Source: Sphingomonadaceae bacterium | GTDB lineage: Bacteria > Pseudomonadota > Alphaproteobacteria > Sphingomonadales > Sphingomonadaceae | DNA: 64,000 nucleotides | Reading direction: 5' to 3' | Assembly (NCBI GenBank): GCA_041739175.1 | Contig: JBGSOJ010000007.1 | Coordinates: 937 to 64,936, forward strand | Shown here: piece by piece, positions 1-64,000 of the stretch | Position numbering within the stretch: the first letter of the stretch is position 1 | Layout: the number at the start of each line of letters is the position of its first letter | The notes under the pieces: model-generated | Database searches by the model: none | Told to the model about the DNA's origin: nothing | The model's input: the letters and a program-made list of their open reading frames with translations, nothing else | Translations under genes and position numbers: made by a program

Positions 1-210
1 GCGCTGGCGATGGCGATGGGCGGCGGCTTCTTGTCGGATGATAAGGATATGTCGCTGTGGGCCGCATGGGGTCATTTTGATGGCTATGATGCCTTTGCTG
101 CGCAAACTTACATTCGTCTGACCGACGATATGTATATCAATGGCGCAGTGTCTTATGGTCTGGATGAAGAATTGGTCGGAACCCGCGTTGGGTTCGGGAT
201 CCAGTTCTAA
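1..210 (+). CDS. outer-membrane beta-barrel (porin-like) protein, C-terminal fragment; 5' end outside window
   Basis: Frame open from nt 1. Gly/aromatic-rich sequence ends ...VGFGIQF with a terminal Phe, typical of OMP barrels. A terminator hairpin follows. Confidence 0.45.
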   Translation, partial: ALAMAMGGGFLSDDKDMSLWAAWGHFDGYDAFAAQTYIRLTDDMYINGAVSYGLDEELVGTRVGFGIQF

Positions 211-229
211 CCGGTTGCTCCAACCTTTG

Positions 230-265
230 GGTGTGCGGACGCCAACGCGTTCGCACACCTTTTCT
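230..265 (+). terminator. rho-independent terminator
   Basis: GGTGTGCG...CGCACACC stem with inner ACGC/GCGT pairing, followed by TTTTCT. Confidence 0.6.
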
Positions 266-284
266 ATTGAATGAGGTTCGGGTT

Positions 285-890
285 ATGAATCTATTTGTAA
301 GCGCGGTCGTGTTGGGCCTAGGCTGCCTTGCTTTTGTTATGCCCGCAAGCGCGCAAGTCGGCGATGCTTCTGCGCCACAACGGATGCAGGGACGCACCGA
401 CACTGGGCAAAGCACGCCACCACAACAACGCATCGCCCTGCCCCCGCCCGAGGCGATGATCATTCTCATCCGATCGAGTTTGGTTGCGTTAAGTCAGGCC
501 AACCAGACGGGGAACTATAGCGTTCTCAATCAATTGGGCAGCTTCAACTTTCGCAAAAACAACACGCCCGATCGGCTTGGCCAGATTTTTGCGCCATTTC
601 GGGCAAACAAAATCGACCTCAGCATGGTGGTTTTCGTCACGCCGCAACTGACAGAAGCACCGCGGTTTGAAAATGGCCGCCTGCGGCTTATCGGCTATTT
701 CCCGACCAATCCAATGCGCGTGACTTTTGATCTGATGTTTGAGCCGGATGCAGGCCAATGGAAACTTTTCGGTCTTGGTGTCGATTTGGAGCAGAGCACT
801 GCCTCGGGAGGCGGGGCGGCGACCGCGCCAAACGCGCAGCCGGCAGTTCGCCGACCGCCACCCGCCGCCCCATCGGGCGACAGCCGATAG
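285..890 (+). CDS. hypothetical exported protein
   Basis: ATG at 285 gives the signal peptide MNLFVSAVVLGLGCLAFVMPASAQ. The upstream part of ORF 231..890 overlaps the terminator. Pro/Ala-rich C-terminus; no family recognised. Confidence 0.55.
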   Translation: MNLFVSAVVLGLGCLAFVMPASAQVGDASAPQRMQGRTDTGQSTPPQQRIALPPPEAMIILIRSSLVALSQANQTGNYSVLNQLGSFNFRKNNTPDRLGQIFAPFRANKIDLSMVVFVTPQLTEAPRFENGRLRLIGYFPTNPMRVTFDLMFEPDAGQWKLFGLGVDLEQSTASGGGAATAPNAQPAVRRPPPAAPSGDSR

Positions 891-969
891 AGACCTTCTC
901 CCTGCCGACGCAATCCATCAATGCTGTCAGAAACAGATGGCGACGGGAAAAACAATGAGGATAAGGACC

Positions 970-1734
970 CTAGGTCGGTGCGGCAATGCCTTTACCGGCT
1001 AGCACGCAATTGCTGATCTTGCCCGGCTCAGGTCGCTTACCTGTGACGCGGAAGCTGGCATAGAAACCACCGATTTCCGGCTTGTCGGCGAAATCGACGA
1101 GTTGGTATCCAATCGCTTCGAATTCACAGAAAAGCAACCTCGGCGGAATACCATGTTCGTCGGTGGGTTGGTTGCGATCAACCACTATAACCTGACCGCC
1201 TTCTTTCAATGCCGGGCGCAAATGCCATAAGAATGCGTAGGGCTCGCTGACTTCGTGGTACATATGGACCAACAATATGCGGTCAAAACTGTTTTTGGGT
1301 AGTCCCGGTTCGGCAGGTTTTCCGGTGATGACCGAGACATTGTCAAGCCGCTCCCGCTCGACGCGCTGCGCAAGGTTGGCGATTGCTGCTGGATCGATGT
1401 CTTGGGCCAAAACGCGGCCTTTGGGGCCAACTCTATCGGACAGCCGAACGGTGTAATATCCGTTGCCCGCACCGATGTCGGCGACGCTCATCCCTGGGGC
1501 AATGCCGGCGCGCGCCATGATAATTTGGGCTTCATTGGCCTCATCACGCTTGGCCTCGGTGCCGTATTGGTTGCTACGCGTAGCGGATACTGGCCGATGC
1601 GCCTCGGGAAAGCCAATGGCGTCCGGATCACGACCCCCGTCAGTCGCACCGACGTCGCATCCGCCCAGCGCCAGTTCTGCGACAATCGTCAGCACCAAAA
1701 GGGCAAGGCGCGGCCTAATCGGCATCCACGACAT
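970..1734 (-). CDS. class I SAM-dependent methyltransferase with exported/lipoprotein-like N-terminus
   Basis: SAM-binding motif [14 protein letters not shown]-terminal hydrophobic segment ends LALGGC. ATG at 1734 is preceded by GAGG-N6. Start is uncertain (1725/1734/1746). Confidence 0.7.
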
Positions 1735-2842
1735 CGACTGCCTCACCCGTTATGCGCTGCGCCAACGCGGCGGCGATGAAGTCGTCAATCGCACCGTCCA
1801 GCACATCATCGGGTGCCGTGGACACAACGCCGGTGCGCAAATCCTTTACCTGCTGATAGGGTTGCAGGACATAGGAACGGATCTGATGACCCCAACCTAT
1901 CTCGGTCTTGCCCTGATATTCGGCGTTCGCGACAGCCTCACGTTTGGCCAGTTCCGCCTCATACATCCGCGCGCGAAGCATTCCCATGGCGGTGTCGCGG
2001 TTTTTGTGCTGCGACCGGTCCGCCTGGCTGGCAACGACGATTCCTGTAGGGATGTGTGTAATACGCACCGCGGAGTCGGTGGTGTTAATATGCTGCCCGC
2101 CTGCACCGCTGGCCCGGTAGGTATCAATTTTGAGATCAGCGGGATTTATTTCAATATCGATATTGTCGTCAATCACAGGATAGACGCCGATGCTCGAAAA
2201 GCTGGTATGCCGCCGCGCGGAGCTATCGTAGGGCGAAATACGAACCAGCCGGTGCACGCCGGTTTCGGTCTTGGCATAGCCATAGGCGTTTTCGCCCTTG
2301 ACCTGCAAAGTGGCGGATTTGATGCCGGCGGTCTCGCCCGCCTGATACTCGTGCATCTCAACCTTGAACCCGCGCTTTTCGGCCCAGCGTTGATACATAC
2401 GGAGCAGCATTTCCGCCCAATCCTGGCTTTCGGTGCCGCCTGCGCCCGCGTGAACCTCAATAAAGCAATCGTTGGCGTCGGCTTCGCCCGACAATAAAGC
2501 CTCAACCTTGTCCTTATCAGCGCGGTTGGCAAGATCGATAAGCGCGGTCACGCCCTCGGTTTCCAGCGCTGCATCGCCCTCCATTTCCGCCAGTTCGACC
2601 AATTCTACCGTATCATTCATTTCCTGTGCGATTGATTTTGCCGCGCCGATTGAGGCATCAAGACGGCGACGCTCCCGCATGACTTCTTCGGCCTTTTTGG
2701 GGTCGTTCCATAAGTTCGGGTCCTCGACCCGTGCGTTCAATTCGTCCAGACGCCGCAACGCACGCTCCCAATCCAAGGAACGGCGCACCAACGCCAGCGC
2801 GGCATTAATACGATCAACGGCATTTTGCGCTTCTGCGCGCAT
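1715..2842 (-). CDS. prfB: peptide chain release factor 2
   Basis: GGQ motif ([23 protein letters not shown]) and RF2-type tripeptide region [18 protein letters not shown] at 2842 has GGGAG 6 nt upstream. Single continuous frame. Confidence 0.95.
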
Positions 2843-2971
2843 AACAAACTCCCGAAACATAGGCCCAATTGGGCAGGCAAATGGCAAATACCATCGCCAC
2901 TATGCCGCGAGGCTTAGCCGATTTGCCTATAAAGTAAAGCCATCGAACATGGCCGCCGACGCAATTCCCGG

Positions 2972-3931
2972 TTACCGTGCACCGCTGGTTGTGCCGGACA
3001 AATCGGCAAGGAAAGAACGAATGATTTCGGCGTTGGCGCCCAAATCATGTTTCCCCTCGCCGCTGACCGATCGCATATCAACAATCGACCCGCTGCCACC
3101 CTCGGCTGAGCGAATGCGCAGCGCAATGTCATGCGGGTAGGCCATTGGCGTGGTTGTGGTGCGCGCCTCCATTCGACCTTCTACAGCGTCAATATCGGCG
3201 ATGTCCCAACCGCGCGCGATAGCCAAGCTCTCCGCCTTTTCCATAAGCAGCATCGTCGACTGCTCCACGCGTACGCTGCCAATATCGGGATAGGCCTCTT
3301 GGTGAATCCGTTCCCATCGTTGCCGCGGCGATAGGCCTTGATACTCTGAATTATCTGCGCCGGGGATCGCATCGCGCAAGTCATCGCGCAACAAGATCGT
3401 GCGGAACACAGGTGGGTCGGCCAACGACGTCGACACATCGTGCAGAGCCGGTAAGGTTACACTCGGTACCCACCAGCTGGCCAAATATCCGCAAAGGCCA
3501 AACCCGAGAAGCACGGATAGCCCGCGCTTCACAATGCTTTGATGCCATCCCCTGCGCCGTGTAGTCCATATCAAGAGCAACGCGATTACCGCGACGCCAA
3601 GGCCGGTGTAGAACGCGAAGTGCAACTGAGTAATCCCGTCACTCCGTGACCACATTGCCCAACCCGCGCCATATGCCGCAACCGCCGCCCAAATAATGGC
3701 TGCCAAAGCGGCCACCATCAAAAGAGTGCCCATCCAATCCTTTTTCGCCTTCGCGGGCTGCGCCGGAGCAACCGGCGGCGGCGTGTCAGCCAAGGGCGAC
3801 TCGGCATTGGAGGTTTCAGCTTCAATCGGCGTTACAGACGGGTCCGATGCCACACGATCTGTAGCCTGGCCATTTTGCACTGGGCTACCATGCGGCGAAT
3901 GGCCTTCCTTTGGCTCGTTCTCATTGGTCAT
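2972..3931 (-). CDS. membrane protein, DUF1499-like (tentative)
   Basis: Strong RBS GGAGGAAGGGG before the ATG. Pro/Ala-rich N-terminus, about 4 hydrophobic helices, then HDVSTSLADPPVF and ...GKHDLGANAEIIRSF motifs that I associate with DUF1499. Confidence 0.55.
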   Translation of the reverse strand: MTNENEPKEGHSPHGSPVQNGQATDRVASDPSVTPIEAETSNAESPLADTPPPVAPAQPAKAKKDWMGTLLMVAALAAIIWAAVAAYGAGWAMWSRSDGITQLHFAFYTGLGVAVIALLLIWTTRRRGWHQSIVKRGLSVLLGFGLCGYLASWWVPSVTLPALHDVSTSLADPPVFRTILLRDDLRDAIPGADNSEYQGLSPRQRWERIHQEAYPDIGSVRVEQSTMLLMEKAESLAIARGWDIADIDAVEGRMEARTTTTPMAYPHDIALRIRSAEGGSGSIVDMRSVSGEGKHDLGANAEIIRSFLADLSGTTSGAR

Positions 3932-4132
3932 TGGATGCCCCTTCCTCCGGCTAGGCCTGATACCTGTCGCCGATTAAATTTCCTATGCTTTTGCACAGTA
4001 ACGATAACGCCCCGCAACGACAATTGTTTCGATGCGCATAGTTTTTACCACTGGATCGGCGCGACTCGACAATCCGCCGCGTAGCGCCTAAGCGCCGCAG
4101 CGAAAATGTACGGATCACGGGCAGGAAAAAAT

Positions 4133-4663
4133 ATGCTGGCACAGCTTGGCTTTTTGCCCTTATCGAAAGTCCCGGTTGATGCGGTTGATGCATTATTGGA
4201 CGCGGCTTTTGGGGTCGATCGGCACCAGCGCACGGCCTATCGCGTTCGGCAGGGCATGACTTGGATACCGCACGTAAGTTTTGCTGCAATTGGTGAGGAA
4301 TCGCAACTGCTTGGTCTTATCCAATGCTGGCCAGTATCGCTGTTGGCGGACGATGGCCGCTGTTTCGATATGATAATGGTGGGCCCTGTCGCGGTCCACC
4401 CGGATCATCAAGGTCAAGGCATCGGTAGCCACTTGATGGACGAAGCCATGCGCATCGCAGATCATGATGAGGCGCTATGCAACCTGCCAATGATGATGAT
4501 TGGCGATGCTGACTTTTACCGGCGCTGGGAATTTACGGCCGATGCAACGCGGCATTGGCGCTTGGATGGGCCCTTTGATTCGGCTCGACTGTTGGCGCGA
4601 AAAACATCGACTTTGGCGACGAATATGGCTGGCTTAGTCCAGCCTAGAACGCTGCCGCGCTAG
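4133..4663 (+). CDS. GNAT family N-acetyltransferase
   Basis: Acetyl-CoA motif A: VAVHPDHQGQGIGSHLM. ATG 4133 has AGGA-N6 upstream, whereas ATG 4106 has no RBS. Confidence 0.7.
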   Translation: MLAQLGFLPLSKVPVDAVDALLDAAFGVDRHQRTAYRVRQGMTWIPHVSFAAIGEESQLLGLIQCWPVSLLADDGRCFDMIMVGPVAVHPDHQGQGIGSHLMDEAMRIADHDEALCNLPMMMIGDADFYRRWEFTADATRHWRLDGPFDSARLLARKTSTLATNMAGLVQPRTLPR

Positions 4664-4719
4664 CGGCACAAATAAACGACAGCTTGGCAAGTAGGCCGCT
4701 TTCATATTATTACCGCGTC

Positions 4720-5280
4720 ATGCCATACACACCGCCGCCCGATTTAGCGCATTTGGACGCTGCCCAGATTGCCGCCTTGGTGGCGGCGCGTCGCTTACCG
4801 CCGGTTGATCAATGGAACCCGGCCAAATGCAGCGATAGCAAAATGCGGATTGATGCCAGAGGCAGATGGTTCCACGACGACGGTGAAATCAAACGCCCCG
4901 CGATGATCCGCGCTTTTTCTTCGCTTCTGCGTAAGGAGGCCAATGGCCATTTCGTCTTGGTTACGCCATTTGAACGGCAAAGCATAACCGTTGAGGATGC
5001 ACCCTTTATCGCTGTCGAATTGCAAGCAATCGATGGTGCGCAGTTGGCATTTCGCTTGAATACGGATGATTTGGTTGTGGCGGGTCCAGACCACCCGCTG
5101 CGATTCTGCGACATGGAAACCCATCCCCGCGCGTATCTGCACGTGCGCGGCGGATTAGAGGCGCGGCTAAACCGGCCAACCTATTATCAATTGGTGGAAT
5201 TGGCGTTAGCAAGTGGACATGAACCGCCCAGTGTTTTCAGCAATGGCATCGCCTTTCCTTTAACTACGGCGGCGGCATGA
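4720..5280 (+). CDS. DUF1285 domain-containing protein
   Basis: RIDARGRWFHDDGEIKRPAMIRAFSSLL matches my memory of DUF1285. Sits in the conserved alphaproteobacterial string with NUDIX and cca. Start 4720 (ATG) or 4684 (TTG). Confidence 0.7.
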   Translation: MPYTPPPDLAHLDAAQIAALVAARRLPPVDQWNPAKCSDSKMRIDARGRWFHDDGEIKRPAMIRAFSSLLRKEANGHFVLVTPFERQSITVEDAPFIAVELQAIDGAQLAFRLNTDDLVVAGPDHPLRFCDMETHPRAYLHVRGGLEARLNRPTYYQLVELALASGHEPPSVFSNGIAFPLTTAAA

Positions 5281-5918
5281 ACCTGTTTGATCGGCTGCAA
5301 ACGGGGCTTAGTCGCGCACCTGAGTCCTTAACTCGCCCCTATTTTTCCGACATGCGCGCCAACGGCATGGACGAAGCGACATTTCATGACGCGGCGGTGC
5401 TCATCGCCATCACCGACCGGCCCAAACCAGGCGTGATCTTGACGCAGCGGCCACAATGGCTGAACCGCCATGCCGGTCAAGTCGCCTTTCCCGGCGGGCG
5501 CGTTGATCCTGGCGATCGGAGTGCTGAGGATGCGGCTCTTCGCGAAGCCGAGGAGGAAATCACCCTAGCCCGCGAATTTGTAAGCGTGGCCGGTCGCAGC
5601 GTGCGTTTTTTTAGCGGCAGCGGTTTTAGGATTACACCAATAATCGGCGTGATACCGCCGGACGTGCCGCTGTTGCCAAATCCACAAGAAGTCGAACACA
5701 TTTTTGAGGCACCGTTGGCGCTGCTACTGGATCCCGACAATTTTGTTCAGCGAACCGGCGAATGGAATGGGAAGACGCGGCAATATCATGAATTGCATTG
5801 GGGCGGCTTCCACATTTGGGGTATCACAGCGGCGATATTGCTGAACCTTTCGCTTCATCTGGATGGCGCGATTGAGGGGCTGACGCCCGCCAATGTGTAC
5901 GTGGACGACAAAGAATGA
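5277..5918 (+). CDS. CoA pyrophosphatase (NUDIX hydrolase)
   Basis: Nudix box GGRVDPGDRSAEDAALREAEEEI. ATGA overlap with the upstream gene. Confidence 0.8.
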   Translation: MNLFDRLQTGLSRAPESLTRPYFSDMRANGMDEATFHDAAVLIAITDRPKPGVILTQRPQWLNRHAGQVAFPGGRVDPGDRSAEDAALREAEEEITLAREFVSVAGRSVRFFSGSGFRITPIIGVIPPDVPLLPNPQEVEHIFEAPLALLLDPDNFVQRTGEWNGKTRQYHELHWGGFHIWGITAAILLNLSLHLDGAIEGLTPANVYVDDKE

Positions 5919-7138
5919 CTGCATCTTTTGTCGCCGATTGGTCCGGCGTGCGCGGCCTACTCGCCTTGGTCAATGCGCTGGACCCAGAGAGTCGCGGCTT
6001 AACGCGTCTGGTGGGCGGCTGCGTTCGCGATCGTTTGCTTGGCCTCCCAGTCTCAGACTTTGATCTGGCGACCGCTCTGACGCCTGAGGTTGTGCTGGAG
6101 CGTTTGCGACAAGCCGATTTGAAGGCGATACCGACCGGACTTGCGCATGGAACAATTACTGCATTGGTTGAAGGGCAACCTTTTGAGGTCACAACATTGC
6201 GCCGCGATGAATCGACCGATGGCCGCCACGCGACCGTCGCTTTCACCGACAGTTGGGCCGAAGATGCGATGCGCCGCGATTTTACAATAAATGCGCTTTA
6301 TAGCGATCCGCGGACCGGCGCGATTTATGATCCCGTGGGCGGCCTAAAAGATTTATCGCCGATTCGTGTCCGGTTTATTGGCGATGCCGATGCGCGTATC
6401 CAAGAGGATTATTTGCGCATTCTGCGCTACTTCCGCTTCTTTGCGCGATTTGGTGAGCGCGCGCCGGACGACATCGCGTTGAAGGCATGCGCCAGGCACA
6501 TGCGTGGCCTGATGGCGCTATCGCGGGAGCGCGTTGCGCAAGAATTGTTAAAAACACTCGCCGCGCCCGATCCATCATTTGCGCTCACAGCCATGGAATC
6601 GATCTCGCTTTTTTCCGCATTTTTGCCCACTTACCAATTCGGCAGCGGGCATCGGATGGCGGATTTGGTTGAACATGAGCGCCGGTTTGATGTGGCTCCA
6701 AATGCACTAAGGCGGATGTCGCTTATATTGCCCACCGCAGAACCGATGTTGAAATCGGTTATCGTGCAACTGAAGTTATCGAAGATAATGGGAAGCTATC
6801 TTATTGCGGTGGCCGCGTTGCGTCGCAGGCTGGAGAGCCATGAGCCTATTAGCATGCACCAAATGCTTTACGATTACGGGGTGTCCGAAGCAATGGACGC
6901 TCTCTTGATCGCGCGCGGTGGCCTCATTGCAAATGCCGATTGGGCGGCAATGCAGGCCTGGATTCGGCCCGAATTTCCGATCAAGGGCCGTGACTTGATT
7001 GCCCTCGGCCTTCCGCCGGGCCCCTTAGTATCACGATGTTTGCGCACCATTGAAACAGCATGGGTGCGCTCCGGCTTTCCGGACGGAGAGAAATTTTCTC
7101 GTATCGTCAGCAGCGTGGTAAAGGACGGCCTTGAATAA
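5915..7138 (+). CDS. cca: CCA tRNA nucleotidyltransferase / poly(A) polymerase family protein
   Basis: LVGGCVRDRLLGLPVSDFDLAT nucleotidyltransferase motif and RRDFTINAL. ATGA overlap with the NUDIX gene. Confidence 0.8.
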   Translation: MTASFVADWSGVRGLLALVNALDPESRGLTRLVGGCVRDRLLGLPVSDFDLATALTPEVVLERLRQADLKAIPTGLAHGTITALVEGQPFEVTTLRRDESTDGRHATVAFTDSWAEDAMRRDFTINALYSDPRTGAIYDPVGGLKDLSPIRVRFIGDADARIQEDYLRILRYFRFFARFGERAPDDIALKACARHMRGLMALSRERVAQELLKTLAAPDPSFALTAMESISLFSAFLPTYQFGSGHRMADLVEHERRFDVAPNALRRMSLILPTAEPMLKSVIVQLKLSKIMGSYLIAVAALRRRLESHEPISMHQMLYDYGVSEAMDALLIARGGLIANADWAAMQAWIRPEFPIKGRDLIALGLPPGPLVSRCLRTIETAWVRSGFPDGEKFSRIVSSVVKDGLE

Positions 7139-7163
7139 AGGTTTCCGAGGACATGACGACAAC

Positions 7164-7184
7164 AAAAAACCCGCCGTAGCGGGT
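7164..7184 (-). terminator. rho-independent terminator oriented for the minus strand
   Basis: ACCCGC-TACG-GCGGGT hairpin followed by TTTTTTG on the minus strand, 33 nt after the sORF stop. No T-run on the plus strand. Confidence 0.55.
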
Positions 7185-7216
7185 CATTGAAAACATTATT
7201 GTCATTCGGTGTGCAA

Positions 7217-7273
7217 TTAGCCGCCGCTTCCGGTGCTTCGTTTGCCGCCGAACACCAAGTTCCAGATGTTCAT
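7217..7273 (-). CDS. candidate 18-aa small ORF (MNIWNLVFGGKRSTGSGG)
   Basis: ATG preceded by AAGGAAA at 7-nt spacing, TAA stop, and its own terminator downstream. Below the ORF-track length cut-off. No homology evidence. Confidence 0.3.
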   Translation of the reverse strand: MNIWNLVFGGKRSTGSGG

Positions 7274-7367
7274 AGTGAAGTTTCCTTCTTGTGACCCACA
7301 TCTCAGAAAACGAGACGCCTTTAGAATTTACAACCAAGTGACAAAGGTTAACAAGCCAGCAACCACG

Positions 7368-9698
7368 TTAGGCCGCATATGTTATTGATTGCAAAATGAA
7401 TTTTCTTGTAAAATCATTATAGGAGGATGGCCAACCGATGTGATAGCCCTGAACATATGTGCATCCCATCGCCTTCAGCATGTTTAGAGTAGCCTTATTC
7501 TCGACACCTTCCGCGACCGTCGATAGATTTAATGTCTGCGCCAATTTGATGGTGGACTCGACCAAATTCCGGTTTTGATCGTTGAAGATCATGTCTCCAA
7601 CAAAGCTGCGATCAAGCTTGACTTCTTTCGCAGGGATTACCCGCAGATAATCAAGCGTCGAACGCCCGGTACCATAATCATCAATCGACAACGGCACGCA
7701 GCCTTTCGCCAATGCGTCGAGCATATCCATCGCGACGGTTTTGTCGGTCAGCCTCGCTGCCTCGGTAATCTCAAGAATCAATGCCGACCGATCAAGACCG
7801 GCGTCATCAATCATCGTCAGAATACGGGCAGCCAGGTCAGGATCGTCAAGCAATCGCGGCGACAAATTTACCGCCAACTGAAAATTTGGCTTAAGGGCGC
7901 GGATCGCAGCCAATGACACTAACGCTTGCCGCAATGAAAAATCGGTAAGATCAGCAATGGCGCTGCCCTGCTCCGCAGCCGCAATGAACTCCGAGGGTGG
8001 GATCGTGCCAAAATCAGGATGTGTCCAGCGTAAGAGGCACTCCGCGCTATCGACCTCGCCGGAGGCTAGATTCAATTTGGGCTGGTAAACCAGACGGAAT
8101 TGATTGTCGGCCAAAAGGCTGTCAATTGAGCTGGACAAAGCGACCCGCCAATTTGCACTTTTGTCCAATGGCGTCGCGCTATCGGAATACAATCGGTTTG
8201 CATTTGCCGCTCGCTGCGAAGCGTTAAGAGCATTCGCAAGCCTACGATAACCATTGAGGCCTCCGTCCATATCAAACCCGTAGGACAGGTCAGCCCGAAT
8301 GGTTTTCCCATCGATTATAAAAGGTTGCAGCATCATGGCTCGCATTGCCTTCGCATAGTCGTCGACGTCGGGGAAAATAGCCCTAGGCACATCCCACGTT
8401 ATCGAATCATATCCGGCATGATAGATCGCGTCGGCACCGTTCGAGGACAGAACACGGCGTTCGACTTCGCGAAAAAATTCCAAAATATTGGCTTCATCCA
8501 AAATGCAACTGATGTCCGCGCTATTGGCAATGGTGGCCGCTACGATTATGCGGCTGGCAGTACCAGACGAATCGATCGCGCGTGCATGGGCCAGTCCATT
8601 CGGTAGACCAGTGACACTATCGGTTGTATTTTCCAAGCTCGCCCGATGACGGTCTAACCAAACCCTAGACAAAAATAGAAAAATTGCAATTGATACAAAT
8701 GCTGGGACAATGGACAAATAATATCCATTTCTTTCTAAAAAAAATGTTGCCACGGAAATTCCAGCAAATATGGAAAAATTCATAAATATGAAATTTCGAA
8801 ACCTATTAAACTTAATTATTGAGATAATCTGAAGAATTAGTATTGATAAATACAGAAATACATGTGCTATATTTGAATATTGAGATTGAATGGATCTTGC
8901 CGCCATTACTTGAAAGTGCGCGCCATTCCGATGCCCTTGAAATGGAACCGGAAAAAAATCTTGAAATATTTCTGCTTTTGGAAAAATTAATACACTTTTA
9001 CCTTCAACATTTTTTGACAGTTGTTCAATATCTAAAAATGAATTTTGGTTAGAGGGCTGTTTTTTACTGTAATCAATAATAAATTTGTCAACGTCGGAAT
9101 TTTTGGAATTTAATTGACTCGCTAAACTAGGGATAGCATTTTCTTTTTGATCCGGTGTTAGCGCCGCAAATTTTGGGACGCTGGTTATCACCCCCATGAA
9201 GTCCGTATTTGCTCCCAAATACACTAAGGTATTCCCATCTGGAATTAAAAGATTATCCAGAGCTGCATCGCCGAGATGATGTTCATCATTTGGATCGTTC
9301 GAATCGGCCAAAACACCAAAGTACACGGGCGCTTTCGCCTCATTGGCGGCTTTTAATAAAGGATCTTCGCGGCCCATGCCGCGGTCCGCGAACTCAAAAT
9401 CGAACAATATTTGTTTCGCGCCAGCCTCATCAAGTTCGCGGATGGCATCACCAAGAACTTGCCGGTCCAGCGGCCAACCGCCATATTTCGCCAGCGTCTT
9501 ATCATCGATGCCGATCATCACTACGTCATCTCGGATAGGCGTTTGCGCTATCTGCGACCGCAGCGCGTAAAATAACGATTCAATCGGATAAAACAGGCTC
9601 ACCGATGAAAGCGCGCCGCTTATAAGCACCGCCACGAGCAATGCCTTAAGCATTATGCGACGGGGTACATCGGGTACTGTGTGAGCGATATCGGTCAT
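7368..9698 (-). CDS. CHASE2 sensor / multi-TM / degenerate GGDEF / EAL domain c-di-GMP phosphodiesterase
   Basis: CHASE2-like N-terminus (VVMIGIDDKTLAKYGGWPLDR). No GGDEF/GGEEF string. EAL residues are intact (ECLLRW, EITE, DDYGTG, KLDRSF, AEGVE, QGY). ATG 9698 has AGGA-N6; 9722 is an alternative start. Confidence 0.85.
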   Translation of the reverse strand: MTDIAHTVPDVPRRIMLKALLVAVLISGALSSVSLFYPIESLFYALRSQIAQTPIRDDVVMIGIDDKTLAKYGGWPLDRQVLGDAIRELDEAGAKQILFDFEFADRGMGREDPLLKAANEAKAPVYFGVLADSNDPNDEHHLGDAALDNLLIPDGNTLVYLGANTDFMGVITSVPKFAALTPDQKENAIPSLASQLNSKNSDVDKFIIDYSKKQPSNQNSFLDIEQLSKNVEGKSVLIFPKAEIFQDFFPVPFQGHRNGAHFQVMAARSIQSQYSNIAHVFLYLSILILQIISIIKFNRFRNFIFMNFSIFAGISVATFFLERNGYYLSIVPAFVSIAIFLFLSRVWLDRHRASLENTTDSVTGLPNGLAHARAIDSSGTASRIIVAATIANSADISCILDEANILEFFREVERRVLSSNGADAIYHAGYDSITWDVPRAIFPDVDDYAKAMRAMMLQPFIIDGKTIRADLSYGFDMDGGLNGYRRLANALNASQRAANANRLYSDSATPLDKSANWRVALSSSIDSLLADNQFRLVYQPKLNLASGEVDSAECLLRWTHPDFGTIPPSEFIAAAEQGSAIADLTDFSLRQALVSLAAIRALKPNFQLAVNLSPRLLDDPDLAARILTMIDDAGLDRSALILEITEAARLTDKTVAMDMLDALAKGCVPLSIDDYGTGRSTLDYLRVIPAKEVKLDRSFVGDMIFNDQNRNLVESTIKLAQTLNLSTVAEGVENKATLNMLKAMGCTYVQGYHIGWPSSYNDFTRKFILQSITYAA

Positions 9699-9743
9699 AC
9701 ATGGTCCTAAATGGATTACCATTCAGGGATAGCGCAAACGAAG

Positions 9744-9762
9744 TTAAAAACCCTTTAACCAT
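9744..9762 (+). promoter_or_regulatory. candidate CtrA box TTAA-N7-TTAACCAT
   Basis: TTAAaaaccctTTAACCAT read directly. Lies 46-60 nt upstream of the CHASE2-EAL start, in the 97-bp gap to the Lrp gene. Confidence 0.5.
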
Positions 9763-9819
9763 GACCAGCGGCTGGGTGCGTATACACGATTATACAACCA
9801 TTAGCCTAAATCTCGCAGG

Positions 9820-10284
9820 CTATTTCATCTCATTAAGAGGAACAGCGTGCCCGTGTTTCACCGTTTGCAGCACAAGAATGGATTGAACATCGCTAACCCC
9901 CTCTATCCGAACCAATTTCTTAAGCACAATTTCGTTTAAATGATCTACATCGCGGGCGACTATGTGGAGGATGTAGTCCATCTCACCAGTCACAGCGAAG
10001 CAGGCAATAACGCTGTCCAGCGCCCCCACCTCTGCCTCAAAACGATCAATAGTGCTGTCATTGTGTTGCTTCAGATTGGCCAGAACAAAGGCCTGCATGG
10101 CGAAGCCTAATTTACGGGCATCCATGCGCGTGGTGTAACCCGTAATGTAGCCTTCTGTTTCTAAGGCTTTGATCCGCCGTGTAACCGGCGTTGCTGACAG
10201 CGCCACTTGATCGGCCAACATCGTCACAGGCATACGAGCATCCGATTGCAACGCGCGAAGAATGGAACGATCAATTTTATCCAT
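9820..10284 (-). CDS. Lrp/AsnC family transcriptional regulator
   Basis: MDKIDRSILRALQSDARMPVTMLADQVALSATPVTRRIKALE HTH plus a C-terminal RAM/AsnC_trans_reg-like domain. Divergent from phhA. Confidence 0.9.
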   Translation of the reverse strand: MDKIDRSILRALQSDARMPVTMLADQVALSATPVTRRIKALETEGYITGYTTRMDARKLGFAMQAFVLANLKQHNDSTIDRFEAEVGALDSVIACFAVTGEMDYILHIVARDVDHLNEIVLKKLVRIEGVSDVQSILVLQTVKHGHAVPLNEMK

Positions 10285-10386
10285 TGCACTTAAAACAGCC
10301 CATAGTTAGCGTTATTCACTAAAATTAGGCCATAACGCATCAAACTTTGCAACCAAATTCCAAAAGCGATGTGATATTGTTGATGA

Positions 10387-11325
10387 ATGAAAATCGATCA
10401 ACACAATTCTGGCTCAGCCATCGACGTGGAGAAATTCGGCGCACGTTCGGACAATAATCTGCGCGGCGATTATACAGGCATCGCAGCCGACTTCACGACA
10501 TCTCAGCGTTGGGAAAGCTACACTCCGACGGAGCATGACCGCTGGCGCCGCCTGTTTGCGCGGCAAATTGATATATGCGAGAAACACGCGTCCCGTGCGT
10601 TTTTGGCGGGCTTGCAGAAATTGGATTGCGCCGATGCGATACCCGATTTCGCATTGACCAATGCCATCTTGCGCCGGGCAACGGATTGGGAATTGGTCAC
10701 TGTGCCGGGCTTCATTCCTGACGATCAATTTTTCGCACACTTGGCCGCGCGTCGGTTTCCTGTGACACAATGGATTCGTGAGGAGCACGAACTGGATTAT
10801 CTGGTCGAGCCCGATATTTTCCATGATTTCTTCGGCCATGTACCCCTATTGCTAAATCCTGCCTTTGGCGATTTTTTGCAGAAATACGGTGTCGCGGGGG
10901 AGCGTGCGTTGGCGATGGACGCGCTGCCTATGCTGGCACGGATTTATTGGTACAATGTTGAGTTCGGCCTCATTGAAGAAAACGGGACGATGAAAGCATT
11001 TGGCGCAGGCATTCTGTCAAGCGCCAGTGAGACTGTGCACGCCGTTGCCAGCCCTTTGCCCAGTCGCCTTCGCTTCGATCCAATCCGCATTATGCGCACC
11101 GATTATGCCATTGATGATTTTCAGCGCGTTTATTTCGTCATCAACAGTTTTGAGGACCTGGTGGAGCAGCTCGTGACGCTCGACTTTGCCCCGATTTATG
11201 AGAAGTGGCGCAAGGAACCGCCGATCCATCCCGATGCGCTTTTGCCCGATGACGCCATTGTGCAGGTTGGCAAATGGGCGCGCTTGCCCGATTTTATGCA
11301 ATCTCAGACAGGAGAACCGCAATGA
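10387..11325 (+). CDS. phhA: phenylalanine 4-monooxygenase
   Basis: Aromatic amino acid hydroxylase iron site [15 protein letters not shown] and YWYNVEFGL. Confidence 0.9.
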
Positions 11326-12434
11326 ACGCCCCCATGACACACGCGCAAACCATCGCCAATCCCGCAGGTCTCGACGGGTTCGAATTCATCGAATTCAGCG
11401 CGCCGGAAAAGGGCGTCATTGAACCTGTGTTCACTGCAATGGGCTTTACTTTGGTCGCGCGACACCGCAGCAAAGACGTGGAGTTGTGGCGGCAAGGCGA
11501 TATCAACCTCATCACCAATTATGAACCAAAAAGCGCGGCGTGGTATTTCGCCCGCGAACATGGGCCATCGGCGTGTGGTATGGCGTTTCGGGTGAAAGAC
11601 GCGCGTGCGGCCTATGCGCACCTTCTCGATCAAGGCGGCGAGCCGGTGGCGGTCAAGACCGGCCCGATGGAACTGCACATCCCCGCCATTCGCGGCATTG
11701 GCGGGGCGATGTTGTATCTCGTGGACCGGTATAGCAGCGCGGAAAACCCAGATGCTTTGTCCATCTATGACATTGATTTTGAGTATTTGCCGGGCGTGGA
11801 GCGGCATCCCGTTGGCGCGGGCCTCAACCTCATCGACCACCTGACGCACAACGTCTATGGCGGGCGGATGGCCTATTGGGCGGATTATTATGAAAAGCTG
11901 TTCAACTTCCGCGAAATCCGCTATTTCGATATTAAGGGCGAATATACCGGCCTGACCAGCAAGGCGTTGACCGCGCCCGATGGCAAAATCAAAATCCCGC
12001 TGAACGAAGAAGGCGAAGGCGGAAAAGGACAAATTGAGGAATTCCTGCGCGCCTTCAATGGAGAGGGCATTCAACATATCGCCTTTATCTGCGACGATTT
12101 GCTGACCGTCTGGGATCGGTTAAGCGCGACCGGCGTGCCGTTCATGACCGCGCCGCCCAAGGCCTATTACGACATGTTGGAGGGCCGCCTGCCCGGCCAT
12201 GGCCAGCCGACCGAGGAATTGCACAAGCGCGGCATATTGCTTGACGGGACGACAGAGGGCGGCAATGCCCGCCTCCTCCTGCAAATTTTCGCCACGCCAA
12301 CCATTGGCCCAGTTTTCTTTGAGTTTATTCAACGCAAAGGCGACGACGGCTTTGGTGAGGGCAATTTCAAGGCCCTGTTCGAAAGCATGGAACGCGACCA
12401 GATTGAACGCGGCACGTTGAAGGTGGAGGGATAA
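11322..12434 (+). CDS. hppD: 4-hydroxyphenylpyruvate dioxygenase
   Basis: ATGA overlap with phhA; GGAGAA RBS. Motifs [31 protein letters not shown] typical of HPPD. Confidence 0.9.
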
Positions 12435-12435
12435 C

Positions 12436-12996
12436 ATGACCATGATCACACCCGCCCCTGCGCTTCTCGGCGTCCACCATGTCGCCTATCGGTGTAAGGA
12501 CGCCGCCGAGACCGTCGCCTTCTACCGCGATGTCCTTGGCATGGATTTCCAACTTGCAATTGCCGAGGATAAGGTGCCCTCCACAGGCGCGCCAGATCCC
12601 TATATGCACGTCTTCCTTGATGCGGGCGGCGACAATGTATTGGCCTTTTTCGAAATCCCGAACAGCCCACCGATGGGCCGTGATGAGGCGACGCCCGCGT
12701 GGGTGCAACATATCGCGTTTAAGGTCGCGGATATGGACGCGTTGATAGCGGCAAAGGCGCGGATTGAGGCGCACGGGTTGGAGGTGCTTGGCCCGACGCA
12801 TCATGGGATTTTTAAGTCGATCTATTTCTTCGACCCCAATGGCCATCGGTTGGAACTCGCCGCTAACATCGGCACGCCGGAGCAAATGGCGCAGTTAAAA
12901 TCAGTCGCCGATGAGATGCTCTCCGAATGGAGCGCCACCAAAAAGGCGCCCCGCCACGCCGCATGGTTGCATGAGAAAATCGCCAATGAGAGTTGA
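12436..12996 (+). CDS. VOC (glyoxalase/bleomycin-resistance/extradiol dioxygenase) family protein
   Basis: GVHHVAYRC ... VQHIAFKV ... GHRLELA gives an apparent His/His/Glu metal triad spacing. GGTGGAGGG RBS. Starts 2 nt after the hppD stop. Confidence 0.7.
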   Translation: MTMITPAPALLGVHHVAYRCKDAAETVAFYRDVLGMDFQLAIAEDKVPSTGAPDPYMHVFLDAGGDNVLAFFEIPNSPPMGRDEATPAWVQHIAFKVADMDALIAAKARIEAHGLEVLGPTHHGIFKSIYFFDPNGHRLELAANIGTPEQMAQLKSVADEMLSEWSATKKAPRHAAWLHEKIANES

Positions 12997-13651
12997 TGTA
13001 CAACCCGAAATCGTTTTGCGCGGCTATTTCCGGTCATCGACAACCTACCGTGTGCGTATCGCCCTAAACCTCAAAGGTCTTGAGTATGGCCAGGAACCGG
13101 TCGATTTGCTCACGCGCGAAAATCTTGCCCCCAAGTTTCGTGCCCTTAACCGGTTTGGCAGTGTGCCGTCGCTCTCCATCAACGATGCGCATTGTGCGCA
13201 ATCGCTCGCCATCATCGAAATGCTGGACGAGCGGTGGCCCCATCCTGCATTTTTGCCGACTGAACCTATGGCGCGGGCGAAAGCGCGCGAATGGGCGTTT
13301 GCGATTGCGACAGAATTGCATGCTCCGCTCAATCTGCCGGTTCTGAATTATTTGAAGGATGATTTGGCGCAAGATACGGCGGGCGTGAAGCGGTGGTATC
13401 ACCGTTGGCTTGAACGCACGCTTGCGCCGATTGAGGCGGAACTTGCCATTTGGCCGCACGACCCTCTTCCCTTTGGTACGCCCAGCCTGTTTGAGATTAT
13501 GCTGGTGCCGCAATTATACAATGCGCGCCGATTTGGTTTTGACTTGTCGGCCTATCCCGCCATGATGGCGGCGGATGAAGCGGCGCGGGCGCACCCCGCC
13601 TTTGCCGCCGCGCATCCCGACAACCAACCGGACGCACCAAAAGCGTCATAA
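12986..13651 (+). CDS. maiA: maleylacetoacetate isomerase (zeta-class GST)
   Basis: N-terminal LRGYFRSSTTYRVRIALNLKG and FGSVPSL motifs. 11-nt overlap with the VOC gene. Confidence 0.85.
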   Translation: MRVDVQPEIVLRGYFRSSTTYRVRIALNLKGLEYGQEPVDLLTRENLAPKFRALNRFGSVPSLSINDAHCAQSLAIIEMLDERWPHPAFLPTEPMARAKAREWAFAIATELHAPLNLPVLNYLKDDLAQDTAGVKRWYHRWLERTLAPIEAELAIWPHDPLPFGTPSLFEIMLVPQLYNARRFGFDLSAYPAMMAADEAARAHPAFAAAHPDNQPDAPKAS

Positions 13652-13664
13652 TTCGGAGAGCAAT

Positions 13665-14672
13665 ATGAAACTGGCTTCGCTGAAATCCGGACGCGATGGG
13701 CGTCTTGTCGTCGTGTCCAACGACCTCACGCGGTGCAGTGACGCCACGCATATTGCCCGCACGATGCAGGAGGCACTGGACAATTGGGCCACGGTGGAGG
13801 GCCGCCTCCGCCGCCTCGCTGAAGGGGTGGAAAATGACTCCGTCCCATGCGACCGGTTCCGCGAACGCCACGCCGCCGCGCCTTTGCCCCGCGCATACCA
13901 ATGGGCAGATGGCAGCGCCTATATCAACCATGTCGAACTCGTCCGCAAAGCACGCGGCGCAGAAGTGCCCGAAAGCTTCTACACCGACCCGTTAATGTAT
14001 CAGGGGGGCAGCGACGCCTTCCTTGGTCCGCGCGATCCCATGCCCTTAGCCGATGAGGCATGGGGATGCGATATGGAGGGCGAAATCTGCGTCATCACCG
14101 ACGACGTGCCGCAAGGGGTGAGTGCGGCCGACGCGGAGGGGCATATCAAGCTCATCCTGCTGTGCAATGATGTGAGCTTGCGCAACCTGATCCCCGGCGA
14201 ATTGGCCAAGGGGTTCGGCTTTTTCCAATCGAAACCGCCCACCGCCTTCTCCCCCGTCGCGGTGTCGCCCGATGAGTTGGGCGATACGTGGAAGGACGCG
14301 CGGGTGCATTTGCCCTTGTTGGTCGATTACAACGGCGCGCCTTTTGGGAAGGCGGACGCAGGGGTGGACGCGACGTTCAGCCTTGCCGATCTGGTCGCCC
14401 ATGCGGCAAAAACGCGGCCTTTGGGCGCTGGCACGATTATCGGTAGCGGCACAGTATCAAACCGCGACGCCGACGGAGGGCCAGGCAAGCCAGTGGCTGA
14501 TGGCGGCGCGGGTTATAGCTGCATTGCGGAATTGCGCACGGTGGAGACTATCCAAACAGGCGCAGCGATCACGCCCTTTATGAAGGCCGGCGACACCGTG
14601 CGAATTGAGATGAAGGATGCCGGCGGACATTCGATCTTTGGCGCTATCGAGCAGGAGGTGGTCACCGCTTGA
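13665..14672 (+). CDS. fumarylacetoacetate hydrolase family protein (short form)
   Basis: GGAGAG RBS. FAH-fold C-terminal region (GTIIGSGTVSN..., DTVRIEM). Last gene of the Phe/Tyr cluster. Confidence 0.8.
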   Translation: MKLASLKSGRDGRLVVVSNDLTRCSDATHIARTMQEALDNWATVEGRLRRLAEGVENDSVPCDRFRERHAAAPLPRAYQWADGSAYINHVELVRKARGAEVPESFYTDPLMYQGGSDAFLGPRDPMPLADEAWGCDMEGEICVITDDVPQGVSAADAEGHIKLILLCNDVSLRNLIPGELAKGFGFFQSKPPTAFSPVAVSPDELGDTWKDARVHLPLLVDYNGAPFGKADAGVDATFSLADLVAHAAKTRPLGAGTIIGSGTVSNRDADGGPGKPVADGGAGYSCIAELRTVETIQTGAAITPFMKAGDTVRIEMKDAGGHSIFGAIEQEVVTA

Positions 14673-14674
14673 CG

Positions 14675-14706
14675 CAAAAAAGGAAGCGGATCAAATCTGA
14701 CCCGCC
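14675..14706 (-). terminator. rho-independent terminator after ctrA
   Basis: Minus strand GCGGGTCA-GATT-TGATCCGC hairpin (one G-U pair) followed by TTCCTTTTTTGCG. Confidence 0.5.
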
Positions 14707-14743
14707 CCCTTTAGGATGTTTCTTGTGGGTGTAAAAAACAGCG

Positions 14744-15451
14744 TTACGCGACTCGTGTTTCCATCATTTCTTCGGCATCGACATCGCGCAGGACATAACC
14801 ACGACCCCATACGGTTTCGATGTAGCTATCCCCACCGCAGGCCAGCGCCAATTTCTTGCGCAGCTTACAAATGAAGACGTCGATAATTTTGAGTTCGGGT
14901 TCGTCCATGCCGCCATAAAGGTGGTTCAGGAACATTTCCTTGGTCAGCGTCGTGCCCTTACGCAAGCTGAGCAATTCCAGCATCGCATATTCTTTGCCGG
15001 TCAAATGCACGCGGTTGCCATCAACCTCAACGGTTTTTGCATCCAAGTTTACGGCCAATTTGCCGGTGCGGATGACCGATTGCGAATGCCCTTTTGAGCG
15101 GCGCACAACGGCGTGGATGCGGGCGACGAGTTCCTCACGGTGGAACGGTTTGGTCACATAATCGTCTGCACCAAAGCCGAAGGAGCGCACTTTGCTGTCC
15201 ATTTCCGAAATACCGGACAGGATCAGCACCGGCGTTTGAATCTTCGCCACGCGCAATTTTTTCAGCACATCATAGCCGTGCATATCGGGCAAATTCAGGT
15301 CGAGAAGAATAATATCATAGTCATATAATTTGCCCAGATCGAGGCCTTCTTCGCCCAAATCGGTCTGGTAAACATTGAACCCTTCGGTCGTCAGCATCAT
15401 TTCGATGGCTTTCGCCGTCGTTGGTTCGTCTTCGATTAGCAGCACGCGCAT
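14744..15451 (-). CDS. ctrA: cell-cycle response regulator CtrA (OmpR family)
   Basis: [20 protein letters not shown]...[19 protein letters not shown] receiver domain plus winged-helix C-terminus [17 protein letters not shown]...[13 protein letters not shown]; near-canonical CtrA sequence. Confidence 0.9.
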
Positions 15452-15554
15452 CAGGCAGCCCCTTTTATAGTTCCCAAGTGTGACCCGTTCCGTTCGCACC
15501 CCTGCTAACGAGCCGTGGTGTGACATTAACCACGAAAAATATGAACTGAAAAGG

Positions 15555-15569
15555 TTAATTTTGCATTAA
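15555..15569 (-). promoter_or_regulatory. candidate CtrA box TTAA-N7-TTAAC in the ctrA promoter region
   Basis: Plus strand GGTTAAttttgcaTTAA equals minus strand TTAAtgcaaaaTTAACC. About 105 nt upstream of the ctrA ATG. Confidence 0.55.
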
Positions 15570-15647
15570 GCCGCCCAAATCCACGAGTCGCGAGGGATCA
15601 AACAGCTCATAAGTGACTCATTTCTGCGGCTTTCATGCATGTCGACT

Positions 15648-15655
15648 ATGGTTAA
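15648..15655 (-). promoter_or_regulatory. CtrA half-site TTAACCAT (minus strand) upstream of ctrA
   Basis: ATGGTTAA on the plus strand. Further TTAACC-type sites at 15526-15533 (TTAACCAC) and 15680-15687. GANTC sites at 15585-15589 and 15615-15619. Confidence 0.4.
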
Positions 15656-15808
15656 TTTTTTATTCAGCAATGAATGGTGTTAACCGGATTTGGCGTCCTT
15701 TTTGGGACTGACGCGCAATACGCTCTTTGCGAGAGCGCGCCATTACCGCTTGCAAGCGCTGTATGGGTAAGCTATCGGCGCAGTCGTTCGCCATGTTGGG
15801 CGTCCTGC

Positions 15809-15884
15809 AGGAGCGTAGCTCAGTTGGTAGAGCATCGGTCTCCAAAACCGAGGGCCGTGGGTTCGAGTCCCTCCGCTCCTGCCA
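15809..15884 (+). tRNA. trnW: tRNA-Trp (anticodon CCA)
   Basis: Acceptor AGGAGCG/CGCTCCT, D-arm AGCTCAGTTGGTAGAGC, anticodon loop CTCCAAA, T-arm GTGGGTTCGAGTCCCTC, encoded 3' CCA. Canonical position before secE-nusG. Confidence 0.9.
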
Positions 15885-16123
15885 TTTTCCCATGTGCGAA
15901 GATGGATTTCCCTGCACCGTCAAATCGAACGCTAACGATCAACGCGCCTTTGCGCTTGCAATTTTCATCTTGCACTTTTAATGCCGTGGCAATTCCCCAT
16001 ATTCGGACAGGAAACGCTCTCGGCTCACCCGCCGGAGCGATGAAGCCTACCCGAAAGACGGGGCGGCATGGTCGCCAGCAAGTCTGGCGAAGAGACACTG
16101 ACAAAGAGACAGGGCATACGCAC

Positions 16124-16321
16124 ATGGCAAAGTTCAATCCTGGGAAGTTCATCGAAGAAGTCCGTCAGGAAACCCGGCTGATCAGCTGGCCCACTTGGCC
16201 CGAAACGGTGCAAACCGCGATTATGGTCGGCATATTCGTTGTGATCTTGGCATTGTTCTTCTTGGGCGTGGATTCGATTTTTAACGCCATTGTTACATTG
16301 CTGCTCGATTTGGCGAAATAG
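16124..16321 (+). CDS. secE: preprotein translocase subunit SecE
   Basis: 65-aa single-TM protein: MAKFNPGKFIEEVRQETRLISWPTWPET + TM helix. Immediately upstream of nusG. Confidence 0.85.
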   Translation: MAKFNPGKFIEEVRQETRLISWPTWPETVQTAIMVGIFVVILALFFLGVDSIFNAIVTLLLDLAK

Positions 16322-16379
16322 CGCGCTGGCGCAACATTCCCTGCTACCTTCATAGATTTGCGAAAGAAAAGAAAATATT

Positions 16380-16916
16380 ATGGCACGCTGGTACATTATC
16401 CATGCCTATTCGGGTTTTGAGAACAAAGTGCGCGAGGCTATTTTATCCGACGCCGAACGCCTCGGCCTAGAACAATTGGTTGAGGCCGTAGAGGTTCCGA
16501 CGGAGACCATCACTGAGGTGAAGCGCGGCAAAAAGGTGCAAACCGAACGCAAAGTGATGCCAGGTTATGTGCTTGCCAAGCTGCACATGACCGACGATGT
16601 GTATCACTTAGTCAAAAACACACCCAAGGTCACTGGCTTTCTTGGCAATGGCGCGAAGCCGCAGGCAATCAGCGACCGCGAAGCAGCCCGCTATTTCGGC
16701 GCCCGCGAGCAACAAGCGGCTGAACCGAAAAAACATATTTCGGTCGATTACGAAATTGGCGATTCCGTCAAAGTGCTTGGCGGACCGTTCGCCAGCTTCT
16801 CCGGCGCAGTCGAGGAACTCGATTTTGATAAGAGCCGCGTGAAGGTCTCGGTCTCCATTTTTGGCCGGGCAACGCCGGTTGAATTGGACTTTGAAGAAGT
16901 CGAATTGATCAAGTAA
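16380..16916 (+). CDS. nusG: transcription termination/antitermination protein NusG
   Basis: MARWYIIHAYSGFENKV NGN domain and C-terminal KOW (GDSVKVLGGPFASFSGAV). Confidence 0.95.
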   Translation: MARWYIIHAYSGFENKVREAILSDAERLGLEQLVEAVEVPTETITEVKRGKKVQTERKVMPGYVLAKLHMTDDVYHLVKNTPKVTGFLGNGAKPQAISDREAARYFGAREQQAAEPKKHISVDYEIGDSVKVLGGPFASFSGAVEELDFDKSRVKVSVSIFGRATPVELDFEEVELIK

Positions 16917-16922
16917 ACGTCA

Positions 16923-17471
16923 ATGGACGGCATTACGCCCCTTCCCCATATCCGCGCCGCCCGTCTTGATGATGTGGCGGCGCTTGTTGTTTTGGCACGA
17001 GAAACGTTTTGCGATACCTTCGCCCATTTATACGCGCCGAATGACCTCGCTACTTATCTGGCTTCAGCATATTCGGTCGCGGCGTTTGAGCGGATGGTAA
17101 TGGACGAGGCAACGGCTTGCCACATTGCCGAAGCAGACGATGGCCGGTTGCTAGGTTTTTGCGTCACGGTACAAAATCTGGCCATCGATTATGACCCCCG
17201 CCCGCGCCGCGCGCTCGAATTATCAAAGCTGTATTTGCGCACCGAGGCGCAAGGCACGGGTCTTGCCGACGCGTTCATGGCGTGGGCAGAGAGCGCGGCA
17301 CGGCGGAGCGGTTTCGATGAGATCGCAATGTCCGTCTATTGCGACAATATTCGTGCGCAAAAATTTTATCAGCGTCATGGCTATGCCAAATTCGCCGACA
17401 GTTTTTTCATGGTCGGCAACCACCGCGATGACGAATATCTATACCGCAAGGATTTGACACCGCGCGGCTAA
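16923..17471 (+). CDS. GNAT family N-acetyltransferase
   Basis: Motif A region LYLRTEAQGTGLADAFMAWAE and C-terminal QKFYQRHGY. Inserted between nusG and rplK. Confidence 0.75.
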   Translation: MDGITPLPHIRAARLDDVAALVVLARETFCDTFAHLYAPNDLATYLASAYSVAAFERMVMDEATACHIAEADDGRLLGFCVTVQNLAIDYDPRPRRALELSKLYLRTEAQGTGLADAFMAWAESAARRSGFDEIAMSVYCDNIRAQKFYQRHGYAKFADSFFMVGNHRDDEYLYRKDLTPRG

Positions 17472-17652
17472 GTGCGACGCGGTTTCCCTTGCTTTTTCCG
17501 TTTCACTCCCCTAATTGCGCCTCTTCACTGTGTTTTACGCAGTGATTCCGCGTGGGAGGAGGACCAAGTCCTCTGCTTGACCACTTAATTTGACGGGCAC
17601 TTTACCGCATTTATGCGTTCATGGCCCCGACAGAATGAAAGGACTAGCCCCT

Positions 17653-18084
17653 ATGGCTAAGAAGATTGATGGCTACATCAACCTGCACGTTGCTGCCGGT
17701 TCCGCCACCCCATCCCCGCCAATCGGCCCTGCATTGGGTCAACGCGGCGTGAACATCATGGAATTTTGTAAGGCATTCAACGCCGCCACACAAGAAATGG
17801 AAAAGGGCACACCTGTCCCAACCAAAATTACTGTGTTCAGCGACAAGAGCTTTACCTTTGTCACCAAAACCCCTCCCGCTTCGTTCCTGATTAAGAAGGC
17901 CGCTGGCCTGAAGTCGGGATCGAAAGAGCCCGGCAAAATCGGCGCTGGCACGATTACCCGCGCACAACTCGCCGAAATCGCACAGACCAAAATGGCCGAT
18001 TTGAACGCCAATGATTTGGACGCCGCGATTAAGATCATCGAAGGTTCCGCAACCTCGATGGGCCTGCAAGTGGTGGAGGGTTAA
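17653..18084 (+). CDS. rplK: 50S ribosomal protein L11
   Basis: [43 protein letters not shown]. Confidence 0.95.
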
Positions 18085-18088
18085 GACC

Positions 18089-18787
18089 ATGGCAAAGCAA
18101 ACAAAAATGCAAAAGGCACTGGCTGAGAAGCTGGACGCCGACAAATTGTACACCGTCGATGACGCATTGGCGTTGTTGAAGGATCTCAAAACCTCCAAGT
18201 TTGATGAGACGATCGAAGTCGCGCTAAACTTGGGCGTTGATCCGCGTCACGCCGACCAAATGGTGCGCGGCATGGTCTCGCTTCCTGCTGGTACCGGTAA
18301 GGAAATGAAAGTCGCCGTGTTCGCGCGCGGTGATAAAGCCGAAGCGGCGCTTGCCGCTGGTGCCGACAAGGTCGGCGCGGAGGATTTGATGGAGGACATG
18401 CTCGCGGGTAACCTCGATTATGACCGCGTCATTGCCACCCCCGACATGATGGCGATTGTTGGCCGTTTGGGTAAGACTTTGGGTCCAAAGGGCCTGATGC
18501 CGAACCCGAAACTGGGCACCGTTACGCCAAACGTTGCCGACGCCGTGAAAGCCGCAAAAGCGGGTCAGGTTGAGTTCCGCGTTGAAAAGCAGGGCATCAT
18601 CCACAGCGGTATTGGCAAGAAAAGCTTTAGCCAAGCAGACCTGCGCGCGAATTTCGACGCGCTTGTCGATGCCGTCATCAAATCGCGCCCCACTGGCGCG
18701 AAGGGCAAATATGTGCGTAAGGTCGCGTTGACCTCATCGATGGGCCCTGGCCTGAAAATCGATGTCGCGGATGTGCCCGGCGCGTAA
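18089..18787 (+). CDS. rplA: 50S ribosomal protein L1
   Basis: [10 protein letters not shown]...[18 protein letters not shown]...[18 protein letters not shown]. Confidence 0.95.
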
Positions 18788-18811
18788 GCGTTCGCATTGC
18801 TAGATAAAACG

Positions 18812-18848
18812 ACCGGCGGAGGGGGCGACCTTTCCGCCGGTTTTTTGT
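18812..18848 (+). terminator. rho-independent terminator after rplA
   Basis: ACCGGCGGA...TCCGCCGGT stem followed by TTTTTTGTTG. Confidence 0.7.
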
Positions 18849-18855
18849 TGTCCGC

Positions 18856-18883
18856 TTGACCCGCGTGGCCATGGCGATATGAT
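18856..18883 (+). promoter_or_regulatory. sigma-70-like promoter candidate for the TonB_C gene
   Basis: TTGACC - 16 nt - TATGAT, about 40 nt upstream of the ATG at 18924. Confidence 0.35.
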
Positions 18884-18923
18884 ATTGGCATCAAGCAGCA
18901 GTTGAGCAGCGGGAGGATGCGAT

Positions 18924-19508
18924 ATGCGGGCGAATAGGCGGAAAGTTGGGTTGAGAACGGCGGCGTTTACTGCTGTCGTCACGCTAACCCTGCCCCTTAC
19001 CGCCGCGACGGATGCTTATGGCTATTCTGTTGAAAGCGAATATTCCAACCAAGTGCCTTCGGAACAAAGCGATCCCTTTCCACAACAAACAAGCAGCAAC
19101 ACAGCACCAGCGCCCACGGAAAAAAGCCGTCCGGCGAGGCCGAAAGGCAATCCGGGCAATTGGGTGCCGAAATCGGCTTATCCTAGAATAAATTGCTGCC
19201 GGGGATGCCCAGAAGGCGTAGTCGGATTCACATTAACAATTGGCAAGAATGGCCGCCCCACAAAATGCGAAATTACAAGCAGCTCTGGTCACTATGATTT
19301 AGACGCTGCAACCTGCCCTAACCTCATGAAGCGCGCCAGATTTGAACCCGCGACGGATTCTTATGGCTATCCCATTGAAAGCTATTATTCCAACCGCGTG
19401 CGATGGGAACAACCACGCAATACCGCTCCATCGCAGTCAATTGGTCAATTGCCACCTGTATCGTCCGACAAAAGCCGTCCTGCTCGCCCGAAATCTATGA
19501 CTTCTTAA
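18924..19508 (+). CDS. exported TonB C-terminal-domain protein (first module of a tandem pair)
   Basis: Signal-like N-terminus, KSRPARPK Pro/basic linker, TonB_C-like GVVGFTLTIGKNGRPTKCEITSSSG...RARFEP. Ends at an in-frame TAA. Confidence 0.65.
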   Translation: MRANRRKVGLRTAAFTAVVTLTLPLTAATDAYGYSVESEYSNQVPSEQSDPFPQQTSSNTAPAPTEKSRPARPKGNPGNWVPKSAYPRINCCRGCPEGVVGFTLTIGKNGRPTKCEITSSSGHYDLDAATCPNLMKRARFEPATDSYGYPIESYYSNRVRWEQPRNTAPSQSIGQLPPVSSDKSRPARPKSMTS

Positions 19509-19553
19509 CCCTACCCAGGGCTGGCACCAATATACAGTCCGGTAGAAACCGAG

Positions 19554-19757
19554 ATGGGGTTCACATTGGTTGTGGGTGCTAATGGGCGCCCCACCAAGTG
19601 TGAAGTTAGTGCTAGCTCGGGATTTCCAGAAATTGACAAAGCCGCCTGCGACCGATTGATGAAGCAGGCTCGATTTGAACCGGTGCTAGACCGGAATGGT
19701 CGACCGACTGAAGGAACATATTCCCATCGCGTTAAGTTAAGTAAGGACCCCCGCTAA
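19554..19757 (+). pseudogene. second TonB_C module, same frame as 18924..19508, separated only by a TAA stop
   Basis: MGFTLVVGANGRPTKCEVSASSG...QARFEP parallels the first module. No signal peptide or obvious RBS of its own. Confidence 0.4.
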
Positions 19758-19760
19758 CCC

Positions 19761-20357
19761 CTACCCCAGCGGCCTCCTTGCCCTAAGCGCCTGTGCCAGC
19801 GTGCCTTCGTCTAAATAATCCAACTCCCCGCCCACGGGCAGGCCATGCGCGAGCTGCGTTAACCGCACGGGGAAGCCCTCCAACCGTTCGGCGAGGTAAT
19901 GCGCGGTCGTCTGCCCCTCTAGCGTTGCGTTCATGGCAAGGACGACCTCGTCAATGCCGCCCGCCTCCACGCGGGACAACAGGGACGCGATGTTCAAATC
20001 CTCTGGCCGCACACCGTCCAGCGCGCTTAAATGCCCGCCCAGCACATGGTAGCGCCCGGGGAACAATCGGCTTTTGTCGAGCGCCCAAAGGTCGCTGACC
20101 TCCTCCACCACGCACAAGGCGCGGTCATCGCGGCGCGGGTCGGTGCAGATGGCGCAAGGGTCGCTGGTATCGACATTGCCGCATTGCGAGCACTCCGACA
20201 ATCGCGCCTCCACACCCTCCAACGCGCGGAGCAAGGGCAACATCGCCCCCTCCCGCCGCTTCATCAGGTGCAGCACCGCACGCCGCGCCGAACGCGGTCC
20301 TAGTCCCGGCAGGCGGGACAAAGCCTGCACCAATGCCTCAATTTCTTGCGATGCCAT
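19761..20357 (-). CDS. recR: recombination protein RecR
   Basis: [26 protein letters not shown] HhH, C4 zinc finger [16 protein letters not shown], Toprim region. Confidence 0.9.
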
Positions 20358-20430
20358 GGGGAGGCGATTAAGGGGTGCGGAGCCGTTTGTCACCTGCGTT
20401 GTGTAGGGACGCGGATTTGAAGGGGCCGCG

Positions 20431-21336
20431 ATGCGCATCATCTTTATGGGAACGCCGGAGTTTGCGGTGCCGACGCTGAACGCGTTGGTGCAGGCGGGGC
20501 ATGATGTAGTCGCGGTTTACTCGCAACCGCCGCGGCGCGCGGGTCGAGGCAAGCTGCTCACCCCATCGCCGGTGCAGGCGCGGGCTGAGGAACTGGGGCT
20601 GACCACTTTGCATCCCGTGTCGTTACGGACCGAGGAGGCGCAGGCTGAATTTGCTGCGTTCGACGCCGATGTTGCGGTGGTCGCGGCCTATGGTCTCATC
20701 CTACCGCAAGCGATATTGGACGCGCCGCGGAGGGGTTGTTTGAACGTCCACGGCTCATTGCTGCCAAGGTGGCGCGGGGCGGCGCCGATACAGCGCGGTA
20801 TCCTTGCGGGCGATACATTCGGCGGCGTCACGATTATGCAGATGGAGACAGCGTTGGACACTGGCCCGATGCTGGCCATGGCCGACACCAAATTGGCGGG
20901 CAAGACGGCGGGTGATGCCACCGCCGAAATCGCTTATATGGGCGCAAGGTTGATGGCCGATGTGCTGGACGACTTGGACGAATTTGAGGCGGTGCCGCAA
21001 CAGGAGGAAGGCGTCAGCTACGCCGCGAAAATCGACAAGGCGGAGGCGCGGTTGAACTTTGCCCAACCAGCTGAGGCGGTGTTGCGGCAGGTGCTGGCGT
21101 TCAACCCCGCCCCCGGGGCATTTTTTGAATATGAGGGCGAACGCTATCGGGTGCTGTCGGCGGAAAAGGTGGATGGTATTGGCGATGCTGGCGCGGTGTT
21201 GGATGATCGCCTCACCATCGCCTGTGCGACGGGAGCCATCCGACCCACCCTCATCCAACGCGCTGGCAAGCCCGCGATGGCGACCGCCGACCTGCTGCGT
21301 GGTCGCGCGATTCCTGCTGGGACACAGCTTTCGTGA
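20431..21336 (+). CDS. fmt: methionyl-tRNA formyltransferase
   Basis: [19 protein letters not shown]..., [18 protein letters not shown]. Confidence 0.95.
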
Positions 21337-22115
21337 CCAGATTTGCTCTGACCATTGAGTTTGATGGCCGACCCTTCATGGGCTGGCAACGTCAGGCGCA
21401 TGGCCCGTCGGTGCAGCAGGCTTTGCAGGATGCAATCCATGGCATCACGGGTCAAGACGTCGCGGTCAACGGCGCTGGCCGCACGGATGCGGGTGTCCAT
21501 GCTCTCGCCATGCGCGCGCATTTTGATGTGGAGACACAACTTTCGGCTTTCCGTTTGCAAGAGGGCATCAATGCCAAACTCCGCCCGAATCCCGTTGCTG
21601 TTCTGGCCTGCGAAGAAGTCGGTGAAAATTGGCACGCGCGCTTTTCGTGCACAGGGCGGTCCTATGTCTATCGTATCCGCAACCGCCGTGCGCCATTGAC
21701 CTATGAGGATGGCCTGGTGTGGCGTGTGGCGCACGAACTGGACGCCCAGGCCATGGATGATGCGGCGCAAATCCTCGTCGGGCGACATGATTTCAGCACC
21801 TTTCGATCGGTGCAATGTCAGGCGAAAAGCCCGCTAAAAACACTCGACAGGTTGGATGTCACGCGCGCCGGTGAATATATCGACATCCGCGCGGAGGCGC
21901 TCAGTTTCCTGCATCATCAGGTGCGGTCTATGGTCGGGTGCCTTGCGCTGGTCGGGACGGGGAAATGGAGCGAGGGTGATTTGGCCGCTGCTTTGGCGGC
22001 GAAGGACAGGCAGGCATTGGGCCAGAACGCACCGCCAGATGGGCTGTATTTTGTTAGCGCACGATACGATCCGCGCGCCGATTTGCCGCCGAAAGGATAT
22101 GATTTATCCGAATAG
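21333..22115 (+). CDS. truA: tRNA pseudouridine(38-40) synthase TruA
   Basis: GTGA overlap with fmt. Catalytic [11 protein letters not shown] motif. Confidence 0.9.
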
Positions 22116-23993
22116 CCGCGCTGTGCTTTTGTCGAGCATCAGCAATTGCCACAGTGTTCGGCTATGGTCCGAACGCCCGCCGATATGCGCGTCGGCCATT
22201 TTCGAGATCGCCTCGGCGTTGAACCAACCGCTGTCAATCAATTGCTCCGACCGCGATAGGGCGCGCACCTCATCCGCCAAAGGCCCGCGCATCCACTGCG
22301 CAATCGGCGTGACGAAGCCCATTTTTGGGCGGTAGAGAATGTCGTGCGGCAAATCCGGCTCCATCGCCTTTTTCATCGCCCATTTCCCCTGCCCGCCCCG
22401 CACACGCATGTCCTCTGGCAAGGCCGCGCAATATTCCAGCAGCGCGTGGTCGAGCAAAGGCTCCCGGGCCTCCAGCGATACCGCCATGCTGGTGCGATCG
22501 ACTTTGGTAAGGATATCTCCGGGCAGCCATAATTTCATATCGGCATATTGCGCCGCGTCCAGGCCTGAGCGCGCGGGGGCATTGGCCATCGTATCGTAAT
22601 AGATTTGCTCGGCGCGATAGCCCTGCGCTTCGCTCACCATCACGGAACCGTACAGCGTATGCCGCAATGCGTGCGGCGTTGCGCCCACGGCTTGCGCGTA
22701 TGCCTCTGGCCCGGATTGCGCAAGGGCCAACAAGGTCGTTTTTGCCCGCAAGGGTTGCGGCGCCCAGTCTGCCTTGGGGTAGATTTGACCAATTGGCCCC
22801 AACACTTTGTCGCGCCAAAACGCAGGAATCCGCGCCCGTGCCTGCTCTTCTCCATGAAAGAAAACATGGCGGCGATATCCCGCCAATGCCTCATCCATCC
22901 CATCGCCAGAAAGCGCAACGGTGACCGTTTCGCGGGCCAGCTCGCTCACGCGATAGGTCGGCAAAGCGCTGGCATCAGCGAACGGTTCATCAAAATGATG
23001 CACCAAGGTGTCGATCAGCGCAAAATCGGCACTACCAACCCGCCGCGTGCGGTGATCGCACCCGAATTGGCGTGCTATTCGTTCGGCATATGCGGTCTCA
23101 TCGAGGTTGGCTTGATCAAACCCAATGGAGCAGCTTTTCACCGGCGCATCGCTGATTTCAGCCATCAGCGCCACCACGCTGGAGCTATCGACACCGCCCG
23201 ATAGAAACGCACCTAGGCTTACATCGGCGATCATCCGGCTTTGCACCGCGCGCGCCAAATGATCGCGCAGGCCATCGATCATGTCCTCCGCGCTGCCTGC
23301 ATGGCGGCGGGAGAAATCAATGTCCCAATATTGCGTTTGTGTGCCCATTTGCCCCGGTGCAATCCGTAGCATGTGCCCCGCGGCAAGTTTCTCAACGCCT
23401 TGCACAATGCACCGGTGGTCGGGAACGTAGCCAAAGGCCATATAATCCTCCAACGCCAGCATGTCGGGCACACGCCGAAGCTCCGGCAGCGTTAGCAAAC
23501 CTTTCAACTCACTGGCAAAGGCAACCGTCCCATCGGGCAAACGCGCATGATAGAGCGGCTTTACGCCCAGTCGGTCGCGCACCAATGTCACACTGCGATC
23601 ACGGGCATCGTGAATGGCGAAGGCGAACATACCGTTTAGCCGGTCCACCGCTCTTTCGCCCCATTCACGCCATGCGGCAAGGATAACCTCCGTATCGCTG
23701 TGCGTTTGGAACACATGACCCTTGCCAACAAGTTCGCGGCGCAAATCGATGAAATTGTATATTTCACCGTTAAAGGTGATGGTCAGCCACCCATCAGCGC
23801 TCTGCATCGGTTGTCGTCCACCCGCTAGGTCGATAATCGACAACCGCAAATGTCCAAAAGCCGCTCCGTTTGTGCTCCATAGTCCATCGCCGTCAGGGCC
23901 GCGGTGCCGCATGGGGTCGAGCATTGCCTGCACCTTTGCGGTATCCATTTGCGCCCGACCGTCAGCCGCAATCAGGCCAGCAATGCCGCACAT
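22104..23993 (-). CDS. glutamine-hydrolysing asparagine synthase family amidotransferase, XrtA/PEP-CTERM-locus type
   Basis: N-terminal MCGIAG Ntn nucleophile and PP-loop FLSGGVDSS. Last gene of the exosortase operon, where this family normally sits. Confidence 0.85.
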
Positions 23994-25555
23994 TATGGCT
24001 GCACCGCGGTAAGGCCGGAAACCCGGTCAACCATCGGTCCAATTGGACCCAGCGCGTGCAAGAACGCCTGCACATCGGCGCGCGCGTCGCGGCCCTCGCG
24101 TATTTCCGCCGACACCAAAATCGCCGATACCCGCTGGTCACCGCCCAGCAACCGATTTTGCAGTGACAGCCATTTGACGGTGGCGCTGTCCGCTGTCGTT
24201 GTGCCGCGCAGGCGAAAGGCAGTGGCCACTTCGCGGCGGATTGGGCCAGGGGCGCTGACCTGCTGTCCGATAGGCGACGCGTCGGCGGCGGTATAGCGCG
24301 GTGTATTGGCGCTCCACACCCAATTGTTTGATGGGTCCGCCGCGCCAGCATCGACCGCCAAAAGCTCTCGGCCCGGCGCTTGCCGATCATAGACCGCCAC
24401 AAACAGGTCGACAATTGCACCATCAGCTGTGCTATAGCGCGCTAGCACGGTGTGGCTGGCGCCCGGGAAATGCGGCCAATAGGGGCGTATCGGCGCGGTG
24501 TTTTCGACCTGCCAGCCGGCAACCTCCGGCAAGTATATGCGCGCCGGCAAATTGGCACCATCGGACGCCTGCGTTGCCAGCAAAGCGGCCGGTGCGGACA
24601 GCAATAACCCCCCAATCACGGCAAACATCATCGGCATAGCAAAGCGGTTCGGCCGCGCAAAATCGGCTGCGCGAATAAACTGATCATGCGGATGCCGATC
24701 GAACCAGCGCCACGCGCCACCCAAGATCAATGCCAAAACGAAGGCAAAAAAGAACCAACCATAAAACACATGATCGAAGCCCGCAGCGAACTCAATCCCC
24801 TGATAATGCGCGATATACATTGTGCCCCACGCGCGCACGCCGTTGGCAAGGATCGGGACGACGACACAGGCCATCATGAATATGGCCCGCCGCGGCCAGC
24901 TGGTAAAACACACATGCGCCACCATCGTACCAAGCGCGATCGTCGCGATCAGAAAGTTGACGCCTGCACACGCCTCCGCCACCCGGAAATAGCCTGTAGG
25001 CGTGGTGATGAAAATGCCAGACAAAGTAGCCGGAATGCCGGACCAGTCCAACAATACCATCGACATATCTGCCGTCAGCATCTGCAACGGGGCAACAAGC
25101 TGATCACCCAACGGAACGAGGAAAAACGAATAAAAGAACGGAAATGTTAGCGCGCGCGAAGCATTGGGGCCAATGACCGCCATTGCCATCCCTTGCAGCA
25201 GTATGACCAGCCCCAGATGCCGTCCTGCCGAAATCTCCATGCTAAACCCGGCGACCCACGCGACGACACCGGCGGCCATCCATGCCAAGCCACCGGCCCA
25301 GCCTACCGGCGCAATTTTTTGTAGCTCCGGCCAACGCTGCCATACCATCCAAGCAATCACGGGCGCGACAAGTATGCAATGCTCATAAACGCTGCTGTTC
25401 CAATAGACATCGGCCAGATCAACAGTGTCTTGCCAAAACAGGGCAAGAAGGAATGCCCAGCCCAAACCCACCCACAATCCGGCATTATCCCAGTCATTCT
25501 GGTTCGCCCTCGCCAATGCAAAACGCGGACGCAATTGGGTTAGCCCGAAACTCAT
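23993..25555 (-). CDS. xrtA: exosortase A with C-terminal EpsI-like periplasmic domain (fusion)
   Basis: About 8 TM helices with the conserved Cys region FRVAEACAGVNFL. About 200-aa soluble C-terminal extension. 1-nt TAATG overlap with the downstream gene. Confidence 0.8.
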   Translation of the reverse strand: MSFGLTQLRPRFALARANQNDWDNAGLWVGLGWAFLLALFWQDTVDLADVYWNSSVYEHCILVAPVIAWMVWQRWPELQKIAPVGWAGGLAWMAAGVVAWVAGFSMEISAGRHLGLVILLQGMAMAVIGPNASRALTFPFFYSFFLVPLGDQLVAPLQMLTADMSMVLLDWSGIPATLSGIFITTPTGYFRVAEACAGVNFLIATIALGTMVAHVCFTSWPRRAIFMMACVVVPILANGVRAWGTMYIAHYQGIEFAAGFDHVFYGWFFFAFVLALILGGAWRWFDRHPHDQFIRAADFARPNRFAMPMMFAVIGGLLLSAPAALLATQASDGANLPARIYLPEVAGWQVENTAPIRPYWPHFPGASHTVLARYSTADGAIVDLFVAVYDRQAPGRELLAVDAGAADPSNNWVWSANTPRYTAADASPIGQQVSAPGPIRREVATAFRLRGTTTADSATVKWLSLQNRLLGGDQRVSAILVSAEIREGRDARADVQAFLHALGPIGPMVDRVSGLTAVQP

Positions 25556-26787
25556 GCGGCTTTTTCCCTTGTGGCATACGCAATTTTCGCGCCATCTCCG
25601 ATCAATATCGTTTCCAGCGGATTAAGCGCGGCTGTCCAGCCATATTGCGCCATGACATGCGCACGCGCGGCGCGCCCGATTGTCGCCCGGCGGGAGGCGT
25701 CCGAAAGCAGGTCTATCGCCATCCGCGCTTCATCGGCGGCGGTGGGGGCAATGACAAAATGCGTGCCATCGATTGCGTCTATGCCTTCCGCGGCCATTGC
25801 GGATGCCAGCACTGGCCGTGCCATCGCCATCGCTTCCAGAACCTTGTTCTGGATACCGCGCGCTATGCGAAGCGGCGCAACCACCAAATCGGCTGCGGCG
25901 AGATAGCTGCGGACATCATCAACCGCGCCGGTGACGGTAACGCCGGGCAATTCGCCAAGCGCCGTCACGCCTGCCGTCGGTTGCCGCCCGACAATAAGGA
26001 ATTGGGCATCCCTATGGCTTTGCCCGATCATGGGGAGGACGTCGCGCGCGAAACTGTCAACCGCCTCGACGTTGGGCCGATAATCCATTTGGCCGGTAAA
26101 CACGATCAATGGCGCGTGCGATGCGGGAAGCCGAACAAAATCCGCTTCGGGATTGTAGAATATGCAATCTATGCCATTGGACAGTGCCGCGACTCTCTCG
26201 CCCGACAGGCCAGACCGCGCCCTGAACAGCGCCGCTTCGGCCTCGCTGACGAAAAAGTTCTTATCGGCGCGGGACGCAACATCGCGCTCCATCGCGGCAA
26301 GCATTTTGCCTTCGCGCGCGTTGACCCAACGCATGATCGGATTGCCCGCCGCCGAATAGCTCTCAAACTTCGCGCTATCGACATCGACAAAGTCCATAAT
26401 GACGCGGCCCGCAAAGTCGGCAGGAATATACTGCGCCATTTGACCGGAGAAGATCACAATGCGGTCAATCGGGTGCGTGGCCAAGGTGTGTTGCACCCAT
26501 GCCGCCAAACGGGCGTCATAAAACGCCGCGACCGAGACCGGCACTAGGCGTGCCAGCGCCTCAATCCCCGCGCGCCAATTCGGCTTGGTGCGCATGGCGA
26601 CATGGTGGCTTTTGGATAGGGCGGCCAAGTCCGCAGCGAACCCGGCATCACGGTCATCCTCGGCAAAGCTGCCGATATGCACCGGCGCGATTTCCGCCAG
26701 TCGCCGCAACATCCAGTGCGACCGAATTTTGTCACCCCGATCGGGCGGCCACGGGATGCGGTGGCAAAGGAAGAGAATCTCGCCCAT
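25552..26787 (-). CDS. GT-B (GT4-like) glycosyltransferase, PEP-CTERM/EpsH1-associated sugar transferase type
   Basis: MGEILFLCHRIPWPPDRGDKIRSHW N-terminus and C-terminal GIQNKVLEAMAMARPVLAS. ATGA overlap with xrtA. Confidence 0.8.
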   Translation of the reverse strand: MGEILFLCHRIPWPPDRGDKIRSHWMLRRLAEIAPVHIGSFAEDDRDAGFAADLAALSKSHHVAMRTKPNWRAGIEALARLVPVSVAAFYDARLAAWVQHTLATHPIDRIVIFSGQMAQYIPADFAGRVIMDFVDVDSAKFESYSAAGNPIMRWVNAREGKMLAAMERDVASRADKNFFVSEAEAALFRARSGLSGERVAALSNGIDCIFYNPEADFVRLPASHAPLIVFTGQMDYRPNVEAVDSFARDVLPMIGQSHRDAQFLIVGRQPTAGVTALGELPGVTVTGAVDDVRSYLAAADLVVAPLRIARGIQNKVLEAMAMARPVLASAMAAEGIDAIDGTHFVIAPTAADEARMAIDLLSDASRRATIGRAARAHVMAQYGWTAALNPLETILIGDGAKIAYATREKAA

Positions 26788-26790
26788 CGC

Positions 26791-27867
26791 CTAACCCAAT
26801 CCACGCGCGAGCCAGGGGCCAATAATGTTGGCAACCGGCAATGGCAGGCGTTTCCAAAGGTCGATCATTGCCGCGAACTTTCCGCTCGTCGGATCAATAT
26901 CGCGCGCGCCGCCATCGGCGCTCCATTCGGCATAGGTGAGCGGCGTCGGTTCCATGCCGAAGTTTTTCTTGAAATTATAACTGCCCGCGCCGACCTTCGA
27001 CCGGCCAAAGTCAAAGCGGTGGTATCCGCGTGCGCGCGCGTGACACATGAGCTTATAATACATGACTTCATTGGCGCGAAAATGCCGCGCCGCGTCGCCG
27101 CCGCCACCCCAATACGGCATCACGACGCCTTTGTGATACAGGCTAAGCACCGCCGCCAGCGCCATACCATCGGGCGCACGAACGATCAGGATTTCGGCGT
27201 CCTCGGCAAATTCGGCGCGCATCGCATCAAACAGGCTTTTGGGGAAAACAGGTGTACCAAGGTTGCGCACCGATAGCGCATATAGGGCATAATGGTCTTT
27301 GGCCAGCGCATCGCAATTGCCGGCTTCGATGGTCAGGCCATTGTCCAGTCCCTTGCGCACTTCGGCGCGTTGCTTGCGCTTAATCGCGAGCAATTGCGCT
27401 TCATCATCGGTGGCCAAATCCCAGGCAAAGTTGCAATGCGCGCCCTCGATACGGTGCCAATCGGGTGGCAGATGTTCCGCCCCGCCGCGCAATTCGATTG
27501 AACCGACGCCATTGCGCGCCGCCCAATTTTTCGCCGCATCCGCAAGCCTTTCGGCAACCGAACCGCGATCCGCCAGAATGCCGCCGCCGACGCCAAAGCC
27601 GCTGCTGACCAAAGCGCGCCCGAACAGAATATGATGCATATCGGTCATCGGCAATACGCCTGCGATATGCCCCAAAGCGTCGCGCGCCACCAATACAACG
27701 GCGACTTGCCTTGTTCCTTTTGCGACGGCGCGCAGCCATTGCGGGCGGTGAAACACCTGCCCGTCAGGATGTGCCATGACATAGGCGTCGACCGCCGCTG
27801 CCTGTGCCTTGTTGAACATATCGGCGGTTTCAACGGCCAAGGAATGAAGCTCCGCGTCCATCTTCAT
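26791..27867 (-). CDS. FemAB-family protein, PEP-CTERM-locus type
   Basis: Size and position match. GNAT-like duplicated fold features (YHRFDFGRS...). ATGA overlap with the deacetylase stop at start 27867. Confidence 0.7.
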   Translation of the reverse strand: MKMDAELHSLAVETADMFNKAQAAAVDAYVMAHPDGQVFHRPQWLRAVAKGTRQVAVVLVARDALGHIAGVLPMTDMHHILFGRALVSSGFGVGGGILADRGSVAERLADAAKNWAARNGVGSIELRGGAEHLPPDWHRIEGAHCNFAWDLATDDEAQLLAIKRKQRAEVRKGLDNGLTIEAGNCDALAKDHYALYALSVRNLGTPVFPKSLFDAMRAEFAEDAEILIVRAPDGMALAAVLSLYHKGVVMPYWGGGGDAARHFRANEVMYYKLMCHARARGYHRFDFGRSKVGAGSYNFKKNFGMEPTPLTYAEWSADGGARDIDPTSGKFAAMIDLWKRLPLPVANIIGPWLARGLG

Positions 27868-28793
27868 GCCGCAAAGTCCAATGCGCGGGCAGCCAAATGC
27901 CGTTCCAATAAGGCATCCATGCGGCCCCACTCAAAATCCGTCATCACTTGGCGCAACTTGCCAGCCATGCCCGACAGGTTTGTGTAATGCCGTATTTTCG
28001 ACTTCAGCGGCGCGTTGGCGACGCGCGGCTGATCGGGGTCGATTTCCCAAGGGTGGAAGTAAAACAGCGCGCTTTGCCCCTGACTGTTCACTTGGGAAAT
28101 GGCCCATTTGCTGAGCGCGTAGGGCAGCAGCCGGAAAAACCCGCCGCCGCCTGCCGCCATCCGCCGCCCGCCAACCAGTGCGGTGGTCACAGGAAATTCA
28201 ACCAGATCGCTGCCCTTCACAGGGTTCCAAGCAAAACGTGGGCTTTCGGGCCAGCCATAATGGTCATGCGCAATTGGCGCGACGCTGCTGCTATAGCGAT
28301 AGCCTTGCTCGGCCAGCACTTCGTGTGCCCAAGGTGTACGTTTATCGATAGAAAAGCTGGGCGCGCGATAACCGATGACACGTGTACCACTGGCATCCTC
28401 TAGCAATTTTCGGGTTCGTTCCAAATCGGCGGCAAAGCGTGCACGGTCCATAGTGAACACGCGGTCGTGGCCGTAACCGTGGCTTGCAAGTTCATGCCCC
28501 GCATCGACAATTCGCCGCATCAACGCAGGATACCGTTCCGCCACCCAACCCAATGTAAAGAAGGTCGCGCTAACGCCTGCTTCGGCATAAAGCGCAAGCA
28601 CAGCATCGGTGTTGCTCTCCACTCGGCATTCCAGACTGTCCCAATCGGCAGGCGCAATCGTGTTTTCAAACGCACCGACCTGAAACCAGTCTTCGATGTC
28701 GACTGACATAGCATTGATCGGGGCGGTGTCGGGGCGCACGATTTTTTCCTTTGTCCGAACAGGCAAGCGATTTGAACCCCATCCCAGGTCCAA
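27864..28793 (-). CDS. polysaccharide deacetylase (NodB-like), PEP-CTERM-locus subfamily
   Basis: INAMSVDIEDWFQV start motif and HELASHGYGH metal site. Confidence 0.8.
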   Translation of the reverse strand: MDLGWGSNRLPVRTKEKIVRPDTAPINAMSVDIEDWFQVGAFENTIAPADWDSLECRVESNTDAVLALYAEAGVSATFFTLGWVAERYPALMRRIVDAGHELASHGYGHDRVFTMDRARFAADLERTRKLLEDASGTRVIGYRAPSFSIDKRTPWAHEVLAEQGYRYSSSVAPIAHDHYGWPESPRFAWNPVKGSDLVEFPVTTALVGGRRMAAGGGGFFRLLPYALSKWAISQVNSQGQSALFYFHPWEIDPDQPRVANAPLKSKIRHYTNLSGMAGKLRQVMTDFEWGRMDALLERHLAARALDFAA

Positions 28794-28799
28794 TTTTGA

Positions 28800-30041
28800 T
28801 TAGGCAGCGCGGGCAGTTAAGGCGTTGTTATCACTATCATCTTCTGCCCAATTAATCAGCATGGTCAAAATGCGCCGCAGCGATGCGTCCTGCGCTGCCA
28901 CGCGGGCTTCCAACGCGGTGATACGTGCCTTGGCTTCGGCGAGGTCCGCTAGATTTTGCGCCTCGTCCATCGGCGTTGCCGGTGATGCGATCGGTTGCGC
29001 GGGCATCGCGTGCGATTCCGGAACCGCAACCGGCATGGGTGCGGGAGCCACCGATTGCAGGGTTTGCGCCTGATCAATCGGGGCAGGTGCCGAAACGGGA
29101 ACTGTCACTGGCGCCAATGTTGGCATTGCTTGAGCCGGGGAAAATTGCCCCGCCCCGGATTGCCCAGACCCGGCTTGTACCGACCCGGCTTGCAAGGATT
29201 CTAATGCGGGCTCGGGCGTTGCCGCAGCAAAATCGCCGCGCTGATCTGCCAACACGCGGGCCAACAGCATCTCGTCGAGCATATCGGTCTGCTCCACTGC
29301 GCCCATCAGGAACAGCCGCGACAAGAGGACATTCAAGCGGCGCGGTACTCCGCCCGTCTCGGCGTAAAGTTGACGAATGGCACCGGGCGTAATGTCCGGG
29401 CGGCCGCTCCAGCCGACCTTCGACAAGCGATGCACGATATAGGGCTCAACCTCCTCGACATCCATGGCGTCAAGGTGATGGCTGGCGATAACCCGTTGGC
29501 GCAATTGCTCAAGGCGCGGTTCAGTATTGATCCGCGCACGAAATTCGGGCTGACCAAGCAAGAAGATTTGGAGTAGCGACGACGAACCCAATTGGAAGTT
29601 GGAGAGCATACGCAGCTCCTCCAATGCCTCAATCGTTAGGTTTTGCGCCTCATCCACCACAAGCAGACACCGCCGTCCGGCCCGTGCCTCGGCATGGAGC
29701 AGCATTTCGATTGCGCGCAAAGTCGCGGGCTTATCCATGCCGCGCGTATCGATGCCAAACGATTCGGCCGCCATGCCAATCATGTCGACGCCGTCGAGCG
29801 CGCTGGTGACGATATTCGCCGCCGTCAGCCGTGCCTTATCCACTGTCGCCATCAAATGCCCGACAAGCGTGGTCTTACCCGCACCGATTTCGCCCGTGAT
29901 GACAATAAAGCCCTCACCCTGCGCAAGGCCATAGCCGAGGTAAGACAACGCCTTGCGATGGGTCAGGCTTTCGAAATAGAAACGCGGGTCGGGCGTCAAT
30001 TGAAACGGATTGGCCGTTAACCCATAAAAATGTTCAAACAT
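28800..30041 (-). CDS. ExeA/GspA-like AAA ATPase, XrtA/PEP-CTERM system-associated
   Basis: MFEHFYGLTANPFQLTPDPRFYFES..., Walker A GEIGAGKTT, Walker B LLVVDEAQ. Low-complexity Ala/Pro/Gln C-terminus. Confidence 0.8.
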   Translation of the reverse strand: MFEHFYGLTANPFQLTPDPRFYFESLTHRKALSYLGYGLAQGEGFIVITGEIGAGKTTLVGHLMATVDKARLTAANIVTSALDGVDMIGMAAESFGIDTRGMDKPATLRAIEMLLHAEARAGRRCLLVVDEAQNLTIEALEELRMLSNFQLGSSSLLQIFLLGQPEFRARINTEPRLEQLRQRVIASHHLDAMDVEEVEPYIVHRLSKVGWSGRPDITPGAIRQLYAETGGVPRRLNVLLSRLFLMGAVEQTDMLDEMLLARVLADQRGDFAAATPEPALESLQAGSVQAGSGQSGAGQFSPAQAMPTLAPVTVPVSAPAPIDQAQTLQSVAPAPMPVAVPESHAMPAQPIASPATPMDEAQNLADLAEAKARITALEARVAAQDASLRRILTMLINWAEDDSDNNALTARAA

Positions 30042-30071
30042 GGCAAATAAGCCCCTGACTCAAGGTAATGA

Positions 30072-31763
30072 TCAAAATCCGTAGCGGAGGCCGATTAGGC
30101 CCGATGCAGTGATTTGCGTATCGAAATTCTCTCGTTTATAGGTATCAAGACCCGCCGCGACATTGAGCGATAGGTTGCGGATCAACTCTTGCCCATAGCT
30201 TGCATTCGCGCCCACGCCGATTGTGCCGTCTGTGGTCAACGCCGGCAGGTAATAATTGGCATAAACGCTTGTGCCAAAACTGCCCGACTGTCCGACATTG
30301 CGCGATGCGCTTAACGAGGCGAAGTAGGTTTCGTCGGTTTGCCCCGCCAATTGCGATTGCCCACCGATCGCAGATACTTGGTATGCGCGGTTTTCATAAC
30401 CAAAAGCGAAGCCCGTGTTCCATCCGCCGATGCGCGTGCCCATTGACGCGGTGACACCGCGCGCCCGGAATATGGCCGAATTTGCACTTTGGAGCGCCGG
30501 ATTGAAGCACAAAGCGTTCGAGCCGCCAATCGCACAGCCGGTCAATTCTCCGCTTAGGGGATTGCGCGTGTTGCTAAAATTGGTTCCCAAGTTCGCGATG
30601 GCGTTGTTAAGTTGGCTGCCAAAGCCGCTCAGCTGGTCATAGACCGATACGCCAATCGAGGTTCGGTTATTGGGCGCATAGGACGCGCTGCCATAAAATG
30701 TCGTGCTGTCGTAGCGACGACCGACGCGCGCCTCAACCGATGTCCGTCGGCTTGGACGCCACAAGACGCCCGCATCAAAAATCAAGCCATCGGTTTCAAA
30801 GCTCGTCAATCGTGGTGAATTTGTGTCAGTGATCAAGCGGCCGTTGGCGTCGTAGATCGGTATTCCTGCGCCATCGCGCACGGCGTCACGCTCCGATACC
30901 GTAACCTTCTCATATCCGACGCCGCCGACAAGCGCCAGCGATCCGGTAAGCGGCAAGGTTAGATCAACACGACCATATAGATCCTCATAACGTTGATCCA
31001 GTTGCGACGCATCTTCGCGGTTATAGCCAACGCCGACGGCCCAACCTACCGGCAAGGAGCCAGGTTGCATTCCCAACGACAGGCTGGCCGAATGGGTCAT
31101 GCTGTCATCGAATACATCGATAGGCGAAAGCCCCGGCGTTGCCGTGCCGCCATCTGCTGATTCGACCCGTGTGTAGCCATAGCGATAGCCCGCCGCGACA
31201 TTCATTTCGCCCACATTGGTTGCCAATGTTGGCCCGGTATAGGCCGAATAGACGCGGCTAACATTTTCGGTGATGCCGACGAAATTGTTCGGAACCGCGC
31301 CGCGCGCATCGACGCGGGTTCGCGACGCGATGCCGCCCACTTCCCAGTTCAAGCCAGGGGTGATGATCGCATTGGCATTGGCGAGAGCAGAGATGTACGT
31401 CTGATCATTCTCACCGTCTTGCCAAGAAAACTGCTGCTCCACCCGCGCCGACAACTGCCCGCGAAACCGCCGGTTGTAGATCGATGCGTCGAGGCCAGCG
31501 GCAACCGATGAATACGTAAATACCTCTGTCTCACCGCCGCTCAAATCAGCCAACACTGTCTGGTCGATTTCGACGAAGGGTGTGATTTCGAGGCGCGGGC
31601 GTTCATCCTGCCGCGAGGGACCTGATTGCCCCTGCGAAGGCGTTGGTTGCGATTGCGATTGTCGCGACGATTGCGATTGTGCCTGCGCCGGCGCGGCCAG
31701 CAACGTAACGCTGGTCATCAATGCGGTGCAAAATGCCAGTTGGCCCTTTTTCGTGAGGCTCAT
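30072..31763 (-). CDS. outer-membrane beta-barrel protein of the PEP-CTERM locus (uncharacterised family)
   Basis: Signal peptide ...LLAAPAQA, Gln/Ser-rich linker, alternating-strand sequence, C-terminal ...GLRYGF. Confidence 0.65.
   Translation of the reverse strand: MSLTKKGQLAFCTALMTSVTLLAAPAQAQSQSSRQSQSQPTPSQGQSGPSRQDERPRLEITPFVEIDQTVLADLSGGETEVFTYSSVAAGLDASIYNRRFRGQLSARVEQQFSWQDGENDQTYISALANANAIITPGLNWEVGGIASRTRVDARGAVPNNFVGITENVSRVYSAYTGPTLATNVGEMNVAAGYRYGYTRVESADGGTATPGLSPIDVFDDSMTHSASLSLGMQPGSLPVGWAVGVGYNREDASQLDQRYEDLYGRVDLTLPLTGSLALVGGVGYEKVTVSERDAVRDGAGIPIYDANGRLITDTNSPRLTSFETDGLIFDAGVLWRPSRRTSVEARVGRRYDSTTFYGSASYAPNNRTSIGVSVYDQLSGFGSQLNNAIANLGTNFSNTRNPLSGELTGCAIGGSNALCFNPALQSANSAIFRARGVTASMGTRIGGWNTGFAFGYENRAYQVSAIGGQSQLAGQTDETYFASLSASRNVGQSGSFGTSVYANYYLPALTTDGTIGVGANASYGQELIRNLSLNVAAGLDTYKRENFDTQITASGLIGLRYGF
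31645..31680 (-). repeat. imperfect in-frame CAATCG hexanucleotide repeats encoding (QS)n
   Basis: Minus strand CAATCG CAATCG TCGCGA CAATCG CAATCG CAACCA gives QSQSSRQSQSQP just after the signal peptide of the OM barrel gene. Confidence 0.5.
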
Positions 31764-32707
31764 GATCGTGCTCCTTGTCCGTAATAGCTGCCAAAGCGCC
31801 GTCCGGTTGGCGCAAATCGTGTGGCATTGAGTAACAATTGAATATGCTCACATCCTGACAACAGGCGCAGGGCATCGGTGAGTTCGGTGTCGTTGGTTTT
31901 GTCGGCGCGCACCACCATGACCACTTGCCCAACATTTAGCGCAAGCACCGATGCAGGCGACGCGGCCAAGGCAGGCGGCGAGTCAAAAATGATAATCCGC
32001 GCCGGATCGCTGCGCGTCAATTTATCGAGCAACCGCTCAGTTCGGGCCGAGGCCAAGAGTTCGGTATCATCGCGGTTGATGCTGCCCGCGGGCAGGACCG
32101 AAAGGCCATCAACATCGGTATCAAGGATCAAATCCTCAATCTCGATCGCACTATCGGCCAGGGCATCCATAAATCCCGCCGATTGCGGCAGGCCCAGCAC
32201 GTCGGGGATATCGGCCTTGGCAAAATCGGCGTCGATTAACAGAACGCGGTTATCCTTTTCACTGGCAATCGACAGCGCCAAATTGGTCGCGCAGAACGTC
32301 TTGCCCTCATTCGGATTGGCGGAGCAGACCAAAATCCGTTCACCATGTTGAACCGGTTCATAGCCTTTGCCCCCACGCGCGGCGAGCAGCAGTTGGCGTT
32401 TCACAATACGGAACTCTTCGGCCAATCCGTTCACGGGATCTTCGGGGACGATATGATTGCTGCGGCGCAGCATATCGCGGTCAATCGGCAGCACGGGGCC
32501 ACGCGGTTCTCGCACATCGCGTACGGAATCGCGTAGGCCTTGCTCATAAGCGGCATTGTGCGGCGTATGGCCATAAGGCGCGCCGCCAACAGCGCCCTGC
32601 CCCATTTGCAAGTTCGGCGTCTCGCGCAAGTCGCGGCCAAATCCGTACATTTCGGCGGCGCGTTCCAGCAAGGAACCGGGTTTTTGAATGGGCGTATGTT
32701 TTGTCAT
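31760..32707 (-). CDS. BY-kinase-like chain-length determinant ATPase (EpsG-type)
   Basis: Walker A-like CSANPNEGKTFCATNLALS, VLLIDADF Walker A', IIFDSPP Walker B. ATGA overlap downstream. Confidence 0.75.
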   Translation of the reverse strand: MTKHTPIQKPGSLLERAAEMYGFGRDLRETPNLQMGQGAVGGAPYGHTPHNAAYEQGLRDSVRDVREPRGPVLPIDRDMLRRSNHIVPEDPVNGLAEEFRIVKRQLLLAARGGKGYEPVQHGERILVCSANPNEGKTFCATNLALSIASEKDNRVLLIDADFAKADIPDVLGLPQSAGFMDALADSAIEIEDLILDTDVDGLSVLPAGSINRDDTELLASARTERLLDKLTRSDPARIIIFDSPPALAASPASVLALNVGQVVMVVRADKTNDTELTDALRLLSGCEHIQLLLNATRFAPTGRRFGSYYGQGARS

Positions 32708-32722
32708 GGTTGCAACTCCCGA

Positions 32723-34291
32723 TCAGATCAACGCGCCGCGCTGGGCGAATTCAATGACCATCAGCAACGCAAAGACCCCGACCAAGGACACTGCTGCGCC
32801 ATAATAATATTTCAGCCATCGTTTGCGCTCGACCGCCTCTTTTGGCGTCAGCATTTGCGAGATTGAGCCCAACACCGGCAGGCCCGTTGCGCGCTCCAGC
32901 TTCATCGGGCTGGCGTAAGTCGATTGCATCTGCCCCAGCGCCAATGCGACGCCGACACCAGCAGCTAAAGCTGCAAGCAGCACGCCAAAAATCAACAACG
33001 GCCGGTTGGGCGCGGATGGGGCCAACGGGCTGGACGGCGGATCGATCACACGGAACTGCACGGCGTCAGTCTCGCTAGAAATATCGCCGCGCAACCGCAC
33101 CCGTTCCCGCTCCGTGAGCAATTTGTCATATTGTTCCTTTTGAACGGCATAGTCGCGATTGAGCTTCTCATATTCTGCCGAAACGCCGGGTTCCGCCGCC
33201 AATTTGCCCGTCAGGCTTGCCATTTCGGCATCAAGTGAACTTTTGCGCGCCTGCAAGGCTGCGACTTGCGCCTGCCGTTCGGAGCGCATGGAAATTAGCG
33301 AACTGTAAGCGGGGTTTGGCGTTTGGAAACTCCGATCACCGCTGCCGCCGGTGCTGCCTGATGGCGTGCTTGCCGCTTGCTGCTGCAAATAGGCCACTTG
33401 CCGTTTTTGTGCGATGACGTCGGGGTGGCTGTCGGTTAGCCCGCGACCACGCAAACCCGCCAATTCACCGCGCGCCTGATTCAGCTGCGCCTGTGCCGCG
33501 CTGGGTGCGGACATGCCGGGGTTTCCGGGAACAACCGTGGTCAGGGTCGCCGGTGTCCCAGCGATTTGTCCGTTCAACGCGGCAAGCGAGCTTTGCGCCT
33601 GAATCAACTGCGATTCGACTTGCCCCAACTCGGCGCGCGCCGTTGTGCTGCGATTGCTGGCAGATTGCGCGCCCGGCAGGATGCCCAGGTTTTGCGTTTC
33701 AAACGCGATGCGCGCTTGCTCCGCCTCGGCCATGGCCTTTTGCTTTGCTTCGATTTGCGAATCAAGGAAACGCAACGTGTTGCTGGTTCCGGCGCGATCG
33801 GTGGCGATGTTGTCCTCTTGAAACAAATCGATCAATTTTTGCACGACATCACGCGAGAGCGCGGCGGCCTGTTTGTCGCTCATGGAACTGCTGGTAAGTT
33901 CTGCCGTCACAGCGAAAAGATTATCGCGCTCGGCCGAAACCTTGATGGATTTGCGCAGCATTTCGACCATAACCGCCATGTCACGGTCGGTTTTGACCAA
34001 ACCGGCAAGGCCCGTTTGCCGCACGACCTTCTCCAGATTGATGGTGCTGGTCAGCGTCTTTTCCAACCGGTCTATGTCGTTCCGTTTCGCACCCGCACCG
34101 CTGCTGAGTTCGGTTGACAACAATTCTTCCGACTGCACGAAAATGCGGGCTTTTGATTCATAACTGTTGGGGATCAGAGTCAGAACCAACCAACCGGCAA
34201 GGCAAATGGCCCACGCCACGCCCAGAACCAACCAGCGGCGGTTCCAGACGCTATACAATGCCAATCGGATTTCGTCGTATAGGCCGTTCAT
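32723..34291 (-). CDS. Wzz/PCP-family chain length determinant protein (EpsF-type)
   Basis: N- and C-terminal TM helices flanking a long coiled-coil periplasmic region, with a Pro-rich segment before the last TM. Confidence 0.75.
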   Translation of the reverse strand: MNGLYDEIRLALYSVWNRRWLVLGVAWAICLAGWLVLTLIPNSYESKARIFVQSEELLSTELSSGAGAKRNDIDRLEKTLTSTINLEKVVRQTGLAGLVKTDRDMAVMVEMLRKSIKVSAERDNLFAVTAELTSSSMSDKQAAALSRDVVQKLIDLFQEDNIATDRAGTSNTLRFLDSQIEAKQKAMAEAEQARIAFETQNLGILPGAQSASNRSTTARAELGQVESQLIQAQSSLAALNGQIAGTPATLTTVVPGNPGMSAPSAAQAQLNQARGELAGLRGRGLTDSHPDVIAQKRQVAYLQQQAASTPSGSTGGSGDRSFQTPNPAYSSLISMRSERQAQVAALQARKSSLDAEMASLTGKLAAEPGVSAEYEKLNRDYAVQKEQYDKLLTERERVRLRGDISSETDAVQFRVIDPPSSPLAPSAPNRPLLIFGVLLAALAAGVGVALALGQMQSTYASPMKLERATGLPVLGSISQMLTPKEAVERKRWLKYYYGAAVSLVGVFALLMVIEFAQRGALI

Positions 34292-34339
34292 GTTAGTCCC
34301 TGACAGCGAGGTAAAGTGTTGCCGACGCGCAAAAGTGCA

Positions 34340-34987
34340 TTAAAATGCGCTCCGCGGAATGGTGATGACATCGCCCGGTTGCAGCAGGACATTGGCGCGC
34401 ATATCACCTTTTTGTAGCAGATCGTCGATGCGCAGACGGTATTCACGGCGTTGTCCCGTCGCGCGGTCAATCCGTGACAAGCGCGCGCGATTGCCGGCGG
34501 CAAACTCCGACAATCCACCCACCGCAATCAAGGCATCAAGCAATGTCATATTGGCCCGATAGCTCAGCGCAGCCGGCTTTTCGGTTGCGCCAATAATCTG
34601 CACCTGTTGCTGATAATTGCCGACAATGCCGCTAACGATCACATTTACGATTGGGTCGTTGATATATTTCGACAATTGCAGGCGCACATCCTGCGCCAAC
34701 ATGGTTGTCGTCTTACCTGCGGCAGGCATGTCGGTAATCAGCGGCGTGGTAATGCGGCCATCGGGGCGCACGGTAACCGACGCGCCAAGTTCCGGATTGC
34801 GCCACACAAAGATCGTGAGCGAGTCGCCCGGCCCGATGATATAGTCCTCGGGAACAGCGCCCTGCGCGGGCTGCACACCATAGCTGGACGGGGCATCGGG
34901 CACATTTGCGCCGCCGCTGCACGATGCCAGAACCGCTGCCAAGATAGGCAATGGCGCGAATTTGGTCCAATTTTGTGGCTTCAACAT
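34340..34987 (-). CDS. Wza-like polysaccharide export lipoprotein (EpsE-type)
   Basis: Lipobox LASCSG, YIIGPGDSLTIFVW Poly_export motif, SLBB-like LQPGDVITIP. Confidence 0.8.
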   Translation of the reverse strand: MLKPQNWTKFAPLPILAAVLASCSGGANVPDAPSSYGVQPAQGAVPEDYIIGPGDSLTIFVWRNPELGASVTVRPDGRITTPLITDMPAAGKTTTMLAQDVRLQLSKYINDPIVNVIVSGIVGNYQQQVQIIGATEKPAALSYRANMTLLDALIAVGGLSEFAAGNRARLSRIDRATGQRREYRLRIDDLLQKGDMRANVLLQPGDVITIPRSAF

Positions 34988-35023
34988 AACGCTACCTCAT
35001 TGCAATTTATGCAGTACAAGCAG

Positions 35024-35116
35024 ACCGTTAGGGATTTTTAGGCCACCCGCACCGGCGCTTTTTACGCATCTTCACAATGCGCTATGCCGAAAAAGGGTGA
35101 ACATACCGTTAGGATT
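35024..35116. repeat. direct repeat CAnACCGTTAGG(G)ATT x2 in the eps operon upstream region
   Basis: cagACCGTTAGGGATT at 35021-35036 and cataCCGTTAGGATT at 35102-35116, about 81 bp apart, upstream of the export gene start (34987). Confidence 0.35.
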
Positions 35117-35176
35117 GTTGCCGGATTCTGCCTCCATTTCGGCCCGTCCCGAAACGGGGCAGCGTCCTAAGCCTTT

Positions 35177-36391
35177 CTAAACAAGCAATTCGGCGGCGGG
35201 GCCCTGCCCCAAAAACGCGGCAGGGCTGGCGCTTGCGCCATAGGCTCCGGCGCAGAATATCGCGACCAAATCGCCCCGCTGCGCCGAGGGCAGCGACACC
35301 TGATTGCCCAGCAAGTCCAGCGGAGTGCAAAGGCATCCGACAACCGTTTGCACCTCCTCGGCAGCGCCCATGCGGTTGGCAATGGCGATCGGATAATTCC
35401 GGCGGACAACCGTGCCGAAATTGCCGCTTGCGGCGAGTTGATGATGCAGGCCGCCATCGGTGATTAGAAAAACCTCGCCGTGGCTAATTTTGCGGTCGAT
35501 GACGCGGGTCAGATATACGCCCGCCTCTCCCACCAGATAGCGACCAAGCTCAATGCAGAAATGGGTATCGGCGAGTTCGCGCGGCAAGGTGTCGAACGCC
35601 TGCGAAAGCGCGGCACCAATCGCCTGAATATTCAGCGGTTCATCGCTGGGGAAATAGGGAATGCCAAAACCCCCGCCCAAATTGATCCGCGCCGGATTGG
35701 CACCAATTGCCCGGGCAAGTTCAGCCGATAACGCAAGCGATTGGGATTGCGATTCAATAATCGCATCGGCCTTAAGCGCTTGGCTTCCTGCATAAATATG
35801 GAACCCGCGCCATTCCGCTCCAGCGTCAATAATAGCACGCGCAAGCGCGGGAACGCGTTCCGCATCGACGCCGAATTGCTTCGCCCCGCCGCCCATTTTC
35901 ATGCCGGACCCTTTAAGGTCGAAGCTGGGGTTTACTCGAATCGCAATGCGCGCCTGCTTTCCTAAATCGGCTGCAATGGCCAGCCCGCGGGCGACTTCTC
36001 CTTCCGATTCAGCATTTAGCGTAACGCCATGGCCAATTGCCGACCACAATTCGGCATCGCGCTTGCCTGGCCCCGCAAAGCTGATCTGTTTAGGATCAAC
36101 ACCCGCCGCCATGGCCAACGCCAACTCGCCACCCGATGCAATATCGAAGCCATCGACCAGCCCATTCATATGCGCAATAAGGGGACCGAACGGATTCGCC
36201 TTCATCGCGTAATGGATCGAAAGTCGCCTAGGCATTGCGGCGCGTAGGTCGGCGAATTGCGCATCCAGCATGGCCTTACTGTAAACGAAGCACGGCGTTT
36301 GCGCGGCCAAATCTTCCGCGCGGCGACCGTCGATGAGCAAATGGCCATCAGAATGCTTAAAAGCGGTAGGGATTGGTCCCATTGGTTTCAT
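35177..36391 (-). CDS. PLP-dependent Orn/DAP/Arg-type decarboxylase, exosortase A-associated
   Basis: PLP lysine motif IHYAMKANPF, GGGFGIPY, GCLCTPLD. ATGA overlap with the ligase. Confidence 0.85.
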   Translation of the reverse strand: MKPMGPIPTAFKHSDGHLLIDGRRAEDLAAQTPCFVYSKAMLDAQFADLRAAMPRRLSIHYAMKANPFGPLIAHMNGLVDGFDIASGGELALAMAAGVDPKQISFAGPGKRDAELWSAIGHGVTLNAESEGEVARGLAIAADLGKQARIAIRVNPSFDLKGSGMKMGGGAKQFGVDAERVPALARAIIDAGAEWRGFHIYAGSQALKADAIIESQSQSLALSAELARAIGANPARINLGGGFGIPYFPSDEPLNIQAIGAALSQAFDTLPRELADTHFCIELGRYLVGEAGVYLTRVIDRKISHGEVFLITDGGLHHQLAASGNFGTVVRRNYPIAIANRMGAAEEVQTVVGCLCTPLDLLGNQVSLPSAQRGDLVAIFCAGAYGASASPAAFLGQGPAAELLV

Positions 36392-37926
36392 GGTTGCAAT
36401 TCCCCGTTTGCAATTTGCTCAACCAGCGCCGCGCGATCGATCTTGCCATTGGGGTTTTTGGGAAAACTGTCCAGCCAGATGATGTGCGCAGGCTGCATAA
36501 AGCTCGGCAATTGCCCCTTGAAATGCGCCACCACCGCCGCGCTATCGGGCATATGCCCCGACGCCGCGCGCAGCAACAGCCAGATTTCTGCGTCAGTGCG
36601 GGGGTTCTTTTGCCCGATGGCCAATGCCTCCGCGACCCCGCCGCTAGCAAGTGCCGCATCCTCAATTTCCGTGGGTGAAATGCGATTGCCCGACACCTTA
36701 ATCATCGCGTCATCGCGGCCGACAAAATAGAGCAAGCCCTCAGCATCGCGGCGCACTGTATCGCCTGACCACACCGCGATGCCGCCCATATTGCTATGAA
36801 CGGGCGCAGGCTTGAATCGTTCAGCAGTCCGCACCGGGTCGCGCCAATAGCCCTGCGCAACCAACGGCCCGCAATGGACGAGTTCCCCCGGTTCATCTGC
36901 CGCGCACTCCTGCCCGTCCGCGCCAACCACCAAAATCTCGGCATATGGGATAGCGCGGCCCATGCTGGTCGGATGGCTATCGACCAGCGTTGGCGGCAAA
37001 TAGGTGGAGCGGAACGCCTCAGTTAGGCCGTACATCGGATAGAGATCAGCCTTTGGAAACTGCGCACGTAGCCGCCGCACAAGTGGCTCGGTTAGTGCGC
37101 CACCGCTATTGGTTAAACGGCGTAGCGGGGCGGATGATTCCTCCGGCCATTCAAGCTCCGCCAATTGGACCCACAAAGGCGGAACCGCGGCCAAGGTGGT
37201 TATCCCCTCCCGTGCGCACGCCTTTACGACATCGCGCGGGGTTAGGTAATCGAGCGGGATAACCGTGCCACCCGCCACCCAGGTTGAGAACATTTGGTTC
37301 TGCCCATAATCAAACGACAAAGGCAGAACGGCCAGCGTGCGGTCATCCGCCGCCATGCCCAAATAGTGCGCAACGCTAATTGCACCGAGCGACAGATTGG
37401 CGTGGCTCAACATGACGCCTTTTGGCCGCCCGGTTGAACCGGAGGTGTAAAGCAATGCCGCCAAAGCGTTGAGGTCAGTGTTGCTATCCGATGGCGGCGT
37501 TTCCTCCGCATCCGCTTCCATGGCAACCAAAGCCTCGGCTTCTTCAAGCAATGTACAGACAGCAGGAACATCATGCCCGTCTAGCGCGCTTATGCGCGCG
37601 GCGTTGGCCAGACACAGCCGCGCGCCGCTGTCAGAGAGGATATATGCTGCCTGCGCGCCCTTCAATTGGGGATTGATCGGCACATGGATCAGCCCCGCCC
37701 GCGCCGCCGCCATGGGCATACACACCGTCAAAAGCCCCTTTCCCGCCCAACTCGCCACGCGGTCCCCCGCCAATGCCCCTTGCGACCGCAGAAAATGCGC
37801 CAGTGTGCCAACACAAGAATTTAACTGTTTGTAAGATAAAACGCGATCACGCAGACGCAGAGCCGGTGCTTCGCTGCTGCCGCGCAACACAATATGGTCA
37901 ATCGGAAATGCAGGCAAAGCCGTCAT
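36388..37926 (-). CDS. AMP-forming acyl-CoA/acyl-carrier ligase, exosortase A-associated
   Basis: Adenylation motifs LLYTSGSTGRPKGVMLSH, YGLTE, GDTVRRDAEGLLYFVGRDD, PKNPNGKIDR. Confidence 0.85.
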   Translation of the reverse strand: MTALPAFPIDHIVLRGSSEAPALRLRDRVLSYKQLNSCVGTLAHFLRSQGALAGDRVASWAGKGLLTVCMPMAAARAGLIHVPINPQLKGAQAAYILSDSGARLCLANAARISALDGHDVPAVCTLLEEAEALVAMEADAEETPPSDSNTDLNALAALLYTSGSTGRPKGVMLSHANLSLGAISVAHYLGMAADDRTLAVLPLSFDYGQNQMFSTWVAGGTVIPLDYLTPRDVVKACAREGITTLAAVPPLWVQLAELEWPEESSAPLRRLTNSGGALTEPLVRRLRAQFPKADLYPMYGLTEAFRSTYLPPTLVDSHPTSMGRAIPYAEILVVGADGQECAADEPGELVHCGPLVAQGYWRDPVRTAERFKPAPVHSNMGGIAVWSGDTVRRDAEGLLYFVGRDDAMIKVSGNRISPTEIEDAALASGGVAEALAIGQKNPRTDAEIWLLLRAASGHMPDSAAVVAHFKGQLPSFMQPAHIIWLDSFPKNPNGKIDRAALVEQIANGELQP

Positions 37927-37955
37927 CGGAAAACTGGAAACCTCGTGGGGGGCTG

Positions 37956-39014
37956 ATGGCCATGGTTCAAGCGGAGACTATGCCGCCGATTAGTGAATAT
38001 CACGATAACTTCGATAGCGCGAGAGCCGCTATGGGCGACGCTTTGTCGCGTGATCGGCAGGCATCTTTGTTTAACCGACTGGATTGGCTTGAGCCCTTAT
38101 ATGCCCACGCCCTTTCGGAACATCAGCCCCTTTTGCTGCGATCGCGATGGCAGGGCGCCGAATGCTGGTTGCCGCTGATGCGGACCCAGCATGGTCAGTT
38201 TATGGGGCTTTCGCATTTTTACAATTTCCAATTTGGCCCCATTTTTGCGGGCGCGCATGGCGAAGCGTCAAAAATAGACCTATTGCTGTCGGTGGCAGCG
38301 GAAGCAGCCAAGCACGCGCGGCGCATTGACCTGCATCAGGTTCCGGATGAAGACAAAAGCGCGACTTTGCTGCAATCGGCATTTGTGCGCAGCGGTTGGG
38401 TGTGTCAGCGTTACCAATGCGACGTCAACCACATCCTGAATGTACAGGGTCGCAGCTTCGAAGCCTATTGGGCCACCCGCCCCAGCCAATTGCGCAACAC
38501 AGTGCGGCGAAAAGCGAAAAAGGGGGCCGTTCGGCTTCACATCGAACGCCGATTTAATGCCAAGATTTGGGGCGATTATGAGACGGTTTACGCGCAAAGC
38601 TGGAAACCCGTCGAAGGCAACCCCGCATTTCTGCGGCAATTGGCGCAGCAGGAAGGCGCAGCAGGTTGCCTGCGCATGGGGATTGCCTATTTGAATGAGA
38701 TACCCGTCGCCGCGCAATTTTGGACGAGCGAAAATGGCGTCGCGTTGATCCACAAATTGGCGCATACGAAGGACAGTCTGCCCTATTCACCCGGCACTTT
38801 GCTGACCCATGCGTTGATGCGCGAGGTTATCGACACCGACCATGTGCGGATCGTCGATTTCGGCACTGGTGATGATGCATACAAGCCCGATTGGATGGAT
38901 GCTGTGCGCCCACGGTACCATTTGACCATGCTGCGCCCGCTTGCGCCCGCGAATTGGCCGTGGATGATAAAACAACGGCTTAAGGGGCTTGCAGGGCAAG
39001 CGACGGCGGATTAA
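37956..39014 (+). CDS. CelD/BioF2-like (FemAB-related) GNAT acyltransferase
   Basis: About 350 aa. C-terminal acetyltransf-like region AQFWTSENGVALIHKLAHTKD...YSPGTLL. Divergent from the ligase gene with only 29 bp between start codons. Start is uncertain. Confidence 0.6.
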   Translation: MAMVQAETMPPISEYHDNFDSARAAMGDALSRDRQASLFNRLDWLEPLYAHALSEHQPLLLRSRWQGAECWLPLMRTQHGQFMGLSHFYNFQFGPIFAGAHGEASKIDLLLSVAAEAAKHARRIDLHQVPDEDKSATLLQSAFVRSGWVCQRYQCDVNHILNVQGRSFEAYWATRPSQLRNTVRRKAKKGAVRLHIERRFNAKIWGDYETVYAQSWKPVEGNPAFLRQLAQQEGAAGCLRMGIAYLNEIPVAAQFWTSENGVALIHKLAHTKDSLPYSPGTLLTHALMREVIDTDHVRIVDFGTGDDAYKPDWMDAVRPRYHLTMLRPLAPANWPWMIKQRLKGLAGQATAD

Positions 39015-39041
39015 CGGCGCTCCTAAAGGAGTTTCCGGCCG

Positions 39042-39347
39042 ATGTCGGATACGCAAACATCTTGGGGGACCATGTTGGCCGAAAGAAACATAAGCGCCAT
39101 TGATGCGCAACTTCGTTCGCTGTTGTGCGATGTGTTGGGCCTAAATGAAGAGCAGGTGTCGGGCTTCACAGACGATACCGAATTGTTCGGCGCATTGCCG
39201 GAACTGGACTCAATGGCGGTTGCTGGCCTGCTTACCGAGATGGAGGACCGCCTGCATATCGCGATTGACGATGACGAAGTCGATGGCGAATTGTTTGCTT
39301 CGTACGGCAGTCTGCTCGTATTTGCGACGAACAAAGTCGGCGCGTGA
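39042..39347 (+). CDS. acyl/peptidyl carrier protein
   Basis: 101 aa, acidic, phosphopantetheine attachment motif ALPELDSMAVAGLL. Confidence 0.8.
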   Translation: MSDTQTSWGTMLAERNISAIDAQLRSLLCDVLGLNEEQVSGFTDDTELFGALPELDSMAVAGLLTEMEDRLHIAIDDDEVDGELFASYGSLLVFATNKVGA

Positions 39348-40039
39348 CGGGGGGCCTATATTTCGATACCTACGACAGCGGTTTGGGCCGCGAACAGATG
39401 CTTTGCGCAGGCCGCGGCGTGCAACGGCTGCTCATTGTCCCTCCGTTATTTGATGAATTGAACCGTTTGCGGCGCACATTGGTTATGGCGATGCGCGTGG
39501 CCCACGAATCGTACAACATCTCAACCTGCCTGCCCGATTTGCCGGGCCAAAACGAAAGCCAAACGCCCCTGTCGCAACGCCGCCTGTCCGATTGGCATTG
39601 CGCAATGCAGAACGCGGCGACGCAGGTTGCCGCTATGGGAGTTGTAAGCATTCGGTCCGCGTGTCTGTTAGACACGCTTGCCAGCGATCCTTATGCCGCT
39701 CTACCGCGATGGCGTTATGTTCCCATGGCGGGAGAGCGCCTTGTTACCCAATTGCTGCGTACACAACTGGCCAGCGATAAGGCCGCTGGCGTCCGTTCAA
39801 CACGCGCCACCTATGAACCCGATGGCGATAACAGTGTGCTGAATATTGGCGGATACACGCTTTCTGCCGGATTGTTGCGCGATTTGGCGAAGGCCGAAGT
39901 AACTGAGGCGCATGAACGCACCGACATAGTGATTGAAAAGTCGATTGGCCCCGCGCTCTGGCTACGCAATGAACCCGGCGAGAGCGCGGAATTGGCGAAG
40001 ACGTTTGCAACACATTGGTCGGAATGGTTGGCAGGATGA
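39344..40039 (+). CDS. exosortase A-associated hydrolase 2-like protein (alpha/beta fold, possibly degenerate)
   Basis: GTGA overlap with the carrier protein. LLIVPPLFDELNRLRR N-terminal strand. I find no clean GxSxG (VVSIRSACLL at the expected elbow). Confidence 0.5.
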   Translation: MTGGLYFDTYDSGLGREQMLCAGRGVQRLLIVPPLFDELNRLRRTLVMAMRVAHESYNISTCLPDLPGQNESQTPLSQRRLSDWHCAMQNAATQVAAMGVVSIRSACLLDTLASDPYAALPRWRYVPMAGERLVTQLLRTQLASDKAAGVRSTRATYEPDGDNSVLNIGGYTLSAGLLRDLAKAEVTEAHERTDIVIEKSIGPALWLRNEPGESAELAKTFATHWSEWLAG

Positions 40040-40887
40040 CCCGCCGCACGTTTTACTTTGAATGCGCGGGCGTCCCATGCGCGGCGACGCTCGACTTGCC
40101 GCCTGATGGAGTGGAGGCTGGGCCAACCGGCCTCCTCATCGTCACCGGCGGCAATGAAGTGCGCAGCGGCCCACAAGGTAGCCAAGCGGCCATGGCGGCG
40201 CATTTTGCCGCCGTGGGCTTTGCCGTGTTCCGTTATGACCGCCGCGGCGTGGGGGATAGCGCAGGCGTCAATACAGGCTGGCGCGGAGCCGAAACCGATC
40301 TGCTCGCGGCGGCATCCGCTTTCCGTACGGCTTGTCCCTCCATTCGTCATGTCGTCGCCTATGGCAACTGCGATGGCGCAAGCACGTTGGCGCTGCACGG
40401 ACAAAAGGCCAAATTGGATAAGGCCATTTTGGCTAACCCGTGGGTGTTTGATCACGATGGCGAATCAACAATAGCCGATGATGACGACCAAAGCATGGCC
40501 CCTGCCGCACCCAGTCACAGCCGCTCATCGGCCCTTCGATATTATCGTAAGCGTTTGGCCGATCCGTCGCGTGTGGTACGCGATATTTTTGGCGGTCGCG
40601 TAAATGTGACCAAATTCGCGGCGGACGCAGTTGCCGCCACACAGCGTGCTGAGGTCACAAAAACCGCTGTCACCTTGAACGCCGCACTCGAGGGTTGGGG
40701 TGATCGTGCAACAGTGCTGTTGGCGCGCGACGACCGCACTGCGATTTTCTTTGACGAACAGATGGCGTTTTTGGGGCGAAGGTCGCCAACGGCACACAGC
40801 TGCCCAACCGCTTCCCACAGCTTCGCCGATGCTGCCGCGCGTTCTTGGCTTTATGCGCGGATTGGGGCTGTGCTTACCGCCCCTTAA
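40036..40887 (+). CDS. exosortase A-associated hydrolase 1-like alpha/beta hydrolase with Cys at the nucleophile elbow
   Basis: ATGA overlap upstream. LLIVTGGNEVRSGP strand and elbow VVAYGNCDGAST (G-x-C-x-G). Confidence 0.6.
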   Translation: MTRRTFYFECAGVPCAATLDLPPDGVEAGPTGLLIVTGGNEVRSGPQGSQAAMAAHFAAVGFAVFRYDRRGVGDSAGVNTGWRGAETDLLAAASAFRTACPSIRHVVAYGNCDGASTLALHGQKAKLDKAILANPWVFDHDGESTIADDDDQSMAPAAPSHSRSSALRYYRKRLADPSRVVRDIFGGRVNVTKFAADAVAATQRAEVTKTAVTLNAALEGWGDRATVLLARDDRTAIFFDEQMAFLGRRSPTAHSCPTASHSFADAAARSWLYARIGAVLTAP

Positions 40888-41658
40888 ATTCCGGAGGGCG
40901 CTTTTGTAGAAAGCTCATTACCCCTTCGACAAAATCGTCACTTCGGCTAGCCGTGCGCTGAAATTCGCGTTCTATGTCCAGATATTCGGAGAAGTCATGG
41001 TCCAACGCAGCCCACGCCTGCTTGCGAATATATTTCAGCGACATCGGTCCATTGGCAAGTTTCTCCGCCAGCGCGAGCGCGGTATCATCAACCGCGTCAT
41101 CCTCGACCAGGCGGGTAATCAATCCATCGGCAAAGGCACGCTCCGCCGGATAGCGTTCGCCCAAGAGCATCAGTTCCATGGTGCGCACGCGGCCAATGGC
41201 GCGCGCCATCAGATACGCAGCACCGCCATCAGAAGCGAGGCCGATATTGCAGAAGCTTTGCAAGAAATAGGCGCTTTTGCCCGCTACGATAAGGTCCCCC
41301 ATCATTGCGATGCCCGCCGCGACACCGACCGCAGGGCCACGAACCGCCGTGATGAAGGGGATATCCAGATCACGGATAATCCGCAGCATAGGATTAAAGC
41401 TGTCCTCCAACCCCTGCCCCGCGTCGCGCAGCGGGTCGTCGGGACGCAAACCACCATCGGCAAGGTTCGCCCCGCTGGAAAAGGCGCGGCCATGGCTGCC
41501 CAATACAATCGCCCGCGCTTCGTTGCGCGCGCGCTTTAGGGCCTCAACGGTTTCGCGCGCCATCGTGCGGTTTTGCGCGTTTAGGACATCGGGTTGATTG
41601 TATCGGATGAAGGCGACTTTGCCGCGCATTTCGTACGTTAAGGTTTCAAAGTCGCTCA
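40874..41658 (-). CDS. enoyl-CoA hydratase/isomerase (crotonase) family protein
   Basis: VAFIRYNQPDVLNAQN, RAFSSGANL, oxyanion region PFITAVRGPAVGVAAG. GTG 41658 is preceded by GGGAGA; 41692 is an alternative start. Confidence 0.85.
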
Positions 41659-41987
41659 CAATTATTTCTCCCAAAACCGTTTGGCGAAACAATTAGACTG
41701 TCGTCTCCCTGCGGCAAGCGGAAAATTGCAAATCGTGCCGCATCGGCGCTGAGGACTGCGACGCCGCTGGTACAACATTGCCCCCACATGAATAGCAACA
41801 CATTGAAAATGAACATTTATTCATAATCATCACGAAAATGTCATTTTATCGTAAAAATGCGCTCCGTTGGTCGTGTTTGTTGCAACCTTTTATGCGCTCG
41901 CGCGCTGTTCCGTATGATCGTTGCTGCAACAGGATATAAAAGTACTCCACGTCGCAATGATCTTTGAATTTATGAAAGGTTCATGAA

Positions 41988-42653
41988 ATGAAAAAATTTA
42001 GTATTGCAGCCATTCTCCTCGCCAGTGCGGTATCTGCCCCTGCGATGGCGCAAAATGCCGACGGCTTCACTGGCCTGCGTGTCGAAGCCATTGGTGGTTA
42101 TGACCAATTGAAAACGGGTAGCACCAGCGACTCCGAAATCGAAGGCCGCGACGAAACCGTTGATGGCGCGCTATATGGTGCCGCCGTCGGTTATGATGTT
42201 GACCTTAACGGTCTGGTCATTGGCGCAGAAGCAGAAATCTCGGGAACGACGGGCAAGCAAGATGTTGATGAGCGTTTGAACACGCCCTTCGGCTACCGCA
42301 TCAATGTCGACCGTGACATCTATCTGGGCGGTCGTATCGGCGTTGCAGCAACGCCAAGCACATTGGTCTATGCCAAGGGCGGCTATACCAGCACCCGCGT
42401 TGAAAGCGTGTACACCGACACTGCCGAAGATGACGGCGCCGATTTCAACTTTGAAACCGGCCAAAGCATCGACGGCTATCGCATCGGCGCGGGCGTAGAG
42501 CAAAAGCTCGGCAGCAATGCCTATGCGAAATTGGAATACCGCTATTCCAACTATGACGATCTGAAATTCGACGACGATGTTTTTGGCGCGGAAGCCTTGA
42601 ATGTCGATTTGGACCGTCATCAGGTGGTTGCTGGCGTCGGTATCCGGTTCTAA
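41988..42653 (+). CDS. small outer-membrane beta-barrel (OmpA_membrane/opacity-porin-like) protein
   Basis: Signal peptide MKKFSIAAILLASAVSAPAMAQ, alternating strands, C-terminal VVAGVGIRF. Confidence 0.75.
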   Translation: MKKFSIAAILLASAVSAPAMAQNADGFTGLRVEAIGGYDQLKTGSTSDSEIEGRDETVDGALYGAAVGYDVDLNGLVIGAEAEISGTTGKQDVDERLNTPFGYRINVDRDIYLGGRIGVAATPSTLVYAKGGYTSTRVESVYTDTAEDDGADFNFETGQSIDGYRIGAGVEQKLGSNAYAKLEYRYSNYDDLKFDDDVFGAEALNVDLDRHQVVAGVGIRF

Positions 42654-42702
42654 TCTTTGATGTTGCCATAGCCCTTTCGGGTCGCACAAAAAGGGAAATG
42701 GG

Positions 42703-42740
42703 GATGCCCGGTCAAGCAATTGACCGGGCATCTTGCTTTT
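42703..42740 (+). terminator. rho-independent terminator
   Basis: 13-bp perfect stem GATGCCCGGTCAA-GCAA-TTGACCGGGCATC followed by TTGCTTTT. Confidence 0.7.
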
Positions 42741-42768
42741 GCACCACTTCAACTGCATTGCATTTGCT

Positions 42769-44079
42769 ATGAGCGACTTGTTCGGCCCTGACCCATCCGC
42801 CACGGATACCCTTCGGGCACCTGCTCCGCTGGCCGACCGGTTGCGGCCCAAACATTTGGGAGCGGTGATCGGGCAGGATCATATCCTTGGCCCCGATGGC
42901 GCGCTTGCCCGCATGGTGGCGAGCGGCTGCTTGTCCTCCATCATTTTGTGGGGACCACCCGGAACAGGAAAAACCAGCATTGCGCGGTTGCTCGCCGAAG
43001 CGGTCGGCCTGCACTATATGGCCATATCTGCGGTCTTTTCCGGCGTCGCGGATTTAAAGAAGGCGTTCGCAGACGCCGAGAAAATGGCGGCCATGGGGCG
43101 CGGTACGCTCTTGTTTGTCGATGAAATCCATCGCTTCAACCGGGCGCAGCAGGACGGGTTTTTGCCATTTGTTGAGCAGGGACTTGTCACTTTGGTCGGT
43201 GCGACAACGGAGAATCCGTCGTTTGAGATCAACGCCGCTTTGCTTAGCCGATGTCAGGTTTTGGTGCTCAACCGATTGGATGAAGCGGCCTTGGACGAAC
43301 TGCTCAATCGCGCCGAAACGGCGGAGGGACGGCAGTTGCCTCTCACTGACGATGCGCGCGCGGCGCTCATAACGGGCGCCGATGGCGATGGCCGGTTTTT
43401 GCTCAATCAAGCCGAAGCCTTGTTTGCTTTGGCCACCGCGGAGACATTACTCGATCCGCCCGCGCTTGCCAAATTGTTGCAACGGCGAATGCCGGTCTAT
43501 GATAAGGACCGTGAAGGGCACTATAATCTCATCAGCGCTTTGCATAAGGCAATGCGCGGTTCGGACCCTCAGGCCGCGCTTTATTATTTGGCGCGGATGT
43601 TGGTCGCCGGGGAAGAGCCCTTGTACCTATTGCGGCGCATCACGCGTTTTGCCTCTGAAGATATCGGGATGGCCGATCCGCAGGCACTGACCCAATGCAT
43701 CGCCGCTGTTGAGGCATACCGGTTTTTGGGCTCACCCGAGGGGGAGTTGGCAATTGTTCAGGCATGCCTTTATTGCGCTACGGCGCCAAAAAGCAACGCG
43801 CTCTATGCGGCGCAAAAGGCGGCTTGGAAATCGGCAAAGCAAACTGGGTCGCTTGCCCCGCCTGACGCAATTTTGAATGCGCCGACCAAATTGATGAAGG
43901 ACTTGGGACGCGGCAAAGATTACGCCTATGATCACAACACCGATGAGGGGTTTTCCGGCGCGCATTATTGGCCGGAGGGAATGGCACCGGAGGCATTTTA
44001 CCATCCCGTTGAACGCGGATTTGAACGTGAGGTCGCAAAACGACTGCGTTATTGGGATGACTTGCGCGCGAAAATGTAA
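42769..44079 (+). CDS. rarA: replication-associated recombination protein A (AAA ATPase)
   Basis: LADRLRP...GQDHILG, Walker A GPPGTGKTS, LFVDEIHRFN, MgsA C-terminal region YNLISALHKAMRGSD. Confidence 0.9.
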   Translation: MSDLFGPDPSATDTLRAPAPLADRLRPKHLGAVIGQDHILGPDGALARMVASGCLSSIILWGPPGTGKTSIARLLAEAVGLHYMAISAVFSGVADLKKAFADAEKMAAMGRGTLLFVDEIHRFNRAQQDGFLPFVEQGLVTLVGATTENPSFEINAALLSRCQVLVLNRLDEAALDELLNRAETAEGRQLPLTDDARAALITGADGDGRFLLNQAEALFALATAETLLDPPALAKLLQRRMPVYDKDREGHYNLISALHKAMRGSDPQAALYYLARMLVAGEEPLYLLRRITRFASEDIGMADPQALTQCIAAVEAYRFLGSPEGELAIVQACLYCATAPKSNALYAAQKAAWKSAKQTGSLAPPDAILNAPTKLMKDLGRGKDYAYDHNTDEGFSGAHYWPEGMAPEAFYHPVERGFEREVAKRLRYWDDLRAKM

Positions 44080-44148
44080 AACGCCGAAAATTTAAAACAT
44101 GTTACATACCTGCAACAAAATGGTCATCGTTTCGGCCAAAATTACCTG

Positions 44149-44171
44149 TTAACCATGATTCGGTTTGAGTC
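44149..44171 (+). promoter_or_regulatory. TTAACCAT half-site abutting two GANTC sites
   Basis: TTAACCAT 44149-44156, GATTC 44157-44161, GAGTC 44167-44171. About 45-65 nt upstream of the ATG at 44215. Confidence 0.3.
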
Positions 44172-44214
44172 GCGGGTCGCGCGGCTTGCCTGTTCTAAAA
44201 ATTAGGGGGTAATA

Positions 44215-45438
44215 ATGCCGGATAATCTTCAATTGGGCGGGTATCGTTTCGACCCGCAACTGGCCATGGAATATGGCCAAAAGGCGCTAAGCGTCGCCAT
44301 CATTTTGCTGGTCACTTGGTTGGCCGCGAAAATCGCCAAATGGGCCTTTGCCAAGGCCGTAGACAATATTTCTTTCCTGCAGAATGACACCGGTTCGGGT
44401 CAATCGGTCGGCGCATCGTTGGGTAAGATTGTGTCTTTGCTGATCTGGCTCTTTGGCCTCGTCGCGATTTTGAATGTTCTGAACCTGGGCAATGTGACAC
44501 AGCCTGTGCAATCTTTGTTGAACAATGTCATGGGCTTCATCCCACGCCTGATCGGTGCGGGCATTATCTTCTTTGTTGGCTCGATGGTTGCAAAGATTGT
44601 CCGCGACATCGTCGAAACCGCGCTGAGCACGGTCAACTTCGACAAATGGGCGAATAAAGGCGGCGCAGAGGCGGTCACGGGCAACGCGACCATTTCGAAA
44701 ACGCTGGCGACGATCGTGTATGTGTTGATCCTGATCCCTGTTGCCATTGCCGCATTGCAAGTGCTGGCAATCACCGCAATTAGCGATCCTTTGGTCAACA
44801 TGCTGAATACAATCTTAAACGCCATTCCCAATGTTGTGGGTGCGGCCATCCTGCTTGGCCTTGGTTATATGATCGGCAAATGGGTCGCTGGCCTGGTTGA
44901 AGAAATCCTTCCGGGCTTGGGCGTCAACCGTTCGGTTAGCGCATTGGGCGTGCTGCCTGCGGGTGTGACCGCATCAGGCGTCGTCGCCAAAATCGTGATG
45001 ATCGCCATTTTGTTGATCAGCGCGACGGCCGCAACGCGGTTGCTGAATTTTCCCGAACTGACCGCTTTGGTAACCCAGGTTATCGAAATCGGTGGCGGCG
45101 TGATCTTTGGCGGCGTGATCATCGCCGTGGGCTTTTTGTTGGCCAACATGCTCGCCAATCTGTTCGCCGCCGCCGGTGGTGCAGCGGCAACGGTCATAAA
45201 ATATGCCGTCATGTTCCTGTTTGCCTTCATTGGCCTACGCGAGATGAACATCGGCAATGAAATCGTCGATATGGCGTTCGGTGCCATCGTCATTGGCGGC
45301 GCAGCAGCGGCTGCCCTGGCCTTCGGTCTTGGCGGCAAAGACGCAGCGGCGCGCAAGCTAGCTGAAATGGAAAGCGGCGCAATCGCTGCTCCTGCCAAAA
45401 ATCCAGCGGCTTCTAAGGCTGCCGGTCCCGCCGAATAA
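44215..45438 (+). CDS. integral membrane protein with repeated 'conserved TM helix' modules (mechanosensitive-channel-related family)
   Basis: GGGGGT RBS. Four or more similar helix modules (e.g. LVTWLAAKIAKWAFAKAV / FFVGSMVAKIVRDIVETAL / LGYMIGKWVAGLVEEIL). Ala-rich C-terminus. Confidence 0.6.
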   Translation: MPDNLQLGGYRFDPQLAMEYGQKALSVAIILLVTWLAAKIAKWAFAKAVDNISFLQNDTGSGQSVGASLGKIVSLLIWLFGLVAILNVLNLGNVTQPVQSLLNNVMGFIPRLIGAGIIFFVGSMVAKIVRDIVETALSTVNFDKWANKGGAEAVTGNATISKTLATIVYVLILIPVAIAALQVLAITAISDPLVNMLNTILNAIPNVVGAAILLGLGYMIGKWVAGLVEEILPGLGVNRSVSALGVLPAGVTASGVVAKIVMIAILLISATAATRLLNFPELTALVTQVIEIGGGVIFGGVIIAVGFLLANMLANLFAAAGGAAATVIKYAVMFLFAFIGLREMNIGNEIVDMAFGAIVIGGAAAAALAFGLGGKDAAARKLAEMESGAIAAPAKNPAASKAAGPAE

Positions 45439-45461
45439 GCACGAACGGTTGGACAAAATTG

Positions 45462-45492
45462 GGGCGGGGGGTGCAATCCCCTCGCCCTTTTT
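45462..45492 (+). terminator. rho-independent terminator
   Basis: GGGCGGGGGG-TGCAA-TCCCCTCGCCC (one mismatch) followed by TTTTTGG. Confidence 0.7.
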
Positions 45493-45570
45493 GGTGGCAT
45501 CTTCGCTGTCATATTCAGTTGCAGCATAAAACCTATTGCCAATTCCGATCCACCGCCATAGGTTTGGGGG

Positions 45571-47022
45571 ATGGGAGACACGGTTGATATCGCCATCATC
45601 GGCGCCGGAATTGCCGGCATCAGCGCCGCCGTCCGTCTTCGCCGCGACTGCCCAGGAAAATCAATTATTGTATATGAACGTCGCGCGCGCATTGGCGGGA
45701 CATGGGACTTGTTCCGCTATCCCGGTGTGCGTTGCGATAGCGATATGTACACTTTGGGTTTTGACTTTAAGCCGTGGACGCACGAAAAATCTATCGTCGG
45801 CGCAGCAACCATTCGCGACTATGTGGAGGAAGCGGCGGTTGAAAACGATGTCCTTTCGCTAATTCAATTTCGCACGCGCTTAACCCATGCCGATTGGTCG
45901 AGCGTGGATCAATGTTGGACAATGACGCTGGTTGATGAGGACACCGGCGACGTGCATTTGAGCCGGGCACGGATGCTATACATGGCATCGGGCTATTATG
46001 ATTACGACGAAGGCTACCGCCCTGAACTGCCCGGAGAGGCAGCATTTGCTGGGCCAATCATCCATCCGCAGCATTGGCCAGAGGGGTTGGACTATGCTGG
46101 CAAGCGTGTAACGATAATCGGTTCCGGAGCGACCGCAATGACGTTGCTGCCCGCAATGGCCGACAGCGCCGCGCACGTCACCATGCTGCAACGCAGCCCG
46201 ACCTACGTCATCTCAAGGCCCAGCAAAGATTGGCTAACCGGCGCGGCGCGGCACCTCTTGCCCGCATCATGGGCCTATGGCCTTATCCGCACCCGCAACC
46301 GTGTGTTGCAGCGATTTATGTACAAAACGGCACGCAAGCGGCCTGAAAAGATCCGCAAGATGCTGCTCACCGAAGTGGAAAAGGCCATTGGTGCGCGCGT
46401 CGATGTCGCCACCCATTTCAGCCCGCGTTACGGGCCGTGGGAGGAGCGATTGTGCCTTATCCCCGACGGCGACCTGTTCGATGCCGTAAACGCGGGTAAG
46501 GCCAGCATAGTGACCGATGAGATTTCCGGCTTCACCGCCGACGGACCCGTGTTGAAAAGTACAGGAACGGTCTTGCAAAGCGACCTGATCGTTCTTGCCA
46601 CCGGTTTAAAACTGGCATTATTCGGCAAAGCGGAACTGTCGATCGACGGACAATCCATCGATGCCGCCGACCGGATGGTCTATAAGGGATGTATGCTTAG
46701 CCAAGTGCCCAACATGGTTTTCGTGTTCGGCTATACCAATGCAAGCTGGACGCTAAAGGCCGATCTTGTCGCGCACTATGCCGCGCGGGTGGTGACAGCG
46801 ATGGATAAGGTCGGTGCGCGCCAATGTATACCGTCCGCCGCCGAACCCGATATCACGCGAAAGCCGATGGTGGATTTTTCCAGCGGCTATTTCACCCGGG
46901 CCGCACACATTCTGCCCGGGCAAGGTGACCGCGGACCATGGACTCTGCCGCAAGATTATCCGTTCGATCGCAACCGTTTGGCAAAAGAACCCGTCGCCGA
47001 CGGCGTGTTGAACTTTGCTTAG
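45571..47022 (+). CDS. type I Baeyer-Villiger / flavin-containing monooxygenase (EthA-like)
   Basis: FAD motif IIGAGIAGISAA, BVMO fingerprint FAGPIIHPQHWP (FxGxxxHxxxWP), second Rossmann IIGSGATA. Confidence 0.8.
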   Translation: MGDTVDIAIIGAGIAGISAAVRLRRDCPGKSIIVYERRARIGGTWDLFRYPGVRCDSDMYTLGFDFKPWTHEKSIVGAATIRDYVEEAAVENDVLSLIQFRTRLTHADWSSVDQCWTMTLVDEDTGDVHLSRARMLYMASGYYDYDEGYRPELPGEAAFAGPIIHPQHWPEGLDYAGKRVTIIGSGATAMTLLPAMADSAAHVTMLQRSPTYVISRPSKDWLTGAARHLLPASWAYGLIRTRNRVLQRFMYKTARKRPEKIRKMLLTEVEKAIGARVDVATHFSPRYGPWEERLCLIPDGDLFDAVNAGKASIVTDEISGFTADGPVLKSTGTVLQSDLIVLATGLKLALFGKAELSIDGQSIDAADRMVYKGCMLSQVPNMVFVFGYTNASWTLKADLVAHYAARVVTAMDKVGARQCIPSAAEPDITRKPMVDFSSGYFTRAAHILPGQGDRGPWTLPQDYPFDRNRLAKEPVADGVLNFA

Positions 47023-47234
47023 TCGGACTTGGGCTCAACAGGGAGAACAGCCGATTCGCCGTCATCGGGCGGCGGCGGCGCCTGCGGGAGGCCGCCATCG
47101 TTCATCTCATTCGGCTCAAGCCCGCGTCGTTTTCCGTCGGTCGAGCGTTCCGTATTGCCATCGGACACCGTCACGCATCCGCTGACTAGAGTTGCGGCCA
47201 TAACCAGCAGAGTAATGCGCGGCGCCCGCATCAT
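47019..47234 (-). CDS. small lipoprotein (71 aa)
   Basis: Lipobox LVSGC after a basic/hydrophobic signal, acidic Pro-rich tail. Start overlaps the upstream stop (TAATG). Confidence 0.5.
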   Translation of the reverse strand: MMRAPRITLLVMAATLVSGCVTVSDGNTERSTDGKRRGLEPNEMNDGGLPQAPPPPDDGESAVLPVEPKSD

Positions 47235-48061
47235 TAATCCTCCACCGCGTAAGGATTGCCGCCATTCGCAAGAAAATTGCCGCGATATTGTGGTGCAATA
47301 GCAGCCACCATCGGCGCGGTAATTGGCAGGTTCAGCACATAAGCACCCTCGGCATAGGGACCCGCTTCATAGGGACCAATGAACACCTCCAACCGGTCAA
47401 ATTTGCCGGGCGTTTTGCTTTTCCAAACCAAAGTTTGATCGATCAGGTTGACGCAATCCCCAAACATATCGTCGCGCACAACCGGTTCGCCGCGCCGCTT
47501 TTCACGTTCGGTGTCAAGCAAGCGGCAAAATTCCTCTTCAATCGCGGCAGTAAAGGCGTCGGTGTCGCCAATAAGGTCACGCGAAAGCAATATCTCATCG
47601 CCACGCTTATCATACACAAAGTCGCGCAAACCATACATGCCGTGCGCGCCGCCCATGTAATTGTACCAGCTGCCCGAAAGGCTGATTAAATCGTCGGTTT
47701 GCGCCGCGACTTCCCATGTCATATTGGTTTCGTATGTGGGTTTAAATTCGTTGGTCGGGTCTTTCAGGCGTTCGTCTTCATTGAAAGAGGCCTCCAACTC
47801 ACCCTGCATCTGCATTGCGTCCGTACGGAAATAGTCCAATAATTTCGGAAAGGCCGCTGCTGTCACTGGCCAGCTGTATTGGAAATTGAAATTGTCGCGG
47901 GTAACCTCGATTGAGGAGGCATCGCCTGCGGCAGGGCTGCTGGCGACGGCGACTGCGACAATTGGCGCAACGCCAGTGGCGGCGAGACTATCCGTTTGAC
48001 ACCCAGAAACGCAGACTACTCCCGTCAGCATTGTCCCGGCTATCCATAGGCCTAACTGCAT
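47234..48061 (-). CDS. DUF3298/DUF4163-like lipoprotein
   Basis: MQLGLWIAGTMLTGVVCVSGC lipobox. SWYNYMGGAHGMYG motif characteristic of DUF3298. The 431-aa ORF in the track is an unsupported 5' extension. Confidence 0.65.
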   Translation of the reverse strand: MQLGLWIAGTMLTGVVCVSGCQTDSLAATGVAPIVAVAVASSPAAGDASSIEVTRDNFNFQYSWPVTAAAFPKLLDYFRTDAMQMQGELEASFNEDERLKDPTNEFKPTYETNMTWEVAAQTDDLISLSGSWYNYMGGAHGMYGLRDFVYDKRGDEILLSRDLIGDTDAFTAAIEEEFCRLLDTEREKRRGEPVVRDDMFGDCVNLIDQTLVWKSKTPGKFDRLEVFIGPYEAGPYAEGAYVLNLPITAPMVAAIAPQYRGNFLANGGNPYAVED

Positions 48062-48123
48062 AAATTCGCCCTTCCCGTAAAAAACTGCTTGGCAAAGTCG
48101 TCTTGACGGCCAAGACATGAACC

Positions 48124-49521
48124 ATGACCGAACCAAATGCAATTGTTCAGCCCGATAAGGGCCAATCCGCTCAAAACATTTACCTCGTCGACAAAAGCAG
48201 CGTCGATGAATGGACAAAAGCCCAATCTGCACCCGTCCGGGCGTTGCTTCAGGCGCAAGGGTTCTCGGGGAAAGCGGGGGAGTATGCCGTTCTGCCGGCC
48301 ACCGCGAAGGACGGCGCAGATTGGGCCATAGTGGCCGGCGTAAAGGATACGAAAGGGCTGAACAGTTGGTGCCTTTCCGGCCTTGCCGAAAAACTTCCTG
48401 CCGGGACTTACCGCCTTGTCGATAGCGACGCGGGGGCTGCGGTATTGGGCTGGATCTTGGCGCATCACCAATTTGACCGTTACAAATCTGAGCGCGAAGC
48501 AAAGGCCCCGCGCATTCTGCTGTGTGCACACAATGAGTCGGCCATCGCCCTCACCGCTGAGGCCAAATCGGTGGCAACGGTGCGTGATTTGGTCAACACA
48601 CCCGCCGAAGATATGGGGCCGGAAGCATTGGAGTCGCACGCTGCTGCGCTCGCCCAAACGTACAATGGCGCGTTAACAGTGACGCGGGGCGATGCCCTCC
48701 AAAAAGATTTTCCGCTAATCCATGCCGTTGGCCGCGCCGCCGCGCGCAGCCATGCGCCGCGATTGATTGAGCTGGCGTGGGGGCGTGAAGATGCGCCGCG
48801 CGTCGCCATCGTTGGCAAGGGTGTCGTGTTCGATACGGGCGGCTTAGACATCAAACCGTCGTCGGGGATGCGGTTGATGAAAAAGGACATGGGCGGCGCG
48901 GCCCACGCCTTGGCTTTGGCGGAATTGATCATGGCCGCCAAACTTCCCGTACGATTGCACTTGCTTGTTCCTGCAGTTGAGAATGCAATTGCTGGAAACG
49001 CCTTTCGTCCGGGCGATATTGTGAAAAGCCGCAAAAGCATAACGGTCGAAATCGACAATACCGACGCCGAAGGGCGGCTGGTGCTCGCCGATGCGCTCAC
49101 GCGGGCGGAGGAGGAAAAGCCTGAGCTGATTGTCAATTTCGCCACGCTAACCGGCGCGGCGCGCGTGGCGCTTGGCCCCGACTTGCCAGCGCTTTTCGCC
49201 AATGACGATGCGCTTGCCGGTGCGATATTGGCGCATGGGCTAGGATGTGATGATCCCGTCTGGCGAATGCCGCTGCATGCGCCTTATGCCGATATGCTGG
49301 CCAGCGATGTGGCCGATACCGCAAATGCCGGCGGCGGCGCGATGGCAGGCGCAATTAGCGCCGCGCTGTTCCTACAAAAATTCGTCGCCGATGGGACGCC
49401 GTGGGCGCATCTGGATACTTTCGCATGGCGGGCAACGGCCAAGCCCGGACGGCCAAAGGGAGGCGAAGCCCTTGGCCTGCGGGCCGTTTGGCGGATGGTA
49501 AAGGCGCGCTATTCGGCTTGA
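48124..49521 (+). CDS. M17 leucyl aminopeptidase family protein
   Basis: M17 signature NTDAEGRLVLADAL, VFDTGGLDIKP, MKKDMGGAA. Confidence 0.85.
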   Translation: MTEPNAIVQPDKGQSAQNIYLVDKSSVDEWTKAQSAPVRALLQAQGFSGKAGEYAVLPATAKDGADWAIVAGVKDTKGLNSWCLSGLAEKLPAGTYRLVDSDAGAAVLGWILAHHQFDRYKSEREAKAPRILLCAHNESAIALTAEAKSVATVRDLVNTPAEDMGPEALESHAAALAQTYNGALTVTRGDALQKDFPLIHAVGRAAARSHAPRLIELAWGREDAPRVAIVGKGVVFDTGGLDIKPSSGMRLMKKDMGGAAHALALAELIMAAKLPVRLHLLVPAVENAIAGNAFRPGDIVKSRKSITVEIDNTDAEGRLVLADALTRAEEEKPELIVNFATLTGAARVALGPDLPALFANDDALAGAILAHGLGCDDPVWRMPLHAPYADMLASDVADTANAGGGAMAGAISAALFLQKFVADGTPWAHLDTFAWRATAKPGRPKGGEALGLRAVWRMVKARYSA

Positions 49522-49523
49522 CC

Positions 49524-50411
49524 CTATGCGGGCTTGCGCCCCGCGTTTAACGCGTCGGCCAGCGACACCGTGGCACTGCCGCGCCTTGCGGCTTTAGGCT
49601 GATCGGGCGAAGGTGCCCATCCACTCATAAAAGCGACCGTGACATATTCGGCCACACGCCCCTCAGCATCAGAACGCCCGGCCCACGCCGAGAGCGCCCG
49701 CGAAACAGCGCCTTTGCCCTTTAGCAATGTTTGCGTGGCCAACGCATTCCCCTGCCCCAATGCGCGAAGGTCCGCCAGGGCCTTTAAGGCATCCGCATAC
49801 GTCAGCGTAAGTTGTTCCTCATCGACAACCGGCAAAGCAAATCCCGCGCGTTGCATCAAATCGCCAAGGCTACGCAAATCGACTTGCGGGTGAATGCGCG
49901 CAACGCCGCGATCATCGTCCGCCGCCTGCATTGCGGCGCGTAAGGTCGGCAGGCTGCCGTGCCCAAACATGGCGCCTAGGAAAAGCCCATCGGGCTTCAG
50001 CGCCAGCCGAAATTGCGTCAGCACGCCGGGTATATCATTCGCTGATTCGAGCATTGGCGCACACAAGATGAGGTCATACCGCCCCATACCTTCGCGCACA
50101 TCGCCGCCACCCGCGAGCGATTCAACGAGACCCTCCGCCGCAAGGGGTGTGCCAATCTCACCGATGGAATAGGCAAAATGATCAATCTCAGCGCCATGCA
50201 ATTCGAACCGGGTCGAAAGCCCTGCAATTGGGCCCACGACAGCAACGCGCCGGAAATCACGCGCGACAAAGGCCAACCGCTCGGCAAGCTCTTCGGCCAA
50301 ATATTCGACCAGAAAGTGCGCATGGATCGGGCCAATCGCCTGCGCGCGTTGTCGCTTGGCTGAGCGGATCACCGCGCTGAATATCCTGGGGGGTGCAGCA
50401 GAATCGGACAT
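49524..50411 (-). CDS. SAM-dependent methyltransferase family protein
   Basis: Class I MTase-like core (RVAVVGPIAG..., YDLILCAPMLESANDIPGVL). Divergent from comF, as in many alphaproteobacteria. Confidence 0.6.
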   Translation of the reverse strand: MSDSAAPPRIFSAVIRSAKRQRAQAIGPIHAHFLVEYLAEELAERLAFVARDFRRVAVVGPIAGLSTRFELHGAEIDHFAYSIGEIGTPLAAEGLVESLAGGGDVREGMGRYDLILCAPMLESANDIPGVLTQFRLALKPDGLFLGAMFGHGSLPTLRAAMQAADDDRGVARIHPQVDLRSLGDLMQRAGFALPVVDEEQLTLTYADALKALADLRALGQGNALATQTLLKGKGAVSRALSAWAGRSDAEGRVAEYVTVAFMSGWAPSPDQPKAARRGSATVSLADALNAGRKPA

Positions 50412-50481
50412 ATGCCCGCATTGCGCTTGTCATTGCGCGACGACAAGGCAAGAATGCAATCAGCGGCAACAGGGGATGCAT

Positions 50482-51279
50482 ATGGGGGCCAGCGAACTGC
50501 AAAAATTGGCCCACAATCTGGGACAGAAGGCGCTGAATTTCGCGCTTCCGCCGCGCTGTGTTTTATGCGGCACAATGGATGTAGCGAGCGTCAATTTCTG
50601 CCTCCCGTGTTGGAGCACCCTAACCATTCTGGACACCAACGGCTGCATCGGGTGCGGCCAGCCGCTGCCGCCAGCGGCTTTGATGGAGAATGCTCCACGG
50701 CGATGCGCAAATTGCACCGCCAATCGGCATCATCACGACGGGATGGCCGCAGCCACAGCGTATGACAAAAATTCGGGCGCGATTGCGATGCGTTTGAAAT
50801 ACGGCAAGAAGGTTGGCTTGGCGCGTCCGATGGCGCGGCAAATGGCGCGCCATTTGCCTGACGACGCCGCGGATTGGGTCCTTGTCCCCGTACCTCTACA
50901 CCGTTGGCGCTTATGGCGACGCGGATTTAATCAAGCCGCGCTTCTGGCGAAAGAATTGACGCGGATAAGCGGCGCTGCGGTTGCACCAGACGCGTTGATT
51001 CGGCGGCGCGCAACCCAGTCACTGGGACACATGCAAGGAGAGCAAAGACGACAAGAGCTAAAGGACGCCATTGTGCCGCATCATCGGCGACAGGCGCGCG
51101 TTCGGGGCCATCGCGTGGTCCTCATCGACGATGTTATAACCAGCGGCGCGACGAGCGATGCCTGCGTCCGCGCTCTCAAGGATGCAGGCGCAGCATCTGT
51201 GCGCGTCGTCGCTTGGGCGCGGGTTATCCCGGACACGGTACAAAACGATGCAATCGGCGCGCGAAGCGATTGGGCTTGA
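50482..51279 (+). CDS. comF: ComF family protein (PRTase-like)
   Basis: Cys pairs CVLCG/CLPCW and CIGCG/CANC. PRPP-binding motif VVLIDDVITSGAT. AGGGG RBS 6 nt before ATG 50482. Confidence 0.75.
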   Translation: MGASELQKLAHNLGQKALNFALPPRCVLCGTMDVASVNFCLPCWSTLTILDTNGCIGCGQPLPPAALMENAPRRCANCTANRHHHDGMAAATAYDKNSGAIAMRLKYGKKVGLARPMARQMARHLPDDAADWVLVPVPLHRWRLWRRGFNQAALLAKELTRISGAAVAPDALIRRRATQSLGHMQGEQRRQELKDAIVPHHRRQARVRGHRVVLIDDVITSGATSDACVRALKDAGAASVRVVAWARVIPDTVQNDAIGARSDWA

Positions 51280-51311
51280 AAACCGGCCAAGTTTGGCCCA
51301 AATCTACTCGC

Positions 51312-51584
51312 ATGAGTAAGACATCCGCACCCATCACCATTTATTCCAAATTCACCTGCCCCTATTGCGCCCGCGCAAAGGCATTATTGTCGTCAAAGGG
51401 CGTCGCTTTCGAAGAAATCGATGTCACGATGGATAAGGCAAAGCGGGACGAAATGCTTGCGCGGGCTAATGGCGGGCGGACCGTGCCCCAGATTTTCGTC
51501 GGTGACACCCATATCGGCGGCAGCGATGATTTGGCGGCGATGGAGCGTGCAGGAACGCTTGACGCCCTGCTGTTCCCCGCCTGA
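51312..51584 (+). CDS. grxC: glutaredoxin 3
   Basis: CPYC active site, TVPQIFVGDTHIGGSDD. Confidence 0.9.
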   Translation: MSKTSAPITIYSKFTCPYCARAKALLSSKGVAFEEIDVTMDKAKRDEMLARANGGRTVPQIFVGDTHIGGSDDLAAMERAGTLDALLFPA

Positions 51585-51592
51585 GCGCGGAC

Positions 51593-52435
51593 ATGCGCGT
51601 CGCTTGCCTGCAAATGACGAGCGGCGTTGATCCCGCCGCGAACACAGCGGTAATAGCACAGGCGTGTGTCGATGCCGCAACCGGCGGTGCGCAAATGTTA
51701 ACGACGCCGGAAATGGCGGTACTGCTTGACCGCGACCGTGGCCGCGCTGCGGCGCATATTTCGACAGAAGAGGAAAGCATACCCTTGCGGCTGTGCCGTG
51801 AGGCGGCGGCGAAGGCAGGCATTTGGCTGCATATCGGGTCAATGGCTTTGCTCGCCGACAGCGGCGATAAATGGGTAAACCGCGCTTTCCTTATTGCCCC
51901 CAATGGGGCGATCGTGGCGCGTTACGACAAAATCCATTTGTTCGATGTGCAATTGGCAACCGGCGAGCATTGGGCCGAATCGAGCGCCTATGCGCCGGGT
52001 GAACGCGTGGTCGTCGTCGATACGCCCATGGGCCGTATCGCGCTGGCGATATGTTATGATCTGCGCTTTCCGTTGTTGTTCGACCGATTGGGGGCCACGC
52101 GGCCTGATGTGATATTGTGCCCGGCGGCGTTTACACGCACCACCGGCGCGCCACATTGGCATTTGCTGACCCGCGCCCGCGGGGTGGAAAGCGGTTGTTT
52201 CTTAATCGCTGCGGCGCAATCGGGGCGACATGCGGATGGACGGGAAACCTATGGCCACTCGATCGCTGTTGGCCCATGGGGCGAAGTCCTGATGGACATG
52301 GGCGCGGAGGCCGGATTGGCATTCATTGATCTGGATTTTGCGGAAAACGCCCGCATTCGCGCACAATTGCCCGGCATGGGCAATCGTCGCGACATTGCGG
52401 AGGCCATGATCATCGACGCACGAGGCTTTGCATGA
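51593..52435 (+). CDS. carbon-nitrogen hydrolase (nitrilase superfamily, omega-amidase-like)
   Basis: MRVACLQMTSG, catalytic Cys context IALAICYDLRFP, HLFD. Confidence 0.85.
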   Translation: MRVACLQMTSGVDPAANTAVIAQACVDAATGGAQMLTTPEMAVLLDRDRGRAAAHISTEEESIPLRLCREAAAKAGIWLHIGSMALLADSGDKWVNRAFLIAPNGAIVARYDKIHLFDVQLATGEHWAESSAYAPGERVVVVDTPMGRIALAICYDLRFPLLFDRLGATRPDVILCPAAFTRTTGAPHWHLLTRARGVESGCFLIAAAQSGRHADGRETYGHSIAVGPWGEVLMDMGAEAGLAFIDLDFAENARIRAQLPGMGNRRDIAEAMIIDARGFA

Positions 52436-52947
52436 TCGCCTTTGACCTGAAATGCCGCCCGCATGAACATCGTTTTGAAGGGTGGTTTGCGGCTTTTTCC
52501 GATTTTGAAGCCCAATTGGCGCAAGGCTATATTGCCTGCCCAACCTGCGGCAGTGCGGATGTCGTCAAAGCGCTGTCGGTGCCCAATGTTGGCGTAAAGT
52601 CAAACCGGGCGGTGGTGGAGACTTCTGCTAATCAGCAAAGTACTGCGCCCACTCAAAACACGGCCACTCCTCCTGATTACGCCGCCATGTCAGTGTCGTC
52701 CATTATACCACCCGCTATGCGTGACGTGATCGCAAAAGTGGCGGCGGCCCAAGCGGAGGCGTTATCCAATTCTGAATGGGTCGGCGACGGCTTTGTCGAG
52801 GAAGTGCGCGCGCAGCATTATGGAGAGACGGATATCAGGCCTGTCCACGGTGAGGCATCGGCCAAAGCCGCCGCTGAACTGGCCGAGGAAGGCATTGCGG
52901 TGATGCCGATACTGTTCCCAATTGTTCCGCCGAACCATCGAAATTAA
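52432..52947 (+). CDS. DUF1178 family protein
   Basis: MIAFDLKC..HEHRFEGWF and CPTCGS zinc-ribbon-like N-terminus. ATGA overlap upstream. Confidence 0.75.
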   Translation: MIAFDLKCRPHEHRFEGWFAAFSDFEAQLAQGYIACPTCGSADVVKALSVPNVGVKSNRAVVETSANQQSTAPTQNTATPPDYAAMSVSSIIPPAMRDVIAKVAAAQAEALSNSEWVGDGFVEEVRAQHYGETDIRPVHGEASAKAAAELAEEGIAVMPILFPIVPPNHRN

Positions 52948-52982
52948 GCCTTCGTCAACGGGTTTGATGTATCGCAGCCGGT

Positions 52983-53483
52983 ATGTCCAAAGTCATTCGC
53001 ACAGGCACAATATACCGGATGGTTGGCTTTATGGCGGCGATTGTCATCACGCTTGCTATTGCCGTGCCTATGGTTGCGCAATCCATGATCCAAGCGGGCG
53101 CGGCGCAGGATATAGAGCTTGCGGCAAGGCCCGATGCCAACGCCCCGATTGCAACGCCCGTTGAAGCGCCAAAGCAACCCAAAGCGCCGCGCACGCCGGT
53201 AGCATTCGGCGCGCCGACAATGTCAGCCGCTCCGACAAACCCAGCAATTGGCCGTGTAGATCAACAAAAGCAAAACGACGCATCGCCAACCCAAACGCCC
53301 AACCCGTCAACGCCCAATCCATCGAACGCTTCCCCCAATCAGGGAAGTTCGGATCCGACTGTACCGTCAAGCCTTAGCGCAATTCCAGCGCCGGGGCCAA
53401 AAGTTGGCACCGTGAGTGGTGTGAGCAGATATCCAACGGCAACCCGCTCTTCTGGGTCAGGGCGCATGGTTACCGTGCAATAG
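52983..53483 (+). CDS. hypothetical membrane-anchored Pro/Ala/Asn-rich protein
   Basis: One N-terminal TM helix, then a low-complexity sequence. Coding status is uncertain. Confidence 0.35.
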   Translation: MSKVIRTGTIYRMVGFMAAIVITLAIAVPMVAQSMIQAGAAQDIELAARPDANAPIATPVEAPKQPKAPRTPVAFGAPTMSAAPTNPAIGRVDQQKQNDASPTQTPNPSTPNPSNASPNQGSSDPTVPSSLSAIPAPGPKVGTVSGVSRYPTATRSSGSGRMVTVQ

Positions 53484-53502
53484 AAACCCCGTGCGCCAAA
53501 TT

Positions 53503-54084
53503 TTATTGCGGCGGTAAAGGCAACTCGGTTTCTTCAACAGGCGGTTCCAAATCGACCGTCGGCACATCATTGGCGTCACGCTCGGCACGCATACGTTCCT
53601 GCTCAGCGATGGCCGCTTCTGAACGCGCTTGCTCTTCGGCGGCCTCTGCATCGAGTTCAGCGAGACGGCGCTCCCGCTCTTCTTCTACCAACCGGCCCGC
53701 TTGCAATTTGCCCATGCTATCGCGTTCGGCCCAATAGGCGTTTATCAATTGCTGGTTGCAACCGCTGAAACCGCCTGCGCCGGAGGGAGAGCAACTCATG
53801 GCACCGCTCGCCCCGACCATTTCATAGGATTTGACGCGACTATTCCACGATTGCTCCGACAAAGCATCGGGGTTGCCGCGCAAATCGGGGGGAATTCGGT
53901 AGCGTTCTTCTTCGCCAAGACGCGGGCAAACCACGATTTCCCCATCGACGCTAGGCGGGCATTCATCATCGCCGTAAACAATTACCAAATTAACCCGCTC
54001 CCCACCTTGCGCAGAAACGGGCGCGGCCATTGCCATTAATGGGACGGCGGACAAAGATAGACGAAGGATCGCGGCGATTTTCAT
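53503..54084 (-). CDS. hypothetical secreted protein
   Basis: Signal peptide ...MAMAAPVSAQ, four Cys, Glu/Arg-rich coiled C-terminus. 36 nt downstream of coq7. Confidence 0.5.
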   Translation of the reverse strand: MKIAAILRLSLSAVPLMAMAAPVSAQGGERVNLVIVYGDDECPPSVDGEIVVCPRLGEEERYRIPPDLRGNPDALSEQSWNSRVKSYEMVGASGAMSCSPSGAGGFSGCNQQLINAYWAERDSMGKLQAGRLVEEERERRLAELDAEAAEEQARSEAAIAEQERMRAERDANDVPTVDLEPPVEETELPLPPQ

Positions 54085-54120
54085 AAATTGACTCCAATGA
54101 AATAACGGTCAGGCGGCGAC

Positions 54121-54666
54121 CTAAATCCGTTTTGATACGGCAATTGCGGCCTTACAACCCATGCGGATAACAGCAGAAAGAAATGGATATCCGGGCGCGG
54201 ACTCCGCGCCGTGGTCAATGGCAATCTGCTTATGTTCGACTTCTTCTGCCTGAAATTTGGTAATCATGGCCGAAAGTTCGGGATCCGACCCATTCAGTTC
54301 GGCGAGTTGTTCCGCATAATGCTTGTCAATTTCCGTTTCCACCGCAACCGTGCAGGCCATAGCGGCGCGTGGCCCCATAGCAGCAGTCGCTGCGCCTAAA
54401 GCAAATCCAGCGACATCCCAAAACGGCTGCAAAAGCGTTGGTCGGACGCGACGTTCGGTCATTAACGCATTAAATGCCGCCAAGTGTTCATCTTCTTGCG
54501 CGGCCATGTGCGCGACGAGCCGGCTCATCGGCGCATGTTCGCCCATAACCGCCATTTGCCCGCCGTAAATCCGCGTCGCGCCATACTCGCCCGCTTGGTT
54601 AACGCGGATCATCGATTGCACGCGGCGACTTTGGTTCGGGGTAGCACGGACGATTTCAGCTTGCAT
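54121..54666 (-). CDS. coq7: demethoxyubiquinone hydroxylase (di-iron) Coq7
   Basis: IRVNQAGEYGATRIYGGQ and repeated EExH-type di-iron motifs (QEDEHL, EEVEHK). Confidence 0.85.
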   Translation of the reverse strand: MQAEIVRATPNQSRRVQSMIRVNQAGEYGATRIYGGQMAVMGEHAPMSRLVAHMAAQEDEHLAAFNALMTERRVRPTLLQPFWDVAGFALGAATAAMGPRAAMACTVAVETEIDKHYAEQLAELNGSDPELSAMITKFQAEEVEHKQIAIDHGAESAPGYPFLSAVIRMGCKAAIAVSKRI

Positions 54667-54730
54667 CGGACTTGCCTTTCAATGCGGTTGATGACGGCAT
54701 AATGCGCCCAAAGGCTTAGGCATTGCAACC

Positions 54731-54738
54731 TTAACCAT
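54731..54738 (+). promoter_or_regulatory. TTAACCAT half-site between dsbB and coq7
   Basis: Exact 8-mer, 65-72 nt upstream of the coq7 ATG (opposite-strand orientation). Confidence 0.25.
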
Positions 54739-54752
54739 GGCTGACAGCCTTG

Positions 54753-55271
54753 CTATTTATGCAATCGTCCACGGCGCAACAACACCGCAATCACTAACGC
54801 CGCACCGCAAGAGGCCAGGAAATTATACCCAGCCAAAGAAATACCAAACATAGTCCACGGCGCAACATCACACCGCACAATGGGCGCGCGCATTGCCGCG
54901 TCGAGATAGGATTCGCCCGGCAAAGGCTTAAGCGTGCTGGTGCAGGCGGTGAATCCTTCCCACCATTGATATTCAACACCCGCGTGAAACGCCCCGATTA
55001 GGCCGCTCACCGCCATCGCAATGGCCGCCAAAATCGCCAAGGAGCGCGCCAATTGAACGCTTCGCACCATCACCAAAATGGCTATCGCACCAAAAAACAG
55101 GGCAACAAAATGGGGGTACCTCTGCCACCAGCACATTTCGCAAGGGTATAAGCCAAAGCCATATTGGCTAACATACGCCCCGCCCAGCAATATCGCGGGT
55201 GCGAGCAATGCCAGCCAAATCGCCAATCGCGTTGATGCAGACAGGTTTTTCATTGCAAAAATCTTGGCCAA
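54753..55271 (-). CDS. dsbB: disulfide bond formation protein B
   Basis: CEMCWWQRYPH active-site pair, four TM helices, second Cys pair (C...C) in the periplasmic loop. Start may be 55253. Confidence 0.8.
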   Translation of the reverse strand: MAKIFAMKNLSASTRLAIWLALLAPAILLGGAYVSQYGFGLYPCEMCWWQRYPHFVALFFGAIAILVMVRSVQLARSLAILAAIAMAVSGLIGAFHAGVEYQWWEGFTACTSTLKPLPGESYLDAAMRAPIVRCDVAPWTMFGISLAGYNFLASCGAALVIAVLLRRGRLHK

Positions 55272-55284
55272 GTCGCTTACGGGC

Positions 55285-56616
55285 TTATTTCGCTTTGGCT
55301 GCGGTACGCGTTGGCGCAGGCTTACCGCGATTCAACGTTTCCATGGCATACCAAAGCTGAAAATCCTCAATGCCCTTTGCCTTGACCTCGTCAAAGGTCA
55401 TCGCGAAACGCGGATCGTCCTTATCATCCTGAATCAATTTTGCGTCATCCAAGCCCTTTTCATTGGCCAAATGCCGCGACAAATCGACTTCACGGAAACG
55501 CGGACGCGTTTTATAATCGGGGTCGGACAATTGCGGGACGCGGATGTCGGGCTTAATGCCACCTTCTTGCACCGAACGCCCCGATGGCGTGTAATATCGC
55601 GCGGTGGTGAGGCGAAGGCCCGTGGTTTGTGTCAATGGCAGCACCGATTGCACCGACCCTTTACCGAAACTTTGCTCCCCCATCACAATGGCGCGATGTT
55701 GGTCCTGTAACGCGCCGGCGACGATCTCGGAAGCCGATGCCGAACCCGCATCGATCAAGACAATGATCGGGATACCAGCGGCCAAGTCGCCCTTCCGCGC
55801 CGAATAGGTCGCAGATTCGCGCGCGCGGCGCCCCTTTTGACTGACGATAACCCCCTTGTCCAAGAATACATCAGAGACGCGGATTGCCTCATGCAGCAAA
55901 CCGCCGGGGTTCGAACGCATATCGATGATAAAGCCATTTGGCTTACCGCCCAGCTCGTTTTCGATGCTCTTAATCGCTGACGCGACATCGCGGCCTGTGT
56001 CATCCGAAAAGCTGGAGATGGTGATGATGCCAATGTTGCCTTCGACCTTTGAGGTGACCGGCTTAAGGTCGATAATCTCACGCGTGACGGTCACATCGAA
56101 AGGCTTATCGCGCCCTGCGCGCACGATTGTCAGCGTGATGGGCGTCCCTGGAACACCGCGCATCTGCTTCACAGCGTCATCCAAAGTACCGCCGACAATT
56201 AACTTGCCATCCAAATGGGTGATATAGTCGCCGGGCTTAATGCCCGCTCGATCGGCGGGCGTGTCGGCAAACGGCGCGATGACTTTGACCGCATCTTGCT
56301 CTTGCGACACTTGCAGGCCAAGCCCGCCGTACTCGCCCTCGGTCTGAGTCTGAAGTTGTTCAAAATCTTTTGCGTCAAGATAGGCGCTATGCGGATCGAG
56401 GCTGCCCAACAGGCCCGCAATTGCGCCCTCCACCAGCTTGTCATCCTCGACAGGCTCAACATAATCAGCCTTAACGCGTTGATAAACAGAGAAAAGTGGT
56501 GCGAATTTGTCTTGCGAATTGGCCTCAACAGCAGAAAAGGCAGACACGCTCGCCGGCATAGCCGCCACGGCAACGCTAAGCAGAAGTGCTTTGGTGAGAA
56601 TAGTGTTCTTTATCAT
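55285..56616 (-). CDS. ctpA: S41 carboxy-terminal processing protease
   Basis: Signal peptide, PDZ (GIKPGDYITHLDG), catalytic region DAGSASASEIVAGAL and FGKGSVQ. Confidence 0.85.
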   Translation of the reverse strand: MIKNTILTKALLLSVAVAAMPASVSAFSAVEANSQDKFAPLFSVYQRVKADYVEPVEDDKLVEGAIAGLLGSLDPHSAYLDAKDFEQLQTQTEGEYGGLGLQVSQEQDAVKVIAPFADTPADRAGIKPGDYITHLDGKLIVGGTLDDAVKQMRGVPGTPITLTIVRAGRDKPFDVTVTREIIDLKPVTSKVEGNIGIITISSFSDDTGRDVASAIKSIENELGGKPNGFIIDMRSNPGGLLHEAIRVSDVFLDKGVIVSQKGRRARESATYSARKGDLAAGIPIIVLIDAGSASASEIVAGALQDQHRAIVMGEQSFGKGSVQSVLPLTQTTGLRLTTARYYTPSGRSVQEGGIKPDIRVPQLSDPDYKTRPRFREVDLSRHLANEKGLDDAKLIQDDKDDPRFAMTFDEVKAKGIEDFQLWYAMETLNRGKPAPTRTAAKAK

Positions 56617-56739
56617 TCGCGTGTTCCTAAAATTTCGATCGCGCCACCGCATGTTGTAATGCTGTATTTCATGCCAATCGCCTGTATATGCGATGAACAA
56701 GCAATCGCAAAGCCTCTTTGCATCCCCAAAAACGGTAAA

Positions 56740-56778
56740 GGGCCGCGCGGCGGTAAACCACGCGGCCCAATTTTTTTT
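56740..56778. terminator. GC-rich hairpin with flanking T/A runs (bidirectional terminator-like) between the SPOR gene and ctpA
   Basis: GGGCCGCG-N13-CGCGGCCC. AATTTTTTTT on the plus side, TTTACCGTTTTT on the minus side. Confidence 0.45.
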
Positions 56779-56793
56779 AACATCGCCAACGCC

Positions 56794-57657
56794 CTATCGC
56801 GGAATGAAGCACGCCCCGCCCGCAGCCTTCAATTGCGCACACAATTTTTGCGCGGCATCGGCATCGGCGGTAACCGCATTCAGCCGGAATTTCTGCCGTC
56901 CTTCAACGGTCCCGGTGGTCACCTTCTTTTGCAAGCTGCCCAAGAATGCGTAACGCGTCGAGAGCACGGTCCACATTTTCTCGGCGCTGGCGGCGTCATC
57001 AAACGCGCCCAATTGGACCAAGCCAGTGCCGGTAGTGGCGCTGGCGGTGGCACCACCCGCAGCAGCCTGAGCGGCATCGCCCTGCCCTGCTTTCGCGGTG
57101 GCAGTTGCCACAGGCGTTGCCTCGCCCGTCGTTGCGGGCTTGACCGTGTTCACATCCCGGCCATCCGCCGTTGCTTGCGCAACATCGCCCTCGCCTTCGA
57201 AGCTGCGCCCTTCTGCATCGGCGGGTTTGACTTTGTAGTCGCCTTCAGGCGCGGCAATCAATTCGCCGGTGCCATCGCCAAGGCCCACGCCCTGATTGCG
57301 ATTTTGCAGCCACCAAATGCCGCCCACAATAAGGCCGATGAGCGCCAATATACCCAAAACCGTTCCCGCCAATTTTATCGGCGACATGCCACCTTCATCG
57401 TATTGGTCGGCCGTGTCGAGCCACGGCAAACGGTCGGGGTCATCGAAACCCGGCTCAGAGTTTGCACGCGACGGCGAATCATATTCGCTGTTGTCAGCTT
57501 CTGGATGCACGGGATATTCCTCCTCGTTAGGAAAGCGCCGGTTGTTTGCGTCGTAATCGGCCTGGTCGTCATGCTGCCCCATGGCCAGATTTTGACGCGC
57601 GAGTGGTTCACGATCTACTTTAACGGTAGGCGGAAAACTATCACCATTCGATGCCAT
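56794..57657 (-). CDS. SPOR domain-containing protein
   Basis: One TM helix (LAGTVLGILALIGLIVGGIWW). C-terminal SPOR-like LVQLGAFDDAASAEKMW...FRLNAV...AAQKLCAQLKAAGGACF. Confidence 0.75.
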   Translation of the reverse strand: MASNGDSFPPTVKVDREPLARQNLAMGQHDDQADYDANNRRFPNEEEYPVHPEADNSEYDSPSRANSEPGFDDPDRLPWLDTADQYDEGGMSPIKLAGTVLGILALIGLIVGGIWWLQNRNQGVGLGDGTGELIAAPEGDYKVKPADAEGRSFEGEGDVAQATADGRDVNTVKPATTGEATPVATATAKAGQGDAAQAAAGGATASATTGTGLVQLGAFDDAASAEKMWTVLSTRYAFLGSLQKKVTTGTVEGRQKFRLNAVTADADAAQKLCAQLKAAGGACFIPR

Positions 57658-57694
57658 TGCTCAACCCCCTTCATGCCGCGCAGACAAGCCGCGC

Positions 57695-59422
57695 CTACAT
57701 TGATTCGACGGCAGCCACCCCCATCAGCGACAGCCCATTGCGCACAACTTGCCCGATATTAGCGGCCAAATAAAGCCTTGCTTGGGTCAACTCCGGCTGC
57801 TGTGCCAATATGAAGCGTTTGGAGGGGTCATCGTTGCCGAGATTATAGAAGCCATGGAATGCCGCCGCCAATTCCGCCAAATAAAAGGCGATACGATGCG
57901 GTTCGCGTGTCCGCGCCGCCGCCTCGACAACGCGGGGGAATCGCGCCGCCTCTTTGATCAAAGCCAGATCGTCTGGGCTCAGCTTGTCCAGGTGATCCGC
58001 CGACGGCTTCGTGCCCATTTCGGCCAATGCCTTTTCCAGCGTCCGGCAAATGCGGGCATGGGCGTATTGGACATAGAAAACGGGGTTATCGCGCGATGCC
58101 TCAACCACTTTCTCAAAGTCGAAATCCATTTGCGCGTCGGCTTTGCGCGTCAGCATGGTGAAGCGCACGGCATCCTTGCCTACTTCCTCGACCACTTCCG
58201 CCAAAGTAACGAAGTTACCGGAACGTTTGGACATTTTCACTGGTTCACCGCCGCGCAGCAGCTTTACCATCTGCACCAATTTGACGTCAAACACCGCCTT
58301 CCCATCGGTCAGCGCAGCAACGGCGGCCTTGATACGTTTCACGGTGCCAGCATGGTCCGCACCCCAAATGTCGATGAGCTCATCGGCGGTTTGCGCTTTT
58401 TGATAATGGTAAGCGAGGTCCGCGCCAAAATAGGTCCACGCGCCATTTGATTTCTTAATCGGCCGGTCCTGATCGTCACCGAATTGCGTGGAACGGAAAA
58501 GCGGCAATTCGACCGCCTCCCAGTCTTCGATTTCCTTGCCTTTCGGCGCTTCCAAAACGCCGTCATAGACGAGGCCTTTTTCGCGCAAAAATGCCTCCGC
58601 GACATCGGCCTTACCTCCCGCGTGCAACTCCGCTTCGGATGAAAAAATATCGTGATGGATGCCAAGCAGCGCCAGATCGGTGCGAATCATGACCATCATA
58701 TCGGCGACAGCTTCCTTACGGAACAGCGCCAGATATTCTGATTCGGGCGCGGCGGCGAATTTTTCGCCATATTCGCGCGCCAATCGTTGCCCCACAGGCA
58801 CCAGATAATCGCCGGGATAAAGACCCTCGGGGATAGCGCCTATTTCCTCGCCCAGCGCTTCACGATAGCGCAAATGCGCCGACCGCGCTAGGACATCGAC
58901 CTGCCCGCCGGCATCGTTGATGTAATATTCGCGAATGACTTCATGCCCTGAAAAGGCCAGCAAAGTGGCCAGTGCATCGCCGACGACAGCACCGCGGCAA
59001 TGGCCCATGTGCATAGGGCCGGTCGGGTTGGCGCTGACGTATTCGACATTGACTGTGCGTCCCTGACCAAAGTCCGACGCGCCATAGGCATCGCCGTGTT
59101 CTGCAATGGCGGTTAACTCAGCAAGCCATGCCTCAGCGCCAAGTCGCAGATTGATAAAGCCAGGCCCGGCAATCTCCGCGCTTGTTACACCCTCGGTCGC
59201 GGAGAGCTCCGCGACCAACGCCTCGGCCAGCGCGCGCGGGTTCATCCCCGCTGGCTTTGCAAGCACCATGGCGGCATTCACCGACAAATCGCCATGCGCC
59301 GCATCGCGCGGCGGGTCGAGCGTTACGGCGGCGCGGCTTAACCCTTCCGGCAAAAAACCCTTCGCCTCCAACGCATCGAGCGCCGTGTCCACATGGGCGC
59401 GGTAAATCTGAAAAATCGACAT
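57695..59422 (-). CDS. argS: arginine--tRNA ligase
   Basis: HIGH-type SANPTGPMHMGH, MSKRSG (KMSKS-like), DALR anticodon-binding C-terminus. Confidence 0.95.
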   Translation of the reverse strand: MSIFQIYRAHVDTALDALEAKGFLPEGLSRAAVTLDPPRDAAHGDLSVNAAMVLAKPAGMNPRALAEALVAELSATEGVTSAEIAGPGFINLRLGAEAWLAELTAIAEHGDAYGASDFGQGRTVNVEYVSANPTGPMHMGHCRGAVVGDALATLLAFSGHEVIREYYINDAGGQVDVLARSAHLRYREALGEEIGAIPEGLYPGDYLVPVGQRLAREYGEKFAAAPESEYLALFRKEAVADMMVMIRTDLALLGIHHDIFSSEAELHAGGKADVAEAFLREKGLVYDGVLEAPKGKEIEDWEAVELPLFRSTQFGDDQDRPIKKSNGAWTYFGADLAYHYQKAQTADELIDIWGADHAGTVKRIKAAVAALTDGKAVFDVKLVQMVKLLRGGEPVKMSKRSGNFVTLAEVVEEVGKDAVRFTMLTRKADAQMDFDFEKVVEASRDNPVFYVQYAHARICRTLEKALAEMGTKPSADHLDKLSPDDLALIKEAARFPRVVEAAARTREPHRIAFYLAELAAAFHGFYNLGNDDPSKRFILAQQPELTQARLYLAANIGQVVRNGLSLMGVAAVESM

Positions 59423-59511
59423 AGTTCATCCTCAAACCACCACGCCCCCTTTGCGGCCAAAGAGGGTGGATGGACACAGGTTGCTTGCGCGCAATAGAGC
59501 GCAAAACGGTG

Positions 59512-60186
59512 TTATCGGGTAACGTTATAGGCCAATTGCGCATCGGTCAGTTGGAACCCAACCAGATGCTCAAAACTCACGCGCGCCAAAGACTCACGCA
59601 CTGCCGGATCGGCCAACGGATCGATTGCCGCGTCAACATCACCCGGATTGCGGCGACGCGTCAGCTTTTCGCGCACATCATCGGGGATGCGGGTCAGTTC
59701 AGCGTCAATGGCCGCATTGGCCGACGCGCTGACCACAACGGTGCGCTGGCCGTCAACAAAGTTTACGGTAACACTTCCCACACGCTTCGCCACGACATCA
59801 CGCCCGCCGCGCATAACAACAGAGTAAAAAGGCAACGATACGGTGCGCGCACCGGCGGTATTATTGCGCGTCGCGGTCACGTCGAATGTGACATTGCTGC
59901 CGACCTGTGTTCCAACTTCGCCGCAGGTGGATCGCACATTAGAAATGCTGGCGACGACATCGATATCACTCGCCGAACGATTTCCGCTGGGTCCAAAGAG
60001 TGTTACATCACCGGTGCCATCGGGCACCGCGACGCTGGGGCAGCCGTTTAGGCTTGCGGTGATGCCGACACCGCTGGAAACATCGATCTGGCCATCACGA
60101 GCACAGCCGCTTACCGCCAAAAGGAGACACGCAGCCGCCATCAACGCCGATGTTTTGTTTCCTGCCCGACCGGTAGGTATGCGCAT
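59512..60186 (-). CDS. hypothetical lipoprotein
   Basis: ATG 60186 gives MRIPTGRAGNKTSALMAAACLLLAVSGC (lipobox). The longer 343-aa ORF in the track is an unsupported extension. Confidence 0.5.
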   Translation of the reverse strand: MRIPTGRAGNKTSALMAAACLLLAVSGCARDGQIDVSSGVGITASLNGCPSVAVPDGTGDVTLFGPSGNRSASDIDVVASISNVRSTCGEVGTQVGSNVTFDVTATRNNTAGARTVSLPFYSVVMRGGRDVVAKRVGSVTVNFVDGQRTVVVSASANAAIDAELTRIPDDVREKLTRRRNPGDVDAAIDPLADPAVRESLARVSFEHLVGFQLTDAQLAYNVTR

Positions 60187-60363
60187 AAATTCGTCCTTGT
60201 CCCGCGCGCCGGGAAGAAAGCTCCCGCGCAAAATCTTGCATTTGCTCTTACGCCGCCGATATGAGCCTTGCAACCGCAAAGCCGATTGATGCGTGCAAGC
60301 CGCAAAAAGCGCACGCCCGATTATTGGCGTGCATCGCCGCAATTGTTCGAATAAAGCAGATGA

Positions 60364-61356
60364 ATGATGACTGACCACTCTCCAGAATCGCAAATGCCTG
60401 CGGGCGTTGCCAAACCGCCTCTCAAGCTGCTGGTTGCTGCGCCGCGTGGGTTTTGCGCCGGCGTGGACCGCGCCATCCAAATCGTCGAATTGGCGCTCGA
60501 GCGCTATGGCGCGCCCGTCTATGTGCGCCATGAAATCGTCCACAACAAATATGTCGTTGATGGCTTAACCGCCAAAGGCGCGGTGTTTGTCGAGGAAGTC
60601 GATCAGGTGCCCGACGGCGTGCCCGTCATTTTTTCCGCGCATGGCGTGCCAAAGCGTGTACCCGCAAAAGCGGCGGCGCGTGGCCTAACGTATCTGGATG
60701 CGACCTGTCCTTTGGTGTCGAAAGTACATAAGCAGGCTGAACGGCAGGTTGAGGCGGGACGGCATATTCTGTTTATCGGGCATGAAGGGCATCCTGAAGT
60801 CATTGGCACATTGGGCCAAGTGCCTGAAGGCAGCATGACATTGGTCGAAACGCTCGACGATGTGGCAAATTTGACAGTCGCGGACCCTGACAATTTGGCG
60901 TATTTGACCCAAACCACTTTGTCCGTGGACGACACTTTGCATATTGTCGATGCGTTGCAAGCACGCTTCCCCAATATCGTCGGCCCGCGGGGCGAGGATA
61001 TCTGCTACGCCACCAGCAACCGGCAAGAATCGGTGAAACAAATCGCCGTTGCTTGCGACTTGGTGCTTGTCATTGGCGCCCCGAACAGCTCGAACAGCGT
61101 GCGCTTGGTGGAGGTTGCCGAACGGCAGGGAACGCGCGCGCGCCTGATCCAACGCGCGTCGGAAATCGACTTCGATTGGTTAGAAGGCGTCTCGACCGTT
61201 GGCCTGACTGCAGGCGCGTCTGCACCTGAAGTTTTGGTGCGCGAAGTTGTCGATACACTAGCGCAGCGGTTTACGATTGACGAAACGCAGGTCGAAACCA
61301 CCGTTGAGAACATGATTTTCAAACTTCCCCGCGAATTGCGTGACGAGCCTGCATAA
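60364..61356 (+). CDS. ispH: 4-hydroxy-3-methylbut-2-enyl diphosphate reductase
   Basis: [42 protein letters not shown] (three Fe-S Cys). Confidence 0.95.
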
Positions 61357-62315
61357 TGGCGGTGTATACGCAGGTCGATAATGACGCGTTGGAAGCATTC
61401 CTCGCGGGCTTTGACACTGGCCGCTTAACCATCTGCAAGGGGATTGCGGAGGGGGTTGAGAATAGTAACTATCTGGTTGAGACCACTACGGATCGATTCA
61501 TTTTGACGCTATATGAAAAGCGTGTGGATCCCGCCGATTTGCCCTTCTTTTTGGCGTTGCTTGACCATTTGCATCGGGCGGGATGCAAGGTTCCGCGTTT
61601 TATTCCGGACAAAACAGGGCAGCAAATTCATGAGTTGGCGGGGCGTCCCGCATGCCTGATCGAATTTCTGCACGGCGTTTCGCTGTCGCACCCGACGCCG
61701 GTGCAGGCGGCTGCGGCAGGGGAAGCGCTGGGACAGATGCACAGCGCGTTGGCGGACTTTGATGGCGAACGCCCGAACGCGCTGGGGCCCTCAGGATGGC
61801 GGCCCTTGGCCAATGCCTGTACGCGCGAAGGCTTGGAGTCTATTGCCGCTGGGTTATCGGATGAAGTGTACGCCGCGCTTGAGCAGTTGGAGGCAGAATG
61901 GCCGCATGATTTGCCACGCTCGGTGATTCATGCGGATTTGTTCCCCGACAACGTGCTCATGCTAGGCGATGAAGTAACTGGCCTGATTGATTTCTATTTC
62001 GCTTGCAACGACATCACCGCCTACGATGTCGCCGTCACCCATTCGGCGTGGTGTTTCGATGCCAGAGGGCACAACTTTGACGCCGCCCTATCGCGCGGAT
62101 TGATGCAAGGCTATGCCCGCGCCGCCGCGCTCACCGAAGCGGAGGCAAAGGCGCTGCCTCTCCTTGCCATGGGGGCTTGCCTTCGGTTTCTGCTCACCCG
62201 CGCGTACGACTGGATCAACACGCCGCCTGACGCCTTGGTGGTGCGCAAGGACCCGCTTGCCTATCGCGATCGTATGCGGTTCTATGCGGCCCAAGGCGCA
62301 GCGGCATTCGCCTGA
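61356..62315 (+). CDS. thrB: homoserine kinase (APH-fold ThrB type)
   Basis: MAVYTQV...GIAEGVENSNYLVET, IHADLFPDNVL catalytic loop. TAATG overlap with ispH. Confidence 0.85.
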   Translation: MAVYTQVDNDALEAFLAGFDTGRLTICKGIAEGVENSNYLVETTTDRFILTLYEKRVDPADLPFFLALLDHLHRAGCKVPRFIPDKTGQQIHELAGRPACLIEFLHGVSLSHPTPVQAAAAGEALGQMHSALADFDGERPNALGPSGWRPLANACTREGLESIAAGLSDEVYAALEQLEAEWPHDLPRSVIHADLFPDNVLMLGDEVTGLIDFYFACNDITAYDVAVTHSAWCFDARGHNFDAALSRGLMQGYARAAALTEAEAKALPLLAMGACLRFLLTRAYDWINTPPDALVVRKDPLAYRDRMRFYAAQGAAAFA

Positions 62316-62321
62316 GCCATT

Positions 62322-62756
62322 ATGAAAAGCGTGGAAATCTATACCGATGGCGCATGTAAGGGCAATCCTGGCCCGGGCGGTTGGGGCGCCCTCGTCCGTT
62401 ATGGCAAGCATGAACGCGAACTCTCCGGCGGAGAGAAAGATACCACCAACAACCGCATGGAATTGCTTGCCGCCATTCGCGCTTTGCAGGTGCTAAAGGA
62501 ACCGTGCCTCGTCGAATTGCACACCGACAGCACTTATTTGCGCGATGGCATCACGAAATGGATCGCCGGCTGGCAGCGTAACGGGTGGAAAACCGCCGCA
62601 AAAAAGCCGGTCAAGAATGACGATTTATGGCGCGAATTGCTAACCGCCGTCGAGGGGCATCGGATAAGCTGGCATTGGGTCAAGGCGCATAACGGCCACG
62701 CGGACAACGAACGCGTTGATCGGCTGGCCAGCGACGCTGCTGACCAGCAAAGATAG
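62322..62756 (+). CDS. rnhA: ribonuclease HI
   Basis: [39 protein letters not shown]. Confidence 0.95.
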
Positions 62757-62769
62757 GCCTCTCGGTACG

Positions 62770-62946
62770 TTATTCGGCGTCTTTGGTTTCCGCGCCAGGG
62801 CCGTGTTTCTTGATCGATTCGATCGCGTTTACTGCGCTGGCACGGCTTTTATAGCCCTCTGTCCAGAACATCGTCTCGCTGTTGTATTTGAAATAGGCAA
62901 CATACTCGCCCGCCTTGTTTTGCTTGATTTCAAAATAATGCGCCAT
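62770..62946 (-). CDS. DUF1508 (YegP-like) small protein, 58 aa
   Basis: Not in the ORF track (<60 aa). ATG preceded by AGAGGGGAG. MAHYFEIKQNKAGEYVAYFKYNSETMFWTEGYKSRASAVNAIESIKKHG matches the YegP repeat pattern. Confidence 0.7.
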   Translation of the reverse strand: MAHYFEIKQNKAGEYVAYFKYNSETMFWTEGYKSRASAVNAIESIKKHGPGAETKDAE

Positions 62947-63030
62947 GATGCGGCTCCCCTCTTTGCGTTACACCAAAAGAAAACGACAGAATGCGAACGC
63001 TGTCAACGCCTGTCTGCGTCAAATTGCGTA

Positions 63031-64000
63031 TCACGCGCTAAGCAGGTCGTGGCGCTTCATCATGTGGCGAAGTTGGTCATAGCTTAGGCCAAGCGCCTTC
63101 GCGGTTGTGCGTTGATTGAAACGGCATTGCTCCAGCTTCTCGACCAAAATCTCCCGCTCAAAATTCAGAACAGCCACCTTAATGTCCGTCACATCGTCGG
63201 ATGGTTGCCGTGACAATGAAGCTCTGGCGTCCCTTTCGGTAGTCGACGTAGTTTCGATTTTCGGCGGCGTGCTGTGCATCCCCGTGGGCCGCCATGGCGA
63301 TTCAAAGGGATCCATCTGTACCACCGCGACGGGGCCGCGCTCCTCAGCCCAGCGATAGACGGCGCGCTCCACAACATTGCGCAATTCGCGCACATTGCCG
63401 GGCCACGCATAGCCTTCCAGTTGCTCCATGGCATCGTCCGCAAAGCCTGGCCAGCTTTGCCAGCCAAGCTCAATCGCCATCCTGCTGCCGAAATGGGTGA
63501 TCAACATTCCCACATCGCCCTCACGATGGCGCAGCGGCGGCAGGGTAATCACCTCAAACGACATCCGGTCGAGCAAATCAGCACGGAACCGGCCCGCGGA
63601 AACCATTGCCGGTAAATCTTCGTTTGTAGCAGCGACAAGGCGGACATCGACCTGCACTGGCTGGCTCGCGCCGATGCGCGTAATCTCGCCATATTCGACC
63701 GCGCGAAGCAGCCGTTCCTGCGCCGCCATCGACAGTGTGCCCAATTCATCAAGGAACAATGTGCCGCCGTCGGCCATCTCAAACCGCCCTGCCCGCGCCT
63801 TTGTCGCGCCCGTAAATGCGCCCGCCTCATGCCCGAACAATTCGGCCTCAATCAGGGTTTCCGGCAAGGCCGCGCAATTCATGGTGATCAGCGGCCCGCC
63901 CCAACGCAGGCTTAGCCGGTGCAGCCGTTCAGCGACCAACTCCTTGCCTGTCCCTCGTTCCCCGACCACAAGAACAGGGCGGTCCAGCGACGCCGCGCTG
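63031..64000 (-). CDS. pspF: sigma-54-dependent activator, PspF-like (5' end outside window)
   Basis: Frame stays open to nt 64000 (..DRPVLVVGERGTGKE). GAFTGA loop (ELFGHEAGAFTGA), RFRADLLDR, C-terminal Fis-type HTH. Alignable by eye with E. coli PspF along its length. Confidence 0.7.
   Translation of the reverse strand, partial: SAASLDRPVLVVGERGTGKELVAERLHRLSLRWGGPLITMNCAALPETLIEAELFGHEAGAFTGATKARAGRFEMADGGTLFLDELGTLSMAAQERLLRAVEYGEITRIGASQPVQVDVRLVAATNEDLPAMVSAGRFRADLLDRMSFEVITLPPLRHREGDVGMLITHFGSRMAIELGWQSWPGFADDAMEQLEGYAWPGNVRELRNVVERAVYRWAEERGPVAVVQMDPFESPWRPTGMHSTPPKIETTSTTERDARASLSRQPSDDVTDIKVAVLNFEREILVEKLEQCRFNQRTTAKALGLSYDQLRHMMKRHDLLSA

Follow-up and report, generated by a model that had tools for sequence, protein, structure and literature searches.

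In a 64,000-nucleotide stretch of DNA from a Sphingomonadaceae bacterium (hereafter the window), a ligase, a carrier protein and a decarboxylase encoded beside an XrtA operon are best explained as a thiotemplated route to an omega-amino acyl group. For this reading as a whole, including the later steps of the pathway, we estimate a probability of about 0.55, because a well-supported core has to be weighed against inferred later steps. The core itself, that is the loading of an amino acid by the ligase and its decarboxylation on the carrier, is probable on the basis of homology. The existence of the module far exceeds chance, as indicated by HMM E-values of 1e-172 and 1e-186 and by synteny across dozens of genomes.

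Gene layout and family assignment

A previous sequence-only reading had proposed six ORFs at 35177-40887, and direct reading of the sequence recovered all of them at the same positions (Table 1). The junctions it had described were also present: ATGA overlaps between ligase and decarboxylase (36388-36391) and between hydrolase 2 and hydrolase 1 (40036-40039), a GTGA overlap between carrier and hydrolase 2 (39344-39347), and a divergent gap of 29 bp between the ligase start (CAT, 37924-37926) and the GNAT start (ATG, 37956). The length of this gap hinges on the choice of start codon and becomes 53 nt with the alternative GNAT start M9 at 37980; alignments of GNAT homologues begin only at about residue 9. 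A scan for sigma-70 consensus sequences found no promoter match inside the gap, and the promoters of both divergent operons must lie within the flanking coding sequences. The ATG of the carrier gene is preceded by the Shine-Dalgarno sequence AAAGGAG, and a terminator-like hairpin is located at the end of hydrolase 1 (40881-40898).

Table 1. Features of the module and the adjoining XrtA operon (positions in the window)
Feature	Position	Strand	Assignment and key residues
XrtA core operon, complete	22104-34987	-	NCBIfam hits; same direction as ligase and decarboxylase
Decarboxylase	35177-36391	-	TIGR03099, BtrK-like, alanine-racemase-fold, PLP-dependent; PLP lysine K64, LCTPLD at residues 354-359
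Ligase, stand-alone adenylating enzyme	36388-37926	-	TIGR03098, VinN-type A domain
Divergent intergenic region, 29 nt	37927-37955		Between ligase and GNAT start codons
GNAT	37956-39014	+	PF13480, FemX-like tandem-GNAT aminoacyl transferase
Carrier protein, 101 aa	39042-39347	+	PF00550; Ser57 codon 39210-39212
Hydrolase 2	39344-40039	+	alpha/beta-hydrolase fold; Arg104 codon 39653-39655
Hydrolase 1	40036-40887	+	alpha/beta-hydrolase fold; Cys112 codon 40369-40371

The gene identities given earlier were right, as were the TIGRFAM names, which the NCBIfam HMM search returned. The expected match to exosortase-associated models held for the ligase (TIGR03098, ligase_PEP_1; 621 bits, cut-off 592.35) and the decarboxylase (TIGR03099, dCO2ase_PEP1; 573.9 bits, cut-off 478.45). 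It did not extend to the hydrolases, with hydrolase 1 just under the cut-off of TIGR03100 (160 bits versus 168.45) and hydrolase 2 far under that of TIGR03101 (40.4 bits versus 202.75). PF13480 was the sole model matched by the GNAT (67 bits, cut-off 22); no NCBIfam model matched it, TIGR03019 included. A literature search retrieved no published substrate, phenotype or biochemical data for these gene families, in agreement with the earlier statement that none had been demonstrated.

Ligase, carrier protein and decarboxylase

The best full-length PDB relatives of the ligase were A domains of NRPS (174-183 bits per domain) and not fatty-acyl ligases. When the pocket segment was compared with the PDB, VinN (3wv4) scored 48 bits and the runner-up 28.7 bits. 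The key residues D206, Y207, S274 and R306 align with D230, F231, S299 and R331 of VinN, and a loop is shortened to the same length in both proteins. D206 and R306 were kept in at least 95% of 70 ligase homologues, and the motif YGxTExxR in three of four fusion ligases. VinN, whose pocket residues have described roles (PMC11253843, PMC7756342), acts on an aspartate-type substrate, whose side-chain carboxyl it activates. The ligase pocket is of the same type, and the side-chain carboxyl of aspartate (or glutamate) is predicted to be activated and loaded onto the carrier.

The carrier had been described as a 101-aa protein with a phosphopantetheine serine in LDSM, which is borne out by a PF00550 score of 30.3 bits (cut-off 20.8) and by the attachment site Ser57 in LPELDSMAV, a motif kept in 65 carrier homologues. 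Its best PDB match was 2lki, an uncharacterised protein of 105 aa (51.6 bits).

The closest solved relative of the decarboxylase was BtrK (7ru7/2j66; 239 bits, E 5e-70), with DAP decarboxylases reaching at most 155 bits. BtrK is a glutamyl-[carrier protein] decarboxylase acting on carrier-tethered glutamate, and the alignment revealed an LCTPxD motif common to both enzymes. Among the relatives of the decarboxylase, fusions with an AMP-ligase were found in both orders (P0166, P0226, P0251 and P0254) as well as fusions with a PP-binding carrier (P0265 and P0208); in P0208 the carrier domain aligns with the module carrier across the serine motif. The wider clade also holds decarboxylase-sulfotransferase fusions. 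From these comparisons the enzyme is predicted to take the alpha-carboxyl off a carrier-tethered amino acid. Action on a free amino acid is unlikely because of the kinship with BtrK, the VinN-type pocket, the fusions of ligase, decarboxylase and carrier and the known Btr/Vin/Flv/Cta/Bol logic.

Hydrolases and GNAT

The earlier label of two hydrolases is misleading, since one protein has a cysteine nucleophile and the other has none. Hydrolase 1 carries the triad Cys112-Asp233-His261 with the nucleophile elbow G-N-C-D-G. A profile alignment to solved esterases places its Cys, Asp and His at the triad positions Ser, Asp and His of those enzymes, and the cysteine was invariant in 51 homologues from the alpha, beta and gamma classes. 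Judging from this active site, hydrolase 1 is predicted to accept an acyl group from the carrier thioester.

Hydrolase 2 had neither a Pfam match nor a PDB sequence match. Its AlphaFold2 model (pLDDT 88.6) matches the fold of alpha/beta esterases and lipases, with a strand at 99-103, R104 and a helix from residue 107. R104 was invariant across 46 hydrolase 2 sequences, which share no conserved histidine, and beta-proteobacterial TIGR03101 members above the cut-off read [GS]-x-R-x-G. The motif pattern and the model suggest that Arg104 occupies the nucleophile position. Profile-profile alignment of the two hydrolases was weak (probability 26%) and ended just before the elbow. Hydrolase 2 probably has no catalytic activity of its own and acts as a partner to hydrolase 1.

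The AlphaFold2 model of the GNAT (pLDDT 90) gave its best fold matches with FemX, Sba18/Sbb17 and the C-terminal domain of MprF (E about 1e-13 to 1e-11); sequence similarity to the TIGR03019 FemAB protein of the same locus was not found. The GNAT was present in 21 of 49 alphaproteobacterial and four of nine beta/gamma loci. It is an optional, lineage-specific accessory of the module, and about one in two related loci lacks it. The proposed six-gene unit applies to this locus but is not universal.

Synteny with the XrtA operon

That the module is joined to the xrtA locus was confirmed by a contiguous XrtA operon starting 189 nt downstream of the ligase and decarboxylase genes. Its genes encode, in order, export, chain-length determinant, tyrosine kinase, outer-membrane protein, ATPase, deacetylase, FemAB, stp1 glycosyltransferase, XrtA and amidotransferase functions (NCBIfam hits TIGR03027, 03007, 03018, 03016, 03015, 03006, 03019, 03087, 03109 and 03108). 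In 37 of 49 alphaproteobacterial loci, the decarboxylase was followed by the XrtA operon in the same order and direction. The link is not strict, and none of the nine beta/gamma loci had an XrtA operon within 10 kb.

Among the 80 loci with sufficient sequence, ligase and decarboxylase were adjacent, in this order, in all but two (L001 and L025), and no more than one gene ever lay between them; one locus held the decarboxylase alone. Of the 49 alphaproteobacterial loci, 47 contained the carrier and 38 the pair of hydrolases. Nine of these 49 loci contained only carrier, ligase and decarboxylase amid housekeeping genes and still passed the TIGR03098/03099 cut-offs. Only these three genes form the constant core of the module.

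Proposed pathway

With a VinN-type pocket activating the side-chain carboxyl, ligase, carrier and decarboxylase would work one after another on a single tethered substrate. The pocket residues suggest that the ligase would use L-aspartate, with L-glutamate as a less likely substrate, and adenylate it at the side-chain carboxyl. The decarboxylase, as indicated by homology and gene fusions, would then take the alpha-carboxyl off the carrier-bound substrate, giving beta-alanyl-S-carrier, or GABA-S-carrier in the case of glutamate. On this choice the two enzymes differ: the ligase pocket is like that of VinN, an Asp-type enzyme, whereas among carrier-dependent decarboxylases a structure has been solved only for BtrK, which is of the Glu type.

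The active-site cysteine of hydrolase 1 could take over the aminoacyl group as a thioester and hand it on to an acceptor nucleophile, with the translationally coupled hydrolase 2 probably assisting without catalysis, as a partner or docking subunit. Where present, the GNAT may, judging from its fold, add or move an aminoacyl group, either capping the new amine or attaching the unit to an acceptor amine or hydroxyl group. No N-terminal signal peptide was evident in the six proteins when their N-termini were read by eye; if they are cytoplasmic, the acceptor would have to be a cytoplasmic or inner-leaflet precursor. Because the module genes lead directly into the XrtA operon, the likeliest candidate is the repeat unit of the exopolysaccharide associated with XrtA, in its lipid-linked form, which would then gain a short primary-amine arm. 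Aminoacyl transfer to an envelope or exopolysaccharide acceptor is put forward only tentatively, and we know of no amino-acyl substituent in any XrtA-associated polysaccharide. The use of the amine by XrtA, i.e. a role in the exosortase transpeptidation as suggested before, has a low probability.

Alternative explanations

The trio may instead supply beta-alanyl- or GABA-S-carrier as a building block for a metabolite, either diffusible or membrane-bound, for example an N-acyl amide, an oligo-amide or a siderophore-like compound, co-regulated with the XrtA locus and unattached to its polysaccharide or proteins. All characterised relatives serve secondary metabolism, the trio-only loci and the beta/gamma loci without a nearby XrtA operon fit such a role, and the sulfotransferase fusions imply varied downstream chemistry in the wider clade. 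However, HMM searches of the module proteins returned no enzyme that builds chains, such as a condensation enzyme or a ketosynthase, most alphaproteobacterial loci (37 of 49) run co-directionally into a polysaccharide export/XrtA operon, and the names of four of the families tell that NCBIfam curators defined them by co-occurrence with exosortase A. A small-molecule product is rather unlikely.

The remaining alternatives concern the substrate. In a model along the lines of the sequence-only reading, a DltA/DltC-like ligase would load a D- or L-alpha-amino acid by its alpha-carboxyl, and an Orn/DAP-type decarboxylase would make a polyamine-like amine from a free amino acid of the diamino or basic type. 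Carrier-dependent aminoacylation yielding a primary amine survives from this model, and the ligase does retain the Asp for binding the amino group of the substrate. The details fail, with the DltA score of 158 bits falling far short of the cut-off of 560 and the VinN-like pocket having a shortened loop and an invariant Arg where a free carboxylate binds. Despite its Orn/DAP/Arg decarboxylase Pfam domains, the decarboxylase is far nearer to BtrK (239 versus at most 155 bits) than to any free-substrate enzyme, fusions with carrier and ligase domains occur among its relatives, and its gene is translationally coupled to, or at most one gene away from, that of the ligase; the model as a whole is improbable. 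Still less credible is a tethered diaminopimelate, with meso-DAP loaded by the ligase and decarboxylated at the distal centre in a LysA-like manner to lysyl-S-carrier. The decarboxylase belongs to a DAP-decarboxylase-related clade (PMC7857480), but its lysA score of 244 bits lies under the cut-off of 298, BtrK is clearly nearer, and the ligase pocket mimics an enzyme which treats its substrate as a beta-amino acid, a geometry unfit for DAP. Equally remote is the activation of a fatty acid to a CoA or carrier ester for lipidation of the polysaccharide or sorted proteins by the hydrolases and the GNAT. The NCBIfam product name acyl-CoA ligase and fatty-acyl-CoA synthases among the PDB hits (about 150 bits) speak for it; the long-chain-fatty-acid CoA ligase models (249-264 bits) all score far under their cut-offs, and amino-acid adenylation domains score higher in the NCBIfam search (271 bits) and in the PDB (174-183 bits per domain). 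Moreover, the conserved Asp206 and Arg306, the VinN signature, suit an amino-dicarboxylate, and the coupled PLP decarboxylase would have no role on a fatty acyl chain.

Comparison with known systems

For the preferred route to an omega-amino acyl group, the chemistry can be inferred from its match to the known Btr/Vin/Flv/Cta/Bol logic. In the butirosin, fluvirucin and closthioamide pathways, trios of ligase, carrier and PLP-decarboxylase yield GABA- or beta-alanyl-S-carrier (PMC11350588). The same logic was proposed for vicenistatin and bolagladin, and free beta-alanine failed to rescue a bolN deletion (PMC7756342). These precedents all belong to small-molecule antibiotic or siderophore pathways, whereas the pathway proposed here would decorate a polysaccharide.

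Results

Layout of the module and its surroundings

The six open reading frames of the module, their divergent layout and their overlaps, as described in the sequence-only reading, were all present in the ORF list and at the junctions. By direct reading the start codons of the ligase and the GNAT gene lie 29 nt apart, a figure that hinges on the choice of the GNAT start because GNAT homologues align only from about residue 9. The 27 nt between the GNAT and carrier genes contain the ribosome-binding site AAAGGAG in the junction sequence, and a terminator scan placed a terminator-like hairpin on the stop codon of hydrolase 1, the last gene of the rightward row. A sigma-70 scan scored fewer promoter-like sites than it did in shuffled sequence and told little about either the 29-nt gap or the stretch from the decarboxylase to the export gene.

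The exosortase A (XrtA) operon is complete, runs on the same strand as the decarboxylase gene and begins 189 nt downstream of it. It encodes, in this order, an export protein, a chain-length determinant, a tyrosine kinase, an outer-membrane protein, an ATPase, a deacetylase, a FemAB protein, an stp1 glycosyltransferase, XrtA and an amidotransferase. The island formed by operon and module is flanked on one side by recR-fmt-truA and on the other by genes for an enoyl-CoA hydratase, an outer-membrane protein and RarA.

Coordinates of the features in the window and in related genome loci (L handles)
Sequence	Feature	Position	Strand	Remarks
Window	Decarboxylase	35177-36391	-	ORF list; ATGA overlap with ligase stop
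Window	Ligase	36388-37926	-	ORF list; ATGA overlap with decarboxylase
Window	GNAT	37956-39014	+	First of rightward row
Window	Carrier protein	39042-39347	+	101 aa; Ser57 within LPELDSMAV
Window	Hydrolase 2	39344-40039	+	GTGA coupling to carrier
Window	Hydrolase 1	40036-40887	+	ATGA coupling to hydrolase 2
Window	XrtA operon	22104-34987	-	
Window	Island	22104-40887		
Window	FemAB	26791-27930	-	TIGR03019; in XrtA core
Window	Deacetylase	27864-28793	-	
Window	Outer-membrane-protein slot	30072-31763	-	563 aa
Window	CHASE2 + EAL sensor	7368-9722	-	784 aa
L019	Trio of carrier, ligase and decarboxylase	8198-12877		
L001	Lone decarboxylase	10001-11224		Sphingorhabdus MAG
L025	Compared with window hydrolase 2	5370-6227		
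L036	Compared with window hydrolase 2	7304-8209		

Several features of the surroundings deserve mention. The protein in the outer-membrane-protein slot reached 28 bits with TIGR03016 (cut-off 91) and had no Pfam match, and its position is conserved across Sphingomonadales. The FemAB and deacetylase ORFs as listed overlap by 67 nt; the TIGR03019 match starts at FemAB residue 46, so that the true FemAB start probably lies further downstream. A regular expression for PEP-CTERM-like tails (PEP, hydrophobic stretch, basic residues), run over the whole window in six frames, matched only a shadow ORF inside the decarboxylase gene. Judged by this pattern, the substrates of XrtA would be either not encoded within the 64-kb window or too divergent for the regular expression. 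The only clearly low-GC stretch (0.45 vs about 0.57 for the window) encodes a CHASE2 and EAL sensor, by type a c-di-GMP phosphodiesterase, and has a gene for an AsnC/Lrp regulator as its neighbour; the stretch may be of foreign origin, or its product may have a regulatory role in biofilms.

Ligase, carrier and decarboxylase

HMM scans confirmed the family names given in the sequence-only reading. The expected match to exosortase-associated models held for the ligase and the decarboxylase, both above their cut-offs, but not for the two hydrolases, which scored below theirs. The ligase reached 621 bits with TIGR03098 (ligase_PEP_1, cut-off 592.35). At full length it matched VinN with 181 bits at modest identity, NRPS adenylation domains with 174-183 bits per domain and fatty-acyl-CoA synthetases with about 150. 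When the specificity pocket, the segment between core motifs A4 and A5, was searched alone, VinN was the standout match (48 bits, E 1.5e-11; next 28.7 bits). The pocket alignment was gapless and paired D206, Y207, S274 and R306 with VinN D230, F231, S299 and R331, and the ligase loop was one residue shorter than in the ordinary alpha-amino-acid domain BmdB. In a set of 70 alpha-, beta- and gammaproteobacterial homologues, 95% or more kept D206 and R306, and the motif YGxTExxR was retained in three of four ligase-decarboxylase fusions.

VinN takes 3-methylaspartate "as a beta-amino acid" and adenylates the side-chain carboxyl; its determinants are an Asp for the amino group, the bulky residue 231, Ser299 and Arg331 for the free alpha-carboxylate, and a beta13-beta14 loop shortened by one residue (PMC11253843, PMC7756342). 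Both the VinN-type residues and the loop length were found in the ligase, which is predicted from its pocket to adenylate an Asp-type substrate at the side-chain carboxyl. On this reading the database name "acyl-CoA ligase" would be incorrect for the enzyme. A DltA identity was rejected, the score with TIGR01734 being 158.1 bits against a cut-off of 559.85. With DltA models so far below their cut-offs, the DltA/DltC-like aminoacylation proposed in the sequence-only reading is a loose analogy at most.

The decarboxylase matched TIGR03099 (dCO2ase_PEP1) over model positions 1-398 of 398 with 573.9 bits (cut-off 478.45), and its gene adjoins that of a TIGR03098 ligase in an XrtA context, as expected of a family member. 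Among solved structures, BtrK was by far the top match in a sequence search (239 bits, E 5e-70); diaminopimelate decarboxylases reached at most 155 bits and lysine/ornithine decarboxylases at most 87. BtrK, deposited as "L-glutamyl-[BtrI acyl-carrier protein] decarboxylase", shares the motif LCTPxD with the window protein in a pairwise alignment. The latter is an alanine-racemase-fold PLP enzyme nearer to BtrK than to the decarboxylases of free substrates.

Relatives of the decarboxylase were sought exhaustively among 1.8 billion representative proteins. Four of them (P0166, P0226, P0251 and P0254) share one polypeptide with an AMP-binding ligase, placed before or after the decarboxylase, and two (P0265 and P0208) carry a phosphopantetheine carrier domain, that of P0208 aligning with the window carrier protein across the serine motif. 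The carrier protein itself matched PF00550 with 30 bits (cut-off 21). Since relatives occur as fusions, there is independent evidence that ligase, carrier and decarboxylase work on one substrate; moreover, a free-standing carrier and a loading ligase lie alongside the decarboxylase gene here and in most of the 80 related loci. From its similarity to BtrK and these associations, the decarboxylase is predicted to act on a tethered substrate, not on a free amino acid. Of the earlier proposal that it generates a primary amine, the amine product stands, while a free diamino acid is an unlikely source; the amine would be made on the tether. Two further relatives, 730-743 aa in total length (P0210 and P0247), join a BtrK-like decarboxylase to a sulfotransferase domain, which hints at other uses of the decarboxylase clade.

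The two hydrolases and the GNAT protein

The sole model match of hydrolase 1 was TIGR03100 (hydr1_PEP), covering model positions 2-269 of 274 with 160 bits, below the cut-off of 168.45; its sphingomonad and beta-proteobacterial positional orthologues reached 211-311 bits. Hydrolase 1 shares the family elbow G-x-C-D-[AG] and the Asp and His, and its gene adjoins that of hydrolase 2. The triad Cys112-Asp233-His261 was aligned with 50 homologues, and the elbow reads G-[NL]-C-D-[AG] throughout the homologues from the related loci except for G-G-C-D-A in the Aquabacterium MAG L063. In the same L063 protein the triad His is replaced by Gln (ADQAFS vs ADHTFS); either this copy may have lost its activity or the sequence may contain an error. 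A single-sequence PDB search gave marginal matches only. Aligned through the family profile with solved S33-type esterases (E 4e-20), hydrolase 1 has Cys112, Asp233 and His261 where these carry Ser, Asp and His, and is therefore a Cys-Asp-His enzyme. Such a cysteine would suit a thioester-to-thioester transfer from the carrier, followed by aminolysis or alcoholysis.

Hydrolase 2 scored 40.4 bits with TIGR03101 (hydr2_PEP), far below the cut-off of 202.75. Other sphingomonad copies reached 29-66 bits, those of Pelomonas and Thauera 256-263. The sphingomonad proteins are short (about 225-231 aa) and represent a fast-evolving lineage that is at present annotated as "hypothetical protein". Pfam and PDB sequence searches returned no match for hydrolase 2. 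Its AlphaFold2 model (pLDDT 88.6) matched alpha/beta esterases and lipases in Foldseek and showed the invariant Arg104 between strand 99-103 and the next helix, the position of the nucleophile. No conserved His was found in the family alignment. The motif [GS]-x-R-x-G also occurs in the beta-proteobacterial members above the TIGR03101 cut-off (256-263 bits). Given its place between carrier and hydrolase 1, its alpha/beta fold and its [GS]-x-R-x-[GA] elbow, we treat the window protein as a divergent positional orthologue of TIGR03101, not as a certified member.

An invariant Arg at the nucleophile position and the missing conserved His imply that hydrolase 2 is not a canonical hydrolase. As its gene is everywhere translationally coupled to hydrolase 1, the simplest reading is that of a non-catalytic partner. 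An hhalign comparison of the two hydrolase profiles was weak and stopped just before the elbow, so that the placement of Arg104 rests on the motif and the model. The database naming of the pair as two "hydrolases" is wrong.

The GNAT protein matched PF13480 only (67 bits, cut-off 22). No NCBIfam model was matched at E <= 0.001, which excludes it from TIGR03019, and a PDB sequence search gave nothing useful. Its AlphaFold2 model (pLDDT 90) has a tandem-GNAT fold with two lobes of FemX topology, and its Foldseek partners (E 1e-13 to 1e-10) were FemX, Sba18/Sbb17, MprF and the clavulanate tandem GNAT; the best 30 PDB fold matches include FemX, FemA, MprF/aaPGS domains and Sba18/Sbb17. Sba18/Sbb17 are aminoacyl-tRNA-dependent amide synthases, and the MprF domain is an aminoacyl-phosphatidylglycerol synthase. 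The donor of the GNAT protein could be an aminoacyl-tRNA or an aminoacyl-S-carrier. That it is a sequence-level paralogue of the TIGR03019 FemAB protein of the locus, a separate gene, was rejected for lack of BLASTP similarity.

Constancy of the module and linkage to XrtA

To establish gene content, HMM searches were iterated over every ORF in 80 related genome loci, viewed over 10 kb on each side. Presence counts were restricted to the 58 loci with at least 5 kb on both sides.

Presence of module genes and of the XrtA operon in the counted loci
Feature	Alphaproteobacterial loci	Beta/gamma loci
Ligase	48/49	9/9
Carrier	47/49	5/9
Both hydrolases plus carrier	38/49	4/9
GNAT	21/49	4/9, varying positions
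All six genes	21/49	2/9
XrtA operon directly downstream	37/49	0/9, none within 10 kb

Hydrolase 1 was found in seven of the nine beta/gamma loci. Sphingomonas species entirely lack the GNAT gene, and their carrier and ligase genes are directly divergent. Nine alphaproteobacterial loci (L019, L008, L027, L029, L034, L040, L056, L061 and L068) contain the trio of carrier, ligase and decarboxylase only, among housekeeping genes as judged by Pfam annotation of selected neighbours; hydrolases, GNAT and XrtA operon are absent within 10 kb, and the proteins score above the TIGR03098/03099 cut-offs. The trio of L019 borders on truA-fmt, which in the window lie beside the XrtA island, and it looks as if the 13-kb operon were missing at one chromosomal site. 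In L001 a TIGR03099 decarboxylase (569 bits) stands alone, with no ligase, carrier or hydrolase gene within 10 kb on either side. These counts indicate that the real core is the trio, with the hydrolase pair as a frequent companion and the GNAT gene as optional, and that physical linkage to xrtA, although strong within Sphingomonadales, does not hold everywhere.

Directly beside the ligase and decarboxylase genes of three loci (L070, L071 and L080, from Rhodocyclaceae, Kiloniellaceae and Thauera) lies a gene for an asparagine-synthase-like amidotransferase, with 133-155 bits to the TIGR03108 protein of the window. This protein may work with the module as an additional partner.

Discussion

A probable carrier-bound amine from an amino-dicarboxylate

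The same trio is known from butirosin (BtrJ/I/K), closthioamide (CtaD/E/F) and fluvirucin (FlvN/L/O) biosynthesis, where Glu or Asp is bound to the carrier by its side-chain carboxyl and decarboxylated there at the alpha position to GABA or beta-alanine (PMC11350588). The same logic was proposed for BolO/BolC/BolN of bolagladin in Burkholderia, and free beta-alanine gave no rescue of a bolN deletion (PMC7756342). On account of these precedents we read the core as a beta-alanyl-S-carrier pathway. Side-chain loading of Asp or Glu on the carrier would be followed by on-carrier alpha-decarboxylation, a course to which homology, pocket residues, fusions and synteny lead us to assign a probability of about 0.7. 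The VinN-like pocket suggests beta-alanyl-S-carrier as the core product; similarity to BtrK allows GABA-S-carrier as an alternative. Active-site and fold features indicate how the later steps might proceed: the product would be off-loaded via Cys112 of hydrolase 1 with hydrolase 2 assisting, and the GNAT protein would transfer the aminoacyl group or cap it.

The destination of the aminoacyl group is less certain. No evident N-terminal signal peptide was seen when the sequences of the six module proteins were read by eye; if they are indeed cytoplasmic, the acceptor must be cytoplasmic or located in the inner leaflet. Co-direction with the export and XrtA operon points to the polysaccharide repeat unit as a candidate acceptor, at a fairly low probability. 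As the chief alternative, the trio would supply a small metabolite, the role it has in all characterised precedents. Such a role, which we regard as unlikely for the module, is also favoured by the loci that hold the trio only and by the beta/gamma loci unlinked to an XrtA operon.

The sequence-only reading had offered an amine as the XrtA acceptor, and the module amine is attractive as the nucleophile; anchoring by archaeosortase needs a decarboxylase-made amine lipid. In this picture, a beta-alanyl or GABA arm would sit on a lipid-linked XrtA polysaccharide repeat or another envelope carrier, its amine resolving the XrtA acyl-enzyme; we consider this speculation and distinctly improbable. 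It is an equally long shot that PEP-CTERM proteins would, after export, become covalently joined to the polysaccharide via the amine of the arm.

What is new and what it would mean

Databases already record the gene families and link them with exosortase A, and the chemistry of the trio is known from antibiotic and siderophore pathways. No functional study of the families TIGR03098-TIGR03101 was found in the searchable literature. Haft 2006 passes over the four families in its main text, the Dechloromonas, Acidovorax and Rubrivivax papers give no more than lists of the cluster genes, and the epsSMASH preprint describes the Sphingomonadales XrtA polysaccharide cluster without treating the module genes. 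As far as this literature shows, three points are new: the assignment of the XrtA-associated ligase and decarboxylase to VinN/BtrK logic, the pairing of a Cys-hydrolase with an Arg-pseudo-hydrolase, and the dispensability of the GNAT protein.

Among bacteria that form biofilms or flocs, exosortase systems are widespread, and the ligase, decarboxylase and two hydrolases that accompany them had been annotated by context only. A Btr/Vin-type reading leads to testable predictions, namely the loading of Asp or Glu, an on-carrier loss of 44 Da with the decarboxylase, and a beta-alanine or GABA signature in EPS or sorted proteins. The mechanism is unsurprising in itself, and it makes the question of the exosortase-locus product and of XrtA attachment directly testable. 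If the predicted transfer is true, the Cys-hydrolase and Arg-pseudo-hydrolase pair would represent a new type of carrier-protein-to-glycan aminoacyl transferase. An amine serving as XrtA acceptor would account for the way in which environmental biofilms and the flocs of activated sludge couple proteins to their matrix, and it would parallel the decarboxylase-dependent lipid anchoring of archaeosortase.

Comparison with known systems

The locus is an instance of the TIGR03098-TIGR03101 set (Haft; NCBIfam), with its ligase-decarboxylase and hydrolase 2-hydrolase 1 pairs near XrtA. Membership in these families is defined by genome context alone and carries no chemistry; the set lacks models for the carrier and the GNAT protein, and the window hydrolases fall under its cut-offs. 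In the D-alanylation of teichoic acids by DltA/DltC, a stand-alone adenylating enzyme likewise charges a small carrier with an amino acid, there to decorate an envelope polymer, but DltA activates the alpha-carboxyl and the Dlt system has no decarboxylase; HMM scans detected no DltB- or DltD-type partner among the six module proteins. FemX, the C-terminal domain of MprF and Sba18-Sbb17 share the tandem-GNAT fold of the GNAT model (E 1e-13 to 1e-11, TM about 0.6). FemX-type enzymes pass an aminoacyl group to an amine or hydroxyl of an envelope precursor or amino sugar; identity to them is 12-16%, and the aminoacyl-tRNA donor is theirs.

A sorting enzyme of the same superfamily as XrtA, archaeosortase A of Haloferax volcanii, provides an analogy for a decarboxylase beside xrtA, as its anchoring needs archaetidylethanolamine, a primary amine made by PssA and the decarboxylase PssD (PMC7157517). 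The PssD-type decarboxylase is unrelated, however, and acts on a lipid head group, with neither carrier nor ligase.

The VinN/VinL/VinO (vicenistatin), FlvN/L/O, BolO/BolC/BolN and CtaD/E/F systems likewise combine an AMP-forming ligase, a carrier and a PLP decarboxylase, and the window ligase resembles VinN in its Asp, aromatic, Ser and Arg determinants and in the shortened loop. Their beta-alanyl-type thioesters feed PKS/NRPS or amide-forming assembly lines, whereas the module encodes no such enzymes. Some Vin-type pathways add a second ligase (VinM), an acyltransferase (VinK) and a peptidase (VinJ), none of which has a counterpart in the module.

The BtrI/J/K system of Bacillus circulans, with BtrH and BtrG, includes the closest solved relative of the decarboxylase (PMC7857480, PMC11350588). 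In common with what is predicted for the module, it has an amino-dicarboxylate tethered by its side chain to a small free-standing carrier, the on-carrier alpha-decarboxylation by an alanine-racemase-fold PLP enzyme and, as a possible further likeness, the passage of the product from the carrier to the amine of a sugar-derived acceptor. BtrJ is an ATP-grasp ligase, whereas the window ligase is an AMP-forming A domain. The module has no BtrH-, BtrG- or BtrO/V-like proteins, and its off-loading would instead use a Cys alpha/beta hydrolase and an Arg pseudo-hydrolase, sometimes with a FemX-like GNAT. The context differs as well: butirosin is made from an antibiotic cluster, whereas the module belongs to a polysaccharide and protein-sorting locus.
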